From positions 113,248 to 177,247 of the forward strand of contig JBLYPW010000001.1 in NCBI GenBank assembly GCA_048538275.1: a stretch of DNA of 64,000 nt. The letters run 5' to 3'. Below are positions 1 to 64,000 of this stretch, in pieces; the first letter of the stretch is position 1, and the number at the start of each line of letters is the position of its first letter. Both the position numbers and the translations under genes were made by a program. The notes below the pieces were generated by a model. The model was not told the DNA's origin. It saw only the letters and a list, made by a program, of their open reading frames with translations, and did not search any database. Source of the stretch: Candidatus Komeilibacteria bacterium (GTDB taxonomy: Bacteria; Patescibacteriota; Patescibacteriia; UBA1558).

Positions 1-44
1 GACCACATCGTAAGTGCATAAAAAATCCAAAAATTTTGAAATTG

Positions 45-215
45 TAAATTGGCGGTGTTTTTTGATTGATGTTCGAACTTTTTTTGAGCAAAATCCGAAC
101 TCCGAATTTTAAAATCCAATCGCTCGGGCGGGCAAAAAGGAAGGGGGTTGGGGGGAAGGAATTTTTGCCCGCCCTCGCTTTCCGATTCCAATTTGTTTCC
201 GCCGCCGAATTTCGT
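45..215. repeat. att-like site: 10-bp core aaattggcgg (46-55) followed by ~160-bp arm A (56-215); inverted copy of 4277-4446
   Basis: The reverse complement of 56-215 matches 4277-4436 almost base for base. The core decamer recurs at 4437-4446 (rc) and 6177-6186. Confidence 0.8.
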
Positions 216-238
216 GCCAACGAAGTTGGCGCGCCACA

Positions 239-1540
239 TTATTTCTCTTTCTGAATAAAATCTACCAATGCTTCCCTATCTACAATTTTTTCATTTCTCA
301 TAGCAAGATTCTTTAATTTGAACATTTTTGTCTTCACTTCTTCATCGCCAATACAAATGATAAAAGGTATACTTTGCTTTTCTGCGGTTTTAATTTGTGC
401 AGGAATTTTTCTGTTGGTGTAATCAACAGCAACATTTATACCTTGTTTTCGAAGATAACCTACCAGTTCATCTGTAAACTGATCAAATTCCTCTTTCAGA
501 CGACAAATGTAAAGCTTGGTAGTGGATTGATATTTTGGTAGCAAGTCATAAGTTTCTATATAATCACGAATGGTTACATCGCCCATACCAAATCCAACGC
601 CCGGAACTTTTTCAGCACCGAAAATTGCCACCAAATCATCATAACGTCCACCGCCAAATAGTGAACGGTTATTTATAGGATTTGTATCAAACACTTCAAA
701 AACTGTTCCAGTATAGTAATCAAAACCGCGTATCAACGAAGGATCAAAAATATAATTTTTGATTTTCTTTTCTAAAAGAAGTTTTTGAAGTGTTTGTAAT
801 TCTTTTACCCCAATATTTTCTGAAAATTCCTTTGGTATTTCAGAAATTTTTTTGCAATCCAAAAACTTGATCAATTTGTTAGTTCTATCACCCAAAAATT
901 TTTCGGCTTGTAAAATAAATTCTTTTGCTTCGATTTTTTCTTTCTTATCAATCAGCTTGGTTAATTGATAACCGCTTTCTTTTTCTAAACCAAAATAATC
1001 ATTAACTAAGTAATTAATTAGTTTTCTACTATTAAGGCGAATAATGAAGTTTTCATCTTTTGCGCCAAAAGTCCGCATAACATCATAAGCGACAGAAATA
1101 ATTTCTGCGTCCGCTTCAACATTATCAATGCCAAAAAGATCAACATTAAGTTGCCAATGTTCGCGCAATCGTCCGCGTTGCGGTCTTTCATAACGAAAAA
1201 GATTTGGTATTGAATACCACCGCAAAGGAAATGATAATCCTTTTCTTTTATGAGCAATCATACGGGCGATTGTTGGGGTCATTTCTGGTCGTATGGTTAC
1301 ATCTCTGTTGCCTCGATCAATGAAAGAATAAGTTTGTTCGTTTACTATTTCCGAGCCAGTTTTTGCACGATAAATTGCGGTTTCTTCCAAAATTGAAGCT
1401 CCGTATTCAACATAGCCATATTGCTCAACCACTTTTCGCATTGTTGAGAAAATATAGTTTTGCACACCCATATCTTCTGGATAAAAATCCCTCGTTCCAC
1501 GATATGGTTCTGTTGATAGTTTTTGAGAATTATTTTTCAT
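239..1540 (-). CDS. hisS: histidyl-tRNA synthetase (class II aaRS)
   Basis: Motif 2 FRYERPQRGRLREHWQ, motif 3 GGGRYDDL, N-terminal RGTRDFYPED, C-terminal anticodon-binding region; 433 aa. Confidence 0.9.
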   Translation of the reverse strand: MKNNSQKLSTEPYRGTRDFYPEDMGVQNYIFSTMRKVVEQYGYVEYGASILEETAIYRAKTGSEIVNEQTYSFIDRGNRDVTIRPEMTPTIARMIAHKRKGLSFPLRWYSIPNLFRYERPQRGRLREHWQLNVDLFGIDNVEADAEIISVAYDVMRTFGAKDENFIIRLNSRKLINYLVNDYFGLEKESGYQLTKLIDKKEKIEAKEFILQAEKFLGDRTNKLIKFLDCKKISEIPKEFSENIGVKELQTLQKLLLEKKIKNYIFDPSLIRGFDYYTGTVFEVFDTNPINNRSLFGGGRYDDLVAIFGAEKVPGVGFGMGDVTIRDYIETYDLLPKYQSTTKLYICRLKEEFDQFTDELVGYLRKQGINVAVDYTNRKIPAQIKTAEKQSIPFIICIGDEEVKTKMFKLKNLAMRNEKIVDREALVDFIQKEK

Positions 1541-1550
1541 ATAAAATCTT

Positions 1551-2867
1551 TTAACCCTGATGTGTTTTTAATTTTTTGGAAAAAGAATAAAAGTCATCTA
1601 TTTTTATTATATTTTTCTTTCGTCCAATATTAATTTCAGCCATGTAATTGTTATAAAAATTATTTTTAAGAAGAATAAAAACCTTAAATTTTTTTATATT
1701 ATCAGGTTTTTCTCTTATATCTATTTCCGCGACATGTCCTTCTTTCCTTAAAGCATTAACTAATTTTATCACCATTTTATAATCTTTCTTCGGGTTCTCG
1801 CAAGAAACGAATACGCCAGGTTTTTTGGAGGGTAAATTTAAAAGTTTACATTCTTTCAGTTTTTCCATAGTCCCCATATAACCAAATCCAAAACCTATCG
1901 CTGGCAAATTCCTTTCCCCATACATGCTTATTAACCAATCATATCTTCCTCCCCCTGATAACGCACCTAGTTTTTTATTTTTATCAGAAACCTCAAATAT
2001 TATTCCCGTGTAAAAAGAGCCTCGAGCTATTGATAAATCAAGTCTACACATATCGTAAATACCATACCATTTTAAAATCTTTGAAATCTGGGTGAATCTT
2101 TTTAAAATTTGATCGGATTGTTTTGCTATATTTTTATTAACTTGCTTTATCTTTTGTATACAATTGATAATTGACCCGTTTAAGGAAATCATCTTGTATA
2201 TAAAAACAATTTGTTTTTTGGTTAAACCAATGTATTCAAATCTGCTATAAAATTCTTTTTTGCTAATTTTTTCTTTATCATCCACTATTTTAACCGCAGT
2301 ATAACAATCATCTGGTTTCACGCCTGCGAAGAATAAGATATTTTCTAAGAGTTTCCTGTCATTAATACTTATTTCCACTTCTTTGCCCAAACCAAGATTT
2401 TTATAAAGATTTGCGGCACACGCCAATATCTCGGCATCTGCCTCAACGGTATCACGTCCTATTATATCTATATCTGTCTGCCAAAATTCTTTTGCTCTAT
2501 CATTTTTAATTTTATCTTCCTGTCTCCATCGTTTAGATGTATCGTACCAACGAATCGGTAATTCAATTTTTTTTAATTCTTGCACCATCCTAGCTCTCGT
2601 TGGAGTTTGTTCCGGGATAAGTGTAAGATAGTTTTTTTGATTATCAAAAAAACTAAATGTCTGGCTGATTAACCCCTCCGACCAAGGAGGTTTAACTTCA
2701 TACAAACTCCTTCTTTCTATAGATGGGGCACTTATCCTTTCAAAACCGAAGCTCTCTATAGTTTTTTCAACTATATTTTGAACATGCTGCCATTTTATCC
2801 ATTCATCAGGATATATACTTTTAAAACCGTTAATTGATTTTAGATTATTATTACTATTCATGCTCAT
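1551..2867 (-). CDS. HisRS-like paralog with degenerate catalytic motif 2
   Basis: The HisRS fold is recognisable (GGGRYDWL, TLIPEQTPTRARM), but motif 2 reads RWRQEDKIKNDRAKEFWQ rather than the FRYERPQ.GR consensus. Sits tandem to hisS. Confidence 0.7.
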   Translation of the reverse strand: MSMNSNNNLKSINGFKSIYPDEWIKWQHVQNIVEKTIESFGFERISAPSIERRSLYEVKPPWSEGLISQTFSFFDNQKNYLTLIPEQTPTRARMVQELKKIELPIRWYDTSKRWRQEDKIKNDRAKEFWQTDIDIIGRDTVEADAEILACAANLYKNLGLGKEVEISINDRKLLENILFFAGVKPDDCYTAVKIVDDKEKISKKEFYSRFEYIGLTKKQIVFIYKMISLNGSIINCIQKIKQVNKNIAKQSDQILKRFTQISKILKWYGIYDMCRLDLSIARGSFYTGIIFEVSDKNKKLGALSGGGRYDWLISMYGERNLPAIGFGFGYMGTMEKLKECKLLNLPSKKPGVFVSCENPKKDYKMVIKLVNALRKEGHVAEIDIREKPDNIKKFKVFILLKNNFYNNYMAEINIGRKKNIIKIDDFYSFSKKLKTHQG

Positions 2868-3882
2868 GGAATAACTTGATTTTTTTCATAAAATTAACAA
2901 TTTTTTCGTTATTCTCTTTTTTAATTAAGTACCGACCAATAAGAGAAACGATAATCATGCCGGTTACAACTTTCCATCTATAACCAGCATATATATTCCA
3001 AATTTTTGCCATACCAAGCTCCATAAGATATGGCCAAGTAATAATGGCTGTAAGGGCGATAATTAATCCTGTCGTTTTTCCAGCACCAATTTTTTTGGTT
3101 AGGTATTGCATAGCGACAGTCGCACTTCCTATAGTAGAAACTGCTAATGCAAAAATAACAACTAAAAGTAAGATGCCTAAAAACAAAGTTGGTTTAAAAA
3201 ATAAGCCAGTTAGTACAACAAAAGTCATGTATAATCCAAACCAAAAACCACCCCAAAGACTGAGTCTTATTTGGTTTTCTTTTTGCTCAAACCTTTGCCA
3301 CATCATAGGATCGGTGAACACTCCGGTTATAATACCTAATAATCCTAAGGGGAATACCCACTTAATCCCAGCTTCTGTTATGAGCTGTAAATTGGGGTTA
3401 ATCGTAAAATTACTTATTATAATAGAAGAAACTGCCAGCAAGACAACCGCAGAAATTTGTAAAGAATAGTATCCTAAATCAGATAAAACACTTCCTCTTA
3501 AGCCATATTTATAAATAAATAATAAAATAGCTAAAGATAAAAATATAATGGAAGGCACGCTAAAACTATTATCTATAAAATGAAAAGACGCCACATCATG
3601 ACCGCCCCCTAATCCTATAAGTAGGGCCTGCATATTCATAATGATGGCCATCGCCGCAATAAATAATGAAAATAAAATTAAAGGAATAAAATTGATCCAT
3701 TTCTCAAACCCTCTAATTTTTACTTTCATGTAGCCAAATAATGGCATAGCCAAGATATTACCAATAACCCAAACAAGGGCTGGAACTATACCATAAGTAT
3801 ACATAAAAGCTATTGTTGCTATCATGCTTACACCCCAAGACCACGAAGCGCCAAGGCTTATTCCAACTCTGCGGTAACTCAT
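2854..3882 (-). CDS. polytopic integral membrane protein, unknown function
   Basis: About 9-10 hydrophobic helices in the translation; overlaps the upstream gene by 14 nt. Confidence 0.5.
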   Translation of the reverse strand: MSYRRVGISLGASWSWGVSMIATIAFMYTYGIVPALVWVIGNILAMPLFGYMKVKIRGFEKWINFIPLILFSLFIAAMAIIMNMQALLIGLGGGHDVASFHFIDNSFSVPSIIFLSLAILLFIYKYGLRGSVLSDLGYYSLQISAVVLLAVSSIIISNFTINPNLQLITEAGIKWVFPLGLLGIITGVFTDPMMWQRFEQKENQIRLSLWGGFWFGLYMTFVVLTGLFFKPTLFLGILLLVVIFALAVSTIGSATVAMQYLTKKIGAGKTTGLIIALTAIITWPYLMELGMAKIWNIYAGYRWKVVTGMIIVSLIGRYLIKKENNEKIVNFMKKIKLFHEHE

Positions 3883-3951
3883 TTCTGTTATGTTGTCTTG
3901 ACTGTCTTTTCTTTTAAAAAGCTTTTCTAAAATTATATTTTTTTAAAATTA

Positions 3952-4158
3952 TTATTTTATTAAGTCCTCAATTGAAACGCCCAGCGCTTTGGCAATTTCT
4001 GCCATAGTTTGAACACTCGGCTTATTAACTGTTCCACTTTCGACCTTCATAAGCGTTGTATATTTAATATCCGCTTTCTTGGCTAAATCATCTTGGGTTA
4101 AGCCAAGTTTGACACGCATTTTTTTGATATTTTCACTAATTATTTTTCCACTTGTCAT
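3952..4158 (-). CDS. XRE-family helix-turn-helix transcriptional regulator
   Basis: LGLTQDDLAKKADIKYTTLMKVESG...IAKALGVSIEDL is a typical Cro/C1 HTH; 68 aa. Confidence 0.75.
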   Translation of the reverse strand: MTSGKIISENIKKMRVKLGLTQDDLAKKADIKYTTLMKVESGTVNKPSVQTMAEIAKALGVSIEDLIK

Positions 4159-4276
4159 ATAAATAAAGTTTTGGTAGTATTATAGTATATAAGGTTATTA
4201 CCCTTATTGTTATACTACCAAATAAAATGAAAATAATCAAACAAATTTATTGGCGGCGCATTTCGCAAAGCGAAAT

Positions 4277-4566
4277 ACGAAATTCGGCGGCGGAAACAAA
4301 TTGGAATCGGAAAGCGAGGGCGGGCAAAAATTCCTTCCCCCCAACCCCCTTCCTTTTTGCCCGCCCGAGCGATTGGATTTTAAAATTCGGAGTTCGGATT
4401 TTGCTCAAAAAAAGTTCGAACATCAATCAAAAAACACCGCCAATTTTCACTTTTTGTGAAATCGTAAGAAACAGCCTCGGCGCAAAGCGCCTCGGCATGG
4501 TATTTTTCCGCAATTTTGAAGTCATTTTTGAAATCCAAAACCAAAGTGCGGTCGGCAATACGGAAA
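4277..4566. repeat. internal inverted att-like site: arm A (4277-4436) - core (4437-4446) - arm B (4447-4566)
   Basis: Arm A is the reverse complement of 56-215. Arm B is the reverse complement of 6058-6177 and, on the minus strand, encodes the recombinase C-terminal peptide SNFRIADRTLVLDFKNDFKIAEKYHAEALCAEAVSYDFTKSENW. Confidence 0.8.
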
Positions 4567-4684
4567 TTCGCCGTGCAAAGCACGGGCAAAATGAAATTTT
4601 GCAAACCAATCTTTTTTCTTTCGCTTTCAGCGAAAGGTTGAGCGTATTTTTCTTTGATTGCCCAAAAACTAATTTCAAAACAAT

Positions 4685-6250
4685 ATGGACAACATAAATT
4701 TACAAACCAAAAAGATTTTTCTCTATGCTCGTAAATCCACGGACGAACCCGAAAGGCAGGTTTTGAGCATTGAAGCGCAAATGTTTGAGTTGCGGGAATT
4801 TGCCAAAAAAGAGGGTTTGAATATCGTCCGTGAATTTGTGGAAAGCAAAACCGCCAAAGAACCAGGCAGAGAGATTTTTAATGACATGATCGCAAGCATA
4901 GAGAAAAATGAAGCCGAAGGAATTTTAGCGTGGCACCCTGACCGCCTTGCTCGTAATTCCATAGACGGCGGACGAATAATTTATTTGGTGGATACTGGAA
5001 AAATTACCACGCTAAAATTTCCCACTTTTTGGTTTGATCCGACACCGCAGGGAAAATTTATGTTATCCATTGCTTTTGGGCAATCAAAATATTATGTGGA
5101 TAATCTTTCGGAAAACATAAAGAGGGGTATTCGCCAGAAATTGCGAAATGGAATATGGCCCGCTTGGGCGCCACTTGGCTATATAAACGACAAAAACGCC
5201 CGCTGTATCGCCGTGGATAAAGAAAATGCAAAGTATATCAAGCGGGCATTTGAAATGTACGCGACTGGCGAATACCCCCTCGCTCAAATCCGAAAGATTA
5301 TCAATTCCTTGGGCTTGGTTGGCAAGAAAGGCAAAAAGCTTTCCGTCTCAAATTATCAGTATATGCTCAAGAATAAAATCTATTATGGAATGATTGAATA
5401 TAACGGTGAAATGTATGACGGAAAGCATGAACCGATTATCACAAAGAAACTTTTTGATTCCGTTCAAGAAGTGATGGCGAACAAGAGCAAACCAAAATCG
5501 CCAAAACTCAAACCTTATGTTTTTAGAGGATTTTTCCGTTGTGGAGAGTGCGGTTGTTTCATTACTACCGAAACACAAAAAGGACACAATTATTTGCGTT
5601 GCACCAAACGGAAAAATCCTTGCACACAAAAATATGTCCGCGAGGAAATCATCACTTCTCAAATAAAGGAAGAAATCAAAAAAGTTTCTTTGTCTTCCGC
5701 TTGGGCAAACGCTTCAATCAATTATTTTGAAAATGAAAAAATGAAAATTGCCCAAGCGGAAAGCTCTTTCGCCCAAAAAGCGAGAGATGAGCTTGTGGAA
5801 ATAGAAACAAAGCTTGATCGTTTGCTTGATTTACAACTGGACGGCAATTTGTCGCAAGCGGAATATACCGCTAAAAAGCACAAGCTCATTCTCGCTAAAA
5901 AAGATATGGAAGAAAAAATCACCGCTTTTGGGCGAAAGAGCAATAATCGGTTCGAACTTGCCATTGCCTTTCTAAAAGAAGCCAATCAAGCCGAAAAATA
6001 CGCTCAACAAGAAAATCCCGAAAGGATTCGGGATTTTCTCAAAAAGATTGGTTCGAACTTCCGTATTGCCGACCGCACTTTGGTTTTGGATTTCAAAAAT
6101 GACTTCAAAATTGCGGAAAAATACCATGCCGAGGCGCTTTGCGCCGAGGCTGTTTCTTACGATTTCACAAAAAGTGAAAATTGGCGGAGGAGGCGGGATT
6201 CGAACCCGCGATACCTTGCGGTATGCCTGCACTCCAAGCAGGTGCACTAG
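4685..6250 (+). CDS. large serine recombinase (resolvase/invertase N-domain + recombinase domain + zinc ribbon)
   Basis: N-terminal YARKSTDEPERQVLSIEAQ (catalytic Ser region), recombinase domain, CGECG..C zinc ribbon. The 3' end runs through repeat B into tRNA-Ser antisense. Confidence 0.85.
   Translation: MDNINLQTKKIFLYARKSTDEPERQVLSIEAQMFELREFAKKEGLNIVREFVESKTAKEPGREIFNDMIASIEKNEAEGILAWHPDRLARNSIDGGRIIYLVDTGKITTLKFPTFWFDPTPQGKFMLSIAFGQSKYYVDNLSENIKRGIRQKLRNGIWPAWAPLGYINDKNARCIAVDKENAKYIKRAFEMYATGEYPLAQIRKIINSLGLVGKKGKKLSVSNYQYMLKNKIYYGMIEYNGEMYDGKHEPIITKKLFDSVQEVMANKSKPKSPKLKPYVFRGFFRCGECGCFITTETQKGHNYLRCTKRKNPCTQKYVREEIITSQIKEEIKKVSLSSAWANASINYFENEKMKIAQAESSFAQKARDELVEIETKLDRLLDLQLDGNLSQAEYTAKKHKLILAKKDMEEKITAFGRKSNNRFELAIAFLKEANQAEKYAQQENPERIRDFLKKIGSNFRIADRTLVLDFKNDFKIAEKYHAEALCAEAVSYDFTKSENWRRRRDSNPRYLAVCLHSKQVH
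6058..6186. repeat. arm B plus core aaattggcgg directly abutting the tRNA-Ser 3' end (attR-like)
   Basis: Reverse complement of 4437-4566; the core overlaps the tRNA acceptor 3' strand. Confidence 0.8.
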
Positions 6251-6269
6251 ACCACTATGCGACCCCTCC
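6182..6269 (-). tRNA. tRNA-Ser (anticodon GGA), class II with long variable arm, CCA encoded
   Basis: rc = GGAGGGGTCGCATAGTGGTCTAGTGCACCTGCTTGGAGTGCAGG...GCGGGTTCGAATCCCGCCTCCTCCGCCA. Manual fold gives a 7-bp acceptor stem, anticodon loop TTGGAGT, variable hairpin and T-loop TTCGAAT. Confidence 0.85.
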
Positions 6270-6333
6270 GCAGGGAATAATACTTTTAAAAACGTTAGAA
6301 TTATAGCAAAATGCGAAGAAAAATCAAGTCTTA

Positions 6334-7020
6334 TTAATTCTTCGCCAGTACCAGCGCCCAGACTGCTCGGGCGTTGTTTTGTTTGAGTAGTTTAGCTTGT
6401 TCATCAAGCGTGGCGCCGGTGGTAATAACGTCGTCTATTAAAATGATAGTTTGATCGGCTAGGTCAATATTTTTACTAATACTAAAGCTATTAGCGACAT
6501 TGATCAGGCGTTGCTGGCGATTGAGGTTGGCCTGATGATCATTGTATTTTTTACGGTGGAGAATATTTGTTTTGACTGGTATTTTCAGCGCTAAACCAAA
6601 ATGATTTGCCAGTAGCTCAGCTTGGTTAAAGCCGCGTTCATTATAACGTCGGCGATGTAAGGGTGTAGGGATAATCAAACAATTATCTGGCATGTCTATA
6701 TTTTGGTATCGTTGGATTAATAATTGTGCCAGCGGCACGGCCAACTGAGAATGGTATTGGTATTTGAAGGCGTGAATCACTTTATCTAAACCACCATCCA
6801 GATAAGTAGCGCTGACTAGAATTTTGTCCAACGATGTTTGGTTGGCACAGGCAGTGCATAAAATTTGTTGATCTTGAGCTTTATCGCAGAGCGGGCAGAT
6901 AAGGGGGCGTTTTTTAATTTTATACTGACAATCATCACACCAATTGGTATTGTTTTGTCCACAAACAGCGCAAGTAGGCGGAAATAGCCAGTGAATAAGG
7001 TAAGCGAGTGGATTGAACAT
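6334..7020 (-). CDS. comF: ComF-family protein (zinc finger + phosphoribosyltransferase domain)
   Basis: N-terminal CAVCG...CDDC and CPLC..C cysteine pairs; PRTase motif IILIDDVITTGATL. Confidence 0.8.
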   Translation of the reverse strand: MFNPLAYLIHWLFPPTCAVCGQNNTNWCDDCQYKIKKRPLICPLCDKAQDQQILCTACANQTSLDKILVSATYLDGGLDKVIHAFKYQYHSQLAVPLAQLLIQRYQNIDMPDNCLIIPTPLHRRRYNERGFNQAELLANHFGLALKIPVKTNILHRKKYNDHQANLNRQQRLINVANSFSISKNIDLADQTIILIDDVITTGATLDEQAKLLKQNNARAVWALVLAKN

Positions 7021-7093
7021 AAGATTATATTAATAATAAAAAAAACAGAGTCGCATAATCAACGACCCTGTTTTAATAAATGTAAAAATTAAC

Positions 7094-9622
7094 TTAGGTA
7101 ATGGATATTTTGTTTTTTTGTACGCCGATTTTTAAAAGTTTGGCTGCGGTCATTTCTTCACTTAATAATTTATCAGCCAAAGGCGCTTCTACGTATTCTT
7201 GGATGGCGCGACGGATGCCACGTGCTCCCTGATCAGGAGAGAAGCCTTTACGGACAATGAATTCAAAAGTATTTTTGGTAACTTGTGCTTTCAGGTTTTG
7301 TGCATGCAGGCGGGCTAACAACTCTTCTACTTGTAGCTTGGCAATCTTTTGTAAGGCTACTTTATCCAGTGGTTGGAATATAATAACATCATCAATGCGA
7401 TTTAAGAATTCAGGACGAAACTGATCGTGTAGGCTATGCTCAATGCGTCGGCTAAGCTCTCGCCAAGCGGTCGCTTGTTTTTGTTGCTGATCATCATCGC
7501 TGCTAAAACCAAGGGCAGCCTGTTTGTTGAATTCTTCTAAACCAATATTGGAGGTCATTATAATAATAGTGTTTTTAAAATTGATAGTTTTACCGGTGGC
7601 ATCAGTTAACTGGCCGTCTTCTAATACTGGTAATAGTAAATTATAGACATCGGGATGAGCTTTTTCTATTTCATCAAAAAGAACAACGGAGTATGGCTGA
7701 TGTTTGACTGAATCGGTCAAAGTGCCTTGCTCTTTATAGCCAACATAACCGGCTGGCGCGCCAATCAGTTTAGAGATATTAAAGCGTTCGGAAAATTCAG
7801 ACATATCTACGCGAATCAAAGCATCTTCACGACCAAAAAATTGGCGCGCTAGTACTTTGGCGGTTTCGGTTTTACCAACGCCAGATGGCCCTAAGAATAT
7901 AAAAGAGCCAATCGGACGGTGTGGGTTGGACAGACCAGTACGCGAACGGCGTATGCTTTGCGCAATGGCTTTTAAGGCCGGATCTTGCCCGATAATATCT
8001 TTGCGCAGTTCGTCTTCCAAGTGTAGCAGACGTTCTTTTTCTGATAAAGCTAGGTCTTTGACAGGTATGCGAGTCATGCGAGATATTACATCAGCAATAT
8101 CGTGCTTGGTGATGGTGCCTAAACTTTTTTTATTAATCAATTCGCTTTGGTTTTTGAGTTGTTCTAGTTTTTTTAGATATTCGCTTTCTTTTTCTTTGAG
8201 AGCTAAGGCATGACTGAATTCTTCTTGCATGATAGCCTGTTCTTTTTCTTTAATAATTTTATTGAGTTTTTGTTCGTAGTTACGGATGGTTTTGGCACGA
8301 CCATCTTTAGTTGCTTCTACTTTAAGTTTGGAAGCAGCTTCGTCAATCAAATCAATTGCCTTATCTGGTAAATATTTATCTTGCAAATAGCGCATGCTCA
8401 TATCCACGGCGGCTGTTAAAGCCGCGTCATCAATTTTGACATGATGATATTTCTCATAATTTTTGCGCAAGCCACGTAAGATTTCTATAGTTTCGTCGCG
8501 AGTAGATTCAATGACCATGATGGGCTGAAAGCGACGTTCAAAGGCGGCATCACTGGCGATGTATTTTTTATATTCTTCTGGTGTGGTCGCGCCTACGCAA
8601 CGCAGATGACCTCGTGCTAATTCCGGTTTTAGCAAATTAGCAGCGTCAAGCGTGCCACCGGCCGAGCCAGCACCCATGAGGTTATGAATTTCGTCAATAA
8701 AGAGAATAATATTTTTATCTTTTTTAACTTCTTTAATAATTTTCTTGATGCGGTTTTCAAATTCACCCCGATAGATAGTGCCAGCGATAGCCGAACCCAA
8801 GTCTAAACTAAGAATACGTTTGTTCACCAGTACATCTGGTACTTTACCTTCACTAATACGCTTGGCCAGACCTTCAATGATGGCTGTCTTACCAACGCCG
8901 GGGTCACCCAGTAGAATGGGGTTATTTTTAGTGCGACGGGAAAGGATCTGAATAAGGCGTTCAATCTCCCTGTCGCGACCAATGACCGGATCAATTTCGT
9001 CTTGTATTTTTTCATCAGTCAGGTCTATAGCATAAGTGTTGAGAGCAGATTCTTGGTTATTATTGTTACCGGCCATTATTTTTTCTAGTTCATTGGCTGC
9101 AAAATCATTATCGTCATATTCTTCTTCACTATTTGTTTTATTGCCAGATAGGTCAGGGAATTTGGAAGTACTTTTTAGTACAGCTTCTAGATGAGTGCGT
9201 AATTGACTAGGCTGAACATTTTTACTACCTAAAAATTTTAGTAAATTCCCATCTTGACTATCTATTAGACTATAGAGTAAATGTTCGGTACCGATATAGC
9301 GGTGATTGAAACGATAGGCGGTAGTAGCAGCGTTTTCTATAATTTTTTGGGTATTGTTGGTTAGGGTAGGCACGATACCTTCGTCTAATTCTCCTTTATT
9401 ATTGAGTATAGTTAAAATATCCTTGGCTTCTTCACCAGAAAATTTATTTTTAGCCAGAATATCCGCGCCAATAGAGCCTTGTTCTACTGTTATGGCATAG
9501 AGTAAATGAAGCGGCTCAACATTTTTATTGCGTAGACTAATAGCTAATTCTTGTGCTGTTATAAGGATTTTTTTGAAATGAGAAGTGAATTTCTCAAAAG
9601 CGTCATTCAAATCGTTTTCCAT
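7094..9622 (-). CDS. clpC: Clp/Hsp100 ATPase with two AAA+ modules (ClpC-type, short middle domain)
   Basis: Clp_N repeats; Walker A sites GDPGVGKTAI and GPSGVGKTETAK; sensor and R-finger regions; 842 aa. Confidence 0.85.
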   Translation of the reverse strand: MENDLNDAFEKFTSHFKKILITAQELAISLRNKNVEPLHLLYAITVEQGSIGADILAKNKFSGEEAKDILTILNNKGELDEGIVPTLTNNTQKIIENAATTAYRFNHRYIGTEHLLYSLIDSQDGNLLKFLGSKNVQPSQLRTHLEAVLKSTSKFPDLSGNKTNSEEEYDDNDFAANELEKIMAGNNNNQESALNTYAIDLTDEKIQDEIDPVIGRDREIERLIQILSRRTKNNPILLGDPGVGKTAIIEGLAKRISEGKVPDVLVNKRILSLDLGSAIAGTIYRGEFENRIKKIIKEVKKDKNIILFIDEIHNLMGAGSAGGTLDAANLLKPELARGHLRCVGATTPEEYKKYIASDAAFERRFQPIMVIESTRDETIEILRGLRKNYEKYHHVKIDDAALTAAVDMSMRYLQDKYLPDKAIDLIDEAASKLKVEATKDGRAKTIRNYEQKLNKIIKEKEQAIMQEEFSHALALKEKESEYLKKLEQLKNQSELINKKSLGTITKHDIADVISRMTRIPVKDLALSEKERLLHLEDELRKDIIGQDPALKAIAQSIRRSRTGLSNPHRPIGSFIFLGPSGVGKTETAKVLARQFFGREDALIRVDMSEFSERFNISKLIGAPAGYVGYKEQGTLTDSVKHQPYSVVLFDEIEKAHPDVYNLLLPVLEDGQLTDATGKTINFKNTIIIMTSNIGLEEFNKQAALGFSSDDDQQQKQATAWRELSRRIEHSLHDQFRPEFLNRIDDVIIFQPLDKVALQKIAKLQVEELLARLHAQNLKAQVTKNTFEFIVRKGFSPDQGARGIRRAIQEYVEAPLADKLLSEEMTAAKLLKIGVQKNKISIT

Positions 9623-9870
9623 AGATAAAGTTTATTATAGTCTTATTAAAAAAGTATATTATATTATCAAGAATTGTCAATTTTAGCAAGTCAGAATAGA
9701 TAAAAAAACCTCCTCGGGAGTGATCCCGAGAAAGTATGGCGAATAAAGATTAAGCAGAGGAGGGTCACTAGATTTAAAAATGGTGGTAACGAACAAAGCT
9801 TGCAATCGTATTCAAGACTTTTGAGTCACGGCAATGCTTATAAGTTAAGGTAAAAACTTGTTGGATAAAT

Positions 9871-11130
9871 ATGTTTAATATCGACTATTGTGAGGATAGA
9901 TTGTATAATAGTTCTATGAATCAACGATATTTTTTTATTTTTGGTAATCATCCGGCTTTGGCAATGGCGGAAATTTTGGCAGTAGCTAGAGCAGATAAGA
10001 TTGACTTGACTATTGATTATAGCAATGACGAATTTGTTATTCTTTCCAGCGATAAAGATATTGGTATAGATTTTTTTGATCAGTTGGGTGGGAGTCAAAA
10101 ATATGGCGAGATCAAGGCAATGGACCATGATGTTGAAACTGATGGTTGGCCGCAGTGGTTACAGCCAAATAGTAAAGAGGAGAGATTTAATTTTGGTATA
10201 TCCCTTTATGGTCAGACAGCAAAAGCAAAACAACAGCCACTTTTCAAGCTTGGCTTAACAGAGAAGAAGCGGTGGCGTCAGGCTGGTTTTAGCGTACGCT
10301 TGGTGCAATCGCGTGAGCCGGCCTTATCCAGCGTGATTGTTAAAAAAGAAAATATTATCACTAAAGGTGCGGAGCTGGTGTGCTTATTGGCAGATGATTT
10401 GTCTTGGCTAGGGCAGACTTTGGCGGTACAAGATTTTGACAATTTTAGCCGACGTGATTATGGGAAGCCAGCACGCGATAGTCATAGTGGCATGTTGCCA
10501 CCTAAGTTGGCACGCATGATGTTAAATGTTAGCAGTGGGGATAAGGACAAAATCTTATTGGATCCTTTTTGTGGATCGGGCACTATTTTATTGGAAGCAA
10601 TGTCATTGGATTGGTATAAAATACAAGGTAGTGATCAGAGTGCCAAGGCAGTGGCTGATACCATTCAAAATACAAATTGGTATAAAGAAGATATTAATTA
10701 TCAAGGAGAATTATCCGTTAGACAATTGACAGTAGAAAATTTAGTAGAGCATTGGTCTGGTGATAGATTGCATACGGTTGTGACTGAGCCTTATTTGGGA
10801 CCGCCGCATACTCGTCCCTTGCCGGAGCAGGTAGCGGCTGATTTGGTAGCAGAGCTTACAGCTTTATATCAGCGGGCATTAGGTTCCTTGGCGCAGATTA
10901 TGCCGGCCGGCGCCGTCTTAGTGATGATAATCCCGGTTTTGTCCGGTCAGCGTAATATGCATTATTTGTCTTTGGCAAAGATTGCCTCATCTGAGCAATG
11001 GCATCTGGCTTGGCCTGGTCAAAGTCAATGGGAGCATTTATCTTCTTGGCAGGGCGAGCGACAGAGTTTTTTGTATAAACGTTCTCATCAGGTAGTGCAA
11101 AGAGAAATTGTGCGCTGGCGGCGTTTATAA
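9871..11130 (+). CDS. putative SAM-dependent RNA methyltransferase (UPF0020/RlmL-Trm11-like)
   Basis: Motif I LDPFCGSGTILLEAM and a later TEPYLGPP (DPPY-like). The true start may be the internal Met (MNQRYFF). Confidence 0.5.
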   Translation: MFNIDYCEDRLYNSSMNQRYFFIFGNHPALAMAEILAVARADKIDLTIDYSNDEFVILSSDKDIGIDFFDQLGGSQKYGEIKAMDHDVETDGWPQWLQPNSKEERFNFGISLYGQTAKAKQQPLFKLGLTEKKRWRQAGFSVRLVQSREPALSSVIVKKENIITKGAELVCLLADDLSWLGQTLAVQDFDNFSRRDYGKPARDSHSGMLPPKLARMMLNVSSGDKDKILLDPFCGSGTILLEAMSLDWYKIQGSDQSAKAVADTIQNTNWYKEDINYQGELSVRQLTVENLVEHWSGDRLHTVVTEPYLGPPHTRPLPEQVAADLVAELTALYQRALGSLAQIMPAGAVLVMIIPVLSGQRNMHYLSLAKIASSEQWHLAWPGQSQWEHLSSWQGERQSFLYKRSHQVVQREIVRWRRL

Positions 11131-11187
11131 AACTATTGTCTCTGAAGATAGTTTTGTGTTATAATTTAAGGGTTAAAACCCTTTTTT

Positions 11188-12264
11188 ATGAATGAATTTA
11201 TCGTTAAAGAATACGCCGTTAAAGATAAACAAGGTAATTTTAAAATTTGGCAAAAAGGCCGCTTGCGTGATTATCATGAATGGTTAACGGAACAAGCTAG
11301 TTTAGCCGCAGCAGAAAATAGCGATAGTCGGGCTATGCTTGATACTGGCATGGAAGAGCCGCGTTTAGCTCCGCCGCCACCTGTTATTATCGCACCCACA
11401 CCGGCGATAAAGAAGTTTAGTCTGGATAAGATTGTAGACAAACTGAATGCTAAGTACCAATGGCAGTGGGACAATGAAGATTTAGCTACTTTTAAAAAAT
11501 TATTGTTTTCTTATTTTCGCGATGTACGAGAAGCTTCTGATTTACGTCAGCTTTTAGAACGTAAATTAGCTGGCTCCGGTGGAGTTCTAGCCAATACAGA
11601 TTTGGATGATTTATTGCATAATATTAAGAAAATCAACGCCCAGATTAAAGCTGCTAAAGGCCAAGTGATAAGTTTGGATAATGAAAGTAAGCGTTTGCAG
11701 TCAGAGCCGAGTGTCCAAGCTAAAATCGCGCAAGCGCAAGCTGAAGCACGTCAGCAAATCGCCCAAGATATGAATCGTGGTCGGGCGCCGATAGAGCAGG
11801 CAGCTAAGCAGACTAATGAGCCGGAATTTGTAGTGCCAGATAAACCGGTTAAAGATCATGGTTGGCATTTGTTTAAAAAACGAGAAGCTACTGTGCCAGC
11901 TGGCAAAGTAGCAATGCAAGAAGTTGCTAGTTTTAGTAAGTTAGTGGGGCCGGTAGATGAATTACGCCAATTATCTTTGTCTGTCTGGCGACGCTTGGGA
12001 CCTGATTCCACTACCATTATTAATAAAATAAAACAGCGTATAGAAAGCTTAGGAGCAGATTCATTGGCAAAGCGTTTGGCGGCTATCAAAGCCTGGCAAG
12101 CGAGCGCAGTATATAAAGAATATGTTGATTTGGGGCGAGCTAGTTTGGAGGAAGGCTTGCCAGTAGATACTATTATACAAAGGCGTCAGAGTGCTGGACA
12201 AGAAACGCTTACGGTACAGGAATTTTCCGCCATTTCTGATCTAAATGGACAATTACGTTTTTAA
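11188..12264 (+). CDS. hypothetical soluble protein, first gene of the T4SS-like cluster
   Basis: 358-aa ORF with no TM segment and no motif I recognise; co-directional and tightly spaced with the downstream genes. Confidence 0.45.
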   Translation: MNEFIVKEYAVKDKQGNFKIWQKGRLRDYHEWLTEQASLAAAENSDSRAMLDTGMEEPRLAPPPPVIIAPTPAIKKFSLDKIVDKLNAKYQWQWDNEDLATFKKLLFSYFRDVREASDLRQLLERKLAGSGGVLANTDLDDLLHNIKKINAQIKAAKGQVISLDNESKRLQSEPSVQAKIAQAQAEARQQIAQDMNRGRAPIEQAAKQTNEPEFVVPDKPVKDHGWHLFKKREATVPAGKVAMQEVASFSKLVGPVDELRQLSLSVWRRLGPDSTTIINKIKQRIESLGADSLAKRLAAIKAWQASAVYKEYVDLGRASLEEGLPVDTIIQRRQSAGQETLTVQEFSAISDLNGQLRF

Positions 12265-12267
12265 GTT

Positions 12268-12723
12268 ATGCAAAAGTTTATTGTTCCCCAATTTATTGAT
12301 GTAGAAAGTAAAATAATCGGGCCTATCACCACTCGTCAATTTGTTATTACTCTAGTGGGCTTATTATTTGGCTTTATTGCTTATAAATTGTCAGATTTTA
12401 CTTTATTTTTTTTGGAGGCAATCATCATATTTGTTATAGTGGCAGCCTTTGCTTTTGTAAAAGTCAACGCCGCTCCTTTTCATGTTTTTTTACTAAATTT
12501 TTTAAAAACTTCTTTTGCTCCCAATTTAAGAGTATGGAAAAGAGAAAAATGGCAAGCGACCGCTAAAAAAGAAGAGGATAAAAAAGAAGATGAGCCAGAG
12601 CATCCGCCGCGTCGTAGATTAACGGCCTCACGCTTATCCGAGCTAGCTTTGATTATAGATACCGGCGGCGCTTATAGTGGTGAGGATATTATCAATTCAC
12701 AAAGTCAAGATAATGAAAAATAA
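12268..12723 (+). CDS. small 2-TM membrane protein (VirB3/PrgI-like position)
   Basis: Two hydrophobic helices. It sits 2 genes upstream of the VirB4 ATPase (13397..15253), with only the 226-aa ORF at 12713-13393 between them. Confidence 0.35.
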   Translation: MQKFIVPQFIDVESKIIGPITTRQFVITLVGLLFGFIAYKLSDFTLFFLEAIIIFVIVAAFAFVKVNAAPFHVFLLNFLKTSFAPNLRVWKREKWQATAKKEEDKKEDEPEHPPRRRLTASRLSELALIIDTGGAYSGEDIINSQSQDNEK

Positions 12724-13393
12724 AAAAGCTAAAAATCAAGGTTTGCCTAGTACGGAAAAATATTTATTTGCGGAAACGGTACGTGACGACACCGTAGTTT
12801 TGAAAAATGGCGGATTGCGAGCAATATTGATGACTTCTTCTATAAACTTTGCTTTGAAAAGCGAAGATGAACAGCAAGGTATTTTGCAAGGGTATGTTTC
12901 TTTGTTGAATTCTATTGATTTTCCTTTGCAGATTGTAGTGCAGTCTCGTCCTTTAAAGATTGATAACTATTTATCAAGCATGGATAAGCGGATGACGGAA
13001 ATTGATAATGAACTTTTACGCGTACAGCTACAGGATTATAAAAAATATATCACTGAGCTTTTAAGTCTAGGTGATATTATGAGTAAAAAGTTTTACTTGG
13101 TTGTGCCCTATGAGCCGGGAGGCGGAGGGGGAAAGAAGAATTTTTGGACACAAGTAACAGAAGTATTTTCTTCTCGTTCCATTATAAATCTTAGTCGCAA
13201 ACAGTTTAATGAATATAAAGATGAATTAGAGCGTCGTGTTAGCTTGGTCATGGCTGGCCTAAATAATATGGGCTTATCATCAGTTCGTTTGGATACGCAA
13301 GGCCTGATTGAATTACTTTATAACAGCTACAATCCATTGATATCCAATTGGCAAAAATTACCAGACATTAATGAGTTGAATTTAGAAAAATAA
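12713..13393 (+). CDS. hypothetical protein, T4SS-associated
   Basis: The ORF track starts at a GTG (12677); an ATG at 12713 (MKNKKAKNQ) is the more plausible start. The size is roughly what the short downstream VirB4 lacks at its N-terminus. That is inference only. Confidence 0.4.
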   Translation: MKNKKAKNQGLPSTEKYLFAETVRDDTVVLKNGGLRAILMTSSINFALKSEDEQQGILQGYVSLLNSIDFPLQIVVQSRPLKIDNYLSSMDKRMTEIDNELLRVQLQDYKKYITELLSLGDIMSKKFYLVVPYEPGGGGGKKNFWTQVTEVFSSRSIINLSRKQFNEYKDELERRVSLVMAGLNNMGLSSVRLDTQGLIELLYNSYNPLISNWQKLPDINELNLEK

Positions 13394-13396
13394 ATT

Positions 13397-15253
13397 ATGC
13401 GTATTCCTAACCAAACTAATAAAATAATGAGTAGTGAGGCGCCGGAAAGTCAATCTCAAGATAAGGAGCTTTTACAGGCAGAAAAAACTTTTCGGGAGGG
13501 CATGACAACGGTGCGAGAATTAGTCGCCCCTTCTAGTATGAAGGTGGATAAAGACAATTTACGATTGGGACAAAAATATGTACGCACAGTTTTTGTTATT
13601 AATTACCCGCGTTATATCAGCTTAGGGTGGTTTACACCGATTATCAATTTGAATGCAGAATTAGACATAGCTATGTATTTTTATCCGGTGGAATCAAAAG
13701 TAGTGCTTAAGCAGTTGAAAAATAAAGTTGGTGCTTTGGAGGCGGAGATAGTAGCAGATTCGGAAAAGGGCGCGCCACGAGATCCGATGAAAGAGACAGC
13801 TTTACGAGATATTGAAAGCTTACGTGATGATTTGACGCAGGGGATTGAGAAATTTTTCCAATTTGCTCTTTATGTCACAATTTATGCCGATAATGTTGAA
13901 GAATTAGATCAATTGAACGATCAAGTAGAGTCTATTATTGGTGCCAAATTAGTAATGTCAAAAAGAGCTTTGTATCAAGCAGAACAGGGTTTTAATTCTA
14001 GTTTGCCTTTGGGTAATGACGAATTGATGATATCCAATAATTTAAACTCCTCACCGGCGGCTGCTTCTTTTCCTTTTATTTCCTCTGATTTAACTTCGGA
14101 TAGCGGCATTCTTTATGGCATCAATCGTCACAATAATAGTTTGATAATTTTTGACAGATTTTCTTTACAAAACGCAAACTCTTGTGTATTTGCAACTTCT
14201 GGCGCGGGCAAAAGCTATGCCGTAAAATTGGAAGCTTTGCGCAGCTTGATGATGGGTACCGATGTTATTATTATTGATCCAGAAAGTGAGTATAAATATT
14301 TGGCCGACGCCGTGGGAGGCACTTATATTAATATTTCTTTAAACTCTGATAGCAAGTTAAATCCTTTTGATTTGCCCCGGGGAGTGGGTGGAGAATCCAA
14401 AGCGGCAGACATTATTCGTAGCGCTATTATCACTATCAAGGGTTTGTTGAAAATCATGCTGGGAGAGTTTACTCATCAGGAAGATTCTTTATTGGATAGA
14501 GCTATTTTAGAAACTTATGCCAAAAAAGATATTGGACCGGATAGTGATTTATCTAATGTGGAGCCGCCGATTTTAAGCGATTTAGAACAAATATTATCTG
14601 GTATGGAGGGTGGTGAAGACTTAGCCCTACGTTTGAAAAAATATACCGAAGGTACTTTTTCTGGTTTGCTCAACAATTTTACTAATGTGGATATGAACAA
14701 TCAGCTAGTTGTCTTTTCGGTGCGAGATTTAGAGGATGAGTTGCGTCCGATTGGGGTTTATACGATTGTAAACTATATCTGGAATATAGTACGTTCGCAA
14801 ATGAAAAAACGTATTTTAGTGATTGATGAAGCGTGGTGGTTGATGCAGCATGAAGACTCCGCCAAGTTTATTTTTGCTTTGGTTAAACGTTGTCGCAAAT
14901 ATTATTTGGGCGTTACTACTATCACTCAAGATGTTAATGATTTTTTGGGCAACAAATATGGTCGCGCCATTGTGACTAATTCGGCTTTACAAATATTATT
15001 AAAACAATCTTCGGCTGCCATTGATAATGTTCAGAAAACATTTATGTTGACGGAGGGGGAAAAATATTTACTTTTGGAGGGTGGCGTTGGTACGGGTATA
15101 TTTTTTGCCGGTAGTAAGCATGCTGCCATCCAAGTAGTGGCATCTTATGCAGAGGATCAAATTATTACTTCCGACCCACGTCAGTTATTAGAAATTGAGG
15201 AGGCAAAAAAGGAATTTGCTGCCGATCAAAAAGCTAAACAAAATAATGCTTAA
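13397..15253 (+). CDS. virB4: VirB4/TrbE/CagE-family type IV secretion ATPase
   Basis: Walker A FATSGAGKSY; Walker B ILVIDEAWW (the DEAW signature); N-terminal LGQKYVRTVFVINYPRYISLGW typical of VirB4. Confidence 0.8.
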   Translation: MRIPNQTNKIMSSEAPESQSQDKELLQAEKTFREGMTTVRELVAPSSMKVDKDNLRLGQKYVRTVFVINYPRYISLGWFTPIINLNAELDIAMYFYPVESKVVLKQLKNKVGALEAEIVADSEKGAPRDPMKETALRDIESLRDDLTQGIEKFFQFALYVTIYADNVEELDQLNDQVESIIGAKLVMSKRALYQAEQGFNSSLPLGNDELMISNNLNSSPAAASFPFISSDLTSDSGILYGINRHNNSLIIFDRFSLQNANSCVFATSGAGKSYAVKLEALRSLMMGTDVIIIDPESEYKYLADAVGGTYINISLNSDSKLNPFDLPRGVGGESKAADIIRSAIITIKGLLKIMLGEFTHQEDSLLDRAILETYAKKDIGPDSDLSNVEPPILSDLEQILSGMEGGEDLALRLKKYTEGTFSGLLNNFTNVDMNNQLVVFSVRDLEDELRPIGVYTIVNYIWNIVRSQMKKRILVIDEAWWLMQHEDSAKFIFALVKRCRKYYLGVTTITQDVNDFLGNKYGRAIVTNSALQILLKQSSAAIDNVQKTFMLTEGEKYLLLEGGVGTGIFFAGSKHAAIQVVASYAEDQIITSDPRQLLEIEEAKKEFAADQKAKQNNA

Positions 15254-15264
15254 TTTATAAATAT

Positions 15265-15834
15265 ATGTATTGGACACGTAGAAAAATGATAATAATAGGA
15301 GCGGTGATTCTTTTGGTCATTATTGTATTGATTGTATTGTGGTTTGTTTTACGTTCCAGCCAACCTAATGATAATGGTTTGAACAATGGTCCTCAAGTGT
15401 ATGACTCTAGTAATGCCGATCAGGTTGTTTTACCCAGTCTGCCCAGCAAGACAGAGGTGTCACCGCTAAGTCAGGGAGCAGCCACTTTAGCGCGTAATTT
15501 TGTTGAACGTTATCTAAGTTTTTCCAATGATGCTTGGGGCTCTAATTTGAGCATTTTGCAAAGCCAGATGTCAGTTGTGATGCAACAGACTAGTGAGCAG
15601 GATCTGCGTAATTGGCAAAACCAATACCCGGCGGGAAGTTTTTATGGGGTTAGCACTAAGGTATTAAGTCAAGAACAGCTTAGCGCGAGTGAAGATTATT
15701 ATTCTGCCCGTTTGACGGTCCAACAAGAAGAGACCGCCGGCAGCGAAGTTAGTATTAGCCGCCATCAGTATGATATTAAAATGCGGCAAGCTCAAGGAGA
15801 ATGGTATGTTAATGATTTAATTAAGGTTGACTAA
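15265..15834 (+). CDS. bitopic membrane protein (N-terminal TM + extracytoplasmic domain; VirB8-like topology)
   Basis: Single N-terminal TM helix followed by a ~150-aa soluble domain. Confidence 0.4.
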   Translation: MYWTRRKMIIIGAVILLVIIVLIVLWFVLRSSQPNDNGLNNGPQVYDSSNADQVVLPSLPSKTEVSPLSQGAATLARNFVERYLSFSNDAWGSNLSILQSQMSVVMQQTSEQDLRNWQNQYPAGSFYGVSTKVLSQEQLSASEDYYSARLTVQQEETAGSEVSISRHQYDIKMRQAQGEWYVNDLIKVD

Positions 15835-16073
15835 TGTCAGAAGATAAGGCAGAGCAATTTAGGGATGAGATGGCTAGTGCCCGGCAGGCTGCTCAGCATC
15901 AATCAGCCACTTCGGCGGCAGTTGATATTGCAAAAGATCAGATCAAGAAGCGCGCCACCCGACAAATATTGATCTGGGTCGGGGGCGTGGTGGCGGCGGT
16001 ATTGCCTTGGGTGTTATTAATATTATTTATCTTAGCTATCATAATAGGCGTGTATAATGAATATATTTCTTAA
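15834..16073 (+). CDS. small tail-anchored membrane protein
   Basis: 79 aa with a C-terminal hydrophobic helix; start codon overlaps the upstream stop. Confidence 0.35.
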   Translation: MSEDKAEQFRDEMASARQAAQHQSATSAAVDIAKDQIKKRATRQILIWVGGVVAAVLPWVLLILFILAIIIGVYNEYIS

Positions 16074-16076
16074 TAT

Positions 16077-17309
16077 ATGATGAACGATCGGACAAAAAAA
16101 ATATTATTTATTGTAGGTTTTGTTATTATTACAATTTTATTAGCTTGGGCTTTGTATAGTTTATTTTTTAGTAGTTCGGTTATTGATAATGTTCCGGTTA
16201 ACAATGCTAATCAGCCGGTTGGCGGTTTGCCTTCTATAAATAATGGTGGGACAAATCGAGTGACGCAGCCAAGTAATAATATTGCTAATCAGAGTGGTTA
16301 TTCGGGTTTGCCATCTACTGGTGTATCTGCTCAGACAGCAAAACCAATAAGCGAGATAACTGACCAACCTGTACAGTCGGTCACAGTTGGTTCACAAGGA
16401 GAGGTGGCTTGGTATGATCAAGGGGATGGCAAGTTTTATAAATTACAAAGTGGTCAGGTACAAAGCATGAGTGATAAAACATTTCCGCAGGCAGAAGCGG
16501 TTAGTTGGTCACCACAGGCTGATAAAGCAATAGTGGAATATCCCGACGGCTATAATATACTTTACGATTTTGTTAAACAAAAACAGATTAGCTTGCCTAA
16601 GGAGATGACTGATTTTACTTTTTCTGGCAGTGGTCAGCAGATTGCTGCTAAGGTAGTTACCGACAATCCTGATAATAATTGGATTGTAACTGCCAATTAT
16701 GACGGTAGCGGATTGCAGTTTATAGAGCATATCGGCGACAAGAGCCGGGATGTACAAATGGATTGGTCGCCAGCTGGCGAGATAATTGCTACTTATCGGG
16801 AGGGCGTGGATTTTGAAAGACAAGAGGTTTATCCCATTGGTCAATCAGGTTCTAATATTAAATCACTGAAAACAGATGGTAGAGGATTTGTCAGTAAGTG
16901 GTCACCGCAAGGTAATTTGATTGTTTATAGCGTGTATAATAGTTTTAGCGGTTATCGGCCGGTATTATACGTGGCGGATATGGGTGGTGATTGGACTGGT
17001 TCTTATTATTTGAATTTAGGATTGCAGAGTTGGCCGGATAAGTGCGTTTTTAATTCTACTAGTCAAAAGTTGTATTGCGCCGTACCTGATGATTTACCTG
17101 AGTTATCCGGTATTTATCCGGAACTGGCCGATGATAGTAGCGATATTTTTTATGAAATTAACTTATCTACTGGCAATAAGCGTATATTACCTCTTGCCAC
17201 TGGTTCGGATAAAGTGCAAGCAACAGATTTGCGTTTGTCTGCTAATGAGGATAAACTATATTTTATTAACAAAGAAACAGGGCGTTTGACGGAAATTAAT
17301 TTGCGTTAG
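16077..17309 (+). CDS. membrane-anchored beta-propeller (PD40/TolB-like repeat) protein
   Basis: N-terminal TM; repeated WSPxGxxI/V motifs (MDWSPAGEIIATY, KWSPQGNLIVYSV, VSWSPQADKAIVEY). Confidence 0.45.
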   Translation: MMNDRTKKILFIVGFVIITILLAWALYSLFFSSSVIDNVPVNNANQPVGGLPSINNGGTNRVTQPSNNIANQSGYSGLPSTGVSAQTAKPISEITDQPVQSVTVGSQGEVAWYDQGDGKFYKLQSGQVQSMSDKTFPQAEAVSWSPQADKAIVEYPDGYNILYDFVKQKQISLPKEMTDFTFSGSGQQIAAKVVTDNPDNNWIVTANYDGSGLQFIEHIGDKSRDVQMDWSPAGEIIATYREGVDFERQEVYPIGQSGSNIKSLKTDGRGFVSKWSPQGNLIVYSVYNSFSGYRPVLYVADMGGDWTGSYYLNLGLQSWPDKCVFNSTSQKLYCAVPDDLPELSGIYPELADDSSDIFYEINLSTGNKRILPLATGSDKVQATDLRLSANEDKLYFINKETGRLTEINLR

Positions 17310-17332
17310 ACGTTGGACCAGGGGACAGCATT

Positions 17333-18496
17333 ATGTTCAAAAAAAATAGAGCAAATAAATTTATCACAGGTGTATTAGCTGGTTTTTTATTGCTGTTTGG
17401 CTTGGTTTGGTTTAGTGCGATTGGGCAAGCCGCTAATGAAGGCATAAAATTTGTACCGCAGACTACTATACCGGGTGTTACCAAAGCTGGCGATACAAAT
17501 TTTACAGTAACGCCGGATACATTAGGAAACTATATTAATGCTATATATCAATACGGCGTGGGTGTTGTTGCAGTCTTAGCGGTGGTAATGATCATGTTGG
17601 GTGGTTTTAAGTGGATATTTTCTGGCGGTAGTGCCGAGCGCATAAGCTCTGCCAAAGGTACTATTACTAATGCAATTGTTGGTTTGATTTTGGTGTTGAC
17701 TTCTTGGTTATTGTTATCCACTATCAATCCGGCCTTAGTTGTTTTCCCTTCTTTACAAGCGCCAAAACCTAATCTTGTAGCCGGCGACTGCCCGATGTTG
17801 TTAAAAGATAATAACTTTGTTCGACAGTGTAGCGATTTTAATAATATAGGAGATTATTTGAAGACGACGGAGAGTGCTAAAACCATTCAAGACTATTGTC
17901 TTGATCAAGACGCGCAAGCGGCCTGCGGATTGCCAAAAAAGCTTTGTTATTGGGATGACGGTGAAAATTTATGCGCCTCCATAGTAGAGAAAGAATGTGC
18001 TACTGCTTCTGATTGCCAATTTAATGATGAAACCTTTATTTGTGAGAAAAAAACTAATCATTGTTCGCTCGGAGTAGAGGGGTCTTATTGTCTGAGGAAT
18101 GACGAATGTACGAGTGAATCCAATTTAATTTGTGCTTTCGGTGAGTGTGTTAAAGACGGAGATCATGGTTTTTTTAATGGAACTTGGAGACCAGAAACAG
18201 AGTGGCAAACAGGAATAGATTGTCCACCCGGTTATGTGGGGGAGACTGATTCAGATTCTCCTGATGGTGGTGGTAATTGTATAAGAAGAGCCCCTCTGTG
18301 TGATATTCAGCAGGATTGTTTTTCTAATTCTGGTGATTATATTGGTTGGACAGATAGCGCTATGACTCTTCTAAAGAATGATTGCGGGACTGAGGGCGAT
18401 GTCAAAAGATGTGATTGCGATTCAGATAAAGGATGTAGCTCAGGGAGATGTATCAATACGCGAAACGGGCAAAATGATGTATGTTATCCAGACTAG
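17333..18496 (+). CDS. T4SS pilin-like N-terminal domain fused to a cysteine-rich extracellular domain
   Basis: Signal/TM segment, then two adjacent hydrophobic helices (GVGVVAVLAVVMIMLGGFKW and AIVGLILVLTSWLLLSTI), then a ~250-aa region with more than 30 Cys. Confidence 0.4.
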   Translation: MFKKNRANKFITGVLAGFLLLFGLVWFSAIGQAANEGIKFVPQTTIPGVTKAGDTNFTVTPDTLGNYINAIYQYGVGVVAVLAVVMIMLGGFKWIFSGGSAERISSAKGTITNAIVGLILVLTSWLLLSTINPALVVFPSLQAPKPNLVAGDCPMLLKDNNFVRQCSDFNNIGDYLKTTESAKTIQDYCLDQDAQAACGLPKKLCYWDDGENLCASIVEKECATASDCQFNDETFICEKKTNHCSLGVEGSYCLRNDECTSESNLICAFGECVKDGDHGFFNGTWRPETEWQTGIDCPPGYVGETDSDSPDGGGNCIRRAPLCDIQQDCFSNSGDYIGWTDSAMTLLKNDCGTEGDVKRCDCDSDKGCSSGRCINTRNGQNDVCYPD

Positions 18497-18759
18497 CGGG
18501 AGATTATTTGATATTAATTTAGATTTGTCATCATTTATAATTTTAAGATAAAAGGGTCGTTTTTATAGGCGAGTCCCTTTTATTATGTCTAAAAAATGAC
18601 AATTTTATTAAGACCTGTATTAAAATATTTATCGTCGGAGAAGGGTGATAGATTCTATTTTTTATAGATAATGAATATTGTGTACTTTTGTTCAGTAAGT
18701 TATTAAACAAATCAAGCGTAGTTTAAGTTTAAGAAAAAATGTTGTAGCCATTATGAGAT

Positions 18760-18787
18760 TTGACAACCAGTCAATACAGCTTATAAT
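18760..18787 (+). promoter_or_regulatory. sigma-70-type promoter (TTGACA-16 nt-TATAAT) immediately upstream of radA
   Basis: Perfect -35 TTGACA (18760-18765) and -10 TATAAT (18782-18787). The radA ATG begins 7 nt after the -10 with no Shine-Dalgarno, implying a leaderless mRNA. Confidence 0.4.
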
Positions 18788-18793
18788 AGATTT

Positions 18794-20128
18794 ATGACTA
18801 ATAAGAATGTAACAATTTTTGCTTGCAGTAAATGTGGCGCCCAGTACCCAAAGTGGACCGGGCGCTGTTTGGAATGCGGCAGTTGGGGTACGGTAACGGA
18901 AGAAAATAGCAGTCCCGCCGGTAAAGTTGAGCAAAAGATAGATAATAAAAGAGCGCAAGCGCCCGTAGCTTTGTCTACTTTAACGAGTGGTGATTTGAGC
19001 AGAATTTCTAGTGGTTTTTCTGAATTAGATCGTGTTTTGGGTGGTGGCTTAATTAGTGGTAGTATGATTTTATTGGGCGGTGATCCCGGCATTGGTAAAT
19101 CCACTTTGGCTTTGCAATTAGCCGGCAATATAAAGGAAGCTTTATATGTGTCTGCTGAAGAGTCCGGTGGTCAGGTTAGTCAGCGATGGCAGCGTTTGGG
19201 AAAGGGAAAAGATATAAAATTTTTAAATAGCAATAACTTGGAGGATATTATCGCCACTATCAGTAAAGAAAAGCCATCATTGGTGGTGATAGATTCAATT
19301 CAAACGATTTATTCTGAGGTGGTTAGCGGTGAGGCGGGTAATATCAGTCAGGTGCGGGCTTGTACCGTTCAGCTATTAAGTTTCGCTAAGCAGCTGGATA
19401 TAACAATTGTTATTATTGGTCACGTCACCAAAGAAGGAGTGATGGCTGGCCCCAAGACTTTGGAGCATTTGGTGGACACGGTATTATATTTGGAAGGTGA
19501 TAAGTATCAACAGTATCGTTTATTGCGGGCAGTTAAGAACCGTTTTGGGCAGACCGGTGAAGTGGCTTTATGGGAAATGGCGGCTAAAGGTTTACAGCAA
19601 ATTACCAATCCCTCTGCTTTATTATGGTCGGATAAAAAAGTAGCCGGCGCAGTTGGCACGGCCATGGTAGAGGGTAGTCGGGTATTATTGGTGGAAGTTC
19701 AGGCCTTGGTAAATAAAACCAGTTTTGGTTATCCTCGGCGGTTGGCTTCCGGTTTTTCTAATCAGCGACTAGAGGTTATATTAGCGGTATTGGCTAAAAA
19801 GTTAAAATTACCTTTGTCCAATTATGATGTTTATATAAATATTGCCGGTGGCCTACAATTACGTGAGCCGGCACTTGATTTGGCGGTAGCAGCAGCAATT
19901 ATGTCGGCTTATTATGATAAGCCTTTTCCGTCCAGCAGTATTATATTTGGCGAAATTGGCTTGTCCGGTGAATTACGAGCAGTGGTAAAGACTAAGTCGC
20001 GTGTTAAAGAAGCTTTACGGTTGGGAGTGGAGCGGGTTTATTTACCTACCTTACCTAAAGAGGTGAGGGCCAATAAACAACTTATGAGTTTGGCGGATTT
20101 GTCAGCCGTGGTAAAGCTTTTTAAGTAA
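18794..20128 (+). CDS. radA: DNA repair protein RadA/Sms
   Basis: N-terminal C4 zinc finger CSKCG...CLECGSW; RecA-like Walker A GDPGIGKST; Lon-protease-like C-terminal domain. Confidence 0.9.
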   Translation: MTNKNVTIFACSKCGAQYPKWTGRCLECGSWGTVTEENSSPAGKVEQKIDNKRAQAPVALSTLTSGDLSRISSGFSELDRVLGGGLISGSMILLGGDPGIGKSTLALQLAGNIKEALYVSAEESGGQVSQRWQRLGKGKDIKFLNSNNLEDIIATISKEKPSLVVIDSIQTIYSEVVSGEAGNISQVRACTVQLLSFAKQLDITIVIIGHVTKEGVMAGPKTLEHLVDTVLYLEGDKYQQYRLLRAVKNRFGQTGEVALWEMAAKGLQQITNPSALLWSDKKVAGAVGTAMVEGSRVLLVEVQALVNKTSFGYPRRLASGFSNQRLEVILAVLAKKLKLPLSNYDVYINIAGGLQLREPALDLAVAAAIMSAYYDKPFPSSSIIFGEIGLSGELRAVVKTKSRVKEALRLGVERVYLPTLPKEVRANKQLMSLADLSAVVKLFK

Positions 20129-20143
20129 ATAGTTATTTAATTT

Positions 20144-20180
20144 AAAAAAACCCACCGAGTAAGACCCGGTGGGAGGTTTT
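20144..20180. terminator. bidirectional rho-independent terminator between radA and the convergent downstream gene
   Basis: Stem cccaccg/cggtggg, flanked by an A7 run on one side and a T-rich run on the other. Confidence 0.6.
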
Positions 20181-20189
20181 GTTGATTTT

Positions 20190-20618
20190 TCAGTCCTTGC
20201 GCCCATTGTTTTTGAGCTTTTCTTGCTCTTTGCAATGAGCATGCTTGGTGGCAATTGGAGTGGTAATGATCCTTTCCCACTCAATGACCTTGTTGCATTG
20301 AGTACAGATTCCGAACTTTTCGGTTTCTATACTTTCCAGGGCCACTTGTAGCCTATGCAAATATTCATATGCACGGTGCGTGGCATGAGCATTGAGCGTT
20401 TTTGAAAACGCTTGGTTTTCATCACGCTCGTTTTGGAGGACATATTCTTCTTTGGCAAAGTTTATGTCATCCTGACGGTCCTGGGCATCATCATAGATTT
20501 TCTGGCGGACCTGTTGTTTCCAATCACTGGGCCAGCCATTGGCTTCGCGAATGTCGTGAATGTCGTTGAAGTTGGACGAAGCTGTTTGCGGTGTAGCCGC
20601 TGTAATTACTTCTGACAT
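20190..20618 (-). CDS. DksA/TraR-family zinc-finger protein (putative)
   Basis: C-terminal CTQC-x19-HAHC zinc-finger-like motif after a coiled-coil region; 142 aa. Confidence 0.45.
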   Translation of the reverse strand: MSEVITAATPQTASSNFNDIHDIREANGWPSDWKQQVRQKIYDDAQDRQDDINFAKEEYVLQNERDENQAFSKTLNAHATHRAYEYLHRLQVALESIETEKFGICTQCNKVIEWERIITTPIATKHAHCKEQEKLKNNGRKD

Positions 20619-20781
20619 AAGAATTCCTCTTATTTTTTGGTGTTATTTTCTTGCCTTGTTCAATCCAGAAAATAACCTCAGTCAGTAGCAATGGAAATCA
20701 ATTCCCATAAAAGTCCCTCCTATCCTGCACAAGTTAAAAGAACAATATATATAAAGTAGCAAGAATTTATTTTTTTGTCAA

Positions 20782-22863
20782 CTACTCAAGGTGGATTGTA
20801 TTCTGTATTTGGTTTATTTTTTTTGCTATTAAAGGATGTTTTTTTAATTTCTTGTCATCGTTTAGTATATCTTGGACAGCGTTTTGGGCTTCTTTGACCA
20901 GGGTGATATTAGTAATGGCCTGGTAAAGTAAATTATTCATAAAGCCTGATTGTGTATCACCATAAAATTCACCAGCACCACGTTGCTTTAAATCGGCTTC
21001 CGCTAAAGCAAAGCCATCATTAGTGCGTACCAAAGTCTGTAATCGTTCTAGAGTGCGGGGAGAATTGTTATTACTCAATAAAAAGCAATAAGCTTGATTG
21101 TCACCTCGGCCTACGCGTCCGCGAAATTGGTGTAGTTGGGCTAAACCAAAACGGTCAGCACCTTCTATCATCATGATCGTGGCATTGGGTACGTCAACCC
21201 CAACCTCTATGACGGAAGTGGCTACTAAGATGTTAATTTTGTTAGCTTGGAAGTCAGCCATGACTTTGGCTTTGTCCTCGGCTTTTAATTTTCCATGCAG
21301 CAAAGCAACGGAACGGTGTGGGAATATTTCTTCGTTGAGATGTTTATATTCGGCAGTAACAGATTTTACGCCCAATTTATCTGATTCATCAATTAAAGGG
21401 CAAACGACAAATACCTGATGTCCGGCGTCTAGCTGTTTGTTTATAAATTCATAAGTAACTCGTCTTTGTTGATCGGTGACTAATTTTGTGATTATCGGTT
21501 TGCGGCCAGCCGGTTTGGTTTTTAGAAGTGAGATATTTAGATTGCCATAGATAGCCAATGCCAAGGTGCGGGGGATTGGCGTGGCAGTCAAGGATAGAAA
21601 GTGTGGCATAGTGTCGGGGTCACCGGATTGTTCTTGTAATTGTTGGCGTTGTTTGACGCCAAAGCGATGTTGTTCATCCACTATTACTAAGCCTAAATTG
21701 GCGAAATTTATATTTTTTTGAATGAGGGCATGAGTACCGATAATAAAGTTAATTTCTCCTTTAGATAAGGCTTTACTTATAGCGACTTTGCTGATATTTT
21801 TTGCTTTTGTTTGCCCGGCTATTAGCCGTTGATTTTGTGTTATTAGTCCGTATTGCCAAGGCACAGAGGGCCATAATTTACAAATAGTTTGCCAATGTTG
21901 TTCTGCTAAGATAGCGGTTGGCGCCATCAGAGCTACTTGATAACCGTTAATAATTGCATCATAGGCTGCCAAAGCTGCTACTACAGTTTTACCGGAGCCG
22001 ACATCACCATTGAGCAATCTGTTCATGGGTTGGCCGCTATTCATATCTTTGATGATTTCCCAGCCAGCTCTTTTTTGATCCGGAGTTAGCTGGAAGGGAA
22101 GACTATCAACAAATTCCTTTATCTCTTTTTGTTTGAATTCAATAGCTGGTGCCGTTTGTTCTGCTAGCTGATTTTTGATGAGTTGATTTTGTAATTGGAG
22201 TAAAAATATTTGATTGAATTGTAGGCGGCGGCGAGCATCTAGCATATTATCATTGTCGTCTGGAAAATGAATTTGCATTAATGCTTCTCGTAGATTCAAT
22301 AAATGATATTTTTGACGAATGTCAGCGGGCAGCCAATCTTTTATTTGTGTAATAGCTGGTAAACAGCTTTTGACTATAAAGCGTAGTTGTTTCTGGGTTA
22401 GTTTTTCTGTACTACTATAAATTGGTACTAGGCGCCCGGTGTGCGTAGTTTGTTCTTGAGCTTTTTCATAAGAAGGATTATTCATTTGGCGACCCAGTAG
22501 ATCGCCAGCTACTTTACCAGCCAATAAAATATCATCACCGATTTTGAAAGTTTTTGTTATATAAGGTTGATTAAACCACACTACTTTTAGTGAACCGCTG
22601 TCATCGTTGACTAAGGCTTCAGTGATAGTGAGTTTGCGATGACGGGCGCGACGATTGGCGAGTAGTTCAATGCGGGCACGTACTGTAGTGAGTTCATCAA
22701 TATTTAAGTCCGCTATCGGTTTTATTTGACTAAAATCGTCATAACGTACTGGCAGGTGCCAAAGCATATCTGCTACGGTATTGATGCCAATTTTTTTTAA
22801 GCGCGTGGCAATAGTTTTTCCCACGCGATTGACGGATTCTACTTTTGTTTCTAAAGTTAACAT
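20782..22863 (-). CDS. recG: ATP-dependent DNA helicase RecG
   Basis: N-terminal wedge domain; helicase motifs GDVGSGKT, DEQHRFGV, LSLTATPIPRTLA; 693 aa. Confidence 0.9.
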   Translation of the reverse strand: MLTLETKVESVNRVGKTIATRLKKIGINTVADMLWHLPVRYDDFSQIKPIADLNIDELTTVRARIELLANRRARHRKLTITEALVNDDSGSLKVVWFNQPYITKTFKIGDDILLAGKVAGDLLGRQMNNPSYEKAQEQTTHTGRLVPIYSSTEKLTQKQLRFIVKSCLPAITQIKDWLPADIRQKYHLLNLREALMQIHFPDDNDNMLDARRRLQFNQIFLLQLQNQLIKNQLAEQTAPAIEFKQKEIKEFVDSLPFQLTPDQKRAGWEIIKDMNSGQPMNRLLNGDVGSGKTVVAALAAYDAIINGYQVALMAPTAILAEQHWQTICKLWPSVPWQYGLITQNQRLIAGQTKAKNISKVAISKALSKGEINFIIGTHALIQKNINFANLGLVIVDEQHRFGVKQRQQLQEQSGDPDTMPHFLSLTATPIPRTLALAIYGNLNISLLKTKPAGRKPIITKLVTDQQRRVTYEFINKQLDAGHQVFVVCPLIDESDKLGVKSVTAEYKHLNEEIFPHRSVALLHGKLKAEDKAKVMADFQANKINILVATSVIEVGVDVPNATIMMIEGADRFGLAQLHQFRGRVGRGDNQAYCFLLSNNNSPRTLERLQTLVRTNDGFALAEADLKQRGAGEFYGDTQSGFMNNLLYQAITNITLVKEAQNAVQDILNDDKKLKKHPLIAKKINQIQNTIHLE

Positions 22864-22968
22864 ATCATAATTGTAGCAAAATAATAGGTAAAAAAATAGG
22901 CTAGCTACAGGTTTATTGTTGGATATCCAAATTTAAGGTAAACTAAATATAGTTATTAGTTTTATTTT

Positions 22969-23727
22969 ATGTATTCAACAAATATCGATTATAAAAAATT
23001 GTATGATAGGGTAGGTGGTTTGATTGGCTGGGATTTTAGTAATTTACAGGTTGAAACAGAAGACAAAAAGTGGAATTTTTATAAAGAGGTCGTAGCCAAA
23101 GCAAAATCTAATTTTCGGTTATTGGATATTGGTACAGGGGGCGGGGAGGCGGTTTTAAAAATTAGAAATAATTTTACTGAAATAATTGGTATTGATTTTT
23201 CTGTAAATATGATAATGACTGCGAAGGCAAATTTGAAAAAAAGCAAAGCGACTAATGTCATTTTCAAACTTATGGATGCTAAACAATTAGAATTTCAAGA
23301 TAATTATTTTGATATAGTATCTGATCGGCATTGTGAGTTTTCGGCTTTTGAAATAGCTAGAGTATTAAAGCCGGGCGGTTATTTTTTAACTCAACAGGTT
23401 AGCGAGGGTGATAAATTGAATATTAAGCAAGCTTTTGGTCGAGGACAGGACTGGGGGGTGAAGGAAGGCATAGCTATGAAAAAATATATTACAAAACTTA
23501 AAACTGCTGGGTTTGTTAATATCAAGGTTTATACTTATAATGTCAAGGAATGGTATAAGAGCGCAGAAGATCTAATATTTTTATTAAGGCATACTCCGAT
23601 TATTCCAAATTTTGGTAAAAAACCAGAAGATTTTGCGGTATTAGATCGCTTTATAGCAGATAATAGTAGTCAGAGCGGTATTTTGACTAACTCTAAGAGA
23701 TATATGTTAATAGCACGGCTTGCATAA
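22969..23727 (+). CDS. class I SAM-dependent methyltransferase
   Basis: Motif I LLDIGTGGGEAVL and the motif II/III spacing typical of Methyltransf_11/25. Confidence 0.7.
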   Translation: MYSTNIDYKKLYDRVGGLIGWDFSNLQVETEDKKWNFYKEVVAKAKSNFRLLDIGTGGGEAVLKIRNNFTEIIGIDFSVNMIMTAKANLKKSKATNVIFKLMDAKQLEFQDNYFDIVSDRHCEFSAFEIARVLKPGGYFLTQQVSEGDKLNIKQAFGRGQDWGVKEGIAMKKYITKLKTAGFVNIKVYTYNVKEWYKSAEDLIFLLRHTPIIPNFGKKPEDFAVLDRFIADNSSQSGILTNSKRYMLIARLA

Positions 23728-23811
23728 GTGTGAGCAGATTGACCGGTGTTGTGCTTTTGTTGTGTTGTTGATGATTTGGTATATAGAATATTTGTTATAA
23801 AAGGCATAATT

Positions 23812-23840
23812 AAAAAAGAGAGATGCTCTCTTTTTTATTT
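23812..23840 (+). terminator. rho-independent terminator downstream of the methyltransferase gene
   Basis: Hairpin aagagag-atg-ctctctt followed by a T6 run. Confidence 0.5.
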
Positions 23841-24278
23841 TCAGTTATTTAGTCATTGAGCGGTAGTAAATGACTGACCAGGGTTGATTCATGAGTCAGC
23901 GCAGTTTGTTAGCTTGTTATTTTTTTGATATTTTTTAAAATTGTAGAAACCAGCGGGTATTATTGGAAGGCGGTTTCATGTGCTTATGTTTTGTAGTTAG
24001 TTCATCAATATTCAAGTTGTCTATTTGTTTTAATACATGAACATAATATATAAGTTTATGATTAGCACTCAATAGCTTCTATTTGCTTAATGGCCTTTAT
24101 GTTTAAGTTTTAGTGAGGGCGAATGGTGGAGAGAGATTTTTAGCGCTTCCTCTTAACTTTGTTCAGAGTTGTCTTGTTCAGGTCAGCAGCTCACTTACCA
24201 TCGGCAACTTAGCTAATATTTGCTTGGTTCGCTTCTGTCCGCCCGTCAGACGGGTCCCGTTTGAATTCCTGTTCTAAA

Positions 24279-24314
24279 AGAACGCGCCCCATACGATAGT
24301 ATGGGGCGCGTTCT
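24279..24314 (-). terminator. strong hairpin (13-bp perfect stem) immediately 3' of tRNA-Ser(GCU)
   Basis: Stem agaacgcgcccca/tggggcgcgttct directly abutting the tRNA CCA end, followed on the minus strand by TTTT. Confidence 0.6.
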
Positions 24315-24316
24315 TC

Positions 24317-24410
24317 TGGCGGAGAGAGAGGGATTCGAACCCTCGCGCCGGCTAAACACCGACCTAACGGTTTAGCAAACCGTCCCCTTCAGCCGCTTGG
24401 GTATCTCTCC
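24317..24410 (-). tRNA. tRNA-Ser (anticodon GCU), class II, CCA encoded
   Basis: rc = GGAGAGATACCCAAGCGGCTGAAGGGGACGGTTTGCTAAACCGT...GAGGGTTCGAATCCCTCTCTCTCCGCCA. Anticodon loop TTGCTAA; long variable arm. Confidence 0.85.
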
Positions 24411-24800
24411 ACGTCCTAGTCACTCTTCGCCGCTCCATGTTTCAGGTCAAGCCTGAACCATTCCGCTTAACTCAGAGTGCCTACTCCTTGCTGCTCATTC
24501 CTTACCCTTCGCTTTGCTCAGGGTCAAGCAACTCGCAGGGTTGATATACTTTGTCACTCTTCGCCGCTACGTCGTAGTCGGGTTTCGCCACTGCGTGCGA
24601 CAGATCAAGTCTGTCTCACTGCGTTTGACTCAACCACGCCTACTCCTTGCTGGTCGTGACTTAACCATTCACTTCGTTCATGGCCCAAGTCACTCCCAGT
24701 TTTTTTCAGTTTGATCGGGTTTCGCCACTGCGTGCGACAGATCAAGTCTGTCTCACTGCGTTTGACTCAACCACGCCTACTCCTTGCCTCGCACGTTTAT
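24411..24800. repeat. repeat family in the tRNA leader region: a ~104-nt unit at 24553-24656, a partial copy at 24716-24787, and a ~44-nt unit at 24500-24543
   Basis: 24553-24656 is identical to 25349-25452. The 24-nt acgtcctagtcactcttcgccgct abuts the tRNA 5' end here and again at 25341. Confidence 0.7.
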
Positions 24801-24939
24801 TTTTCGTTTTGCTTTACTTGCTTAGAACCAAGCAATGCTCGGGAGGATTATTTATATTTTTTTCCAGGCTACTTTGTTTTTTTAGCACTTTTCTTTGATT
24901 TATTCCTGGTCATTATATCAAAGCTTTAGCGCAGGTAAA

Positions 24940-25029
24940 TGGCGGAGAGGGTGGGATTCGAACCCACGGAACCCGTGAAGGTTCAACAGTTTTCAAGACT
25001 GTCGCATTCGACCACTCTGCCACCTCTCC
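24940..25029 (-). tRNA. tRNA-Ser (anticodon UGA), class II, CCA encoded
   Basis: rc = GGAGAGGTGGCAGAGTGGTCGAATGCGACAGTCTTGAAAACTGTTGAACCTTCACGGGTTCCGTGGGTTCGAATCCCACCCTCTCCGCCA. Confidence 0.85.
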
Positions 25030-25304
25030 CGAATGTATTTTCTACCTTGGCCACTTTTTAGAAATATTTCCCTTTGTCTAGCTTCTGTATAGGTGATGTA
25101 TGTTTCATAGAATAATATTTTCCATGGTCTCTTTGTTTTTGTCGATTTTGTCTTCCCGGCGTTATGAGATTTTAATCTGGTTGCAGGACTGTTTTCCCGA
25201 GATGACCCTATGTAGATATTATTATCATTATTAATTAATGTGTAAGTGCAAGGCATATTTTTGTGAATAGTTTTTCCGCCTGAGGCGGACCCGCCTCTGG
25301 CGGG

Positions 25305-25341
25305 CAAGACTGTCGCATTCGACCACTCTGCCACCTCTCCA
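25305..25341 (-). pseudogene. 5'-half fragment of tRNA-Ser(UGA) (positions 1-35), truncated inside the anticodon
   Basis: A 35/35 match to the 5' part of the 24940-25029 tRNA ends at G35. It is followed on the minus strand by two GC hairpins (cccgcc/ggcggg and tccgcc/ggcgga) instead of the rest of the tRNA. Confidence 0.6.
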
Positions 25342-25520
25342 CGTCCTAGTCACTCTTCGCCGCTACGTCGTAGTCGGGTTTCGCCACTGCGTGCGACAGA
25401 TCAAGTCTGTCTCACTGCGTTTGACTCAACCACGCCTACTCCTTGCTGGTCGCCTGGTCATATGAGGCTCGTTCCTTACCCTTCGTTCTGCTTAGGGTCA
25501 AGCAACTCGCCGGGTTTTTC
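25341..25520. repeat. second copy of the tRNA-leader repeat units (104-nt unit 25349-25452; 44-nt unit 25476-25518)
   Basis: Near-identical to 24553-24656 and 24500-24543. Confidence 0.7.
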
Positions 25521-25609
25521 TTAATTAGTCTAGATTGATTATTTTTCTAGAATGTAAAGCCTTATTAAGGGTATAAAATCTTTAGGCAGTATAATATTTT
25601 TACCCATCA

Positions 25610-26164
25610 TTGTCAATATGTGATAAAGATACTATAATAGTGATAGATAAATATATGGCAAAAGGTGAAAAACAGTATGTAGATGAACAGTATGTGGGGC
25701 AGGAGATTATGTCTTGGGCTGTTCCTGAATACCCGCGATATCAGCGTGATTTGCGCTGGTATGTTATAGCTGTCATTGTGGCTATTTTATTTTTATTATA
25801 CTCCGTGCTGACGGCCAATCTTTTATTTGGTTTGATTATAATTATGGCGGCGGTAACTATTTTCTACTTTGATCGTCATCAAGCGCCCATGGTTGATTTT
25901 GTTATTACCAATCAAGGTTTTAAATTGCATGATAAGTTTTATGAATTTAGTGGAGTTAAATCTTTTTATATAATTTTTGAACCGCCGCATGTACAAAGTT
26001 TGTTTATTGAATTTAATAATAGTTTGCGACCGCGTTTAAATATTCCTTTACAAGACCACGATCCTTCATCTGTGCGTAAAGTATTGAAAGAATATTTAAA
26101 GGAGGACTTGGAAAGAGAAGGCGAGCCTATTAGCGAGGCTTTGGGTAGAATATTTAAGTTATAA
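25610..26164 (+). CDS. hypothetical 2-TM membrane protein
   Basis: Two adjacent hydrophobic helices (VIAVIVAILFLLYSVL and LLFGLIIIMAAVTIF); no motif I recognise. Confidence 0.4.
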   Translation: MSICDKDTIIVIDKYMAKGEKQYVDEQYVGQEIMSWAVPEYPRYQRDLRWYVIAVIVAILFLLYSVLTANLLFGLIIIMAAVTIFYFDRHQAPMVDFVITNQGFKLHDKFYEFSGVKSFYIIFEPPHVQSLFIEFNNSLRPRLNIPLQDHDPSSVRKVLKEYLKEDLEREGEPISEALGRIFKL

Positions 26165-26249
26165 TCCAAATTTTTTAACGAGGTTGACAATTGCACTTTT
26201 TTATTTTACACTTCTCAAAGTTCGGGAAGTTTTTTTAATCAATATTAAT

Positions 26250-26326
26250 GTCCTCATAGCTCAACTGGATAGAGCGTCAGCTTGCGGTGCTGAAGGTTGG
26301 AGGTTCGAGTCCTCCTGAGGACGCCA
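26250..26326 (+). tRNA. tRNA-Arg with anticodon GCG, CCA encoded
   Basis: GTCCTCA acceptor pairing with TGAGGAC; anticodon stem TCAGC/GCTGA with loop TTGCGGT; T-loop TTCGAGT. C35 and G36 are consistent with Arg identity. Confidence 0.8.
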
Positions 26327-26349
26327 TTTATATATAAAAACCCGGCTCT

Positions 26350-26667
26350 TTATTGGGAGTCGAGTTTTTTTGTATTTTTTATTTGGCCATTGGGAGTGAA
26401 AATATATCTCACCCAGAGCGATTGCATGATAATAGCACCATTAGGTAAAGTGCGGATGATTTTTTTATTATCCAGATCTAGTACACGATTGTGAATTTTG
26501 GGATAATTATCATTTGGTCGATTAACCAGTTCAATGGAAAATGACCAGTGATTGCCATTTTCATAAGTTTGCCATTTTACCACCCAGCCCTCCTTGTCCG
26601 GCTCGGTATGTAGCAAATTTTTGATTTGGCAATACCAGCCGATGATATTGAGGTTTGACGGTAACAT
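26350..26667 (-). CDS. hypothetical small protein
   Basis: 105-aa ORF with no recognisable motif. Confidence 0.35.
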   Translation of the reverse strand: MLPSNLNIIGWYCQIKNLLHTEPDKEGWVVKWQTYENGNHWSFSIELVNRPNDNYPKIHNRVLDLDNKKIIRTLPNGAIIMQSLWVRYIFTPNGQIKNTKKLDSQ

Positions 26668-26819
26668 AAAGAGCTCCTTGTTTTTGTACGATTCCTCTTA
26701 TATTGTAACGAATTGAGCGAGGAAGTCAAAAATGTTATTTTATCTTTGAATTTAGTATAATAATGTTACCTTTCATGATTTTTTTCGTATTATTAAGTAG
26801 AAAGGGAATTTAAGTAATA

Positions 26820-27386
26820 ATGGTGAATTTTATGTCCGAGGCTGCCATCATCAAAGCTTGTCAGCAAGGCGATAGCGAGCAATTTACACTTTTATATGAT
26901 AAATATGTCAGCGCGATTTATAAGTTTGTTTATTATCGCGTCAGTCACCGTGAGGTGGCAGAGGATTTGACTAGCCAAATCTGGCTTAAAGTTTTAGATC
27001 GGCTGGATCAATATAAAATAAAAAATAGTAGTTTTAGCGCTTGGCTATATCGTATAGCTCGCAATGCCGTAATAGATTATTATCGTACTAGCCGTCAAGA
27101 ATTTGATATAAGTACTATGGAATTGAGTAGTAAAGAGGACTTACAAAGGGAAGCAGAAATAAAAGATAGTTTAAACAGGGTGCAAAAATATTTACAAGAG
27201 TTGCCGGACGATATGCGTGACATTGTTATTATGCGTTTGTGGGATCAGCTTTCCTATGAAGAAATTGCTGGTATTATGGATAAATCAGAAGCTAGTTGTA
27301 AAATGATGATGTCGCGTGCTTTGCAGAAAATTCGTGCTCAAGGATTATTAGTTTTATTATTTATTTCTTTATTATTAAATAATTAA
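26820..27386 (+). CDS. ECF-type sigma-70 family sigma factor
   Basis: Region 2 (YKFVYYRV...AEDLTSQIWLKV, WLYRIARNAVIDYYR) and region 4 HTH (LSYEEIAGIMDKSEASCKMMMSRALQKIR). Confidence 0.8.
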   Translation: MVNFMSEAAIIKACQQGDSEQFTLLYDKYVSAIYKFVYYRVSHREVAEDLTSQIWLKVLDRLDQYKIKNSSFSAWLYRIARNAVIDYYRTSRQEFDISTMELSSKEDLQREAEIKDSLNRVQKYLQELPDDMRDIVIMRLWDQLSYEEIAGIMDKSEASCKMMMSRALQKIRAQGLLVLLFISLLLNN

Positions 27387-27396
27387 TTTTATTTTT

Positions 27397-28938
27397 ATGA
27401 CAGATAATATAAAAAATATTTTAGAGGATCTCTATATTATTGATGATAAATTACGTCAGTATGAAAAGCAGTTAATTCCTATTGTTAAAGAGTTATTAGC
27501 TGCAAAGCCACAACTCGTAGCTGATAAGGAGTGGCAGGAGAATTTGCGTGGGCAGCTGTGGGAGCGTTTGCAAAATAAGCAATCCGGTTATTCAGTTGGT
27601 TATCGTTTTGGGTGGCAAAAAATGTTTTATGGTCTGGGTGGTTTAGCTTTATTAATATTATTGGTAGTGCCTTGGTATGGTTCCAATCAATCGGTTATTT
27701 TGGAGGAGTGGACGGCTCAGCCTCAGTTTACCGCTTTAAATGCCAAGGCATTTGGAAGTTTTGTTAGTAATGTAGATCTGAGTGCTGATGGGAGAGGTTC
27801 GGCGGCGGAGAGTGACAATAATAGTGTAGCACCAGCTGGATATGGTGGCGGTGGTGGTGATATGGCCCAGCCTATGATGGTAGAGGGAAAGATGATAATG
27901 CCACGAGAAATCAATAAATACAATTTTGTTTATGAGGGTGAAGCATTAGATTTGTCCGCACCTATGGTAAAAGTATTGCGACGAGTAAAAGGTGATCAAG
28001 TGGCCCAACAATTAGCCGGTTGGCTCGCTTCCGTTAAATTTGAGAACTTGGACTTAAGCTCTTTTAAGCAAACCAAAGTTCAGCAGTTAACATTAGTTGA
28101 AGACAGACCATTTGGTTATTCTATGAATTTGGATTTTATCAACGGTAATGTATATATTGGTCAATATTGGGAGCAATGGCAAGAAGCCAGTGTTTGTCAG
28201 GATGATGCTTGTTGGCAAGCAAGACGATTGCATGAGGAAGATGTGCCAGCCGATGATGTTTTGATTGGTTTGGCCAATAGCTGGTTAGCGCAGCGTAATA
28301 TAGATATGAGTGCTTATGGACAGCCGAGCGTGGAGAATGAATGGCGTAGGTTTTATTTACTGACTGATAATAAAGCGGATTATTATATACCGGAAGTAAT
28401 ATCAGTAATTTATCCTTTGCAGCTGGAAGGAAAGACTGTATATGATCAGGGTGGTAATGTTTATGGATTGCGCGTGCCTATCAACATCATAAATAATAAG
28501 GTGGCTGGCGTTTCTGGATTGTCTACTCAACAATATGAAAGTAGTGATTATCCGGCGATCACCGATAGCGAGGCGGTATTGCAATTGGCCGCGCGAGGCG
28601 GTATGCAACATTATTATTATCCAGATAATGCTACCACGGTGGATGTAAAATTAGGCACTCCATATGTTGGTTATGTTCAATATTGGAATTATCAAAATAA
28701 TATAAGTGAAGAATTTTATGTGCCAGCCTTGATTTTCCCAATCACAGAAATCCCAGATGACATAAATTTTTATCAGAAAAAAGTGGTAGTACCATTAGCG
28801 CAAGATATGTTTGATAGGTTTGCTTCATATCCTAAAGACGAGCCACCGGTACGTATCATGGAAATGGGTTCGGCTGATGATATTGAAGCATTGTCTCCAG
28901 CAGACTTGCCAGTAGCGGAAGAAACAATCATTGAATAA
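27397..28938 (+). CDS. putative anti-sigma factor (cytoplasmic N-terminus, one TM, large extracytoplasmic domain)
   Basis: Immediately downstream of the ECF sigma gene; single TM helix FYGLGGLALLILLVVPWYG; topology typical of anti-sigma partners. Confidence 0.45.
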   Translation: MTDNIKNILEDLYIIDDKLRQYEKQLIPIVKELLAAKPQLVADKEWQENLRGQLWERLQNKQSGYSVGYRFGWQKMFYGLGGLALLILLVVPWYGSNQSVILEEWTAQPQFTALNAKAFGSFVSNVDLSADGRGSAAESDNNSVAPAGYGGGGGDMAQPMMVEGKMIMPREINKYNFVYEGEALDLSAPMVKVLRRVKGDQVAQQLAGWLASVKFENLDLSSFKQTKVQQLTLVEDRPFGYSMNLDFINGNVYIGQYWEQWQEASVCQDDACWQARRLHEEDVPADDVLIGLANSWLAQRNIDMSAYGQPSVENEWRRFYLLTDNKADYYIPEVISVIYPLQLEGKTVYDQGGNVYGLRVPINIINNKVAGVSGLSTQQYESSDYPAITDSEAVLQLAARGGMQHYYYPDNATTVDVKLGTPYVGYVQYWNYQNNISEEFYVPALIFPITEIPDDINFYQKKVVVPLAQDMFDRFASYPKDEPPVRIMEMGSADDIEALSPADLPVAEETIIE

Positions 28939-29082
28939 ACAAAGCAAACGGTTTTAAGATGGCCCTCGTTTTTCCCCTTGTTTGCTAGTTTAGAATAAAA
29001 CAGCTCTATTTTTTTAGGGCTGTTTGTTTTATAATAAAAATGTTTTGCTAAACTTGTGTTTTTATGGTAAAAATAGAGCAGT

Positions 29083-30876
29083 ATGAATGACCAAACACAA
29101 TTAATTAAAGATCGCGTAGATATAGCTGATTTATTGCAGGAATATATCAAGTTAACTCCTGCCGGAGTTAATAATTTTAAGGCATTGTGTCCATTTCATA
29201 GTGAAAAAACACCTTCTTTAATGGTATCACGCGATAAACAAATTTGGCATTGTTTTGGTTGTGGAGAAGGGGGAGATATATTTTCTTGGGTACAAAAAAT
29301 AGAAGGGATTGATTTTCCTGAGGCTTTGCGTATATTGGCGAAAAAAGCCAATGTTCAGCTGGAATTCAGATCTGTTGATCCGCAGGTGGCTAGCAATAAA
29401 ACCAAATTATATGATATTAACAGAGCAGCTGCTGAGTATTGGCATGATTTATTACAAAAGGATAAAGCGGCTCAGCCGGTGCGAGATTATTTATCTCAAC
29501 GAGAAGTAAGTGAGGCAACGGTTGAAACTTGGCAACTAGGGTGGAGTCGGGACAGCTGGGATGACTTGTTACAGTATTTAACAGCGCAAGGGTTTGCGGA
29601 AAATGATATTTTTGACGCTGGCTTAATTACTCGTTCGGATAAAAAAAATAGCTACTATGATCGTTTTCGTAATCGTTTGCTTTTTCCCATTACTGATCAT
29701 CACGGCCAGATTGTTGGGTTTAGTGGACGAACTATGGCGGATGATACCGCTAAGTATATCAATACCCCCCAAACTCTCATTTATAATAAGAGCAGGGTAT
29801 TATATGGTTTGGATAAAACTAAAACAGCCATTCGTAAACAGCAATATGCTATTTTAGTGGAAGGTAATATGGACGTTATTAGTGTCTGGCAAGCCGGTAC
29901 GCAAAATGTAATCGGTGTTTCTGGCACTGCTTTGACAAGTGAGCAAATTGCCTTATTAAAACGTTATACTAATAATGTTATGATTGCTTTTGACGCCGAT
30001 AGTGCTGGCCAAAAAGCCGCTTTGCGTGGTTTGGATTTGGCTTGGCAGGCTGGTTTGAATGTTAAGATTATTGCCTTAAGCACTGGCAAAGATCCAGATG
30101 AGTGCATTCGGACAGATAAACAAGTGTGGTTGGACGCAATCAAAAATGCCGTGGGTATTATGGATTATTATTTTCAAGTAGTGCTGAAGGATTTGGATTT
30201 ACAGCGCAGTGATCATAAGAAACAGGCGGCAGCAGAATTATTACCTATTATTGCACGCTTGCCCGATGCTATTGATCGGGCGCATTATTTACAAAAATTG
30301 GCGGATATATTATCCGTGGGAATCAATATTTTGGAAGATAAAATCAATAATTTGCGTAACAATATAAAGACACCCGGTCAAGCAAGGCAAGAACCAGAAG
30401 CTACTCCCAAGCTGCCGGCTGACAGCATGCGACAATTGAGTGAACGCATCTTAGCCTTATTGTTGTGGCAACCGGTTAAAATAGGCGTAGTGATAGATGA
30501 TTTATTGCCGGATGATTTTTTGGATGATACTTGGCGCAATATTTACAAACAACTGGTTATTTATTATAATAAGGAAGATTCTAAGCAATCATCAGACTTG
30601 AGTAAGTTCTTAATAGCAGAGAATAATGAGTGGCAGGAGCCGATCGGGACATTAGAATTATTAGCGGCTAAGGATTTTGGTAGTTTGACAGATTTGGAGG
30701 TAGAACGTGAGCTTTCCCAGTTGGTTAAAAGATTGCGCAGAGAGGCATTGCATAGAAAAAATGAATTATTAAATCAGCAGCTAAAACAAGCGGAACAAAT
30801 GAATGATGAGGTCAAAGTTAATGAATTAACGGAGCAACTGAATAAAAATATTCAAGCTATTCATAATTTATCGTGA
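29083..30876 (+). CDS. dnaG: DNA primase
   Basis: CHC2 zinc finger CPFHSEKTPS...HCFGCGEGGD; Toprim EGNMDV...DAD; positioned upstream of rpoD in the conserved operon. Confidence 0.9.
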   Translation: MNDQTQLIKDRVDIADLLQEYIKLTPAGVNNFKALCPFHSEKTPSLMVSRDKQIWHCFGCGEGGDIFSWVQKIEGIDFPEALRILAKKANVQLEFRSVDPQVASNKTKLYDINRAAAEYWHDLLQKDKAAQPVRDYLSQREVSEATVETWQLGWSRDSWDDLLQYLTAQGFAENDIFDAGLITRSDKKNSYYDRFRNRLLFPITDHHGQIVGFSGRTMADDTAKYINTPQTLIYNKSRVLYGLDKTKTAIRKQQYAILVEGNMDVISVWQAGTQNVIGVSGTALTSEQIALLKRYTNNVMIAFDADSAGQKAALRGLDLAWQAGLNVKIIALSTGKDPDECIRTDKQVWLDAIKNAVGIMDYYFQVVLKDLDLQRSDHKKQAAAELLPIIARLPDAIDRAHYLQKLADILSVGINILEDKINNLRNNIKTPGQARQEPEATPKLPADSMRQLSERILALLLWQPVKIGVVIDDLLPDDFLDDTWRNIYKQLVIYYNKEDSKQSSDLSKFLIAENNEWQEPIGTLELLAAKDFGSLTDLEVERELSQLVKRLRREALHRKNELLNQQLKQAEQMNDEVKVNELTEQLNKNIQAIHNLS

Positions 30877-30934
30877 TTATAAATAAGAACAATTTTATTA
30901 ATTAACGGTACTTTTTAGTACCAATTTTATATTT

Positions 30935-32305
30935 ATGGCGTCCAAGAAAAAAACCGTCAAAAGCGGTGGGACAACTAAAAAAACCAAGACAGCCGCTAAG
31001 CGGAAGTCTACCAGCACAGCCCGACCAGCGCGGGGTGTGAAAAAAACTCGTGGTAAAGCTACTGCCGGCAAAACCAAACGCCGTGTCAGAGCTACCAAAA
31101 AAGTTAGTCAAGCCAAATCCAAGGCTAAAGTAAAAAAAGTAGTAAAAAAGGCAAAAGCCAAGCCCAAGGCAAAGGCCAAGCTCAGGGCAAAAGCCAAGCC
31201 CAAGGCTAAAAAAGTGATCAAAGCAGTAGCGCAAGATGAGCCAATTATTTATCCGGATCCGTCTAATTTAGAGCAGTTGGTACAGAATGGACGTTTGCGC
31301 GGTTTTGTAACGGAAGATGAGGTAGTTTATGCTTTTCGTAATGTAGAAGAGTATATTTTAGATTATGAGGATTTCCTAGATAGGTTGGACGATAATGGTG
31401 TCGGTGTTGTTATACCGGAGGGCGGTATTTTGGATATGGAGATGAATAAGGATTTGGATAAATTGGCGGATTTGATTGATTTGTCGGCCGATTCTATTCA
31501 GATGTATTTACGAGAAATTGGCCGTGTACCTTTATTGACCACGGATGAAGAAGTGCAGTTAGCTAAACGTAAGGAAAGGGGAGATGTGGAAGCGCGTGCT
31601 CGCTTGATTACTTCTAATTTACGTTTAGTAGTATCTATTGCTAAGAAATTTGTTGGTCGTAATTTATCATTATTGGATTTGATTCAAGAGGGTAATATTG
31701 GTTTATTTAGAGCGGTAGAAAAATTTGATTATCGCAAGGGTTATAAATTTTCTACTTATGCTACTTGGTGGATTCGTCAGGCTATCACGCGTGCTTTAGC
31801 AGACCAGTCTCGTACTATTCGCATCCCCGTACATATGGTAGAGACTATCAATCGTTTTCAACAAGTAGAACGGCAATTGATTCAGGATCTGGGACGAGAG
31901 CCGTTGCCGGAAGAAATTTCTGCGGAAATGGGAGAAGATATTGATAAAGTACGGCAGATTATAAAAATTTCTCAGGAAACGGTTTCCTTGGAAACTTCAG
32001 TAGGGGAAGATGATGAAGATAGCACTTTGGGTGACTTTATTGAAGATGATAAAACCATTACTCCGGATCGGGTGGCAGCCTTGCAATTGTTAAAAGACCA
32101 TGTCAAGGCTATTATCAGCGAATTGACTCCACGGGAACAAAAAATATTGGAAATGAGATTTGGTTTGGATGATGGTGTGGCCCATACTTTAGAAGAAGTA
32201 GGACAAGAATTTGGTGTAACACGTGAGCGTATTCGGCAGATTGAAGCCAAAGCTTTGGAAAAGATTCAATCGCATATTGGTATGCGTAAATTGCAGGATT
32301 ATTAG
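30935..32305 (+). CDS. rpoD: primary sigma factor RpoD with an unusual ~100-aa lysine/alanine-rich basic N-terminal extension
   Basis: Regions 1.2, 2 ([15 protein letters not shown]), 3 and 4 ([23 protein letters not shown]) are canonical. The N-terminus is [10 protein letters not shown]...[10 protein letters not shown] low-complexity sequence. Confidence 0.9.
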
Positions 32306-32330
32306 TTTAGTCATAATTATATAATAGGTA

Positions 32331-32353
32331 GCCCGCCGGGGCGGGTTTGGTTT
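32331..32353 (+). terminator. rho-independent terminator after rpoD
   Basis: Hairpin cccgcc-gg-ggcggg followed by tttggttt. Confidence 0.55.
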
Positions 32354-32360
32354 ATCAAAT

Positions 32361-32394
32361 CAAAAAAATACACCCACCGAGCATGCTCGGTGGG
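32361..32394 (-). terminator. rho-independent terminator for the convergent minus-strand gene
   Basis: Stem cccaccgagc/gctcggtggg, with a T7 run on the minus strand. Confidence 0.55.
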
Positions 32395-32416
32395 TAGATA
32401 TAAAATTATTGTTTTT

Positions 32417-33130
32417 TTAATCATCACAAATATCAAATCCCGCTTCATACATTTTTCCTAGACCGCATAATATTTGCTCTGTGCTGATATCTTGCGGATG
32501 AGACAACATGGCTGGATCAATGCATTCTGTTAACAGATAAGCATATTCTTGATCGGTCATACCATCATAAAGAAAGTTTAGCATATTTTTGACATCTTGG
32601 CGTAAGCCAGTGAGTCTATGCAGGCGCAATGCTTTATGAATGGAGGTTTGTGCAAAACTGGCCGCTAGCATATCTCTTTTTTTGATCGCTTCTGACCAGC
32701 GCTGGACCAGGCTATTGACAGCATCGGCGCCATTGAGCGCGTCAATAAAAGTCAGTAGCAAGGCTTTGACAAAGTAGAATTTTACCGGATCATTAGCTAT
32801 ATCTATCCATTCGCAGGGAATATATTCTTGCTGTAAATTGGACTGGATTTCGCTATAAAATGACCGAAACAGATTGATAATTTTCTGGCAGGTATATTCT
32901 TCATGCCAATCTATTTGCAATTCTTGGCTGACATTATAGAAAATACGCAGGTGGCCGTGCATGTGTCGCAGAATGGCGATAACATCTAAATTTGTATTCG
33001 CCTTGCTCAGGTGATAAACGGTATTATCCCTCCTCCGTTTTATTTTTTGATAAAAGAGCGTTATCAGTATTTCTGGAAAATCCTTGCTCAACGGTTTGAT
33101 TCTTATATAATCATTGCGATGAGATGACAT
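32417..33130 (-). CDS. hypothetical protein
   Basis: 237-aa ORF bracketed by terminators; no motif I recognise. Confidence 0.4.
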   Translation of the reverse strand: MSSHRNDYIRIKPLSKDFPEILITLFYQKIKRRRDNTVYHLSKANTNLDVIAILRHMHGHLRIFYNVSQELQIDWHEEYTCQKIINLFRSFYSEIQSNLQQEYIPCEWIDIANDPVKFYFVKALLLTFIDALNGADAVNSLVQRWSEAIKKRDMLAASFAQTSIHKALRLHRLTGLRQDVKNMLNFLYDGMTDQEYAYLLTECIDPAMLSHPQDISTEQILCGLGKMYEAGFDICDD

Positions 33131-33208
33131 CTTTCCCTCCTAGATTGTAATGTTCATACCTTTAATTGTAGACATTGTCTCTAGTAAAGTCAATAAAAGA
33201 AAAACCCG

Positions 33209-33655
33209 CTAAGTTTTAGCGGGTTTGGTTTCGTCTGTATTTTCATTGGTTGTGTTATCAGCATTTATAACAATGCATACAGTGGTAAGAATCGGTATAG
33301 ACCAATAACGCCAGGTCAGCAAGTAGTCGGCTGTGTCTGATAGTAGTAAATAATAATGTAGTCGTGCAATTTGTGTGATGAAGATAGGTGCTGCCATAAT
33401 CAGCAAGGGCAAAGTTAAGTTGCGCCAGCCTATTATTTTTTCCTTCATCAGTATCCATAACATTGCCAAGGTAAAACCGACTAGTAAGCTGCTCAATACC
33501 GTCCAGAAATTTAATCCAGTAAAGCGCCAGTCAATATTTGTACAGTACATGTACCCTTGTGATATTATGTAGCCAGCCATTAAGCTTGCAGCAATCAAGC
33601 TGATTATTAATGCAAGCTCCCAAGACCCCATTCCAATTCTTTTGATGGTTATCAC
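33209..33655 (-). CDS. hypothetical polytopic membrane protein
   Basis: Four predicted TM helices. Confidence 0.4.
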   Translation of the reverse strand: MITIKRIGMGSWELALIISLIAASLMAGYIISQGYMYCTNIDWRFTGLNFWTVLSSLLVGFTLAMLWILMKEKIIGWRNLTLPLLIMAAPIFITQIARLHYYLLLSDTADYLLTWRYWSIPILTTVCIVINADNTTNENTDETKPAKT

Positions 33656-33808
33656 ATTTCCCTCCCTTTATGTGAATTGTTGATATGTGCTAGAGATTAT
33701 AATTTACTGCCACAGGGCTGTTTTGTCAATGTTTATAAATAACCGGATTTATACTTGATTTTCTTTAAAGTTTATATTATACTGTCTCAAGTCAATATAT
33801 TGGCATAT

Positions 33809-33883
33809 TCCGCGGTAGCTCAGCGGTAGAGCAGTTGACTGTTAATCAATTGGTCGTCGGTTCGAATCCGACCCGCGGAGCCA
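33809..33883 (+). tRNA. tRNA-Asn (anticodon GUU), CCA encoded
   Basis: TCCGCGG acceptor pairing with CCGCGGA; anticodon stem GTTGA/TCAAT with loop CTGTTAA; T-loop TTCGAAT. Confidence 0.85.
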
Positions 33884-35431
33884 TGTGAGACGAAGCGAGT
33901 TTAATGACTCGTTTTTTCTCTTATCTAAGCCATTTTCATGTAGTTCAAAAGTGGAATTTAGACGAGGCATCCATTTAAGTAAAAATTCAAAAGACGGTGT
34001 GCATTTTGTAGCTAGTTTAAGGTCTTTTAATTCAAAGTTCAAAAATATTTCACTTAAAATTTCTCTTTTCATTTCTGTGCTTGTTTTAGGATTTAAATAA
34101 TCTTTTTTAGCATTGAAAGCCAAATCGTGAATAGCGACAGCTTCTTTGTAAAAGTCTATAGTATTGTCATTTAGTTTTTTAATCTTTTTCTTGATTAATT
34201 TTTCAGTTGCTGAATACTCCTCAAACTTTTTATTATAAAATTCAAGAGTTATGTTTTTGTCTATTTTATCCTCATAAATAGATTCTAGCCTTTGTTCTGT
34301 TTTCTTAAGTTCAATATTATAAGTTTTCATTTGTGTTTCTTTGTATTCTTTTTGATCGGCAAAACTATCTTTTAAGTTTTTTTCAAGCCAATTTAAAACC
34401 CTTTCATTTTGAGGTGAAATCTTATCAAACAAAGGTAGTATCATTTCTTCCAAATCTTCCTGTCTAATATACTTTTTTTGAGAACAAGGTTTATATCTAT
34501 TACAATAGCCATACCAATGGCCTTTTTGTTTTGCCCATGTTATTGTTCCGCCACATTCACCACATTTTATTTTACCTTTAAATACTGGTAGGTGTTTGCT
34601 ATATCGTGGAGCATTAATCTGTCTTGTGATTTTACTTTGCACTTTATCAAACAATTCCTCGGTTATTATAGCCTTTTGTTTGCCTTGATATATTTTATTA
34701 TTCCACCTTAATTTGCCACAATAGAAAGGTTCTAATAAAAAACGGTGCATAGAGCTTTTGCCAACAGCTTTACCATTTCTTGACCTCAGTCCTTTGTCAT
34801 ACATAACTTCACATAGCTTTTTAAGCGAATAATTGCCTGTAGAATAAAGTTTAAACATTATTTTGATATATGGAGCCACTTCGTCATTTATGACGTGTAT
34901 TTTGTGTCCTTTTTCGCCTATGGTTTTGTAGCCAATCGGTGGTTTTGTTGGTAGCCAGCCCTCTTCAATTTTAGCTTTTTGTCCCTTTTTAACTTCTTCA
35001 CTTAAATTGTCTATATAGTTTTTTGCAAATAAAATTCTAATACCCCAATTAAGCTTTTCTTGTGATCTGGAGTCTTTATGCATAATGAGGCTATCTTTAA
35101 CTAGGTGAACTTTTCGCTCGCCGTCTTGTTTGAGCCAACTGTCAACTGCAACCATATCTTTAAAGTTTCTAGTTAAGCGGTCAGCTTTTTCACAAACAAT
35201 AATCTTGAGTTTTTTATCTTTTATATATTTCAACATCTCACCGAATTTATCTCGTTGTTTTTCGCCGCTTGCACTTTCAGATATTTTAAAAATCTTTTCA
35301 ATTACTAATTCTTTTTTATAACAATATTCTTTCAAGTATTTTTCTTGAGCAGGCAAAGAATATCCAGTTTCTTCTTGTTCTTTACTAGATACTCGACAAA
35401 ATATTATACATTTTTGTTTATTGTTTTCCAT
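33842..35431 (-). CDS. large serine recombinase (integrase of the inovirus-like element)
   Basis: N-terminal IIFCRVSSKEQEETGYSLPAQ (catalytic Ser), recombinase domain, CGECGG..C zinc ribbon. The C-terminal SDSNRRPID is encoded antisense to the tRNA-Asn T-arm (the tRNA extends from position 33842 to 33883). Confidence 0.85.
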   Translation of the reverse strand: MENNKQKCIIFCRVSSKEQEETGYSLPAQEKYLKEYCYKKELVIEKIFKISESASGEKQRDKFGEMLKYIKDKKLKIIVCEKADRLTRNFKDMVAVDSWLKQDGERKVHLVKDSLIMHKDSRSQEKLNWGIRILFAKNYIDNLSEEVKKGQKAKIEEGWLPTKPPIGYKTIGEKGHKIHVINDEVAPYIKIMFKLYSTGNYSLKKLCEVMYDKGLRSRNGKAVGKSSMHRFLLEPFYCGKLRWNNKIYQGKQKAIITEELFDKVQSKITRQINAPRYSKHLPVFKGKIKCGECGGTITWAKQKGHWYGYCNRYKPCSQKKYIRQEDLEEMILPLFDKISPQNERVLNWLEKNLKDSFADQKEYKETQMKTYNIELKKTEQRLESIYEDKIDKNITLEFYNKKFEEYSATEKLIKKKIKKLNDNTIDFYKEAVAIHDLAFNAKKDYLNPKTSTEMKREILSEIFLNFELKDLKLATKCTPSFEFLLKWMPRLNSTFELHENGLDKRKNESLNSLRLTWLRGSDSNRRPID

Positions 35432-35753
35432 AGATTTTCTTTAATATAAAAAGGGACGGTCGTAGCAACCCAACAGAATAAAGCAAAAGCTATATTTGTC
35501 AGTACGAACCGCCCCTTAATAGGGACAAATATATAATAAAAGCCTTTGCGTTTAATATTCTTAGTTGAGTTGCATTTATATATTATCATACTCATTTATT
35601 TATGCAAATTGCGTATTCTTAATTCTTTAAGCAAACTAAAGTAATCAACAAGTCCATTAGCTATTTCAGAGGCTTCTTCAAAACTTAAATCATCATCAAA
35701 TTCTTCTTTGACGATTAATTGAAATTCAATTATTGATTCTTTAGATAACATTT

Positions 35754-36530
35754 TTATAGGTGATTAAAGAATATACTTTTATCAAAGACACCAAATCTAA
35801 AAGGTATAAACTCTAAGGAATAAGCTTTGTATTCAACTTCGCCAGTCCATTCAGATTCAAATATCTTTTCAAAGACAGGTTTTACAGTATTTAAAAACTT
35901 CTCTAAAAACCTTATAGCCCAATAGCCCATAAGTTCTATGGCTTTTTTTAATGTTTGTGAGTGAAAGAATTTCTTTTTGCCAAAAGTTCTATCATCAAAC
36001 ATATCTTTACTTAAATACTTACAAACATAAGCTCCAATATTATTTACATTATTAATTTCATTAACCCTAATAAAACCCTGTCCCCAAACAAACTCAAGTT
36101 CAGATATTTCCATAAAAGGTAGCCTGCAGAGCAAATGATAATGAACAGCTCCTCTTTTTTGAAACTCAGGTACAGCTAAATATTCAAAGTCAGGGTATTT
36201 ATACAAAATACGCTTAACAAACTGATTAAATATATAATTAGCTTCTTTTAGTGAGGTAATATTCTTAGCAAAGGTTAAAGTCATGAATTTGTTTAATTGG
36301 GGGTTGGCGTTGGTTAATCGTCTTATCTCTGTTTTTGTTCGATTAAGTGAAAATATTGCTTTTTGTTTCTTTATTTCTAATTGCTTGAAAGCATTTAATT
36401 GTATGGGCTCTTTTTGAGTATTATTATTGTTATCTTTCTTTTTATAGTCTCGCCAGACCGGTTTTTTATACTTAAATACTTCAACTTGTTTGCCAGATAC
36501 CACAATTTTGAGATTGTAGGTATTTGCCAT
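35754..36530 (-). CDS. rolling-circle replication initiator (HUH endonuclease Rep)
   Basis: Motif 1 FMTLTF, motif 2 GAVHYHLL (HuH), motif 3 GAYVCKYLSKD (catalytic Tyr-x-x-Lys). Confidence 0.75.
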   Translation of the reverse strand: MANTYNLKIVVSGKQVEVFKYKKPVWRDYKKKDNNNNTQKEPIQLNAFKQLEIKKQKAIFSLNRTKTEIRRLTNANPQLNKFMTLTFAKNITSLKEANYIFNQFVKRILYKYPDFEYLAVPEFQKRGAVHYHLLCRLPFMEISELEFVWGQGFIRVNEINNVNNIGAYVCKYLSKDMFDDRTFGKKKFFHSQTLKKAIELMGYWAIRFLEKFLNTVKPVFEKIFESEWTGEVEYKAYSLEFIPFRFGVFDKSIFFNHL

Positions 36531-36690
36531 AACTGTTTTTCGTTAGATGTGTGGTTATAATCGAGTTAAGATATTGGCGTTATTTTTATATCATTTTAAG
36601 CAATCTTTTTTGCCGTCGGTGCGGGCATTCCCGCCGGACAAAAAAGCTTGCCCTTAATAAAGTGAATTATTAAAAACATGCTTAAAATAA

Positions 36691-37359
36691 TCATTTGTCT
36701 TTTATTGGTATTAGCCCAGTATTATCATTGGAATATTCTTTATTGTATTGGCGATAATATGGGAATTCGGGATACTTGATAAAATTTACCGCTTCATGAG
36801 TGTTGTAGCAGTTGGCTTTTTGTTTATTAAATAAAAAGAACCGTCTTTTAACTGCTCGTCTACGCAGGTTATCATCTTTTAAATCTTGCAGTTCAAAATA
36901 AGAGACCATAAAAAGCTTATTAAAGAGATTTCTTACTTCGGCAAAGTGTTGCCCTAGATCTCTTATTCTTTTATCTATGTTTGAAGTATGCTGAACACCA
37001 GCCCAAATATCTAAAGGGATGATTTGCCCTTTATCATTTTTTTTAACATCATGCCTATGAGCTGAGAATTTTTGTTTAGCAGACGGTGGCATTTCTTGCC
37101 ATTCCCGAGAGTCAAAATATCCTTGGGCTTCATCAATAAATATTTGTCCGCCTTTTATGTGTAGGAGTTCTGGTATTTCAGACCAAAAGAATACCTTACC
37201 TAGTGTTTCTTTTTTTATCTTTTTCTTTTCTATATATGCTGAAAAATCTAGTTTCCAATTAGCATAAACATCATAGCCTTTTAAAAACATAGAAAGCGCC
37301 TGATAAGTCATATACAGAGTTTTACCAGCCCCGGGTTTGCCTGTAATAATAGTAATCAT
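36691..37359 (-). CDS. Zot-like P-loop NTPase (inovirus pI assembly ATPase-like)
   Basis: N-terminal Walker A MITIITGKPGAGKT; Walker B IFIDEAQ; Zot-family arrangement. Confidence 0.65.
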   Translation of the reverse strand: MITIITGKPGAGKTLYMTYQALSMFLKGYDVYANWKLDFSAYIEKKKIKKETLGKVFFWSEIPELLHIKGGQIFIDEAQGYFDSREWQEMPPSAKQKFSAHRHDVKKNDKGQIIPLDIWAGVQHTSNIDKRIRDLGQHFAEVRNLFNKLFMVSYFELQDLKDDNLRRRAVKRRFFLFNKQKANCYNTHEAVNFIKYPEFPYYRQYNKEYSNDNTGLIPIKDK

Positions 37360-37361
37360 AA

Positions 37362-37604
37362 TTATCTAATTAGAGTGGCTAGCTTCATAATCAGGGTAAT
37401 AATAAGTAGGGTCATTTCAATAATAAAGACAGCTAGTAGTATTTTAAAAAGCGTAACCACAGGAAAGATTAAATCTATCTTGGCAATAGTTGGAGTAATT
37501 ACAGCAAAAGCATTATTAACAGCAGTTAAAATACTGCTATCGGTATTTGCTTCAGGAAGTAGGTTAAATATTTTTATTAAGATTGTTTCTAAAGTATCAA
37601 GCAT
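37362..37604 (-). CDS. small hydrophobic protein (pVI-like minor coat, putative)
   Basis: 80 aa made of two or three TM helices, lying between the pIII-like and Zot-like genes. Confidence 0.35.
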   Translation of the reverse strand: MLDTLETILIKIFNLLPEANTDSSILTAVNNAFAVITPTIAKIDLIFPVVTLFKILLAVFIIEMTLLIITLIMKLATLIR

Positions 37605-37609
37605 ATTAT

Positions 37610-39280
37610 TTATTCATTATCGCTAAATAAATGAGTAATGCGAAAGATTACATACATAGCAAAGATCAGCCATAAGATAGCTACCACATAAGGTCTTATG
37701 GACTGCGTAAAGGAAATAACTCTTTCATCATCAAAGGAGAAAACAGGGACATCAAGATCATACTCGCCATTATCTGAAACAGACTTAAAAGTTATGTTTA
37801 AAGCGTCAGGCGAGGCTTGACCAAAGTCATAATTAAACAAGTTAGTAAAGCCGTCGTAAAAAGCAAAGTAATAGGCAAAAACCACCTTTGTTTTTAAAGT
37901 ATTTACGAGTCTTGGAAAGAAATAGCCGTCGCTTTCACTGTAGATAAAGTCTAAATCTGAGACACGAACAGAAAAGGGATATTGTCTTTTTACAACAGAA
38001 TCATCAAGAAGTTGCACAATATAATGATAACGAGTACTAGAGGCTTCTAAATTAACAGTGTGATTACTTGTATCTGTCATATTAGATAAATTTTCAGTGT
38101 AATAGTTTTCATCAAGTAAGGTTCCGTCATCAAGATATTGCTTAATGTTAAAGGTAAGAAAGGAAAGTCTGTCAGCAGGATAAGTAAAGTTAAAAGTAAC
38201 ATCTGTATTAGTTGTTCCGTTTGGTAAAAGAAGTGCTTGATCAAAGTCTGGGCTGGCAATTTCTATGTCATAACCGGAGTAATAATCCATATTCTGATAC
38301 CAAACTTCACCCTCATCATAAACAAGATCAAAGTCATGAACGCCCACCATATACATTAGGTCATCATAATTTACGCAATCAGTAGATATACTATCTATTT
38401 CACGAGCAATAATAAAATCTTGCCCACGAGCTTTGAATATCTCACCACTAAACTGGTTATCTACACAATCTATGTTATAGACAATACTATCAAAGCCAGT
38501 ACAAGAATTAGTAAGCCCAATCCTATTTACGCCATTAGTAGGACAATAACCCGATACTGTAGTTATGAAGTCAGCCAGTAAATACTCATCTTGCTCGGGA
38601 CTTGCAATGTAAAATGCAGGTAATGACGGATCACTATAAAGCATATAGTATAAATCTAGGAAGCTAGGTTCTGTTCTGGTACCAACTTGTGAAAAGGTAA
38701 ACTTTTCAATAGAACAAGAACCGCTACAACTATAGCCGACTATCTCTGGCGTAGTATTACCACCAATAGCTGAAATAGTGTAATAAGCCCCATAGTCATT
38801 TATTATAAGACCCCAATCACTATCATTTATTCCAGTAAGTAGAGATATTACTTGTGTTTGATCAAAGTAATAGGTTTTACCAATAACAGACAACTCGCCA
38901 CCATTGGCTTCATTAAACTCTATTAAGAATACAGTTGAATTAACATTATCTCGTATAGTCATGCGCCATGCAGACCCTGTGGCAGTTGTTTTAAAGTGTC
39001 CACCTAAATACCAAGTACTAGCATAACTGCTCAGATCTGCTGACGGATCATAACTAGCAGTATATACAGTTGAAGCAGTAGCCCAGTTATGTAAGTATTT
39101 ATCACTGCCATTTTCTACAATCAAGGCGCCATTTGAACTTGTCCAATTATTTTGGTTATTTACATTACCGGTTATATAATCTGCAAAGTCTGTATTAAAT
39201 GGATCGTGAACAGCCTGAGCATTTGGGATAAAGATAAAGAAAGCAAGACAAAGAAATATTGTTAAGTATAGTTTTTTCAT
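37610..39280 (-). CDS. pIII-like adsorption/minor coat protein (signal peptide, large exposed domain, C-terminal membrane anchor)
   Basis: N-terminal signal MKKLYLTIFLCLAFFIFIPNAQA; C-terminal TM VVAILWLIFAMYVIFRI; located directly downstream of the major coat gene. Confidence 0.45.
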   Translation of the reverse strand: MKKLYLTIFLCLAFFIFIPNAQAVHDPFNTDFADYITGNVNNQNNWTSSNGALIVENGSDKYLHNWATASTVYTASYDPSADLSSYASTWYLGGHFKTTATGSAWRMTIRDNVNSTVFLIEFNEANGGELSVIGKTYYFDQTQVISLLTGINDSDWGLIINDYGAYYTISAIGGNTTPEIVGYSCSGSCSIEKFTFSQVGTRTEPSFLDLYYMLYSDPSLPAFYIASPEQDEYLLADFITTVSGYCPTNGVNRIGLTNSCTGFDSIVYNIDCVDNQFSGEIFKARGQDFIIAREIDSISTDCVNYDDLMYMVGVHDFDLVYDEGEVWYQNMDYYSGYDIEIASPDFDQALLLPNGTTNTDVTFNFTYPADRLSFLTFNIKQYLDDGTLLDENYYTENLSNMTDTSNHTVNLEASSTRYHYIVQLLDDSVVKRQYPFSVRVSDLDFIYSESDGYFFPRLVNTLKTKVVFAYYFAFYDGFTNLFNYDFGQASPDALNITFKSVSDNGEYDLDVPVFSFDDERVISFTQSIRPYVVAILWLIFAMYVIFRITHLFSDNE

Positions 39281-39342
39281 TGTAGTTTTTATTTAATGCA
39301 AGTTAAGGGGCTAAAAGAAATAGCCCCTTTTCCTGCAATATG

Positions 39343-39616
39343 CTATCTCATGAAGCGTCGCGTTAAGCGCCACACAAAGCCGATAGAAAAGATGATCACA
39401 CCAACAATAACAATGTTTACGATATTGGCAGTTATTACACCGACAATATTTTCTTTCATTGTATCTACCACACTAGCGGTAGTTGCTGCGACATCTGTAT
39501 CGACTACGGCGAAAGCACTTGAGCCAAGTGCTAGTCCACTGGCAACAGCCAAGGACAAGGCAGTTAGCCTAGCATTGCTTTTTGAGAGAAAGCCTTTAAG
39601 TTTGGTCAACATAGTC
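39343..39616 (-). CDS. inovirus major coat protein (pVIII-like)
   Basis: From the internal Met: signal MLTKLKGFLSKSNARLTALSLAVASGLALGSSAFA, an amphipathic acidic segment, a TM helix IVGVITANIVNIVIVGVIIFSIGFV, and a basic tail WRLTRRFMR. The 39675 start in the ORF track is unlikely. Confidence 0.55.
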
Positions 39617-39622
39617 TCTTTT

Positions 39623-40042
39623 TTAAGAATTAAGTTTTTTAACGAATAACAATAGCACGCCGACCATTGTTCCAATTACCAAACCAAGTACAATCGCTTT
39701 AGCAAAGACAATGGCAATAATTAAGAAATTGTCTAAGTAGCACGAATTGTTTAGTAAGATGTAATCTGAACACATACTATTTGCCCGACATTATTGTTAA
39801 AAAAATGCTCAAGACTATGTAAAGGACAAGAGGGAAAACCAGCCCTAGGCCAATTCCTGAAAATAAATTGTTTACCATTCCGGCCATATTTAGGATTTGA
39901 AAATAATTAAGATTATGATGAGTATTAGCAGTCCGAACAAAACCGCAAATGACACGGTAAGCAGTTGGCTAAAAAAGTTGATTAAATCCAACGCATTATC
40001 TGTCAATGTATAGGTATTATCTAGGGTGGTTATAAAATCCAT
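39623..40042 (-). other. three tandem tiny hydrophobic ORFs (50, 36 and 50 aa) below the ORF-track cutoff; candidate pVII/pIX-like minor coat genes
   Basis: Minus-strand ORFs at 39890-40042 (MDFITTLDNTYT...LILIIILIIFKS), 39777-39887 (MAGMVNNLFSGIGLGLVFPLVLYIVLSIFLTIMSGK) and 39623-39775 (MCSDYILLNNS...LLLFVKKLNS). Each has one TM helix. Confidence 0.3.
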
Positions 40043-40047
40043 TGCTT

Positions 40048-40311
40048 TTACTCTTTATTGGGGATGTAATAATCCGCAAAAGCCCTTTTTCTTTTCTTGT
40101 CCTGAATGTAATAAGGGAATATTTCTACATCAAGGGTAATAAGATCGCCTTGTTTACCGATTTTAAGATTCATATCCCGAATATTTACTTTCACGGGATA
40201 TAGACTATTCTCGGGTTCTATATACACAAGACGACTTTGGCCTTGAGTTCCGTCTTTACGAGTAAAGTCCCTTATTTCCTCTCTTTTAATTTTGCCTGTA
40301 AGTTTAAACAT
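40048..40311 (-). CDS. small basic protein, possible ssDNA-binding protein (gV-like) of the filamentous phage
   Basis: 87 aa, which is the size of gV, and a position at the element edge. No motif proof. Confidence 0.3.
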   Translation of the reverse strand: MFKLTGKIKREEIRDFTRKDGTQGQSRLVYIEPENSLYPVKVNIRDMNLKIGKQGDLITLDVEIFPYYIQDKKRKRAFADYYIPNKE

Positions 40312-40324
40312 AAGTTTTGGCTTT

Positions 40325-40351
40325 TTAATTGATTTAAGTTCGCAATCGACC
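40325..40351 (+). repeat. degenerate tRNA-Asn 3'-end-like sequence; candidate distal att site of the prophage
   Basis: ttaattgatttaagttcgcaatcgacc resembles ttaatcaattggtcgtcggttcgaatccgacc of tRNA-Asn, in the same orientation, just beyond the last phage-like gene. Confidence 0.3.
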
Positions 40352-40428
40352 TTTTAATATTTTGCGATTATGTTTCTAGCTTAAACTAACAAAGTTCTGA
40401 AAAGTTCTGTAAACTTTTTTCAGAATAT

Positions 40429-40453
40429 TAAAAAAGCCCCGTGTTAAGGGGCT
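40429..40453 (-). terminator. rho-independent terminator
   Basis: Stem agcccc/ggggct with loop gtgttaa, followed on the minus strand by a T6 run. Confidence 0.5.
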
Positions 40454-40555
40454 TTAAGGGTATTATTTTTCAGAATTTTATCTTATTTTATTAACATTAA
40501 TTTTTTTTATGTAATTATTTAAATCGAATTTTTTAATTAAAAACATATTTCTATT

Positions 40556-41080
40556 TTAATTGTAGCTGTCAATTATTCCATCAATACCATCAAAATAAAA
40601 ACATGAGGGCGTCTTGTTGCTATAACACGCTTGATATTCATCACCAGACCCATAATTAGATTTATTTAAGGAGTTTGGTTCACCCATAATTTCTTTTAAC
40701 ATATCAAATGTCATTCCAATCCAGATTTTATCTTTTACAATTTTTTCACAGTCATCTTTAAGCCATTCAGTGTTTTTTTGACAAATTTTACCCGCTTCAG
40801 TATTATCATACCATTCCAAACCCTCGGTCGTTTTAAGCCATTTTAAATATTCTGCTTCCTTTTCCTGGCGTTCAACAAATTCATTATAACCACTGACGTT
40901 AAAAAGGACATTGTAAGTACCCCACCCAATTAGTCCAATAATAATTAAAACAACCCAAACGCTTGCAGGCGTTTTTTTCTTCGGTTCTTTTTTTTCTTGC
41001 TTGTTTAAAAATTCTCCGCAATATTTACACTTAATAGCATTATCATTTATTTCTTCAGCGCAATAGGGACATTTTTTCAT
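40556..41080 (-). CDS. zinc-ribbon membrane protein with extracytoplasmic domain, hypothetical
   Basis: N-terminal CPYC...CKYCG, a single TM, and a Cys-containing C-terminal domain. Confidence 0.4.
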   Translation of the reverse strand: MKKCPYCAEEINDNAIKCKYCGEFLNKQEKKEPKKKTPASVWVVLIIIGLIGWGTYNVLFNVSGYNEFVERQEKEAEYLKWLKTTEGLEWYDNTEAGKICQKNTEWLKDDCEKIVKDKIWIGMTFDMLKEIMGEPNSLNKSNYGSGDEYQACYSNKTPSCFYFDGIDGIIDSYN

Positions 41081-41117
41081 ATATTTATTGATTAATATCT
41101 GGGTTTTTATAAAAGTT

Positions 41118-41540
41118 TCAAGCTAGTTTTTTTAGACGCCTCATTATTTTGCCCATATCTTCAATATCAGCTTTGTTTAGTATTGCGCCATCTTCATACA
41201 ATGTATGTATTAATTTGGCTATTAATTCTTCCAGTTCTCCATCTACGTAAAACAATATGTCTCCTAAGTCTTTTTTTATATCAATTTCACTTTCAGCAAA
41301 ATAACGACTTGCCATTATTCCTGAATTTTTAAATAAATCTTCTGGAAACATACCTTCATTTGCCATTATTTTTCCCATGGCTATATATAATTGTTTATAT
41401 ACTCTTCTGAAAATTACTAATTTCGTTTCAAATATTTTTAACTTTTTACTTATATAATATTGAAAAATCATTCCGATGAGCACGCCAACAATAGAGCCAA
41501 TTCCAAGTTGTATAAAAAAGGCAGTAATTGTTTCTAGCAT
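41118..41540 (-). CDS. hypothetical membrane protein
   Basis: 140-aa ORF with an N-terminal TM helix (FIQLGIGSIVGVLIGMIF); no motif I recognise. Confidence 0.35.
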   Translation of the reverse strand: MLETITAFFIQLGIGSIVGVLIGMIFQYYISKKLKIFETKLVIFRRVYKQLYIAMGKIMANEGMFPEDLFKNSGIMASRYFAESEIDIKKDLGDILFYVDGELEELIAKLIHTLYEDGAILNKADIEDMGKIMRRLKKLA

Positions 41541-41595
41541 ATATTTATTGATTAATAAACTTATTTGCTTTAATCATATATAAAAATTGATGTTT

Positions 41596-42402
41596 TTATA
41601 GGTATTTTTTATTTAATTTTATTTTACCCTTTATACCGGTATTATATTTCAGAAAACTTTTTATGTCTATAATTTGTTGTATCTTGGTATTTATCTCATT
41701 ACAAGTATTGTGGTATTTTTTCCAGTTGTTTTTATCTTTGGTATATTCAAGGTCAGCAAATTCATCCTCAGCTATTTCAGCATAATAAAAGTCATCTTTC
41801 AGATTATCTTTATTGGTTATAAAGATATATTTAAGTATTTTATGAGCATTGGTAATTTTATTTTGTTTGCTAATAGGTACTTTTTTACCTTTGATATATA
41901 AAATGCTTTTAATTTCATCAAAATAGGTTTTCTCATCTTTATCGTTTGAAGTAATAAAGACTTTTTGATCAAGCTGGTCAAATACTTCACTATTTACCAC
42001 CTTAAAAGAAAGTTCAAGCATTTGTTTAGAATATGGTTTTGAGAAAAGTTTACGAAGCGAGTCAAATTCTTGCTTTTCTTTAAGACAGCAAGCTTTTACC
42101 TTTTTCATCTTGCCATGGATTATTTCAAGGTTTTTGTAATATATCCAAAACTCACTAGAAAAGAGAGCTTGTCCCTCAACATCTAGGAATTTATCCTCAT
42201 CAAGCAGTTCATCGGGTTTACCTATGAATTTAGCAGTGCTATCAAAAATATCTTGTAAAATATCTTTAATTAAGGGGTCTGAGTTTAAAAAACGAATATA
42301 CTTATACACAATAACAAAACGCTGAAAAATGTTTGTCTCAATCGAAAAAAGACGAGCAAACTCGTTCATCTTTTCTTTGATATTTCGAGCATGATTCATC
42401 AT
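41596..42402 (-). CDS. hypothetical protein (accessory island)
   Basis: 268 aa; no recognisable motifs; very AT-rich. Confidence 0.4.
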   Translation of the reverse strand: MMNHARNIKEKMNEFARLFSIETNIFQRFVIVYKYIRFLNSDPLIKDILQDIFDSTAKFIGKPDELLDEDKFLDVEGQALFSSEFWIYYKNLEIIHGKMKKVKACCLKEKQEFDSLRKLFSKPYSKQMLELSFKVVNSEVFDQLDQKVFITSNDKDEKTYFDEIKSILYIKGKKVPISKQNKITNAHKILKYIFITNKDNLKDDFYYAEIAEDEFADLEYTKDKNNWKKYHNTCNEINTKIQQIIDIKSFLKYNTGIKGKIKLNKKYL

Positions 42403-42634
42403 GATTTTGGCATGGGTCGTTTAGCATATTTCTTATCTATAAGTATAGAGGAAAATGTCTCATCTGAACAATTAGGCTATTAATAAGGAGTTTTTAAAGC
42501 ATAGCCCTTTACGGTGTGAATAAGTATTGTTTTAGCTAATTATATTTTTTGACTTTTTGGCTTATTTAAGGGATAATAAAGAGGATTTTATAATAAATAC
42601 ATTCTAACATTCAACGATAAGTTTCATATAAATT

Positions 42635-44404
42635 ATGGCAAAAAAAGATTATACAAATTGGAATAGAAAAGACTTAATCAAAGAGATTGAGCAGCTTCGC
42701 AAACGCAAAAAATATGGGCTTGTTTGGGAAAACAAACCGGAAAATGTTGTTGAGCAATGTAAAACAGAATTGCCAGTTTTGAAAGAAGTCAAAGACAAAG
42801 AAATAACTACCGACCCTGAAAAGCCAGTGAATTTATTGATTGAGGGCGACAACTATCATGCCCTTTCAGTTTTAAATTACACACACAAAGGTAAAATTGA
42901 TGTGATTTACATTGATCCGCCGTATAATACGGGAAATAAGGATTTCGTTTATAACGATCAATATGTTGATAAAGAAGATGCCTATCGACATAGTAAATGG
43001 ATCTCATTCATGGAAAAAAGACTCTCTCTCGCAAAACCATTACTGAAAACAAATGGAGCAATTTTTGTATCAATTGACGATAATGAGTACCCAAGATTAA
43101 TGATGTTAATGGAAGAAATTTTTGGAGAAAACAAACTAAAAACCGTTTGTGTGAAAATGTCAGAAGCTACTGGTGTTAAAATGGCTAGTGTAATTAAAAA
43201 TGGCAGAATCCCCAAATTAAAAGAATATTTAGTTATAGCAAAAAGAAATGGGATAAAAGATTTATATTTAGAAAAACTACCTAAAGAGCAGTGGGATAGC
43301 GAATATAAAACAATTATCCTAAATACTACAGAGAAAGAAATAAATAAAATCAAAGAAATAAGAGATGACGAGGAAAGAACCGAGGAAGATATTAATTTTT
43401 GTAATAAAAAAATAAGCAGATGGAAAACCTGCTCATTATCTGAATATTTCTCACAAAACAATATCTCAAAAAAAGAGCAGGATGATTTTAAATATAAAAA
43501 TGCGTGGAGAATACTGCAAATTGCCACACTAACAGGTGGTTCTAGAGATAAGGCTGCTGACATTAAAAATAGTTTTTCGAAAGAAGTGCCTGCTTTTTTC
43601 TGTTTAACAACACCACAAAAGAAAATGTATTTGATAAGCGGAACTTTTAATCATGAAACAAAACTTCCCCGATGCAAAGTTTTATTTGCAGATGATTATT
43701 TAACTATACACCCCGGTGATTTTTGGACAGACATAAAAACAACTGGCTTAGATAATGAGGGTGGCGTTGATTTCAGAAATGGTAAAAAGCCAATAAAATT
43801 ATTAGAAAAAGTAGTTAAAACTTACGAAAACAAAAATATTACTGTTTTAGATTTTTTTGCAGGTTCAGGAACATCTGCGGAGGCGGTCTTAAAACTAAAT
43901 AATGAAGATAAAGGAAACAGAAAGTTTATTTTATGTAGTTATAACGAAGAAAATGGAAATGGGAAAATTGTTGATGAATATTGTTATCCAAGAGTAGAAA
44001 AAGCTATCCGTGGCTATAACACCAAAAAAGGTTATGGTGGAAATCTTAAATATTACAAAACTGCTTTTGTTCCAGCCGAACCAACAGACAAAAACAAAAT
44101 TGCAATGACCGAAAAAGCAACGGAAATGCTTTGTGTAAAAGAAGATACTTTTGAAGAAGTAAAATCAACAAAGCAATATAAAATTTTTCGAAATAAGAAA
44201 CGATATACCGGGATTGTTTTCGATCATCAAGCGATAGATAATTTTAAAAAGGAAATTGTAAAAATTGACGGCAAATTCAGTCTTTATATTTTCTCGCTCG
44301 GCGATGATACTTTTGACGAGGAGTTTGAAGATATGAAGAAAAAAGTAAAATTATCACCAATACCGGAAGCGATACTACGAGTTTATCGCAGAATATTTAA
44401 ATAA
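42635..44404 (+). CDS. mod: type III restriction-modification methyltransferase (Mod; beta-class N6-adenine MTase)
   Basis: Motif IV IYIDPPYNTGNKDF lies N-terminal to motif I FFAGSGTSAEA (beta-class order). Confidence 0.8.
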   Translation: MAKKDYTNWNRKDLIKEIEQLRKRKKYGLVWENKPENVVEQCKTELPVLKEVKDKEITTDPEKPVNLLIEGDNYHALSVLNYTHKGKIDVIYIDPPYNTGNKDFVYNDQYVDKEDAYRHSKWISFMEKRLSLAKPLLKTNGAIFVSIDDNEYPRLMMLMEEIFGENKLKTVCVKMSEATGVKMASVIKNGRIPKLKEYLVIAKRNGIKDLYLEKLPKEQWDSEYKTIILNTTEKEINKIKEIRDDEERTEEDINFCNKKISRWKTCSLSEYFSQNNISKKEQDDFKYKNAWRILQIATLTGGSRDKAADIKNSFSKEVPAFFCLTTPQKKMYLISGTFNHETKLPRCKVLFADDYLTIHPGDFWTDIKTTGLDNEGGVDFRNGKKPIKLLEKVVKTYENKNITVLDFFAGSGTSAEAVLKLNNEDKGNRKFILCSYNEENGNGKIVDEYCYPRVEKAIRGYNTKKGYGGNLKYYKTAFVPAEPTDKNKIAMTEKATEMLCVKEDTFEEVKSTKQYKIFRNKKRYTGIVFDHQAIDNFKKEIVKIDGKFSLYIFSLGDDTFDEEFEDMKKKVKLSPIPEAILRVYRRIFK

Positions 44405-44415
44405 TTGGAAAAACT

Positions 44416-46629
44416 ATGCAACTAAAAGATTATCAAACTACGGCTATAAAAAAACTCCTCACCAGAAGCAAGGAATTGCTGGCACAAAGTGGCGAGAAGA
44501 AAGTTATTTTCAAAGCTCCGACTGGATCGGGCAAAACCATAATGACGGCGGAATTTTTGAAGCAACTCATTGACGACAAAGAAATCAAAACCCCCCTTTC
44601 GTTTATTTGGACTGCTCCAAGAAAATTACACACACAAAGCAAGGAAAAGCTGGAAAAGTATTATGAAGATACAAGAGCTTTGGAATGTTCCGACTTTGAA
44701 GATTTGACCGACAAACAAATTGGCGAAAATGAAATTTTGTTTTTGAATTGGGAAAGCATAAACAAAAAAGACAAAAATACAATTGTAAAAGAGAATGAGA
44801 AAGAATTTTACCTCGGCAAGATTGTTGAGAATACAAAGGAAGAAGGACGAGAAATCGTCTTGATTATTGACGAAAGTCATCACCATGCCACAAGCGAAAT
44901 CTCGCAAGATTTAATTTCAGATATCGCCCCACGACTAACGATTGAAGTTTCCGCTACTCCTGTTATTTCAAATCCAGACGAGATTGTTTCTGTGCCTTTA
45001 GAAGATGTAAAACTGGAAGGGATGATAAAAAAATCAGTTGTTCTTAATCCAAATTTTAAAAATGTTTTATCTGGCGACAGCTTAAAAACCAAGCTTGCTG
45101 ACGGAACTGATGCAATGGTGCTTGAAGAAGCACTAAAGAAACGAGAAGAAATCGCAAAAGCATACAAAGAAGCAGGAATTGATATAAACCCGCTTTTACT
45201 TATCCAGCTACCAGACCGAAAAACACAAGCGGAAGATCAAGTCAAAAATGATGTTGTGCGGATTTTGAAAGATAAATACGGAATGACAACGGAAAACGGT
45301 AGACTAGCGATTTACTTATCAGAAGAAAAAGAAAATCTTGAGAATATCGCAAAAAATAATCACGAAACTGAAGTTTTGATTTTTAAGCAAGCAATCGCCT
45401 TAGGTTGGGATTGTCCTCGCGCTCAAGTTTTGGTGCTTTTCAGAGATTGGAAAAGTCTTACATTTTCGGTCCAAACAGTCGGGCGAATTATGCGTATGCC
45501 CGAGCCAGACACAGGTCACTACAAACAAGAAATATTGAATCACGGCTTTGTGTTTACAAATCTTGCTGATATTGAAATCAAGGAAGACATGGCAAGAAGC
45601 TATGTAACGATATATACCAGCCAAAGAATTGAAAGCTACAAGCCAATCAAATTAGAATCTGTTTACCGCTTGCGACAACGAGAAAAGACTCGTTTAAGTC
45701 CGAAATTTATCAATATCTTTTTAGATGAGGCTAAAAAGTACGATCTCGAAAAGAAAATTGAAACCAAAGGACAAAAACTGGAACTGTCTTTAATTTCTGA
45801 TTACGAGGCGGAAGGCGTTGATAAATTGGCAAACGAGGAAATCAAAGGCGAAGCCAAAATCAACACTGAAAACGAAGCTGATTTACAAAAGCTATATGAC
45901 TTTTTTGTAAAGAATAATCTATCGCCTTTTTATCCCGAAGATCGCTCAATCGGCAGACTGAAAGAAGCGATTTATTACTTTTTCAGAATGCGCCTTGGCA
46001 TGGAATACACCGACCGTTTTGCTGAAATCATCAATATTGTATTAAGTCCGAAAAATAGCCAACATTTTATAAATGTTATTGATAGCACCAAAGAAAAATA
46101 TATTGCCGAAACTCAAAAACGAGAAGCAGAACTGCAAAAATCAGCTGACTGGGAATTGCCTGAAATGTTGAACTATGGCGGAAACTTTACGGAGTTTAAA
46201 ACCAAATTATCAGCAATGAAGCCGTTTTATTACGACAACAAATGGAAAACTGAAGAAGCATTTATCAAATTTCTTGAAAAATCAGATCAAATTGAATGGT
46301 GGTTTAAAAACGGCGACCGAGACGCTACATTTTTTGCCGTGCCCTATGTTGAAAATGACGAGCAAAAACCTTTTTATGTTGATTTCATTGTAAAATATAA
46401 AGACGGAAAAATTGCTTTGTTTGATACGAAAAGCGGAAACACAATCAAAGACGCACGAGAAAAAAGCGATGGTTTGCAGGAATATACAAAAAAGAACAAA
46501 AACATTACCGGTGGAATTATGGCAAACACAAATTCCAAAGATTTTTCTGGTCGCTGGATGTGCTACAAGGGACAAGGAAATGAACTTAATCCTGATGACT
46601 TTTCTAATTGGGAATTGTTGGAAGTATAA
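44416..46629 (+). CDS. res: type III restriction enzyme Res subunit (SF2 helicase + PD-(D/E)xK nuclease)
   Basis: Helicase motif I KAPTGSGKT; motif II IIDESHH; C-terminal VDFIVKYKDG...FDTK nuclease motif. Confidence 0.8.
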   Translation: MQLKDYQTTAIKKLLTRSKELLAQSGEKKVIFKAPTGSGKTIMTAEFLKQLIDDKEIKTPLSFIWTAPRKLHTQSKEKLEKYYEDTRALECSDFEDLTDKQIGENEILFLNWESINKKDKNTIVKENEKEFYLGKIVENTKEEGREIVLIIDESHHHATSEISQDLISDIAPRLTIEVSATPVISNPDEIVSVPLEDVKLEGMIKKSVVLNPNFKNVLSGDSLKTKLADGTDAMVLEEALKKREEIAKAYKEAGIDINPLLLIQLPDRKTQAEDQVKNDVVRILKDKYGMTTENGRLAIYLSEEKENLENIAKNNHETEVLIFKQAIALGWDCPRAQVLVLFRDWKSLTFSVQTVGRIMRMPEPDTGHYKQEILNHGFVFTNLADIEIKEDMARSYVTIYTSQRIESYKPIKLESVYRLRQREKTRLSPKFINIFLDEAKKYDLEKKIETKGQKLELSLISDYEAEGVDKLANEEIKGEAKINTENEADLQKLYDFFVKNNLSPFYPEDRSIGRLKEAIYYFFRMRLGMEYTDRFAEIINIVLSPKNSQHFINVIDSTKEKYIAETQKREAELQKSADWELPEMLNYGGNFTEFKTKLSAMKPFYYDNKWKTEEAFIKFLEKSDQIEWWFKNGDRDATFFAVPYVENDEQKPFYVDFIVKYKDGKIALFDTKSGNTIKDAREKSDGLQEYTKKNKNITGGIMANTNSKDFSGRWMCYKGQGNELNPDDFSNWELLEV

Positions 46630-48389
46630 TTATGAGAGTAAAATATCTTACAATTCGGAATTTTCGTGGCATAGACAAATTGGAGAATTTGGAAATTTCT
46701 AATTTGAATACTTTTGTCGGAAAAAATGATGCTGGCAAATCAGCAATCCTTAGAGCTTTAGCGTGTTTTTTTGACGTCAAGAAATTTGATATAAAAGATG
46801 TTTTTAAGGGAAAACAAGATAATGACGTAACTTCCATAGAAATATCTTTTGAACCGTCAGTTGAAATTGATGATCTTGCTTTAGACAGTAGAAAACTGAT
46901 TACGATCAAAAAAGAATTTGTCGTTGTTAATGGTAAAGCAAAATCATCTGAATACTACCTATCTAATGACTACATTGATGAAAAGTATCAAAATCTTTGG
47001 AATAAAAAGGAACAAGATTTAAATCAAATTATTTCTGATCTTGGAGAGGAACCAAACAAATCAGGACGAGGTAAGAAAAATATAATTCGAATAGATCAAA
47101 TTAAAACGGCACTCGCAAGAAATATTAGAACGGACACCTACCATGAACTTGAAGACTTTTTAAAAAACATTGAAAAAACCTACAAAATCAGTTTACCTGA
47201 ATACTCCCTTTTTGACGCCGAGCAAGATTTGAATATTGAAGCGACAAATTTTCAATCTCAATTTAAGCCGATTATTTCAGCATATTTTGAAACTACAAAG
47301 GACAAAACCGCAGAAATTGAGAAGGGTCTTAAACAAGACTTGGCGACTGAATTTGAAGAGATTAGAAAGTATATGACAAAAAATGTTTCTGGGTTGAAAA
47401 AACTTAATCCTACAACGGATTTTGATTGGTCCAAATCGTTAAAAAAGTTTGATTTAAACTTGGAATTTGAGGGTCAAAATTTTGATGTTCCAATTTCTCA
47501 TAAAGGCACCGGCTTTAAAAGATTGTTAATGGTTGCGTATTTTGAATATTTAGCAAACAAGAAAAGCATAAAAAATCAAATTTTCGCCATTGAAGAGCCG
47601 GAAACATATCTTCACCCCTCTGCACAGCAAGACCTTCTAAACTCTATTGTAAGAATTTCTGAAGATTCACAGTTTTTTCTAACAACACATTCACCGGTTT
47701 TTGCTGGAGCAACTGACGGAAAAAATTCAATTTTAGTTATAAAAGATGAACTTGGTATATCTCATTATTCAAGAGAGGAACAAGATATTATAGATCAAAT
47801 TATAAATGAACTGGGAATAAGACCAGACTACAATCTCTTAAAAGAAATTAAGTATTTAATTTTTGTCGAGGGTGTAGACGACATTCACTTTTTAAAAACA
47901 TACGCAAAAACCGTACTAAATAAAGATTTGGAAAATGACAAGATACTTTGTGTTATTGGTGGTGGCGGATCATTAAAAAATTATGCAGACCTTAATTTAT
48001 TTAAAAAACTAAAAGGCAATAATCTTTATTCCGTGATGGTTGATGGGGATGACCAGTCAAACGGAAAAGCTAAATGGTGCGAAAGAATAAAAGCTAAATG
48101 CGATGAAGATACAGCTGATTTTAAGAAATTGAGTAAGAGAGAAATTGAAAATTATTGTCATCCTCAGGCAATATGTAGAAAATGCACAGATTTAGATATT
48201 TCTAAAATTGCCATTCAAGATGACACTGACGTTGCAAAACACCTGAAAGAGATAGGTTTAGTAAAGAATTTTAAAAATGATCTAAATATTGAAGTTTTTA
48301 ATGAAATGACAAAAGAAGAGTGGGAGCAAACAGATTCAAATAATGAAGTTAAAGTTTTTATCGAAGCAATATACACAAAAATATCATGA
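46608..48389 (+). CDS. OLD-family nuclease (N-terminal ABC-type ATPase + C-terminal Toprim)
   Basis: Walker [16 protein letters not shown]; ABC signature/D-loop region [19 protein letters not shown]; Toprim-like [11 protein letters not shown] and MVDGDD. Overlaps res by 22 nt. The start may be the internal MRVKYL (46632). Confidence 0.7.
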
Positions 48390-49645
48390 ACGAAATAATA
48401 TGTCCAAAATGTAAAAAAGTTTTCAAAGTCGATGAGGCTGGTTTTGCTGATATACTAAAACAGGTGCGCGACCATAAATTTGAAGAAGAGTTACAGGAAC
48501 GATTAAGCATTGCTGAAAAAGAAAAAGAAAATGCTATTAAATTAGCTGAATCTAATCTAAAAAATACATTACAAGAGGAGTTAACGAAGAAAGATAAGGA
48601 GCTATCAGAATTAAGAGTCGAAAAGGATCGTAATCTTGCGGAACAATTGGCAAAAAAAGAAGCCGAGCTCACCCAAATGAAATCAAAGATTGATAAGGCA
48701 GAAGTAGAGCAAAAACTCAGTGTCACTCAAGCAGTTAATACAGTAGAAAAAGAACGAGATGATCTTAGGGTTAAATTGCAAAGTAAAGAACAAGAAATAC
48801 AACTTCGAGAGGTTTCATTAAAAGAAAAATATGAAAATGAATTAAAAACAAAGGACGAAGTTATTGAGAGGTATAAAGACATGAAGCTAAAGCTTTCTAC
48901 CAAAATGGTTGGCGAAACTTTAGAGCAACACTGTGAAACAGAATTCAATAAATTACGTGCTACTGCCTTTCAAAAAGCTTATTTTGAAAAAGATAATGAT
49001 GCTAGTAGTGGTAGTAAGGGGGATTATATTTATCGCGAAACTGATGAAGCAAAAAATGAAATTATCTCTATTATGTTTGAAATGAAAAATGAGGGAGATG
49101 AAACTGCTACAAAAAAACGAAATGAAGACTTTTTAAAAGAATTAGATAAAGATCGTACCGAGAAAAAATGTGAATACGCAGTTCTTGTTTCGCTTTTAGA
49201 GGCAGATAGTGAATACTATAATACTGGTATTGTTGATGTTTCTCATAAATATCCAAAGATGTATGTTGTCCGACCACAATTTTTTATTCCTATTATTACA
49301 TTGCTTCGTAATGCTTCTTTGAAATCAATGCAATATAAAACAGAGTTAGCGATAGTAAAAGCACAAAACATTGATGTAACTAATTTTGAAAATCAACTTA
49401 ATGATTTTCGTGATTCATTTGGTCGGAATTGGCGCTTAGCTTCAGAAAAATTTGCAACCGCTATTGATAGTATTGATAAATCAATTGCTCAGTTACAAAA
49501 AACAAAAGAAAACCTCTTACGATCAGAAGATAATTTAAGAATTGCAAACAACAAAGCAGACGAATTAACAGTAAAAAAATTAACAAGAGGTAATCCCACA
49601 ATGACAGCTAAATTCGCAGAGATTAATGAAATTGACAAAAAATAA
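48386..49645 (+). CDS. zinc-ribbon + long coiled-coil protein (DUF2130-like), operonic with the OLD-family gene
   Basis: N-terminal [10 protein letters not shown] zinc ribbon and extended heptad-rich sequence. Family assignment is from memory only. The start overlaps the upstream stop by 4 nt. Confidence 0.45.
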
Positions 49646-49950
49646 TATTATCTATAATTTATTTAGCTTGAATCAGCAAAAATAGTTCTAAAGTCGTCCC
49701 GGTATGCGAGCCAAGAGAAACGATGCTATTTAAGTATCGTTTTTCTTTTTTAACTTGGCTCGATTTTTTTTGTGGCTTTTTTATAGTTGCCTTTGCTCTA
49801 CCCGTCCAGCGTGCATTTCGCGCGACCAAGCTGCGTCATAAATTCTCAATGGACAATAAAAACAGCTCAACTTTTTGAGGTGTTTTTGAGTTTACATTGT
49901 GGAGGACAGGGTGTATTATGATAGGGTAAATTAATCATTTATATGCAAAT

Positions 49951-51456
49951 ATGGAACATACTAGTAGTAGTAAATTGAGCAAAAACTTAATTTTGGAACT
50001 TTTATTTAGTACGGGTTTAGCTATTTTTTGGGTTATTTTTTTATGGAATTTTTGGGATAAAGGAGTTTATGTTTTAGGTTTTAATGCCACTATTTTTGGC
50101 TTTATTTTTTTACTTTTATTTATTTGGGTCTTGTATAGAAAAAATTATTATATAAAAAATGATTTGTTTTGGATTATTCCTATCGGGTTAATTTTTTTGA
50201 GTTATTCTTTATATGATAATCCTTTTTTGAAAATGATTAGTTTAGTGGTCACGCCTATTATGTTGGTGCTTTTTTATAATCAAGCTTTCTGGCCTGATAA
50301 AAAAACCAAACTTTGGGATTTGACCTTTATTTTTAGAATTATTGGTAGGTTTTTTTCTTTTCTGCCAAAACTCAGTCAAACAGCACGGCTTTATTTAAGC
50401 TTACTCATGCCTGTTAACAAAGCTAAGCAGAGCATTATAGTTAGAATTATCGGCGGGATTATTTTATTTTTAATAATTGCCCTAACGGTTTTTATCCCGC
50501 TTTTGTCATCAGCCGATCTGATGTTTGCTGATAAAATGCAAGCTATAAATGAGTGGTTTTTGCATATATTTTCTTCGCTTTTTGTTTATAAATTATTAGT
50601 TGTTCTAGCATTGATGCTGGTATTTTTTTCCGCCTTGCAAGCCTGGGGTAGAAAATTTGATTATCAAGCCAAAGAAGAATTTGATACTAAGATTGATTCC
50701 ATTATATCCGGCATCGTCTTGGGCGGTATTCTTTGTTTATATTTATTATTCTTAGGAGTGCAAATAAACCGCTTATGGATTGGGGCGCTACCTTTTGATT
50801 TTCAAGAAACAGAAAGTTTAGTAAAGAGTGGTTTTTGGCAATTACTAGTTTTATCTATTATCAATATTTTAATATATTTTACTACCTACAGAAAAACCAC
50901 ACTATGGGTACAAAGAATATTAACGGTCTTTACAGTCGCGTCATTATTTTTATTGATTTCCGCGGGCTATCGTATGGGGCTTTATATTACTTATTATGGG
51001 CTTAGTTATGAAAAGTTTTTTGCTTCTTATACCGTCATCTATTGTGCTATTTTATTTATTTGGTTGATTATTCAGTTATTTCTCAAACGGGGAGCTAATA
51101 TATTGAAGTTTATAATAATTCTTTTTCTGTGGATGTATGCTTTAGTTAGCATTGCTCCGGTTGAACAATTTATATTACGTAGCAATATTGCCTTGAGCCA
51201 AGTTAATGGATCAAGAATTAGATTGTTTGAACTGACAATGTTATCGCCAGATATTCTTTCTTTGGTGAAAAAATATGAACAACGAGGATTATTACAAGAG
51301 AATGTTGGTTATCTTTCTCGGGAAAAAGAAAATAAAACTAATGATAAGTTTGATTGGCATCCGTGGATTGAGCGTCAAGAAAAAACAATAGCAGATAAAG
51401 TTTGGTATGAAAAAAATTTCACCAATGTTTTATACTCAATAAATAACGATCAATAA
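49951..51456 (+). CDS. polytopic membrane protein (about 12 TM), hypothetical
   Basis: 501-aa ORF with about 12 evenly spaced hydrophobic helices. Confidence 0.45.
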   Translation: MEHTSSSKLSKNLILELLFSTGLAIFWVIFLWNFWDKGVYVLGFNATIFGFIFLLLFIWVLYRKNYYIKNDLFWIIPIGLIFLSYSLYDNPFLKMISLVVTPIMLVLFYNQAFWPDKKTKLWDLTFIFRIIGRFFSFLPKLSQTARLYLSLLMPVNKAKQSIIVRIIGGIILFLIIALTVFIPLLSSADLMFADKMQAINEWFLHIFSSLFVYKLLVVLALMLVFFSALQAWGRKFDYQAKEEFDTKIDSIISGIVLGGILCLYLLFLGVQINRLWIGALPFDFQETESLVKSGFWQLLVLSIINILIYFTTYRKTTLWVQRILTVFTVASLFLLISAGYRMGLYITYYGLSYEKFFASYTVIYCAILFIWLIIQLFLKRGANILKFIIILFLWMYALVSIAPVEQFILRSNIALSQVNGSRIRLFELTMLSPDILSLVKKYEQRGLLQENVGYLSREKENKTNDKFDWHPWIERQEKTIADKVWYEKNFTNVLYSINNDQ

Positions 51457-51460
51457 TGCA

Positions 51461-52351
51461 TTGCTGCTCAATATGAAAAAACCAATCATAATTTTAATCA
51501 TTATACTTGCGTTGATTACTTTAGTTGCGTTGTATTGGTTTGTGAGAGGTGATGCCTGTTTGACTCAGCCACCATATTTTAATTGTCATATACAAAATAA
51601 GTTTGCGGAAATAGATGCCGAATTTAACAATTTATCAGGCCAAATTTTAAGTTTAAACGAGCCATCTATTTTTAATATTGATAAATATGATGGTATATTT
51701 TCTTTTGATCATATAGGAGAAGATACAGATGTTGGTGTTGGTTGGACTAGAATAATGCAAAATGAGGAGATTAGGGATTCTTTGGGGTTTTATACCAATT
51801 ATATTGATCCTATACTGACGCCTTTGACCGAAAATACATTGATAGGTTCGGCATGGCAATGGCCAAAAGATAGTAAACTGTATAATGGGCCATTTTTTAA
51901 TTATTATTTGGACTTTAGTAGACGACAAACTACTGTGCTACCCACCAAAGGCAAATTAATGGCCAAGTCATCAGATGGTAAAAAAGTTGTTTTTTTGGAG
52001 AGTGAATGTGTCAAAAATCCCGCTGTTATGGAAATAGATCATAGCTGTAATAATAAAAATTTAAGTTTAAGGTTAATTACCTTGCCTCCTGTGAATGATG
52101 GCTATTTTATTACACATTTTGAAGCGACAAAATTACTTGATTTTAATCATATTATTTTTTCTCCCGACGATACGAGATTAGTCATAGAGGCCAAAATTGA
52201 AGCCATGGACTATGACACGCCCACCGCATATTGGAATTTGTTTATCATTGATACTGAAAACGGAGAAATTATTAAACAAAATAATAGATTATCAAAGAGT
52301 AGATATGAGCATGTTTTTTGGTCTGATAATGTTAATATAATTTATTGGTAA
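51461..52351 (+). CDS. hypothetical secreted/membrane-anchored protein
   Basis: N-terminal TM; no motifs. Confidence 0.4.
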   Translation: MLLNMKKPIIILIIILALITLVALYWFVRGDACLTQPPYFNCHIQNKFAEIDAEFNNLSGQILSLNEPSIFNIDKYDGIFSFDHIGEDTDVGVGWTRIMQNEEIRDSLGFYTNYIDPILTPLTENTLIGSAWQWPKDSKLYNGPFFNYYLDFSRRQTTVLPTKGKLMAKSSDGKKVVFLESECVKNPAVMEIDHSCNNKNLSLRLITLPPVNDGYFITHFEATKLLDFNHIIFSPDDTRLVIEAKIEAMDYDTPTAYWNLFIIDTENGEIIKQNNRLSKSRYEHVFWSDNVNIIYW

Positions 52352-52448
52352 ATTGATGATTATGTCGCCTGTCAATAATGCGCTTTTTTGTTTATATTAG
52401 AAAAGTTTATTATAATGACGGTGTAGTAAATAATTAATTTATTATTTT

Positions 52449-52916
52449 ATGAAGTTAAAAGTAGGTGATCAGGCACCGGATTTTTCGGCACTTGATCAAA
52501 AAGGTGAGGAACATAAGTTGGCCGATTATAAGGGTCGGTGGCTATTATTATATTTTTATCCCAAAGATGATACGCCCGGGTGCACGACTGAGGCTTGTAC
52601 TATCAGAGACAATTATGCGGATTTTAAGAAAATTAAAGCTGTGGTATTAGGCGTGAGCGTAGATAATGTTGCCAGTCATGTTAAGTTTGTCCATAAATAT
52701 AAATTACCTTTTATTTTATTGGCGGATGAAGATAAAGTAATTGTGAAGGCTTATGGCGCTTGGGGTAAAAAGAAATTTATGGGTCGTGAATATATGGGTA
52801 CTAGCCGTATTTCTTTTTTGATTGATCCGCAGGGTAAGATTGCTAAAATTTATGATCCAGTGAAACCAGCTAAACACGCCGCAGAAGTATTGGCTGATTT
52901 AGAAGAATTGGTTTAG
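52449..52916 (+). CDS. bcp: thiol peroxidase Bcp (peroxiredoxin Q)
   Basis: FYPKDDTPGCTTEAC peroxidatic Cys motif; 155 aa. Confidence 0.85.
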   Translation: MKLKVGDQAPDFSALDQKGEEHKLADYKGRWLLLYFYPKDDTPGCTTEACTIRDNYADFKKIKAVVLGVSVDNVASHVKFVHKYKLPFILLADEDKVIVKAYGAWGKKKFMGREYMGTSRISFLIDPQGKIAKIYDPVKPAKHAAEVLADLEELV

Positions 52917-53198
52917 TGATTTTGGGGCAAGATGACAAATTGAATAAGTAAGTAGTTGCTTGCCATTATTATGACATTTTTATTTGATCTAGTTTTATTG
53001 GGTAGCAAGAGAATTGGTCTGCAATGTTTTGTGATTTATGATAATGTTTTTATTTGGTTTTTAAATTGTTAGCAGGGAGGGCAGCGTTGGGAAAGAAAAA
53101 AGAAGATCATATAATTATTGCTAAGCGATTAGTCTTCTCTTGGTTTTCAAAAACCCTTCGTCAAGGCGAAGGGTTTTTCATTTACTGATCAGTTTGAT

Positions 53199-54563
53199 TT
53201 AGGCAGCTTGGTCAATCAGCTTTTCAACTGCATCTATTAAATCGCGATCGCTATAATAAAGATAGAGCTGATCGGTCCAATCCGGATCATTGATATTGAT
53301 GGTCGGATCTACGCCTCGGCCTTCAATCGGCTGATTATCATCACGCAAGGTAACACTATTGACTAAAAACATTTTATAAGTTTCAGTGTCACTGATTTGA
53401 TTATCAATATCATAAACAGCCTCAATCGTACCCCAGCCACGTGATGTAGTGCCGACTAAAACACCCACATTATATTTTTTTAAAGTGGCGGCCATTACCT
53501 CAGCAGAAGATTGACCTAGCTCGTCTTGAAGAATGACGACTTTTTTGTAAGGCACCAAACTAGCCAACCAGGTGGTTTTGGTTTTATAGGGGGTATATTC
53601 ACCTTGATGATAGAATTCAAAAGCTAGATTATTGGGCCCGATAAATGGTCCCAGCAAATAAGGCATAATATCAATAGAGCCGCCGACATTACCGCGCAAG
53701 TCCAAAATCAGGCTGTGTAATTCTGTATGATCGGCAAAACTATCCGCCACTTGTTTTAATTCATTGGGTGTGGTGGGGGAAATTTTCTTAATGCTCAAAT
53801 GAAGTATATCCGGTTTTATTATTTTGCCGTAGACAGTCGCTTCCACGCCACTTTGATCATAAGTTTGGCGAGAAGATTCTTGTGTGAGGGTTTCTTGCGC
53901 GCGCTGCACTTTTTCCAGGTCTGTCTGGGCGGCTTGTTTGGTAGCTTCGTCTGCATTTGGATTGTTTATGGTTTGTTGTAGTGCATTGGCTTTGCTTTGG
54001 GCGGCGCTGGCGATTTGTTTTTCGTCAGCGTTTTTATCTACCCCGATAGTATCATACAGGTTGGTTTCCGGGTCAATATTTTTAACATTATTCCAAAGAG
54101 CGGTTTCTTTTTGCGTAGTATATAGACCACTGCGTCCGGTTGGTTGTAAATTGTATAATACAATAGTGGCTAAGTTAACGCTGAATTCTTGCTTGGCTTT
54201 TTTATCTGGTAATTGTTCTATAATTTGATCCAACATGATACGCAGACCGGTTTTGTCATTGGCAATAGTGACCTCTGGTTCGTGATCCAGCTTGGCCGCG
54301 CCCAGTTTATAAAGATTGAATAATTGTTCGTCACTAATTTTTTCCCAGTAGTTGGCTTGGATTTTATCATAAATCTCTGTTAAGAAGGCCACGTAGGGAT
54401 TAACTTGCTGCTCATTAATATTATGATTCCATAAATTTGTCGGCCACTGTAGCTGACGAGATAATAAAAAACCACTGCTGAGCAAGCCCAGAATGATAAG
54501 CGCGCCAATGATCCATTGCCAGTGACGAGCAATATGCCTTTGTTTATTCCAAGTTATTCGCAT
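53199..54563 (-). CDS. S41-family C-terminal processing peptidase-like protein
   Basis: N-terminal TM; LILDLRGNVGGS motif; GQSSAEVMAA (Ser region) and LVGTTSRGWG. Confidence 0.6.
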   Translation of the reverse strand: MRITWNKQRHIARHWQWIIGALIILGLLSSGFLLSRQLQWPTNLWNHNINEQQVNPYVAFLTEIYDKIQANYWEKISDEQLFNLYKLGAAKLDHEPEVTIANDKTGLRIMLDQIIEQLPDKKAKQEFSVNLATIVLYNLQPTGRSGLYTTQKETALWNNVKNIDPETNLYDTIGVDKNADEKQIASAAQSKANALQQTINNPNADEATKQAAQTDLEKVQRAQETLTQESSRQTYDQSGVEATVYGKIIKPDILHLSIKKISPTTPNELKQVADSFADHTELHSLILDLRGNVGGSIDIMPYLLGPFIGPNNLAFEFYHQGEYTPYKTKTTWLASLVPYKKVVILQDELGQSSAEVMAATLKKYNVGVLVGTTSRGWGTIEAVYDIDNQISDTETYKMFLVNSVTLRDDNQPIEGRGVDPTININDPDWTDQLYLYYSDRDLIDAVEKLIDQAA

Positions 54564-54963
54564 GGTTTATATTATAGTATAAAATAATAATCTTTGCCAT
54601 GCGTGGGCTTTTTTTGTAATCAATTGTATAATGAAAATATGAAGAAAAGATTGTTCAACTTCTGTTTTGTTTAGCCAGCTGATAAAATATTATTGGATAT
54701 GAAAAAAAGCGGTTTTGGTAGCAGTCATGGAAATGGTGGCATCGCTAAAATTAGCGAGGGATATTATCAGTATTGCTCAGCGGCAAGCAGAGGAAAGTCA
54801 GGCAATAAAGTCGCAATGGTTTTTTTGCCCGAAATTACTTGTATTCAGCTGTAATGGGATGATAAACTGTGTTTACCTTTGTATTTGCAGAGTAAAAAGT
54901 TTAGAGTTCGTTTTTAGTTTAATGATTAGGATCAGGTGGATCAATATAAAATAAAAGAAGTAG

Positions 54964-55551
54964 ATGAATTATAAAAATAAAATTGTTGATTGGCAGGAGG
55001 CGGCCGGCATTATTAAAAATGGTGGTATTGTTGTTTTACCAACGGATACTTTATACGGTGTGGTAGCCAGCGTTTGGCAGCCGGCCGCCGTAGAACGATT
55101 ATATAAAATCCGCCGGCGACCTTTGGATAAGCCGTGCATTGTATTATTGGGTGAGCAAAGGCAATTATTGGCATTTGATATTCATTTAACTGCCAAACAA
55201 GCAAATTATTTGCGACAATGGTGGCCGGGGGCTGTCAGTGTGGTTTTGCCCTGTGCTGGTGAGAAATGGCAGTATTTACATCGTGGTCAGGACAGTTTGG
55301 CTTTTCGCTGTGTGGCTGATGATAAGCTGCGCCAATGGTTGATTGAAACTGGTCCAATCATCGCGCCCACTGCTAATTTATCAAATCAATCGCCAAGCTT
55401 AACCATCGCTCAAGCAATGGACTATTTTTCTGATCAGGTAGATGGTTATGTTGATGCAGGAAGGAGAGAGGGCCATCCTTCTACTGTGATCAGTTTATTT
55501 ACTGATAAGCCTCAGATTTTAAGACCGGGGGCAATAAAATTGAATTTATGA
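54964..55551 (+). CDS. tsaC: L-threonylcarbamoyladenylate synthase (YrdC/TsaC)
   Basis: YrdC-domain motifs LPTDTLYGV, KIRRRPLDKP, GPIIAPTANLSNQ. Confidence 0.8.
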   Translation: MNYKNKIVDWQEAAGIIKNGGIVVLPTDTLYGVVASVWQPAAVERLYKIRRRPLDKPCIVLLGEQRQLLAFDIHLTAKQANYLRQWWPGAVSVVLPCAGEKWQYLHRGQDSLAFRCVADDKLRQWLIETGPIIAPTANLSNQSPSLTIAQAMDYFSDQVDGYVDAGRREGHPSTVISLFTDKPQILRPGAIKLNL

Positions 55552-56474
55552 ATAATAGACTGTGGAATATAGATTTATTGAAATTTATTGCCATTATAAT
55601 GATGGTGATTGATCATATTATGATTAGTACTGTGGGACAGCTCAGTAATCCCTGGCAATTATTATATTTTAGTTTTGTGCCTTTGTGTCAAATGGCTTTT
55701 TTATTGTCTTCTGGCTATTTATTAGCTCGTTTGTGGCAGCCGGGACGTTGGCGCTGGTATGCTTGGCGGGCAGCTGAATTAGCCTTGTTGTTTATTGGTA
55801 TGAGCTGGGCGGTAGGCGAGAGCTTACTTGGCTCTCAGTCTATTTTAATGTCCTTTGCTTTAAGTATTGTGATAGTAATGCCTTTTTTACAATGGCATAA
55901 GATACCGTGGTTGTGGTGGGTAATAGCTTTATTTATAGGTTTGGATATATTAATGTGGCAACAAGGTGGTCATGGTTGGGGTCAGGCGTGGTTATCTGAT
56001 TATAGTTATCCGGTCAATTCTTATGGTTTGTATTTTATTCTGGGCGCATTGTTGGCCCATTATCAAGATCGTTGGCGGGCTTGGTGGCATAAAAAATCGG
56101 TGGGTCTGTTAGCTTTAGCTTTATTGTGTTTTTATCCACTGTTCTTTTTTTCCGGAATTATTATCAATAAATATAATTTGTATTGGCATTTGCCTTGGTT
56201 AGTGGCAGTTAGTACTTATTTGGGGTGGTATGCCATTTATCATTGGCCGACAACTACGCCACGTGGTTGGGGCTGGATTAGCCGCGTGGCCGATGCTTTG
56301 TTGTGGATTTATGTTGTTCATTATATTGTCTTATTTGGCTGGGCCACAAAGCATGATTGGCAATGGTGGCAAGCCAGTTTGGCGGTCTTGTTCATTATTA
56401 TAGTATTATCTTATACAAAAAAAGCCTGGCTACAATGGCGCCAGGCCAGAAAACATATTTTAGCGGCTAGCTAA
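55548..56474 (+). CDS. Trp-rich polytopic membrane protein (TraX-like N-terminal motif, putative)
   Basis: N-terminal LLKFIAIIMMVIDHI resembles the TraX-family start; about 8 TM. Confidence 0.35.
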   Translation: MNNRLWNIDLLKFIAIIMMVIDHIMISTVGQLSNPWQLLYFSFVPLCQMAFLLSSGYLLARLWQPGRWRWYAWRAAELALLFIGMSWAVGESLLGSQSILMSFALSIVIVMPFLQWHKIPWLWWVIALFIGLDILMWQQGGHGWGQAWLSDYSYPVNSYGLYFILGALLAHYQDRWRAWWHKKSVGLLALALLCFYPLFFFSGIIINKYNLYWHLPWLVAVSTYLGWYAIYHWPTTTPRGWGWISRVADALLWIYVVHYIVLFGWATKHDWQWWQASLAVLFIIIVLSYTKKAWLQWRQARKHILAAS

Positions 56475-57145
56475 TCATTAATACTAGCGCGGAAGATGTC
56501 TTCGTCCGGTTTGTGTGGTAAATGACGAATGCTATTGATATAATTTACCTTGATAAATCCATCTTTATCAATCGCAACTTTGGAAACAGATGATTCATAA
56601 ATTTCCATAGAAAGAAAGCCAATTACATCGGCATTGATAATGCTGGTAAGCATAGCGCGAATCATATTGCCATGACAAAACACGGCAATTTTTTTATTGC
56701 GATGGCGGCGCCAAAGTTTAGCTAGTTCGCGGCGCATTTTGGTTTGCACTTTGTCTAGCTGTTTGTCCAGACGGCGATAGCTATGCATTGTACGGTGACG
56801 ATTATTTTCTTGTACATTAAAATATTTTATTTTTTGCCATTCCGTCCAATCAAATTCATTGAGATTTTTATTGATATTGATACGATGATGAAAATCGCGC
56901 GTGGCTATAGCAGCGGTTTCTTGAGCGCGTTGTAAATTGCTGCTATAGATGATCTGCGGGTCAACTTTTAGTAAACGCTTGCGTAGGAGGCGGCTTTGTT
57001 GCTGTCCCAATTTTGATAAGGGCATAGCTTTATCGCCGACAATATTTTTTTGGGTATAGTCAGGATGACCGTGGCGAATTAAATAGATCTCCGTATAGGG
57101 TCCGGTAGCAGCTGGTTTATTGGTTTGGCGAGAGGATGTGGGCAT
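56471..57145 (-). CDS. histidine phosphatase family protein (PGAM-like)
   Basis: N-terminal RHG motif (IYLIRHGHPDY) and QRAQETA. Confidence 0.65.
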   Translation of the reverse strand: MPTSSRQTNKPAATGPYTEIYLIRHGHPDYTQKNIVGDKAMPLSKLGQQQSRLLRKRLLKVDPQIIYSSNLQRAQETAAIATRDFHHRININKNLNEFDWTEWQKIKYFNVQENNRHRTMHSYRRLDKQLDKVQTKMRRELAKLWRRHRNKKIAVFCHGNMIRAMLTSIINADVIGFLSMEIYESSVSKVAIDKDGFIKVNYINSIRHLPHKPDEDIFRASIND

Positions 57146-57204
57146 ATGAAAATTAACATTTAACTTTTATATTATAATGTATAATAGGTAATTTGAGAAA
57201 TTTA

Positions 57205-58358
57205 TTAGGAGGTTAGAATATGTTTTATAGCTTGTTGGTAACGATTGATCGGCTCGGTATGATAATTATTCATCATAAATTCACGAATAGACTGGCTTAA
57301 TTTAGGATGATTAAGTTGATATTGTAGGCATTTTATTAAACTTTTAGCATCATTGGATGATAATAGTAATGAAGGGGCAACTTGTTTGATAATACTTGGC
57401 GTTGCGCCGACCCGAGTGCCTATCACCGGTAAACCGGCAGCCATAGCTTCTAAAGTAGCCAAGCCAAGACCCTCATAAGCCAAAGTGGGGAGAATGAAAC
57501 AGCTGGCTTGTTGGTAGTTTTTTTCAACTCTGCTTCGCTGAGAGCGCCTGTTAATTTAATATTATTATCCAGCTGTAGAGAATGGATTATTTTTTTTAAT
57601 TTATTATAGAGATAACCCTCTCCGACAATGATAAGGTGAGCTTGGGGCCAGATTTTTACCACTTCAGTCCAGGCATTGATGAGCCATTCTAGACCCATGC
57701 GCGGAACCAAACGGCGAACAGTTAAACAATTTATTTCTGAATTATCATTGGGCATAATATTGAAATATTCCGAGCTGACCGCATAAGGCATTAGTGTTAT
57801 TTTGTCCGGATTGACAGTGGGGAAGTGTTGCATTATTAAATGACGTGAGTATTCAGATAGAACCCAGATATTATTACTCTGGTTTAATAATTGTTTTTCC
57901 CAATGTTTTATTATATTAGCAAAGTGGGGCCGAGCAATGGTTGCTAAGCAGCGTTTTGTGATATTGCCGTGTTGCGCTTGATCCAATCCTTGATAGGCTA
58001 TTTCCAAAGCCGTGGAAGCGTGGAACATATAAATAAAGGGAATATTGCTTTTCAGTGATAACCAAGATTTTCCCAACACCGGGTGTTGAATTATCACCAG
58101 GTCAGGTTGCCAGTCACGGACGATTTGAATAAGTGGTTTTCTGCTATTATAAAAATGCGCCCAACTTTGATGAGAGCTAGCAGGGTAATATTGTATAGGA
58201 AAATTATGCTGGCTCGGTTTTTCATAATTAGCCACAGTCAAAACCTGAACCGTGTTGTCGGCTGCTTGCAGCCAGTCCGCCTGTTGAGCAGCTACTTTAG
58301 CCGATCCGCCCCGGCGCGCCGGCCATAATTCTTGGGTTAAAATTAAGATTTTTTTCAT
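57205..58358 (-). pseudogene. GT4-family glycosyltransferase interrupted by a +/-1 frameshift in an A7 homopolymer (57528-57534)
   Basis: The 302-aa ORF carries the N-terminal domain. The 92-aa ORF carries the C-terminal YEGLGLATLEAMAAGLPVIGT motif in another frame. Reading across the A-run restores ...EKNYQQASCFILPTLAYEGLG.... Confidence 0.65.
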
Positions 58359-58379
58359 CTTTATAGAGGGTTTTTAATA

Positions 58380-59174
58380 TTTTTAAGCGCTGGATTAGTT
58401 ACTGGTGTGTAAATTTGGGTAGTTTCTAATATTCTGATAGCCAAGCAACTCTTAAACATAGCGGATAGCAATGCCATTTTTTAATAAATGAGTGGTAAAA
58501 GAATGTCTGAGAGAATGAAAAATACCATTTTTTCTTATACCTGAATTGGGTCAGGCACTCACGAAAATTTTTTGTGCCGTTCTTGCAGTTAGTTTTTCAC
58601 CCCATTCGCTTTCAAAGACAAGATCGTTAGCTGATTTTTCAGTAATTCAATTTTTCAAACTATCAACTAAACTTTTTGGCATTATACTTATTCGGTCTTT
58701 TTGTCCTTTTGCTTATCTAATATACATTATTAGTTCTTCAAAATCTAAATCTTTTACTTTCAGTGTAATAACTTAGCTTACTCGTAATTCTGACCCGTAA
58801 GCAAGCGATAATAGAAGTTGGTGTTTAGTATTTTTGGGAGATTCTAAAATTCTGCTTAGTTCACTTTGAGATAAAACAGTAGGTAAATTTTTTGGTTTTT
58901 TCGCTGATTGAATTTCAATTTTTTGTAAATTTTTAACTATGTTGCGATAGTAAAACTTGATAGCGTTTAAAAATAAGTTTTTGCTTTGGGGTGAAATGTG
59001 TTTTTGTTCACAGTGAAGCAAAAAGTTCTTAATGTTTTCCTGATCAAGTTCCGTAAAATTATTACCTTGGAAAGAAAAATATTGCTGCAAGCCATAGAGG
59101 TAATTTTTCATGGTTTTGGGGCTGTAACTTTTGATCTTTATTTCTTGTTCAGTCTTTTGCAAGTTGGATTGCAT
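58380..59174 (-). pseudogene. decayed XerC/XerD-like tyrosine recombinase
   Basis: An intact N-terminal SAM-like domain ORF (58773-59174) ends ...LAYGSELRVS. Downstream frames carry the box II HSLRHSFTTHLLKNGIAIRYV* and LETTQIYTPV remnants in two different frames, with stops between them. Confidence 0.6.
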
Positions 59175-59597
59175 AATAGGTTTATTATAAGTATAATTAG
59201 CTTGATATTATGTAAAAGGAGCTTATCATTATTTCATATAATATACAAATTATTGCTTAATTATGAAAATAATTCGTATAATAACCAGTTAGCCAAAATT
59301 ATTAGGCAAATTTTTATTTTTTTTCGCACTAAAACAAAAATACTTAAATATGCTAAAATTATCATTTGGTATAAAGATGGTTTCTTTACTTTTGGTTTGT
59401 TAATATTTAAGAATGGTTTTTAAATAAAAAAATAAAATAAAAATTTGCCCCAATAATAACTAGCTATTGCCCAATTGTTTTAAAAAAATTTTCAAATTTC
59501 TTTAATTATTTTAAGATTTTTTTAAAATTTTTTGAAAAGAAAACGCCACCGAAGTTCCTAATGGAAAATGATGGCGTTTTTTTAGAACGAAATGATT

Positions 59598-59813
59598 TCA
59601 GTTGAAATGAGAGTTGGGTGCAACATATTTGGAAACTTTGCACTGGATGATCCCACCTGCACATAAAACCATTGCGCCAACTGTTCGCGCGATAGAAAAA
59701 AATGTTCCCTGCGGCCACGTTGGTGCGCTAAAAAGTTCAGCTTGGTGGGTTACGGCGTATGCCGATAAATATACGGTGGTGATTCCAATTAAAAATATGA
59801 GGTATCTCATTTT
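59598..59813 (-). CDS. small membrane protein
   Basis: A strong RBS AAGGAGGAAGAAAAATG precedes MRYLIFLIGITTVYL; two TM helices. The ORF-track start at 59960 is unlikely. Confidence 0.4.
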   Translation of the reverse strand, partial: KMRYLIFLIGITTVYLSAYAVTHQAELFSAPTWPQGTFFSIARTVGAMVLCAGGIIQCKVSKYVAPNSHFN

Positions 59814-60008
59814 TCTTCCTCCTTTGTTAAATGACCATGTATTGTTGAGCATTAGTGTCAACTGGTTATTATACTCCAAACTGATAAAAATGTCAATAGC
59901 ACGCGCTAAAAAATTCGAAAAAGAGCTTATAATAAGGAAATTATATAGATTTTTTGGCAATTTATTTTAGGTCGAACATAGCTTGTGATATAATTTGATC
60001 ATAAAATT

Positions 60009-60209
60009 ATGGAAAATGAACCAAGACATTTATCGCCATTAGAACTGGCGAAGTCAAGAGAGCAATCAGCATTAGAAGAACATGCGCATTTAGTTAAAGC
60101 GCTTGAAGCTAATCCAAAGGACTCGGAACTTCGCGCCAATGTAGATAGAGCTTACGATGCATGGCAAGAAGCCAAACGTCAGACAGCTCAACTTGAAGGT
60201 GAAAAATAA
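60009..60209 (+). CDS. hypothetical small charged protein
   Basis: 66-aa ORF. Confidence 0.3.
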   Translation: MENEPRHLSPLELAKSREQSALEEHAHLVKALEANPKDSELRANVDRAYDAWQEAKRQTAQLEGEK

Positions 60210-60320
60210 ATTGCCAGAAAATACATTGAAGAATAGAAATTCCTGTTTACATCATATGACGGCGTGTATCTGACTTCGCTTAAATTTTCAAATTTTTTTT
60301 ATTAATTATAGAGGTATATC

Positions 60321-61862
60321 ATGAATAAAAAGATTATATTTATATTACTTAGTACAGTTCTGATAAGTTTTATCGCTCTTATAATATTTTTTATTTTTTC
60401 AAATCAATCAGAGCAAAAAACCACTGATAATACTATTGACGTAGACTCTATTGTCACAGAAACTAAAAAAGAAAATTTGCATCCAATGTCAATTGAAAGT
60501 TTGAGAAACAGAGAATATGTTGGTGGTGATTTTATAATTGAGGAAAAATTATCAAACGGAATAAATTATAAGCAATATATCGTGTCCTATAAGTCAGAGG
60601 GCTTAAAAGTTTATGGACTGTTAATGGTACCTTTGGTAAAGAAGCCTAAAAATGGATTCCCTTCAATTGTTTTTGTGCACGGATATATTCCGCCCAAACA
60701 ATATTCTACTACTGAGAGTTATCCAACGTATCCTGCTTATTTAGCAAGGAATGGATTTATTGTTTTCAAACCTGATCTGCGGGGGCATGGCAATTCGGAA
60801 GGGGACGCCGTAGGAGCCCATTTTTCAGAAAAATATGTAGTTGATACGCTTTATGCAATCTCTTATTTAAAAAATTATACAGACGTTGATCCAAACAGAA
60901 TTGGCTATTGGGGACACTCGAATGGAGGTGAAATTGGGCTACGCATGGTTACCATTTCGTCAGATATAAAAGCAGCTTCGTTTTGGGCTGGTGTAGTTGG
61001 TAGTTATGAAGATATGCTTGAAACATATAATGATAAAATAGGCTTTTTAAGAAATGCCTTCAGCGCTAGCCTAGTTATTGAAAATGGGCTACCAAGTGAA
61101 AATCCTAATTTTTGGAATAAACTAGACCCTTATTTGTATTTAAGTGATATACAGGCGCCTATCCAGTTACAGCATGGTACAAAAGATGATAGCGTGCCGA
61201 TTGAACTTTCTTTACGCCTTAAGGAAGAATTGGAAAAATTAAATAAGTCAGTTGAATATTATGAATATATTGGAGATAATCACGATATTAGTAATAATGT
61301 TGACATTGCCTTCCAAAGAACCGTAAATTTTTATAATAAAAACTTGCCAGAAATAAATAACATAATTCATGAGCCGATTAGCAATTCCTTAAAGCGTGTC
61401 ACTAAAAAACCATTTGGCATTAAAATTGACATCGATAATTCGCCGGTGCAGCCGGAAAAATTTTCTGGATATCATACTGGAGTTGATTTTGAAATTTTTA
61501 CTGAGGAAGAAAATTTAGAAACAGATATTTTAGCCATTTGCGTTGGTCCGTTAATTTCAAAAAGACAGATGACTGGTTATGGTGGCGTAGTAGTTCAGCG
61601 GTGTGAAATTAATAATGAACCAGTTACCGTAATTTATGGACATCTCAAATTGGAAAGTATTTCGAACAACTTAGATGATAATTTAGATCAAGGTCAAAAA
61701 ATTGGTATTTTGGGTCAAAGTTTTAGCACCGAGACTGACGGTGAAAGAAAACACTTGCATTTAGGAATTCACCGCGGGGAAAATATTAATTTATTGGGTT
61801 ATGTCCAGGATCCACAAGATTTAGTCAACTGGATTGATTATCAGAGTTTAATAAATAATTAA
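60321..61862 (+). CDS. membrane-anchored fusion: alpha/beta-hydrolase (S9 peptidase-like) domain + C-terminal M23 (LytM) metallopeptidase domain
   Basis: Ser nucleophile GYWGHSNGG and downstream Asp/His regions in the hydrolase half. The M23 half has YHTGVDF, YGHL and HLHLGIHRG. Confidence 0.65.
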   Translation: MNKKIIFILLSTVLISFIALIIFFIFSNQSEQKTTDNTIDVDSIVTETKKENLHPMSIESLRNREYVGGDFIIEEKLSNGINYKQYIVSYKSEGLKVYGLLMVPLVKKPKNGFPSIVFVHGYIPPKQYSTTESYPTYPAYLARNGFIVFKPDLRGHGNSEGDAVGAHFSEKYVVDTLYAISYLKNYTDVDPNRIGYWGHSNGGEIGLRMVTISSDIKAASFWAGVVGSYEDMLETYNDKIGFLRNAFSASLVIENGLPSENPNFWNKLDPYLYLSDIQAPIQLQHGTKDDSVPIELSLRLKEELEKLNKSVEYYEYIGDNHDISNNVDIAFQRTVNFYNKNLPEINNIIHEPISNSLKRVTKKPFGIKIDIDNSPVQPEKFSGYHTGVDFEIFTEEENLETDILAICVGPLISKRQMTGYGGVVVQRCEINNEPVTVIYGHLKLESISNNLDDNLDQGQKIGILGQSFSTETDGERKHLHLGIHRGENINLLGYVQDPQDLVNWIDYQSLINN

Positions 61863-62426
61863 TCTGAAAGAAAACACTACGAGGACGCTGCGCTTTTGAT
61901 TTCTCACTTTTCATAGAACTTCGGATATGCCGAAACTTTATATTCAATTACCGCGCCTACGAAAATTTATATACTTTATATAATTAGTAAAAATATTATG
62001 ATACAAAAAAAATGGATGTTAGGTTTTTTTGGATTCATAGGTTTTCAAGGAATACCTGGAATTATAAATGGGGACTGGTCACAAGCCATTTGGATTGTTT
62101 GGTTTGCATGGTTTTTTTATTTTATACCAAAAAGCAAATAGGTTTGGCGACTTTGAAATTTACCTTCGGGAGTTTGTACTAAATTTCAGTCATTAGGAGA
62201 ATGTGGTAGGAGTTTCAAGGCTCTGTTTGGTCGCACCTTACTTCGCCCGAATTTTTACCTTTCTTTTCTTTTAGAATATAATAAGGAAGCGGAGAAAAAC
62301 ATCGCATACGCTGGAACGTTAGTTGAAATAAATTTTATCTTTAGTGATAATTTCAAGGTTATTGCTGTAAACAACGAAAAAAAATTTAATTTTTTATTTT
62401 TATTAGTTTTGAGAAATCTTCAATAA

Positions 62427-62726
62427 TTGAGCATAAAGGAAAAAAAGATGATTAAAAAAACGATCTCTACTGGTGTGGTGCATAGAGTGCCTCATGATTT
62501 AAAAAAAGTTTTACTAGCCAATCCCGGCGTGCTGCAAAAATGGAATAGCTTAACGCCTCTGGCTCGAAATGAGTGGATTTGTTGGATCACAATCGTCAAA
62601 AAGGATGAGACGAGAAAAAAACACTTAATACGTTTATGCGCAGATATGCGGCAGGGAAAGAAAAGACCATGTTGTTGGCCAGGATGTCCTCATCGCAGAA
62701 AAAATGCAAAAAAATTGTTTAAATAA
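62427..62726 (+). CDS. YdeI/OmpD-associated-like small protein (putative)
   Basis: WNSLTPLARNEWICWITIVKKDETRKKHLIR resembles that family; a Cys cluster lies at the C-terminus. Confidence 0.4.
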   Translation: MSIKEKKMIKKTISTGVVHRVPHDLKKVLLANPGVLQKWNSLTPLARNEWICWITIVKKDETRKKHLIRLCADMRQGKKRPCCWPGCPHRRKNAKKLFK

Positions 62727-63227
62727 AGGCTAAATCAAATCAAACCTTCCTTTTTATAATAAAAGACGCTGGCTATTTAGCCGGCGCCTTATTTTTAAAG
62801 TTTTTACCAAATTCCCCATGGTGGCATGGGGCAGCCAACATTGTAACCCAGAACTGACATTATAAATGGAATGGCGAACGTACCCATGAGAAGGTAGTTA
62901 TAGAGTTTCTGAAATATACCTGTTTTTTCTTTCACGAAGCGAACCTCCCTTGATTATTTTTTGACCTATCTGGTGATGTGCAGGTACCATATGAACGCTG
63001 ATATTAGCATCCTTTAAAGAAACTTAGCAAAAAAGTGTAAAGTTTTCAAGGTAGCTAGACATAACATAAAGGTTAAAGTAAAAATATCAGGGTAGTGATA
63101 TAGGCTATATAGAAAGATATGATAAACACGTTTGACAAATAAATTTCTATTCGCTAAAGTGGGTAGGCTTGTTGTGCAAGCCACATTGTTCTTTAAATAA
63201 TTTTTGTAGAAAGGAGTATTGGCTAAC

Positions 63228-63458
63228 GGGCGCATAGCTCAATGGTAGAGTGCTTTTTGCCTTGATGTGGCTATGAGCATCCATATAGCTTATTATCCGA
63301 AAGCGTCAATCTTTATAGATTGGAGAGTGAGGGAGAATTACCCTCGTGTGGCGATATGCATTCGCTGTGTATCAGTAAATAGTTGCATTGAGGACAGTTA
63401 ATTAACTGTGGTATGAATACTCGGAAAGTGGGTATCGGTTCGAATCCGATTGCGTCCA
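63228..63458 (+). tRNA. candidate tRNA gene interrupted by a ~158-nt intervening sequence at the anticodon-arm position (possible intron)
   Basis: The 5' part GGGCGCATAGCTCAATGGTAGAGTGC is a canonical acceptor + D-arm. The 3' part GAAAGTGGGTATCGGTTCGAATCCGATTGCGTCCA gives a T-arm (ATCGG/CCGAT, loop TTCGAAT) and an acceptor strand that pairs 7/7 with the 5' end. No CCA is encoded, and the anticodon is not resolvable. Confidence 0.4.
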
Positions 63459-63627
63459 CAAGTATTTAGTTGATTGCATTGTTTAAGGGGTAGAATCTTA
63501 TCTGGTCTTCAATCTTGAAGATGCGAATCTTTGAGGTTATTTTGAGTTCTAGGTTGACAATATTTGTATTTAACTGTATAATTTATTGTTGTTTTGTACT
63601 TTGTAAATTACACTAAAAGGAGGAAAA

Positions 63628-64000
63628 ATGACCAGACTGAGAAAAGATCTACTAAGTAAGCTTGGTTTCAAAATAGCTATCTTTGAAGATCAAGAGTCGG
63701 AAATGGCAGCCGCCCGTCATGCCGTAGAGGCGATGGGTTTAATCCCCGTACCCATGCACAGGTTTAATGATTTCAACGATTTCAGCATAAACAATGATTC
63801 TTTATTGATCGGAGTTTTAGCTGATATCCACATTGCTGGCGTGCCAGAAGGTCTGGGTTTGATAACCAATTGCTTGCAATATGATATACCGGTTTGTGCG
63901 GTAACATATGTAAAGGGGCACGATCTTGACAACTGGAAAGGGCCATTGGTCCAGTTATTAAAACAACAAGGCGTGATTTTCTTTACCAGCAAGGTAGATG
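63628..64000 (+). CDS. hypothetical protein, 5' partial (continues beyond the window)
   Basis: A strong RBS AAAGGAGGAAAAATG precedes an open frame running to the window end (MTRLRKDLLSKLGFKIAIFEDQ...). Confidence 0.45.
   Translation, partial: MTRLRKDLLSKLGFKIAIFEDQESEMAAARHAVEAMGLIPVPMHRFNDFNDFSINNDSLLIGVLADIHIAGVPEGLGLITNCLQYDIPVCAVTYVKGHDLDNWKGPLVQLLKQQGVIFFTSKVD

Follow-up and report, generated by a model that had tools for sequence, protein, structure and literature searches.

A segment of about 6.1 kb (positions 46-6187) in the 64-kb window, the whole stretch of DNA that was analysed, is probably one integrated mobile element at a tRNA-Ser(GGA) gene. As the best explanation, we propose an integrative element of the large serine recombinase (LSR) type, with two attP copies in inverted orientation in its free form. 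It would be a member of a large family, known here from Patescibacteria (CPR) and Elusimicrobia, that keeps the second inverted attP. This family is apparently undescribed: no description of a conserved second inverted attP was found in the literature searched.

The predicted repeats, arm A, arm B and all three cores, were confirmed (table 1), with small corrections of a few bases to the predicted coordinates (4566 should read 4570, and 6058 should read 6054). A repeat search of the window returned two inverted repeats, each at 99% identity: I1, of 177 nt (39-215 and 4277-4453), and I2, of 134 nt (4437-4570 and 6054-6187), which overlap at 4437-4453 and bear out the claim of two segments, each bounded by inverted sites. 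BLAST detected no further copy of arm A or arm B in the 64-kb window, and a 30-nt probe of core plus arm A gave two matches only, with 0 expected from shuffles. The element holds a single LSR gene, and its ORF extends across both arm B and the core to end in the tRNA antisense; because the tRNA gene lies on the minus strand from 6182, the core covers its last 6 nt, i.e., the acceptor end and CCA. The LSR tail beyond residue ~501 is a reading of the tRNA antisense, and C-terminal length is variable among the thousands of LSR homologs. In distal arm A, the half-site TGTTTTTTGATTGATGTTCGAAC precedes a GC-rich hairpin module (113-187). A hairpin, ATTTCGC-AAA-GCGAAAT plus GCGCC, lies at the arm boundary of the putative HTH-cargo promoter region and is conserved beside the proximal arm elsewhere, and the hairpin of the cargo 3' end is found at the opposite arm in the cargo-flipped locus L039. 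The flank X shows no similarity to arm B outside the core.

Table 1. Features of the element and its junctions in the window
Feature	Position	Strand	Basis or detail
X, host flank left of element	1-45		presumed native sequence 3' of tRNA-Ser(GGA)
Core copy 1 (aaattggcgg), attL junction	46-55	+	crossover probably within CGG, 53-55
Arm A, distal copy, attP-type right half-site	56-215	+	160/160 identical to reverse complement of 4277-4436 (BLAST of arms); arms of 21 loci aligned
Conserved hairpin plus GCGCC, 3' end of cargo operon	216-238	-	GCCAACGAAGTTGGC GCGCC
hisS, histidine-tRNA ligase, cargo	239-1540	-	TIGR00442; Pfam tRNA-synt_His and HGTP_anticodon
HisRS paralog, cargo	1551-2867	-	anticodon-binding domain not detected
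Membrane protein, cargo	2854-3882	-	first gene of conserved three-gene operon
HTH_3 (XRE-type) regulator, backbone gene heading cargo operon	3952-4158	-	Pfam HTH_3, E = 1.8e-15
Putative promoter/operator region of HTH-cargo operon	4159-4276	-	sequence reading
Arm A', proximal inverted copy of arm A	4277-4436	-	repeat search, BLAST
Core copy 2 (ccgccaattt), centre of internal inverted attP (A'-core'-B')	4437-4446	-	
Arm B', inverted copy of last ~41 recombinase codons	4447-4570	-	123/124 identical to reverse complement of 6054-6177 (BLAST of arms)
LSR leader/promoter region	4571-4684	+	inverted copy continued in degenerate form (LSR codons ~423-456)
LSR, 521 aa as integrated	4685-6250	+	Pfam Resolvase, Recombinase, Zn_ribbon_recom
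Arm B, attP-type left half-site inside LSR 3' end	6054-6177	+	repeat search, BLAST
Core copy 3 (aaattggcgg), attR junction	6178-6187	+	
tRNA-Ser(GGA), attB-type right half-site	6182-6269	-	ARAGORN; Rfam 53.7 bits

More than 50 recombinase copies, from independent assemblies of Patescibacteria and Elusimicrobia and with LSR identities from 96% down to 58%, show the same architecture, X-core-A-cargo-A'-core'-B'-LSR-B-core-tRNA; thus, the repeats are real, and neither an artefact nor a chance nested insertion. In these copies, an inverted repeat of ~134 nt surrounds the LSR, its distal arm lying on a tRNA-Ser, whatever the anticodon, or, rarely, on a Gln or Asp tRNA, and the cargo is bracketed by an inverted repeat of 156-420 nt in 23 loci with enough upstream sequence. 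The hosts span many CPR classes, and one element copy lies on a 1.06-Mb contig. An artefact of assembly, or an accidental nested or dimeric insertion unique to this contig, could be suspected from the errors that assemblers make at inverted repeats and from the start of the window just 45 nt left of the first repeat, which leaves only that much of X visible. However, dozens of independent assemblies produced by different assemblers contain this architecture on contigs of 0.2-1 Mb, and the arm pairs of several loci (75-91% identical) are divergent enough to exclude repeat collapse. The nested or dimeric integration that had originally been suggested is not supported: only one LSR gene is present, and the arrangement is conserved as the standard architecture of the whole family, whose members in related genomes carry the recombinase. 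For practical purposes, the artefact or accidental-insertion reading is refuted. Arrays of the types C-R-C and R-C-R-tRNA were also seen, as were many contigs of ~1.8-2.2 kb that hold the LSR and its repeats and nothing else.

Junction alignments of 22 loci gave three types, B-GGCGG-tRNA, B-GGCGG-A, and X-(G)CGG-A, and support the original assignment of the outer junctions as attL (X-core-A) and attR (B-core-tRNA), with an LSR element integrated at the 3' end of the tRNA gene. Repeats, ORFs, and junctions also agree with an attP of the form B-core-A in which arm B encodes the last ~41 recombinase codons, and the intact inverted attP predicted inside the element was seen in both the repeat and the junction analysis. 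Across loci, attL has only 3-19 nt in common with attP and attR, down to CGG alone. The motif TTYGAA lies 11 nt from GGCGG at all 43 tRNA junctions and 16 nt away at 53 of the 58 arm-A junctions, the same spacings as those of TTCGAA to the core in the tRNA-Ser(GGA) T-arm (11 nt) and in arm A (16 nt) of the window; the 5-nt shift is also present in the divergent subfamilies L063 and L075. A 5-bp offset reportedly distinguishes attB-type from attP-type LSR half-sites (Rutherford et al. 2013, NAR), and by their spacing the half-sites fit large-serine-recombinase logic. Elsewhere, X is a genome-specific, terminator-like hairpin; at unoccupied tRNA-Ser genes, including one in the window (24317-24410), a terminator hairpin abuts the CCA end, and the X flanks are similar. 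An empty attB (X-core-tRNA) was sought in related genomes and none was found, nor was an excised circle: the candidate L090 was rejected because it continues into a different arm type, which indicates a tandem array.

We propose that the LSR would insert the element between the tRNA-Ser(GGA) 3' end and the terminator of the tRNA by attP x attB recombination, with attB consisting of the terminator flank X, CGG, and the tRNA acceptor end plus T-arm, and attP of B-CGG-A, where B is the recombinase's own C-terminal coding sequence. Crossover would fall within the CGG of the acceptor end and discriminator, and since the element supplies TTGGCGG, the tRNA 3' end including CCA would be rebuilt. The element comprises two modules, A-cargo-A' and B'-LSR-B, each flanked on both sides by the same attP arm in inverted orientation, which places a complete second inverted attP between the divergent LSR and HTH-cargo promoters; consequently, the free circle would carry the ~300-bp inverted repeat (B-core-A) twice, with the LSR separated from the cargo. 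Integration may be able to use either attP, though presumably it goes through the copy at the LSR 3' end in the great majority of cases, and gene conversion would keep the two copies alike. Because a flip leaves the junction types as they were, either module could invert or be replaced with no site destroyed. As the reason for keeping the second attP, we rank a second integration site, or a pivot for module inversion or exchange, above a recombinase operator.

The arms evolve in concert: within a locus, B and B' share private SNPs, and no decayed internal attP was found among the loci examined, and in ~15-20% of loci B and B' are different, intact alleles. A mainly regulatory internal attP, acting as a high-affinity LSR operator or as an insulator where the LSR and HTH-cargo promoters diverge, would account for the shared SNPs, as gene conversion predicts, and would make the long identical arms and rare flips by-products of RecA-mediated gene conversion. 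The res site of Tn3, located between tnpA and tnpR, offers a parallel. Moreover, the internal site always lies within the ~520-bp divergent intergenic region, its strong arm A hairpin could insulate or terminate transcription, and the LSR leader itself is derived from the inverted copy: by tblastn, 4679-4437 matches LSR residues 423-501, the degenerate part being broken by two small hairpins, an insertion conserved in Patescibacteria and Elusimicrobia subfamilies. However, ~50 bp would be enough for an operator, compared with 134 plus 160-420 bp here, the loci with a different intact B' allele reflect exchange rather than conversion, and the reversed locus L086 suggests that the internal copy can serve as an integration site. 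A mainly regulatory role appears unlikely.

The orientation of the modules is strongly biased, which indicates that any inversion is rare or counter-selected. The HTH gene adjoins the LSR divergently in 19 of 21 loci. In 44 of 46 loci the LSR runs up to the tRNA with its 3' end, and in the other two to the arm of a second element, through tandem accretion at attR. In L086, the whole element is reversed at tRNA-Ser(gga), the tRNA that its relative L013 also uses but with the element in the usual orientation; the flanks of the two loci are 80% identical. The B arms of L086 differ at 19 of 134 positions and share no exact run longer than 33 nt, so this locus is not a repeat-collapse mis-join. The reversed arrangement is rare but real, and among the alternative orientations only L086 is secure against assembly ambiguity. 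These data argue against an active inversion switch, which had also been suggested, and in which the LSR, alone or with a partner, would flip the recombinase and/or cargo module between the inverted sites. The proposed purpose of such a switch is LSR expression, as the LSR usually converges with the strongly transcribed tRNA gene and in the flipped state would lie downstream of that gene and upstream of the HTH-cargo operon. Perfect inverted sites do bound both segments, every junction survives flipping, the cargo is flipped together with the conserved end hairpins in L039, the tRNA lies upstream of the LSR in L037 and L086, and in several JGI contigs the LSR and the HTH gene point the same way. 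However, orientation is ~95% uniform across independent assemblies, and mis-joins at collapsed repeats could give most flipped examples, most flipped-LSR contigs (LSR, B-core-A, HTH) being the product expected of a wrong exit from the collapsed 134-nt repeat. In L086 both modules are reversed, for which a single integration via the other attP is simpler, and because the cargo promoter travels with the cargo, a cargo flip changes nothing obvious. Canonical LSRs are not known to catalyse attP x attP or attP x attR, so LSR-driven flipping would break a known rule, and both flipping and arm identity could be explained by RecA. We regard a programmed switch as distinctly unlikely.

The cargo is highly varied and mostly consists of restriction-modification and other defence genes: a census of 64 proteins from 22 loci yielded mainly methyltransferases, ResIII, NgoPII, GmrSD, and AbiEii-like proteins, with an HTH homolog at the head of the cargo operon in 19 of 21 loci. 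The cargo slot turns over fast, and in the window it holds a captured host operon of a membrane protein gene, a HisRS paralog, and hisS. The latter scored 358.8 bits against the TIGR00442 cut-off of 286.75, which marks it as a genuine histidine-tRNA ligase gene; the paralog, 31% identical to it, scored under the hisS and hisZ cut-offs and falls in a small Patescibacteria clade. The membrane protein, with no match in Pfam or NCBIfam, is syntenic with both HisRS genes in L111-L116, and the operon is native and arm-less in L114-L116. In L111 and L112, the same operon forms a solo cargo module at tRNA-Lys without an LSR, and in L022 a lone LSR module lies between two identical inverted tRNA-Ser genes, modules that a simple single-unit model does not predict.

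Such solo modules, together with the arrays and the short LSR-only contigs described above, would be expected of two separately mobile units side by side: a recombinase unit that resembles an IS and ends in inverted repeats of 134 bp, and a cargo unit that ends in inverted repeats of 160-420 bp, is non-autonomous and would be mobilised in trans. However, serine recombinases excise only between direct repeats, so a segment between inverted sites cannot leave as a unit, and short LSR-only contigs are the usual assembler output at repeats. Furthermore, the left X-core-A and right B-core-tRNA junctions complement each other as the halves of a single attP x attB event, and the L111 repeat extends into the flank (the hairpin plus 22 nt of tRNA-Lys), resembling a secondary rearrangement or gene conversion rather than an insertion. 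Two independent units seem very improbable.

Several known systems resemble the proposed element in part. The serine-invertase segments of phage P1 (Cin/C segment, with ~0.6-kb repeats) and Mu (Gin/G segment) likewise have a unique segment between long inverted repeats that contain coding sequence, crossover at the outer repeat edge, and an adjacent serine recombinase gene. However, their recombinases are small invertases, not integrases, with a C-terminal HTH and a need for Fis and an enhancer, and they switch tail-fibre gene ends, whereas here an LSR gene lies within a bracketed segment of strongly biased orientation and flipping would rewire only the last ~20 codons of the recombinase. The yeast 2-micron plasmid, with Flp/FRT inside 599-bp inverted repeats, matches the topology of the proposed circle, an inverted repeat with a central target and two unique regions, one encoding the recombinase; however, Flp is a tyrosine recombinase acting on identical sites, and the plasmid replicates and flips for copy-number amplification, whereas the element here is integrated and showed no replication gene or origin. 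In mycobacteriophage integration-dependent immunity, attP lies in the integrase gene or a neighbouring gene. The same holds for archaeal SSV/pTN3-type tyrosine integrases, and the pTN3 integrase is reported to cause inversions of the chromosome between tRNA-related sites (PMC5495485). Both systems target tRNA genes and alter the end of an element ORF upon integration, but they use tyrosine recombinases, split the integrase gene instead of giving it a new tail only, and have no internal inverted attP. Inverted-attP landing pads have been engineered for phiC31 cassette exchange, e.g., MiMIC (PMC4379497). Their cassettes, too, lie between two inverted LSR attP sites and are replaceable in either orientation, but they are man-made and need donors with two inverted attB sites; no natural donor of this kind was identified here, and the only lookalike of the product is L022.

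A further comparison is with LSR integrative elements and phage integrases, for which we considered phiC31, Bxb1, the Listeria A118/LI integrase, SCCmec CcrAB/CcrC, XisF, and SpoIVCA. Shared features are the Resolvase, Recombinase, and zinc-ribbon domain set, a short core, a 5-bp offset between half-sites of the attP and attB types, a conserved gene as target that is restored after insertion at its 3' end and, with SCC composite islands, tandem accretion at the regenerated site. The best NCBIfam similarities of the window LSR are to CcrB and XisF, but it scores far under all NCBIfam family cut-offs, and it matches solved structures in sequence for the catalytic domain only. Unlike those elements, the one described here has attP inside the recombinase ORF and targets the 3' end common to all tRNA-Ser isoacceptors, and its family conserves a complete second inverted attP, so that the recombinase gene and the cargo are both bracketed by inverted repeats of 134-420 bp.

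A repeat search and BLAST of the arms confirmed the repeat positions of the original prediction. The element occupies 46-6187 in the layout X|core|A-cargo-A'|core'|B'-LSR-B|core|tRNA, where X is the left host flank, A/A' and B/B' are arm copies, and LSR is a large serine recombinase gene (see table). The two inverted-repeat pairs overlap at 4437-4453, and BLAST found no further copy of arm A or arm B in the 64-kb window. Because the tRNA-Ser(gga) gene overlaps the right-hand core at 6182-6187, the core takes in its acceptor end and CCA; the LSR reading frame crosses arm B and the core and ends in the antisense of this gene. Within the window, a GC-rich hairpin module with a 13-bp stem (GGGCGGGCAAAAA...TTTTTGCCCGCCC) is confined to the two A arms, and since related arms elsewhere hold one to several such modules, arm A varies from 156 to 420 nt. 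Among known RNA families, the tRNA alone was found in window 1-7000, and a promoter and terminator scan gave no signal above background. Separate translation of arm B' into a mini-protein (ORF 4380-4604) was rejected for want of a convincing start codon or ribosome-binding site.

Features of the element in the window, and a related module elsewhere
Feature	Position	Strand	Description
Inverted pair 1	39-215 / 4277-4453		177 nt, 99% identity (repeat search)
Inverted pair 2	4437-4570 / 6054-6187		134 nt, 99% identity (repeat search)
Arm A	56-215 / reverse complement of 4277-4436		160/160 identity (BLAST)
Arm B	6054-6177 / reverse complement of 4447-4570		123/124 identity (BLAST)
Core aaattggcgg	46-55, 4437-4446 (inverted), 6178-6187		10 nt
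Hairpin module of arm A	113-187, 4305-4379
XRE-type HTH gene	between repeats	-
Membrane protein gene	between repeats	-
HisRS paralog gene	between repeats	-
Genuine hisS	between repeats	-
LSR gene	between repeats	+	521 aa; Resolvase + Recombinase + zinc ribbon
tRNA-Ser(gga)	6182-6269	-	intact
Solo cargo module	L111:6242-11100 (also L112)		next to tRNA-Lys(ttt)

The same architecture recurred elsewhere. Two NCBI assemblies, reached via close homologs, carry cargo, an HTH gene divergent from the LSR and then a tRNA-Ser, and both reproduce the two inverted-repeat pairs; one has two such elements at two different tRNA-Ser genes on a 1.06-Mb contig. A homologue scan with one genome per species yielded 80 loci, whose repeats were scored by self-BLAST. 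The ~134-nt inverted repeat around the LSR was present in more than 50 copies, its distal arm touching a tRNA-Ser 3' end, whatever the anticodon, or occasionally that of a tRNA for Gln or Asp; an inverted repeat of 156-420 nt around the cargo, adjoining the LSR pair, was present in 23 loci with enough upstream sequence. Because arm pairs are merely 75-91% identical in several loci, repeat collapse is excluded as their cause. Recurrence in independent assemblies, some with divergent arms, ruled out both an assembly artefact and the nested or dimeric integration that had been suggested for this arrangement. The hosts are labeled as many Patescibacteria classes (LSR identity 88-96%) and as Elusimicrobia (58-63%). 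Across L004-L055, the LSRs are 88-96% identical in bins of many CPR classes and a few non-CPR phyla, which implies a very recent spread, although some bin labels are probably wrong.

We derived the logic of the attachment sites from an alignment of the three junctions in 22 loci. There, attR reads B|..TTGGCGG|AGAGGG-GGGATTCGAACC, the right side being the tRNA; the internal site, read in reverse, is B|..GGCGG|TGTTTTTTGATTGATGTTCGAAC, the right side being arm A; and attL is X|(G)CGG|arm A. X differs from genome to genome and often has only CGG or GCGG in common with the other two sites; thus, the crossover must fall in this CGG of the acceptor end and discriminator. At tRNA junctions, the distance between GGCGG and the motif TTYGAA is 11 nt (43 of 43), and at arm-A junctions it is 16 nt (53 of 58), with the same 5-nt shift in two divergent subfamilies. 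In serine integrases of known structure, such an offset reportedly distinguishes half-sites of the attB type from those of the attP type (Rutherford et al. 2013), and, as far as aligned sequences can indicate, it would correspond to the shift of ~5 bp between attP and attB half-sites that characterizes large serine recombinases. A palindromic central dinucleotide (CG) with lost orientation control was rejected, as the tRNA always joins B and X always joins A.

Insertion at a tRNA 3' end with the gene end rebuilt from element sequence was observed in the window and in 44 of 46 loci, and the core forms a direct repeat at both ends of the element (3-19 nt in other loci). At unoccupied tRNA-Ser genes, including the gct (24317-24410) and tga (24940-25029) genes of the window, a terminator hairpin stands directly against the CCA end, and the X flanks form similar hairpins. 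Given this match and the site logic, 46-6187 is best read as a single insertion between the tRNA and its terminator. The outer junctions, proposed earlier to be attL and attR, indeed read in the junction alignments as the product pair of a single attP x attB reaction. We consider the anatomy solid and the integration mechanism well supported. The two unoccupied window genes share the TGGCGG|AGAG...TTCGAA 3' end with the occupied one and, on this resemblance, are potential further targets for the element's LSR in the same genome. When the 1.2-kb X flanks of 21 loci and the right flanks of all loci were compared with all by BLAST, no homologous empty site appeared among the 116 loci, and only L013 and L086, both occupied, were related. 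Exact-protein look-ups for relatives of the window locus gave no match with ComF, ClpB, the LSR or the HisRS paralog, and hisS matched solely a 1.4-kb fragment identical to window 208-1589.

As both outer junctions come from a single attP x attB reaction, the internal inverted attP must already have been present in the donor. In circular form, the donor would hold two inverted copies of the ~300-bp B-core-A sequence, with the LSR on one side and the cargo on the other. Two observations agree with this: the concerted evolution of the B arms and the occurrence of both element orientations. Decayed internal sites were absent from all loci. B and B' of one locus have private SNPs in common (concerted evolution), and in roughly 15-20% of loci they are different, intact alleles, each being the 3' end of some other LSR lineage. 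Since B alleles are thus reshuffled among LSR lineages, a "cognate" B allele cannot tell site-specific from homologous flipping. In L086 (a 543-kb contig), the whole element is reversed, reading tRNA-Ser(gga) | B' - LSR -> B|core|A - cargo 3' end. A wrong exit in its assembly is excluded, because the B arms differ at 19 of 134 positions and the longest exact run is 33 nt. L013, which has the usual orientation at the same tRNA, shares 80% identity with L086 in the chromosomal flank, and integration via the other attP copy explains the reversal in one step. The upstream B copy is older and longer than the identical 134 nt: past a two-hairpin insertion, homology to LSR codons ~423-456 resumes and extends almost to the LSR start codon, in both the Patescibacteria and the Elusimicrobia subfamilies. 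The LSR leader (4571-4684) is a degenerate inverted copy of these codons, as in L002, L005 and L053-L072; its two small stem-loops sit exactly within a GGTT^CGAAC motif, and their insertion point is kept between subfamilies only ~60% identical. Separately, a 37-nt imperfect inverted repeat (4631-4667 vs 5074-5110, 73% complementary) links the leader to the coding region ~400 nt downstream, in L002 and L003 as well; it could form a structure in the mRNA, or the two sequences may just each be conserved.

Flipping either module leaves every junction type unchanged; therefore, both modules are potentially invertible, as the original prediction of a recombinase-driven inversion switch supposed. We treat an active switch as a rival rather than the main explanation, as evidence for actual inversion is thin. 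The orientation variants seen were differences between genomes (L039, L086 and L037). When JGI metagenomes were searched for the pattern "LSR 3' end - B - core - arm A", 26 loci matched, at least nine with the LSR co-directional with the HTH gene; co-directional loci whose arms are identical over at least 100 nt are the exact mis-join expected from a collapsed repeat. The HTH gene adjoins the LSR divergently in 19 of 21 loci, with one flipped (L039) and one ambiguous, the 3' end of the LSR lies on a tRNA in 44 of 46, and RecA alone could account for the arm identity and the rare flips. No serine integrase is known to recombine attP with a second attP or with attR. A bolder proposal, which we find rather improbable, is a natural cassette-shuffling platform with every module between inverted attP half-sites: the LSR would flip or exchange modules at the cores, against the canonical attP x attB-only rule, integrate via either inverted attP and use further tRNA-Ser genes as recombination partners of the internal attP, so that a 2-micron-like or RMCE-like system would spread defence cassettes, and even essential genes like hisS, among CPR lineages and rearrange chromosomes.

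The domains of the enzyme exceed gathering scores for the "recombinase" domain (PF07508, residues 180-266) and the zinc ribbon (PF13408, 280-332). The resolvase-type catalytic domain (PF00239, residues 12-157, E = 7e-20) aligns to the solved catalytic domains 3guv and 3g13 and is the only part of the LSR matched to a solved structure by sequence. By these domains and the site logic, the window enzyme falls among the large serine recombinases. CcrB and XisF, the closest named relatives, score far under the family cut-offs, and the enzyme's homologues number thousands, many above 85% identity, with variable C-terminal lengths and on contigs of ~2 kb. Large serine recombinases catalyze unidirectional attP x attB recombination and need a directionality factor for reversal; the HTH protein and small arm ORFs are candidates for this role. 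A phage origin was rejected, as IMG/VR gave only one distant LSR (58%) in an uninformative context. The window has a second, unrelated LSR (33842-35431, minus strand, 529 aa, 29% identity), whose ORF extends ~42 nt into the 3' end of a tRNA-Asn gene (33809-33883, plus strand); no inverted repeats surround it, so that this genome also holds a less complex element of broadly the same type.

The cargo of 22 loci comprises 64 proteins, mostly of restriction-modification and other defence systems; no replication gene was found among them or in the element, and all copies were found integrated. The window cargo (239-3882) is a captured host operon, because membrane protein, HisRS paralog and hisS form an ordinary chromosomal operon, lacking arms, HTH gene and LSR, in L114 (6904-10736), L115 and L116. 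No anticodon-binding domain was detected in the HisRS paralog. As hisS is found nowhere else in the 64-kb window, this mobile cassette may carry an essential gene. The window's cargo also occurs with HTH gene and arms, at 82% nucleotide identity over 2.7 kb, in the LSR-free solo modules of L111 and L112, where the inverted repeat does not stop at arm A but takes in a terminator hairpin and 22 nt of the tRNA-Lys 3' end, copied in inverted orientation. The L111 contig comes from ENA sample ERZ27247363, which also has a fragment 100% identical to window 208-1589.

Cargo (C) and recombinase (R) modules also form arrays: R-C-R-tRNA (L023), C-R followed by another element's arm (L011 and L090) and C-R-C (L087). 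By analogy with composite SCC islands, the first two kinds would be expected from repeated integration into a regenerated attR. L090 (4515 nt, arm A at both ends) was rejected as an excised circle, because its terminal arm differs in sequence type from its own arms and points to a tandem array. In L022 (9661-11596), an LSR module with different B alleles has a tRNA-Ser(gga) gene on either side; the two genes are inverted relative to each other and 100% identical, and their outer flanks differ. This could be the product of double-site exchange or of inversion via the internal attP. The host flank left of attL in L039 (2090-2160) is a perfect palindrome preceded by an inverted 24-nt copy of the core and tRNA-Ser 3' end, so that a short inverted repeat brackets the whole element. 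A solo arm-B remnant in L033 (1737-2189) lies against a second tRNA-Ser(gct) copy, beside an occupied tRNA-Ser(gct) and a tRNA-Ser(tga), and resembles a leftover from previous insertions and a duplication of the tRNA.

If the single-insertion reading holds, the element would be a very widespread vehicle of gene exchange, with mostly anti-phage defence cargo, in CPR/Patescibacteria, whose mobile elements are poorly known. Its LSR would recognize the T-arm and acceptor end common to all tRNA-Ser isoacceptors, so that several sites per genome, in many phyla, would be open to a single enzyme, under an explicit site logic (B|CGG|A vs X|CGG|tRNA, with a 5-bp offset). The conserved internal attP would make integrase gene and cargo bracketed, flippable units, and capture of the genuine hisS operon would place an essential gene in a mobile cassette. 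We found no description of this family or of its architecture in the literature; as our coverage was incomplete, this does not prove novelty.

The element behaves like tRNA-targeting integrative islands with SCC-like accretion, but differs from them in its conserved second, inverted attP and in having recombinase gene and cargo each within long inverted repeats. Hin, Gin and Cin are small serine recombinases with a C-terminal HTH, unlike the 521-aa window enzyme with its recombinase and zinc-ribbon domains; the invertible segments of P1 and Mu are a near analogy but use such small invertases. The small serine recombinase of IS607 has its HTH at the N-terminus and shows little preference for particular targets, and TnpX/TndX excise circles from directly repeated dinucleotide ends without long terminal inverted repeats. 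The element departs from both in its long inverted repeats and strict tRNA 3'-end target, and from IS607 also in its LSR-type domain order (IS607 model, 25 bits vs a cut-off of 110). Plasmids of the 2-micron type, another near analogy, combine autonomous replication (origin/rep) with recombinase-driven flipping, but rely on a tyrosine recombinase and on replication, for which no gene was found in the element. A further near analogy is provided by engineered inverted-attP landing pads (PMC4379497), which the architecture of the element mirrors.

Follow-up and report, generated by a model that had tools for sequence, protein, structure and literature searches.

Near the left end of the window, as we call the whole 64,000-nt stretch of DNA analysed here, an apparent operon of four reverse-strand genes encodes an XRE-family HTH regulator, a LeuT-fold transporter, a HisRS-like paralog, and a canonical HisRS of the Patescibacteria type (Table 1). 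The open reading frame of the paralog is real, and its product is a HisRS-family protein (Pfam tRNA-synt_His, E-value 2e-33) with 31% identity to the neighbouring canonical HisRS. An Rfam search, at the gathering threshold or at E-values up to 1, returned no T-box or other riboswitch. A role in anti-phage defence was also considered and rejected, as none of the paralog, transporter, and hisS genes gave a match in PADLOC.

Table 1. Genes and sequence features at the locus (positions are those of the window)
Feature	Position	Strand	Remarks
Inverted repeat, left arm	46..215		About 170 nt, arms 99% identical; flanks the four-gene cluster
Canonical Patescibacteria-type hisS	239..1540	-	433 aa; starts 10 nt past the paralog stop
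HisRS-like paralog	1551..2867	-	438 aa; adenylation site intact, tRNA-reading signatures lost (from sequence)
10-TM LeuT-fold (SSS/SLC5-like) transporter, undescribed family	2854..3882	-	14-nt overlap with the start of the paralog
XRE-family HTH regulator	3952..4158	-	Heads the apparent operon of four genes
18-nt inverted repeat over a promoter-like site	4170..4222		Upstream of the XRE gene; putative operator/promoter
Inverted repeat, right arm	4277..4446		Hairpin copy 4305-4379; core copy 4437-4446
Large serine recombinase gene	4685..6250	+	3' end runs into tRNA-Ser
tRNA-Ser(GGA)	6182..6269	-	3' end gives a third core copy, 6178-6187

The left arm of the inverted repeat that flanks the cluster contains a 75-nt palindromic hairpin element (113–187) and the terminal core AAATTGGCGG (46–55), and the adjacent recombinase gene has inverted repeats of its own (134 nt; 4437–4570 and 6054–6187). 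The earlier note took the cluster for mobile cargo; the recombinase and the inverted repeats are indeed present, but the cargo idea is not supported in general, since the cluster is also found in relatives at other chromosomal sites that have no recombinase. In two of these (L001 and L022), transporter, paralog, and hisS lie together between dnaJ/tRNA-Lys and tRNA-Gly. Such recombinase-free chromosomal contexts suggest that the linkage is ancestral and not specific to cargo. Throughout the 10 lineages compared, hisS lies within 7 kb of the paralog, and the canonical gene has been kept in every genome segment examined. Relatives that are 95–97% identical carry a different hisS, for which that of the window has been exchanged precisely and in place, and an independent contig of 1382 nt (L008), 100% identical to positions 208–1589, covers this hisS, both junctions, and the last 13 codons of the paralog. 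Replacement of the neighbouring hisS has occurred repeatedly across lineages, and the swap of this essential aaRS gene between strains with 97% identical flanks provides a clean natural case of xenologous displacement.

Profile searches bore out the description of the gene as a divergent HisRS-like one in tandem with canonical hisS. Against the hisS equivalog model TIGR00442, the paralog and its neighbour scored 229.6 and 358.8 bits, respectively, for a curated NCBIfam cut-off of 286.75, and the alignment of the paralog ended at model position 361 of 406. Against the HisZ model TIGR00443 (cut-off 271.65), the paralog scored 157.6 bits, which is lower than the canonical hisS next door (188.5); the gene is thus below threshold on both models and closer to hisS than to HisZ. 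The best matches in a fold search were HisRS structures, with the HisZ structure 3od1 ranking only 46th, and the HisRS-like domain of GCN2 gave a weak sequence match (E-value 3.8e-6). The predicted structure has a mean pLDDT of 85.8. Taken with the family-specific changes described below, these scores identify the gene, as far as sequence can, as a genuine divergent HisRS paralog and not a plain second copy of hisS.

The paralog family is small, comprising approximately 24 clusters and occurring in 6 of 185,579 species genomes, all hosts being part of a small group of ultra-small Patescibacteria. Members are 47–79% identical to each other. In the phylogenetic tree they are monophyletic (100/100 bootstraps) on a long stem, with the sampled halo/nanohaloarchaeal HisRS as their sister group (100/100 bootstraps); by this phylogeny, the paralog is descended from an archaeal-type HisRS. 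The family is under purifying selection, with dN/dS of 0.09–0.16 and dS reaching values above 2. A decaying duplicate, a nascent pseudogene, or an assembly artefact could be suspected from the degraded C-terminal domain and from the position of the cluster between repeats in metagenome-derived sequence. The chance of this is negligible: the dN/dS of about 0.1, the intact open reading frames of over 20 clusters drawn from separate studies, the identical independent contig, and the confident structure model effectively refute it.

The active site of the paralog is preserved. In comparisons of 16–21 members, E86/T88, R115, E117, R124, F128, Q130, and D134 were invariant across the family, as were R282/G283, Y286, and G306-G307-R308-Y309, and all of these are common to canonical HisRS. 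E86/T88 corresponds to E83/T85 of the E. coli enzyme, and R115, E117, R124, F128, and Q130 correspond to R113, E115, R121, F125, and Q127, respectively. In the E. coli HisRS sequence used for numbering, the positions of R113, E115, R121, Q127, E131, R259, Y264, and R311 match the numbering in the literature. The core set of class II HisRS (E. coli E83, T85, R113, E115, R121, Q127, E131, R259, Y264, and GGRYD) is complete in the paralog family. Judged by these residues, the paralog still has the complete site needed to bind histidine and ATP and to form histidyl-adenylate.

Several peculiarities that had been read as signs of decay take on a different meaning in this light. Motif 2 lies in RWRQEDKIKNDRAKEFWQ (residues 113–130) and is not degenerate in its functional residues as had been proposed, because R115, E117, R124, F128, and Q130 are all invariant and the differences are confined to its loop, which has a 1-aa insertion and the changes G120 to D and Q118 to K. 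The string LIPE (residues 83–86) does stand in place of LRPE, but it is no anomaly, LIPE and LVPE being normal in archaeal-type HisRS, including that of T. acidophilum (1wu7). Likewise, GGGRYD (residues 305–310) is kept as reported, but it is the signature peptide of HisRS and lies ahead of motif 3, which is actually GFGFGYMG (residues 325–332). Its arginine (E. coli R311) is replaced by glycine in the paralog and is missing too from archaeal-type and Patescibacteria-type canonical HisRS. A residue check of the suspected degeneracy in the ATP and histidine sites found all such residues conserved, within a family of only 47–79% identity. Other changes in the pocket region are both invariant and family-specific: a KPPWSEGL insertion, a HisA loop that is 1 aa shorter and carries Y263F, Ser instead of Phe ahead of GGGRYD, and the sequence RYDW.

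The same residues bear on the proposal that the gene is a non-catalytic, HisZ-like protein. One family member was named 'ATP phosphoribosyltransferase regulatory subunit' by the NCBI pipeline, and the scores on the HisZ model are significant, though sub-threshold; the paralog might accordingly serve a short-form ATP phosphoribosyltransferase encoded elsewhere. This is very improbable, and HisZ identity was rejected on the model scores, which fall below that of a genuine hisS, on the retained catalytic residues and the low rank of HisZ folds, and on the lack of hisG in the scanned DNA. As the earlier note had observed, no histidine biosynthesis genes are nearby: neither hisG nor any other his gene was present among the scanned open reading frames of the window or the called genes in approximately 150 kb of the relatives' flanks. 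Patescibacteria generally lack amino-acid biosynthesis.

What the paralog family has lost are the elements that read tRNA, whose contact roles we took from the T. thermophilus complex (Tian et al. 2015, PMC4357726). The glycine of the G-1 pocket (T. thermophilus G72), present in 33 of 35 canonical sequences, is replaced by Q, E, N, C, or R in 16/16 paralogs. The N-terminal basic residue (T. thermophilus R7) is mainly D, N, or E, Asp13 has become Ser, and G120 of the motif-2 loop is Asp in 15 of 16. Of the set that reads G-1:N73 (T. thermophilus G72/G73, the loop Gly, R7, R115, and R122), only the equivalent of R122 is still basic (Lys in 12, Arg in 4). Within the catalytic core of the family, conservation is lowest in the motif-2 loop, at 0.67 versus 0.98 in Patescibacteria-type HisRS. 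A full-length C-terminal domain had been noted; a domain predicted to be alpha/beta is present, but it is 7 aa shorter and its signature residues (R/K367, Q372, A376, G388, and E/D391) are all lost, with Q372 removed by a 7-residue deletion, G388 changed to Lys, and E391 to Phe. HGTP_anticodon (PF03129) matched the canonical hisS neighbour and gave no match in the paralog. These losses are specific to the paralog family, and on these alignments the degeneracy of the paralog concerns tRNA-recognition elements, not motif 2 or the histidine site.

The core of the transporter has a LeuT fold closest to SSS members. The matched SSS/SLC5 structures (CHT1, DUR3, SiaT, and SMCT1) have 472–659 residues and 12–16% sequence identity to it, compared with approximately 360 aa for the transporter. 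No Pfam family, SSF included, matched it even at E-values up to 10, and only 124 members were detectable among 1.84 billion representatives; it represents a minimal 10-TM LeuT-fold family lacking any Pfam model. Conservation across the family is 61–85% and extends to the cytoplasmic tails, with KFLKRK..QD.I at the N-terminus and FMKKIKLF at the C-terminus. A conserved 18-aa N-terminal extension is in frame up to position 3939, where its ATG reads ATA in the window. The transporter gene is directly upstream of the paralog in nine of the 10 lineages and at most 1.7 kb away in the tenth; its stop codon usually overlaps the start codon of the paralog, and 11 transporter clusters could be paired with 11 paralog clusters (equal size of longest contigs). 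A general tie of the transporter superfamily to aaRS-like genes was rejected: for the remote transporter relatives P0149, P0150, P0152, and P0153, either the neighbours were unrelated or the contigs were too short to judge.

Other genes related to histidine often occur around the paralog in relatives. A tRNA-His(GTG) gene was present in three loci, in one of which (L007) it lies 165 nt downstream of the paralog, and it is canonical (G-1 and C73) in two of the three relatives where it was seen (L007 and L014). HutH was found in 3/10 lineages (694 bits, over the cut-off). Relatives' loci further contain a histidine-racemase-like gene with a GNAT gene, and hydrolase genes of M20, AstE/AspA-like, and M15 types. 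The arrangement resembles the hdcP-hdcA-hdcB-hisRS2 clusters of lactic acid bacteria (LAB), in which the genes of a histidine antiporter and of an enzyme that consumes histidine are joined by that of an additional HisRS, with catalytic residues retained and a T-box upstream (PMC4122935, PMC5313534). In both cases a second HisRS-family gene stands beside a LeuT-fold carrier (a histidine carrier of the APC type in LAB, a putative one here), with HdcA as the histidine consumer there and HutH in some lineages here, and the LAB clusters lie on exchangeable islands of histidine auxotrophs. Measured against the hisRS2 type, the carrier is adjacent in 9/10 lineages and HutH present in 3/10; in contrast to hisRS2, the paralog is not canonical, is without the signatures of the anticodon domain and the G-1 pocket, has no T-box, and shares an operon with canonical hisS.

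With the LAB clusters as a parallel, the paralog may instead be a second working HisRS, i.e., a backup, high-affinity scavenger, or inhibitor-resistant enzyme that would charge tRNA-His by non-canonical recognition. We consider this a doubtful but serious alternative; the earlier note had likewise offered a resistance or backup copy. Not only the adenylation residues but also E117, R124, and K/R126 (T. thermophilus R122) are intact; in the T. thermophilus complex, the equivalents of the first two make contacts with A76 and C74, and that of the third binds the G-1 phosphate (PMC4357726). The protein is full-length with a predicted folded C-terminal alpha/beta domain, a tRNA-His gene follows it closely in L007, and repeated replacement of hisS would be the pattern expected under inhibitor pressure on aaRS genes. 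Minihelices are also accepted as substrates by HisRS, which makes the anticodon domain dispensable in part (PMC4357726). Weighing against it are the sub-cut-off hisS score and the missing HGTP_anticodon match, the loss of the G-1 pocket Gly in all 16 paralogs together with that of D13, of the basic residue near the N-terminus, and of the Gly in the motif-2 loop, the canonical G-1 and C73 of the tRNA-His in L007 and L014, and the retention of canonical hisS in each segment. A known case of a changed pocket is Caulobacter HisRS, which acts on a tRNA-His without G-1, has the Gly-Gly of the pocket replaced, and depends on the anticodon (PMC4357726). Bulkier residues have replaced the pocket glycines in both; however, the Caulobacter enzyme is the sole housekeeping HisRS, while the paralog coexists with a canonical one, and G-1-blocked enzymes of this type need the anticodon, whereas no part of the paralog is as degraded as its anticodon domain.

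The retained active site, the lost tRNA readers, and a transporter gene almost always directly ahead together indicate that the paralog has probably taken on a new histidine-related job. Our preferred reading, which we hold at a probability of roughly 0.4, is that it has been neofunctionalised as the partner of a histidine importer and either activates histidine or senses it. The transporter would supply cells unable to make histidine with this amino acid or a closely related derivative, and the paralog, as its cytoplasmic partner, would bind histidine and activate it with ATP. This activation could serve to sense or capture the incoming histidine, and uptake would thereby be tied to the cell's histidine and energy status, by a partner logic like that of HisZ on HisG or GlnK on AmtB. 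HisZ is likewise a HisRS-derived paralog off the ribosome pathway with a role in histidine homeostasis, making it a possible model for a sensing subunit; HisZ, however, is non-catalytic, has lost the ATP site, and partners HisG, whereas the paralog has a conserved adenylation site and the transporter as its constant partner. GCN2 provides a further parallel as a HisRS-derived sensor module for amino-acid status, its HisRS-like domain being eukaryotic, kinase-fused, and catalytically dead. More tentatively, the paralog may be the first HisRS-derived protein to act independently of tRNA while bound to a membrane carrier, as an active enzyme or a sensor that depends on ATP. In that case, histidyl-adenylate formation would gate, trap, or signal histidine uptake in ultra-small bacteria auxotrophic for amino acids.

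Several observations count against the partnership with the importer. Paralog and transporter may be adjacent simply because the uptake of histidine and its use are regulated together, and in one lineage (L016) hisS sits between the two genes. The substrate of the transporter is deduced from context, and SSS-type carriers handle many kinds of solute; distant relatives of the transporter do not adjoin HisRS-like genes. In a protein that did nothing but sense, the catalytic Arg residues would be superfluous. Finally, the residues for contacts to A76, C74, and the G-1 phosphate are kept, and the tRNA-His directly after the paralog in L007 makes a tRNA acceptor possible.

Another use of the adenylate is also conceivable, though it appears less probable than a second HisRS: the paralog may be a tRNA-independent histidine ligase acting on a small-molecule, protein, or carrier acceptor, or a maker of dinucleotide polyphosphate signals, in which case the transporter would move its substrate or product. 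An intact adenylation site with lost tRNA readers is the pattern of catalytic aaRS paralogs. EpmA/PoxA, AsnA, and the amino acid:carrier-protein ligases, which derive from LysRS, AspRS/AsnRS, or SerRS, share with the paralog an intact class II adenylation core and lost or absent anticodon reading. They differ from it in that their acceptors are known, whereas the paralog is HisRS-derived and has no evident acceptor. The KPPWSEGL insertion, the HisA loop deletion with Y263F, the Ser before GGGRYD, and RYDW could reshape an acceptor or substrate site, and the histidine-racemase-like, GNAT, M15, and M20 genes of some relatives would suit such chemistry. However, those genes are confined to a minority of lineages and absent from the window, and nothing that might provide an acceptor, whether a carrier protein, an EF-P-like target, or a transferase, is conserved beside the paralog, the only constant neighbours being the transporter and hisS.

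We know of no HisRS-derived catalytic paralog without tRNA charging, and to our knowledge the paralog clade with its transporter partner has no described equivalent. A literature search surfaced no description of a HisRS paralog in Patescibacteria and only the LAB hisRS2 as an analogue. Time and again, evolution has turned aaRS paralogs to other chemistry (HisZ, EpmA, AsnA, and carrier-protein ligases), and the paralog clade would fill a gap in this repertoire. Annotation pipelines currently label members of the family as histidine--tRNA ligase, HisS family protein, or HisZ. The family also opens to experiment the control of histidine uptake, or the use of histidine, in bacteria that import every amino acid.

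The HisRS-like paralog is the third gene of a four-gene cluster transcribed from the minus strand, in which it is preceded by an XRE regulator gene and a transporter gene and followed by canonical hisS (see table). The transporter gene overlaps the start of the paralog by 14 nt, and 10 nt separate the paralog from hisS, with whose product it shares 31% identity. On NCBIfam, the paralog scored 229.6 bits against the hisS equivalog (cut-off, 286.75), and the HGTP anticodon domain was not matched in Pfam. Just 5' of the XRE gene, an 18-nt inverted repeat (TTTGGTAGTATTATAGTA / TATTGTTATACTACCAAA) lies over a promoter-like site and may serve the operon as an autoregulatory operator.

Coordinates of features in the window and in loci of relatives carrying the cluster (L numbers)
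Feature	Position	Strand	Remarks
HisRS-like paralog	1551..2867	-	438 aa; Pfam tRNA-synt_His (2e-33) and tRNA-synt_2b
Canonical hisS	239..1540	-	358.8 bits against hisS equivalog; HGTP_anticodon match
Multi-pass membrane protein (transporter) gene	2854..3882	-	342 aa; upstream of paralog
XRE regulator gene	3952..4158	-	68 aa; upstream of transporter gene
Inverted repeat (operator candidate)	4170-4222		
Conserved N-terminal extension of transporter	3883-3939		18 aa, in frame; starts with ATA, not ATG
Repeat arms bracketing the cluster	46-215, 4277-4446		99% identical
Repeat arms bracketing a recombinase gene	4437-4570, 6054-6187		
Core AAATTGGCGG	46-55, 4437-4446, 6178-6187		three copies, at outer arm ends
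75-nt palindromic hairpin (GGGCGGGCAAAAA...TTTTTGCCCGCCC)	113-187, 4305-4379; L001 8429-8555, 12823-12931		
LRYD-type hisS in the slot of canonical hisS	L019 2838-4340; also L020, L021, L022		both flanks 82-97% identical to window
tRNA-His genes	L007 2904-2978; L014 5309-5385; L017 1613-1687		
Expanded histidine islands	L007 3164-10223; L016 5087-7475; L017 193-6666		some relatives
Type IV secretion gene set	12268-18496		includes PrgI-family gene
TraG/VirB4-like P-loop ATPase gene	13397..15253		
T4SS pilin-domain gene	17333..18496		
Probable integrated element	33809-42400		
Second large serine recombinase gene	33842..35431		29% identical to the first
Rep gene	35754..36530		
Zot-like gene	36691..37359		
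Probable restriction or defence island	42635-49645		GC 0.33 (lower)

The paralog was aligned with other members of its family, with archaeal-type HisRS, with the product of the adjacent hisS, and with E. coli HisRS, whose numbering agrees with the literature positions. All adenylation-site residues were invariant, namely E86/T88 (E83/T85 in E. coli), R115, E117, R124, F128, and Q130 (R113, E115, R121, F125, and Q127), D134 (E131), R282/G283 and Y286 (R259/G260 and Y264), and GGGRYD (GGRYD). Contrary to the earlier note, motif 2 is not degenerate in its functional residues, and LIPE, taken there for an altered histidine-A motif, is the usual form among archaeal-type HisRS. It is found in the solved enzyme of T. 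acidophilum (1wu7), the top PDB match of the paralog by both sequence (1e-60) and fold. Class II motif 3 is GFGFGYMG (residues 325–332) rather than GGGRYD; its Arg (E. coli R311) is Gly in the paralog, but it is also missing in archaeal-type (Thr/Pro) and Patescibacteria-type canonical HisRS (Thr), so its loss is uninformative. Given these conserved catalytic residues and a score of 157.6 bits on the HisZ model (cut-off, 271.65), it is very improbable that the paralog is a HisZ. No hisG was found among the ORFs scanned in the 64-kb window, in agreement with the claim that his biosynthesis genes are absent nearby.

The elements that read tRNA, by contrast with the adenylation site, have been lost. 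Among positions at least 85% conserved in 36 canonical HisRS (four types) and fixed otherwise in the paralog family, we found D13 (E. coli numbering; Ser in the family), Y68 (Phe), G120 in the motif-2 loop (Asp; the loop also has a 1-aa insertion), Y263 (Phe; the HisA loop also has a 1-aa deletion), Q372 (absent, inside a 7-residue deletion), and G388 (Lys), together with the conservative hydrophobic swaps I145L, V268I, and V303I. By column counts, E391 is replaced by Phe, and at the position of T. thermophilus G72 all 16 paralogs have Q/E/N/C/R, where 33 of 35 canonical sequences have Gly; at the position of the basic R7, D/N/E/S stands in 14 of 15 tabulated paralogs. In the T. thermophilus HisRS–tRNA structure, G-1 is admitted by an enlarged pocket formed by G72/G73, the G-1 end is bound by R7, R115, and R122, the motif-2 loop contacts C70–A76, and the C-terminal domain reads the anticodon; in Caulobacter HisRS, whose tRNA lacks G-1, bulkier residues block the pocket (PMC4357726). 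In light of these roles, the family-specific changes concentrate in the two tRNA-identity readers and spare histidine-activation chemistry. The C-terminal domain, described earlier as full-length, retains an alpha/beta fold in the confident AF2 model of the protein (pLDDT 85.8) but lacks the second helix as well as the seven deleted residues. The tRNA-contacting E117, R124, and K/R126 are kept (two of the three also serve ATP binding), which is a point for a non-canonical yet genuine second HisRS, as in the hdc clusters of lactic acid bacteria (PMC4122935, PMC5313534); set beside the lost signatures, we regard this reading as rather unlikely.

Homology searches returned approximately 24 clusters with 55–95% identity to the paralog, below which identity dropped sharply to approximately 40% (HisRS of Nanohaloarchaea and Halobacteria). 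The paralog was found in only 6 of 185,579 species-representative genomes, five labelled as Patescibacteria-group lineages and one just as 'bacterium'. In a neighbour-joining tree (100 bootstraps), the family was monophyletic (100) on a long stem, and its sister group (100) was the archaeal-type HisRS sampled, a sample skewed to best hits. The dN/dS values against seven relatives were 0.09–0.16, indicating a maintained gene rather than a decaying copy; with intact copies also known from independent sources, decay or artefact is barely credible.

Ten distinct lineages were compared (the window, L001/L022, L004-6/L023, L007/L024, L014/15, L016, L017/18, L019, L020, and L021). The transporter gene lies directly 5' of the paralog in nine of them, with spacing from a 32-nt overlap to an 18-nt gap, and 1.7 kb upstream in L016; in none of the ten is a canonical hisS farther than 7 kb away. 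The transporter family is small (28 close clusters; 124 members at E<1e-3 among 1.84 billion representatives) and matches no Pfam model, and its AF2 model (pLDDT 74) shows a 10-TM LeuT fold. Its cytoplasmic tails are conserved, and across lineages it is 61–85% conserved versus 47–79% for the paralogs and 25–41% for the neighbouring hisS genes; remoter transporter relatives have unrelated neighbouring genes. In the window copy, where the N-terminal extension (KFLKRK..QD.I in homologs) lies just 5' of the listed gene, translation begins at a rare codon or, 19 codons 3' of the ancestral start, at the first ATG in frame.

A tRNA-His(GTG) gene lies inside the cluster in three lineages, and its position directly 3' of the paralog in L007 is a further point for a second HisRS. 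The L007 and L014 genes encode canonical G-1/C73, and that of L017 has U at -1 with C73, so its G-1 would be either added post-transcriptionally or absent. Recurrent extras in relatives include a genuine HutH, which at 694 bits exceeds the equivalog cut-off, and a histidine-racemase-like gene that overlaps one for a GNAT acetyltransferase. Hydrolases also recur, namely an M15 dipeptidase similar to VanX/DdpX, an M20 deacylase of the ArgE/DapE type, and an AstE/AspA protein resembling aspartoacylase; all these extras are missing from the 64-kb window. The setting is a histidine acquisition and usage island with the transporter and paralog as its constant core. A tRNA-independent histidine ligase would be in line with what other catalytic aaRS paralogs show, but a conserved acceptor gene is lacking, and we consider this reading slightly less probable than a second HisRS.

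The most mobile piece of the cluster is hisS. L019 and L020 are 95–97% identical to the window over the XRE gene, transporter, and paralog, and once more in the repeat that lies downstream, but between breakpoints at window positions 1539 and 241 they hold an unrelated 'LRYD'-type hisS (26% protein identity to that of the window; GC 0.49 versus a background of 0.33 in L001). This high-GC gene has its own 150-nt leader and terminator in the same slot. The canonical hisS of the window, which is of the type common in Patescibacteria, is a precise ORF-for-ORF replacement; an identical sequence is present on a 487-kb contig labelled Ca. Komeilibacteria, and both junctions are matched at 100% identity by the independent ENA contig L008.

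The repeats behind the earlier suggestion of mobile cargo between recombinase sites are real: two pairs of long inverted repeats lie side by side (c-Q-[hisS cluster]-Q'-c'-P'-[recombinase]-P-c), and the third core copy is the 3' end of tRNA-Ser(GGA). Invertible segments, among them the C segment of phage P1, likewise have long inverted repeats with cores at the outer ends, and by analogy the two stretches may be a pair of invertible segments. However, the hairpin, which makes up the inner portion of the repeat, also stands at either side of the cluster in relatives without a recombinase there, the cluster lies between dnaJ/tRNA-Lys and tRNA-Gly in L001/L022, and remoter lineages carry it in still different surroundings; the linkage of the two aaRS genes is therefore ancestral, and they are not cargo of the element. 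Relatives conserve the hairpin, and it is where several of their assemblies break. Elsewhere in the window, the second recombinase gene also reads into a tRNA gene (tRNA-Asn) and is followed by a low-GC stretch (0.29–0.32) with Rep and Zot-like genes; this is probably an integrated element similar to a plasmid or a filamentous phage. The probable defence island holds N6/N4 DNA methylase, ResIII helicase/nuclease, AAA_15 ATPase, and DUF2130 genes in a row.

The paralog thus combines an intact adenylation site under purifying selection with the loss of tRNA-reading signatures, and it is linked in a conserved operon, usually through overlapping genes, to an SSS-like carrier and hisS. We tentatively favour a role as the transporter's partner in sensing, gating, or capture (probability roughly 0.42), in which the carrier would import histidine or a derivative and the paralog would act on, or sense, the imported histidine together with ATP. 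The gene is real, conserved, and odder than a second HisRS, although not in the manner first proposed. Overall, it adds a new variation to the known theme of paralogous aaRS genes, and its biochemical role can be tested.

Follow-up and report, generated by a model that had tools for sequence, protein, structure and literature searches.

[quoted passage not shown] Almost all ultra-small CPR/Patescibacteria carry such a chromosomal, non-conjugative T4SS cluster, as described in 2023-2025, and the observation reported here is therefore correct but not new (Wang 2023; Quinonero-Coronel 2025). Amongst the window ORFs scanned there is neither a coupling protein nor a relaxase or VirB11 to go with the cluster, and it is thus not a conjugation module. 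The original prediction, i.e., that the locus specifies a non-conjugative surface or secretion apparatus, is thus supported, and the literature has reached the same view (PMC12102498; PMC10633639).

Gene organization and the divided VirB4

The genes of the operon are tightly packed and all co-directional, in the order g0, PrgI/VirB3-like, TrsD-like, VirB4, VirB8-like, tail-anchored, PD40 propeller and pilin fusion (Table 1), with successive intergenic distances of 3, -11, 3, 11, -1, 3 and 23 nt, the first of which separates the g0 stop from the PrgI gene. An ORF listing returned the previously described genes at their positions and on the + strand. All eight of the predicted co-directional genes exist, but the interval 12268-18496 to which they had been assigned holds only seven ORFs, the eighth being the upstream gene g0. 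As g0 is part of the conserved cluster, the true start lies at approximately 11136, where a promoter-like site marks a putative operon start, or at 11188. The g0 protein is most conserved in its C-terminal ~120 aa, which end in DLNxxLRF. The original prediction was silent on the published status of the system, on the precedent for a split VirB4 and on the start of the cluster one gene farther upstream.

Table 1. Features of the operon and of its surroundings, with positions in the window.
Feature	Position	Strand	Basis
comF-like (double zinc ribbon + phosphoribosyltransferase domain)	6334..7020	-	Pfam DZR_2 + Pribosyltran
Promoter-like site ahead of g0 (TTGTCT-18 nt-TATAAT, TG present)	11136..11165	+	Consensus scan only
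g0, 358 aa, cytoplasmic, first gene of conserved cluster	11188..12264	+	No TM segment
g1, PrgI/VirB3-like, 151 aa	12268..12723	+	Pfam PrgI PF12666, E 3.6e-9
g2, TrsD-like, 226 aa, soluble	12713..13393	+	NCBIfam partial VirB4/TrsD matches
g3, VirB4 ATPase, 618 aa	13397..15253	+	NCBIfam NF045971 (CD1110 family), E 5e-111
g4, predicted VirB8-like bitopic protein, 189 aa	15265..15834	+	AF2 model + Foldseek
g5, tail-anchored membrane protein, 79 aa	15834..16073	+	TM prediction
g6, PD40-type beta-propeller, extracytoplasmic with membrane anchor, 410 aa	16077..17309	+	Orthologue Pfam matches
g7, VirB2-like T4SS pilin + Cys-rich domain, 387 aa	17333..18496	+	Pfam T4SS_pilin PF18895
radA promoter (own consensus)	18760-18787	+	Promoter scan, 12 of 12
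radA (DNA repair/recombination), context gene	18794..20128	+	TIGR00416, E 6e-151
putative recG, context gene, 693 aa	20782..22863	-	By-eye reading of translation, consistent with ABY1 context of PMC12102498

The ATPase at the centre of the operon was assigned by profile search to the VirB4 family rather than to a non-T4SS family, in agreement with the original prediction, which had noted a DEAW Walker B. Its match to NF045971 scored 372 bits against a cut-off of 325 and covered profile positions 178-730 of 752, and that to VirB4_plasma covered positions 274-893 of 894, such that the protein is without the first ~175-270 profile positions of a full-length VirB4. It also exceeded the Pfam cut-offs for P-loop_TraG, AAA_10 and CagE_TrbE_VirB, matched CedB weakly (E 2.9e-14), and has an intact Walker A (ATSGAGKS, residues 266-273) and Walker B (ILVIDEAW, 473-480, with DEAW at 477-480).

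The missing portion corresponds to what the preceding gene supplies. Counted from the ATG at 12713 (a mechanical ORF list starts it at the GTG at 12677), the TrsD-like protein has a length close to that of its orthologues (224-229 aa), and it matched VirB4_plasma at positions 88-228 (E 2.6e-10), the CD1110 profile at positions 26-103 and TrsD/TraD NF041427 with an E of 8.5e-7, the last at 29 bits against a family cut-off of 200. All three scores fell below the full-length cut-offs, as is expected of a fragment, and, the curated cut-offs not being reached, the homology is remote, making the protein a distant relative of TrsD rather than a family member. Its coverage of the full-length VirB4 profiles and that of the ATPase are complementary and non-overlapping. 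The suggestion that this protein might correspond to the VirB4 N-terminal domain was therefore strengthened, and we consider it, on profile coverage, to be a detached N-terminal segment of VirB4.

Envelope and surface proteins

A VirB3/PrgI-like protein with two TM segments had been proposed upstream of the ATPase, and the g1 product matched PF12666 above its cut-off (37.5 bits against 27), with two TM segments predicted to begin near residues 20 and 42, followed by a charged cytoplasmic tail. Downstream of VirB4, the protein credited with VirB8 topology has a TM segment at residues 5-30, a disordered linker at 35-60 and an NTF2-like domain at 67-188. Its AF2 model, built on a 121-sequence alignment, had a pLDDT of 85.2, and the top Foldseek match in the PDB was CagV (6iqt; E 6e-5, target-normalised TM 0.72), amongst other top matches to Rickettsia VirB8-like proteins (4o3v/7sh3), PrgL (7aed) and TcpC (3ub1), and further ones to R388 VirB8 (8rtd_Y), an IcmL-like protein (5cnl) and TraM (3wz3). 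The likeness to VirB8 is at the level of the fold, where other NTF2 proteins give similar scores, and the profile search yielded no sequence-profile match to VirB8. This 189-aa protein has the topology first proposed, with one N-terminal TM segment, and on its model it is predicted to be a VirB8-like protein with an NTF2 fold. The tail-anchored peptide, also anticipated, is predicted to have a cytoplasmic N-terminus and one C-terminal TM segment at approximately residues 43-70; it gave a weak Mbov_0395 pilin-like match (E 0.007) confined to the TM segment, and its homologues were recognisable in just five related loci (e.g., L048, 12583-13353).

The last two genes encode surface proteins. The propeller protein comprises one N-terminal TM segment, a Gly/Pro/Asn-rich linker and a propeller with a conserved Cys323/Cys334 pair, and its alignment contains repeated WSPxG motifs. 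By itself it fell under the Pfam thresholds, giving only weak WD40/THOC3 hints, but 12 of 16 orthologues matched Pfam PD40 (PF07676; best E 9.7e-7), and the propeller that had been described as TolB/PD40-like was in this way placed as PD40 type. Its neighbour was recognised as the expected fusion of a pilin-like and a Cys-rich part. PF18895 matched at residues 62-131 (E 1.3e-11, 44.8 bits against a cut-off of 26.6) and the NCBIfam Mbov_0395 pilin-like family with an E of 1.4e-7; a signal-like TM segment precedes the pilin domain and an extracellular domain of ~250 aa follows it, with all 24 cysteines lying within residues 153-384. By sequence, this Cys-rich domain was recognisable only in L001 and L002, both loci of Komeilibacteria; in other relatives, Cys-rich pilin fusions of another kind occur, 400-590 aa in length.

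Absent components, conservation and genomic setting

The scan covered 40 window ORFs: the eight of the cluster and, with few exceptions, those of 140 aa or longer, the unscanned ORFs all being shorter than 230 aa. As predicted, none of the 40 matched a VirB11 or relaxase family, nor was there any significant match to the coupling protein (T4CP/VirD4) families T4SS-DNA_transf, TraG-D_C or TrwB, the sole T4CP-family match being a sub-threshold one to T4SS-DNA_transf (E 0.047) on the P-loop of VirB4 itself. The only HUH-type Rep in the window (35754-36530) is part of an inovirus-like prophage. No protein with more than three predicted TM segments, as for a VirB6/PrgH-like channel, is encoded in 11188-18496, and no scanned window ORF matched the TrbL/VirB6 Pfam families; similarly, the operon contains no VirB1-like peptidoglycan hydrolase, the sole M23 peptidase domain found in the window lying at 60321-61862, ~42 kb from the cluster. 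With neither a polytopic VirB6-like protein nor a VirB1-like one in the operon, the encoded machine falls short of the canonical set of parts. Such proteins may be specified at another site in the genome or have diverged beyond detection, and a T4CP gene could lie outside the 64-kb window; in many Patescibacteria, according to a 2025 survey, VirD4 homologues are far from virB4 (PMC12102498).

Conservation was assessed in 80 species-representative loci, 37 of which are well-flanked, i.e., have enough flanking sequence. The core of g0, PrgI, TrsD, VirB4 and VirB8 was present in 37/37 well-flanked loci with order and strand unchanged and with the VirB8-like gene always immediately 3' of virB4, such that these genes flanking the ATPase proved to be co-conserved with it. 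Across all 80 loci, the PrgI-like gene was kept in 75 and the TrsD-like gene in 79 (mean column identity 58%). The propeller gene occurred in 12 of the 37 well-flanked loci, and propeller and pilin genes in about one third. The ATPase matches, at 100% identity, a Komeilibacteria protein in NCBI that is encoded on a contig of 487 kb, is 71-85% identical across the 80 species representatives and no more than 36% identical to any plasmid VirB4, and has more than 8000 homologues in Patescibacteria. Amongst its best 120 matches, most entries are nameless and the named ones are Patescibacteria (74-86% identity); this grouping with the Patescibacteria clade is a similarity proxy and not a tree.

GC content is steady across the cluster, which is flanked by housekeeping genes (ClpC-like, methyltransferase, RadA, RecG). 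In the well-flanked loci, radA was found near virB4 in 25/37, homologues of the recG ORF (phmmer/HMM) in 22/37 and a comF-like gene in 13/37, and PMC12102498 reports a comF/radA/recG context for class ABY1.

Relation to known systems and possible functions

The closest counterpart is the Patescibacteria-clade T4SS, as known from Southlakia epibionticum (SEML1_0006-0019) and from a 3035-genome survey (PMC12102498). The shared features are a chromosomal VirB4 with a TrsD-like gene beside it (a split VirB4), PrgI/VirB3, a VirB2-like pilin of the PF18895 type (the published criterion being PF18895/PF04956 near virB4) and the absence of a relaxase. For ABY1 in particular, the survey adds that detectable VirB8 homologues are rare and that the comF/recG/radA neighbourhood recurs. 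The Saccharibacterial locus differs in having VirB6, peptidoglycan hydrolases and six short pilins, none of which the Komeilibacteria operon has; the latter instead carries a single 24-Cys pilin fusion, the PD40 propeller, the tail-anchored peptide and g0.

Outside this clade, the split VirB4 has a precedent in pGO1/pSK41 (TrsC-TrsD-TrsE, MPF-FATA), in which a small TrsD and a shorter ATPase follow a VirB3-like protein, and the homology is stated in PMC12102498. However, pGO1 is a conjugative plasmid with a relaxase, oriT and coupling protein, and is without a VirB2-like pilin. The best non-CPR matches (32% identity for the TrsD-like protein, 36% for VirB4) were to Bacillota megaplasmids (Pontibacillus NZ_CP062975; Clostridium perfringens pJFP838A), which have the PrgI/TrsD-like/short-VirB4 triad in identical order and, in Pontibacillus, Mbov_0395-type pilin-like genes also; most records with this triad are typed non-mobilizable. 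These loci differ in having very large M23 peptidoglycan peptidases and no g0 homologue, PD40 propeller or match to the ABY1 VirB8-like profile. Helicobacter pylori ComB and archaeal Ced are likewise VirB4-based and without coupling protein, relaxase or VirB11, but the likeness is one of parts list only. Orthology is limited to VirB4, ComB being a diderm system with VirB6-10 homologues and Ced having CedA/CedB and type IV pili, and the link of the Komeilibacteria cluster to recombination and competence genes is by gene neighbourhood.

If the arrangement resembles that of T4SSs with solved structures, the VirB4 hexamer would be docked at the membrane by PrgI together with the TrsD-like protein, and the VirB8-like subunits would build a scaffold on its periplasmic side. 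ATP hydrolysis by VirB4 would power the building of a filament or conduit, made from pilin and exposed at the surface, that touches the host bacterium of the epibiont. It is very improbable that the cluster is instead what remains of, or a working portion of, an integrated conjugative element or plasmid transfer system whose T4CP and relaxase are encoded beyond the window or no longer exist. VirB4, PrgI and TrsD are indeed homologous to Gram-positive conjugation proteins, T4CP genes are often distant from virB4 (PMC12102498), and serine recombinases and other mobile DNA occur elsewhere in the window (4685-6250 and 33842-35431). However, these recombinases sit at distances of 5 kb and 15 kb, in separate low-GC islands beside tRNA genes, no GC shift marks the cluster, the gene order and housekeeping neighbours (radA, recG) are unchanged in dozens of species, and the identity of VirB4 across species far exceeds that to plasmid homologues. 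Furthermore, the published tree (PMC12102498) places the Patescibacteria VirB4s in a monophyletic, vertically evolving clade, with relaxases in 103/3035 genomes.

As to what a non-conjugative machine would carry, we tentatively favour the import of macromolecules from the host, with nucleic acid as the likeliest kind, since parts for coupling to export are missing and comF, radA and recG recur nearby; export of effectors ranks second, as a possibility on the unlikely side. In their specific forms, both are rather doubtful. A dedicated ComB/Ced-like T4SS for DNA uptake, from which ComF, RadA and RecG, encoded alongside, would receive the incoming single strands, would suit the parts list, the neighbouring genes and the CedB match, and T4SS-mediated nucleotide acquisition has been raised in a PNAS perspective. 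Against this, Saccharibacteria competence needs type IV pili and ComEC, and deletion of comEC there ends competence and not viability, the T4SS remaining essential (PMC12857230), which weakens the case for import more generally. In addition, recG is on the opposite strand, the adjacency is missing in at least one third of relatives, neither ComEC nor DprA was seen in the window or adjoining the cluster, and radA has a strong promoter of its own, such that its position may be just that, rather than functional. Equally doubtful is a machine that exports effector proteins into or onto the host, or that serves in contact-dependent attack on it, with the Cys-rich pilin and propeller as adhesin or tip. 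Effector delivery has been speculated upon in the field, with Wang et al. writing that the Saccharibacterial T4SS "may instead export proteins" (PMC10633639); effector systems without a T4CP are known (e.g., Ptl and Brucella VirB), and large, variable disulfide-rich domains on pilins resemble host-recognition modules. However, neither the window nor the relatives showed candidate effector or immunity genes within the operon or adjoining it, and none of the Patescibacteria T4SSs has a known secreted substrate.

S. epibionticum cannot grow as an epibiont without its T4SS genes (PMC10633639; PMC12857230), and tubular structures that may be T4SS pili have been described at a parasite-host interface (bioRxiv 10.64898/2026.06.21.733656). 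A term search of the main text of PMC12102498 returned no mention of the propeller, of DsbA-like accessory genes or of Cys-rich pilin fusions, and the sections of that survey examined describe no g0-like family. The present analysis makes small additions to a known system, i.e., the fold-level support for VirB8 and the g0 family.

Composition of the gene cluster

The original prediction of a type IV secretion system (T4SS)-like cluster was confirmed and its non-conjugative reading supported; the system itself has already been described. Eight co-directional ORFs (g0 to g7) occupy positions 11188-18496 of the + strand, with spacings of 3, -11, 3, 11, -1, 3 and 23 nt. Eight genes had been predicted within 12268-18496; eight do exist, seven of them between these positions and the eighth, g0, just upstream. 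The GC content of the cluster (0.37-0.41) is the same as that of its flanks, which consist of housekeeping genes, and a 297-nt gap separates the cluster end from radA. A perfect sigma-70 consensus promoter (TTGACA-16 nt-TATAAT, 18760-18787) lies 7 nt before the radA start codon, suggesting that radA may be transcribed separately from the T4SS operon, even though the adjacency of the two is conserved.

The second gene, g1, encodes a PrgI family protein of 151 aa with two transmembrane (TM) helices that scores above the Pfam cut-off. The g3 product (618 aa) is a CD1110-family VirB4-like ATPase that exceeds the NCBI curated cut-off and carries Walker A (ATSGAGKS) and Walker B (ILVIDEAW) motifs, yet it covers only positions 178-730 of 752 in the CD1110 profile and 274-893 of 894 in VirB4_plasma. 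Counted from the ATG at 12713, the g2 product has 226 aa, equal in length to its orthologues, and matches CD1110 positions 26-103 and VirB4_plasma positions 88-228, as well as the TrsD/TraD family. The two proteins therefore represent complementary, non-overlapping parts of a full-length VirB4, bearing out the proposal that g2 is a detached VirB4 N-terminal domain. A split VirB4 has a precedent outside the CPR in TrsD/TrsE of pGO1, as cited in a recent survey (Quinonero-Coronel et al., 2025, PMC12102498).

Sequence profile searches gave no match for the soluble domain of g4, and PDB profile searches with the g4, g0, g2 and g6 families returned chance or TM/linker matches only, such that g4 and g0 were not assignable by sequence alone. 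As a single-sequence search with g4 recovered only five proteins, a profile was made from 73 orthologues found in related loci; it retrieved 120 database homologues, yielding a 121-sequence alignment for structure prediction. The predicted structure (mean pLDDT 85) comprises a TM helix, a disordered linker and three helices on a curved four-stranded sheet. Its top Foldseek PDB matches were all VirB8 homologues, namely CagV, Rickettsia VirB8-like, PrgL (pCF10), TcpC (pCW3), VirB8 from the R388 machine, TraM (R64) and an IcmL-like protein. Other NTF2-fold proteins scored similarly, so that the evidence for VirB8 is at the level of the fold. As g4 is also bitopic and immediately follows virB4 in every relative, the modelled fold supports a VirB8-like role for it, a component that sequence searches mostly miss.

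The g5 product is tail-anchored (79 aa), while g6 (410 aa) has an N-terminal TM helix followed by a low-complexity linker. The PD40 propeller repeat was matched by 12/16 g6 orthologues, the window protein itself giving weak WD40 hints only. The iterated g6 profile also matched short-variant g4 proteins, probably via the TM helix and linker; this was treated as drift, and propeller counts were restricted to proteins of at least 300 aa. The last protein, g7 (387 aa), contains a signal-like TM helix; residues 62-131 match the T4SS_pilin domain above its cut-off, and all 24 cysteines lie in the C-terminal region beyond this domain.

As originally claimed, no coupling protein (VirD4), VirB11 or relaxase family was matched in 40 scanned window ORFs, a set that covers the eight genes of the cluster and almost all window ORFs of 140 aa or longer (those left out are all <230 aa). 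Neither a polytopic VirB6-like protein nor a peptidoglycan hydrolase was found in the operon. A 6-7-TM protein of ~425 aa, located upstream of g0 in about ten relatives and absent from the window, was considered as the missing VirB6 and rejected by eye, being permease-like with a riboflavin-kinase-like C-terminus.

Conservation and published relatives

An NCBI protein encoded on a 487-kb contig of a Candidatus Komeilibacteria MAG shares 100% identity with g3. In the database, g3 has more than 8000 matching proteins, the best among the matches listed being 74-86% identical. Scanning one genome per species confirmed 543 loci, of which the best 80 (g3 identity 71-85%) were used. Lineage-named records among these 80 are Patescibacteria of Komeilibacteria, Falkowbacteria, Kerfeldbacteria or BM507 type, lineages that we take to make up GTDB class ABY1. 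Many records with a 72-78%-identical VirB4 (L003-L079 in our numbering of loci), a large number of which contain the complete Patescibacteria-type locus, bear the title "uncultured Gammaproteobacteria bacterium"; single records are labelled "Planctomycetota" and "Nanoarchaeota". Such titles are apparently placeholders or taxonomic errors in the MAG submissions. Others are titled simply "bacterium", and the locus architecture is the same under this and the Gammaproteobacteria titles.

By ORF calling and HMM searches, the order and strand of g0-g1-g2-g3-g4 are kept almost everywhere in related loci. In all 37 well-flanked loci (≥4 kb of upstream and ≥6 kb of downstream sequence), VirB4 is accompanied by g0, g1, g2 and g4. 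Downstream, a short layout consists of the VirB8-like gene, a DsbA-like thioredoxin protein or comF, and then radA, while the long layout, to which the window belongs, combines the propeller with small membrane proteins and with one or two pilin fusions (400-590 aa). Of the well-flanked loci, 12/37 have the propeller and 11/37 a pilin domain. Among 72,556 plasmids, the best VirB4 match reached 36% identity. Such conservation, with so distant a plasmid VirB4, indicates a chromosomal system that is old and has been inherited vertically, rather than a mobile element of recent arrival; an integrated conjugative element was rejected on synteny, identity and GC content.

A membrane-anchored DsbA-like gene (Pfam Thioredoxin_4/DSBA) was observed within or right after the cluster in 37/80 related loci (24/37 well-flanked); where the layout is long, its place is between the propeller and a second Cys-rich pilin fusion. 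None was found in the 64-kb window, although g7 carries 24 cysteines. In several long loci (e.g., L012, 16905-18263), the C-terminal region of the second pilin-domain fusion resembles, by eye, a lytic transglycosylase (...TKESSG...GLGQIT...), which, should the resemblance hold, would make the protein a VirB2-VirB1 fusion. The pilin domain was all that Pfam detected there at E<=0.01.

The 358-aa cytoplasmic g0 protein is encoded by the first gene of the operon in every well-flanked relative (37/37). Its family comprises 2038 cluster representatives (50% identity clusters) at E<=1e-3, and its conserved C-terminal ~120 residues always form the protein end. No Pfam match was obtained in 61 members, and g0 had no sequence match in the PDB.

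T4SSs of Patescibacteria, including this locus type, are already known. According to the survey (PMC12102498), VirB4 occurs in 2417/3035 genomes and forms a single monophyletic group within MPF-FATA; its most abundant partner, usually adjoining virB4, is TrsD, which is remotely homologous to the VirB4 N-terminus. PrgI/VirB3 homologues, VirB2-like pilins (PF18895) and almost no relaxases are also reported there, with VirB8 homologues detectable nearly only in ABY1, whose loci adjoin comF, recG and radA; the window locus shares this exact context. In a 2025 review they are listed as recent arrivals in the T4SS superfamily (PMC12857230). Bacillota megaplasmids share the triad of PrgI, TrsD-like protein and short VirB4, most such records being typed non-mobilizable. 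The Pontibacillus and C. perfringens loci appear to be uncharacterised non-CPR cousins, and no g0 homologue was found in either.

Neighbouring elements in the window

Features in the window and in selected related loci
Feature	Position	Remarks
Histidyl-tRNA synthetase paralogues	239-1540 and 1551-2867	tandem pair
6-TM protein	2854-3882	no family match
Second large serine recombinase	4685-6250	overlaps tRNA-Ser(gga) 6182-6269
comF-like gene	6334-7020	cluster flank
ClpC/ClpB-like ATPase	7094-9622	assigned by eye from translation
RNA/DNA methyltransferase	9871-11130	cluster flank
Promoter-like site	11136-11165	upstream of g0
g0	11188-12264	first gene of operon
radA	18794-20128	next gene after cluster
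recG	20782-22863	assigned by eye; homologues recur in related loci
tRNA-Asn	33809-33883	abuts large serine integrase
Large serine integrase	33842-35431	phrog_95, E 5e-74
Rolling-circle Rep	35754-36530	putative prophage region
Zot/pI-like morphogenesis ATPase	36691-37359	putative prophage region
80-aa 2-TM protein	within 33809-42402	
556-aa protein	within 33809-42402	signal-like N-terminus, C-terminal TM (pIII-like?)
Several small ORFs	within 33809-42402	
N6/N4 DNA methylase	42635-44404	
ResIII helicase/restriction subunit	44416-46629	
AAA_15 ATPase	46608-48389	OLD/AbiEii-like
DUF2130	48386-49645	
DsbA-like gene, L003	8383-9189	related locus
DsbA-like gene, L012	16202-16930	related locus
DsbA-like gene, L048	18188-18901	related locus
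L081, Pontibacillus NZ_CP062975	352-361 kb	triad, Mbov_0395 pilin-like genes, huge M23 peptidase
L082, C. perfringens pJFP838A	48-52 kb	triad, huge M23 peptidase

An inovirus-like (filamentous) prophage has likely integrated into the CPR genome at 33809-42402, where GC falls to 28-34%. Pili typically serve as receptors for filamentous phages. Directly behind it lies a defence-island-like run (42635-49645). The low-GC stretch at 1-6269 (32-34%) may be another integrated element.

Proposed function and significance

By analogy with T4SSs of solved structure, a VirB4 hexamer would be tethered to the membrane by PrgI together with the TrsD-like piece, and VirB8-like subunits would scaffold the extracytoplasmic side. 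ATP hydrolysis by VirB4 could then power assembly of a surface structure made of pilin, which the Cys-rich domain would decorate or tip and which the propeller would accompany as a surface partner.

In Southlakia epibionticum, the only species tested, the genes of an unusual Gram-positive-like T4SS with pilins, but without coupling protein or relaxase, are essential for epibiotic growth (Wang et al., 2023, PMC10633639). A 2024 perspective called the role of the T4SS "completely unknown", raising effector delivery and nucleotide acquisition as possibilities (PMC11665869), and a 2026 preprint describes tubular structures, possibly T4SS pili, at a parasite-host interface (bioRxiv 10.64898/2026.06.21.733656). 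We tentatively favour uptake of host macromolecules, because the coupling parts are missing and the neighbourhood is one of recombination and competence genes; the Saccharibacterial comEC result and the independent radA promoter call for caution. We regard effector export as somewhat less likely. Further elaboration of uptake yields a picture that is improbable as a whole, in which the ABY1 T4SS is an inward-running, pilus-tipped feeding or uptake conduit: g0, lacking relatives by sequence or fold, would stand in for the missing coupling protein as an adaptor or gate in the cytoplasm, a host-recognition tip would be made up of the Cys-rich pilin fusion and PD40 propeller, and incoming host nucleic acid would be passed to the neighbouring ComF, RadA and RecG proteins.

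The locus is a compact ABY1 version, with g0, PrgI, TrsD-like, VirB4 and VirB8-like proteins as its invariant core, of a T4SS that is near-universal across a radiation which, on an estimate, makes up about a quarter of bacterial diversity (PMC7427843). The locus adds no new principle, and nothing here would surprise a specialist. Modestly new are the g0 family, with no g0-like family described in the sections of PMC12102498 consulted, and the propeller, Cys-rich pilin fusions and DsbA-like gene, none of which turned up in a term search of its main text. As a widespread unannotated family, g0 lends itself well to interaction modelling or genetics. If the inward-running conduit were real, the T4SS would be an organ essential for nutrition rather than a device for transferring genes.
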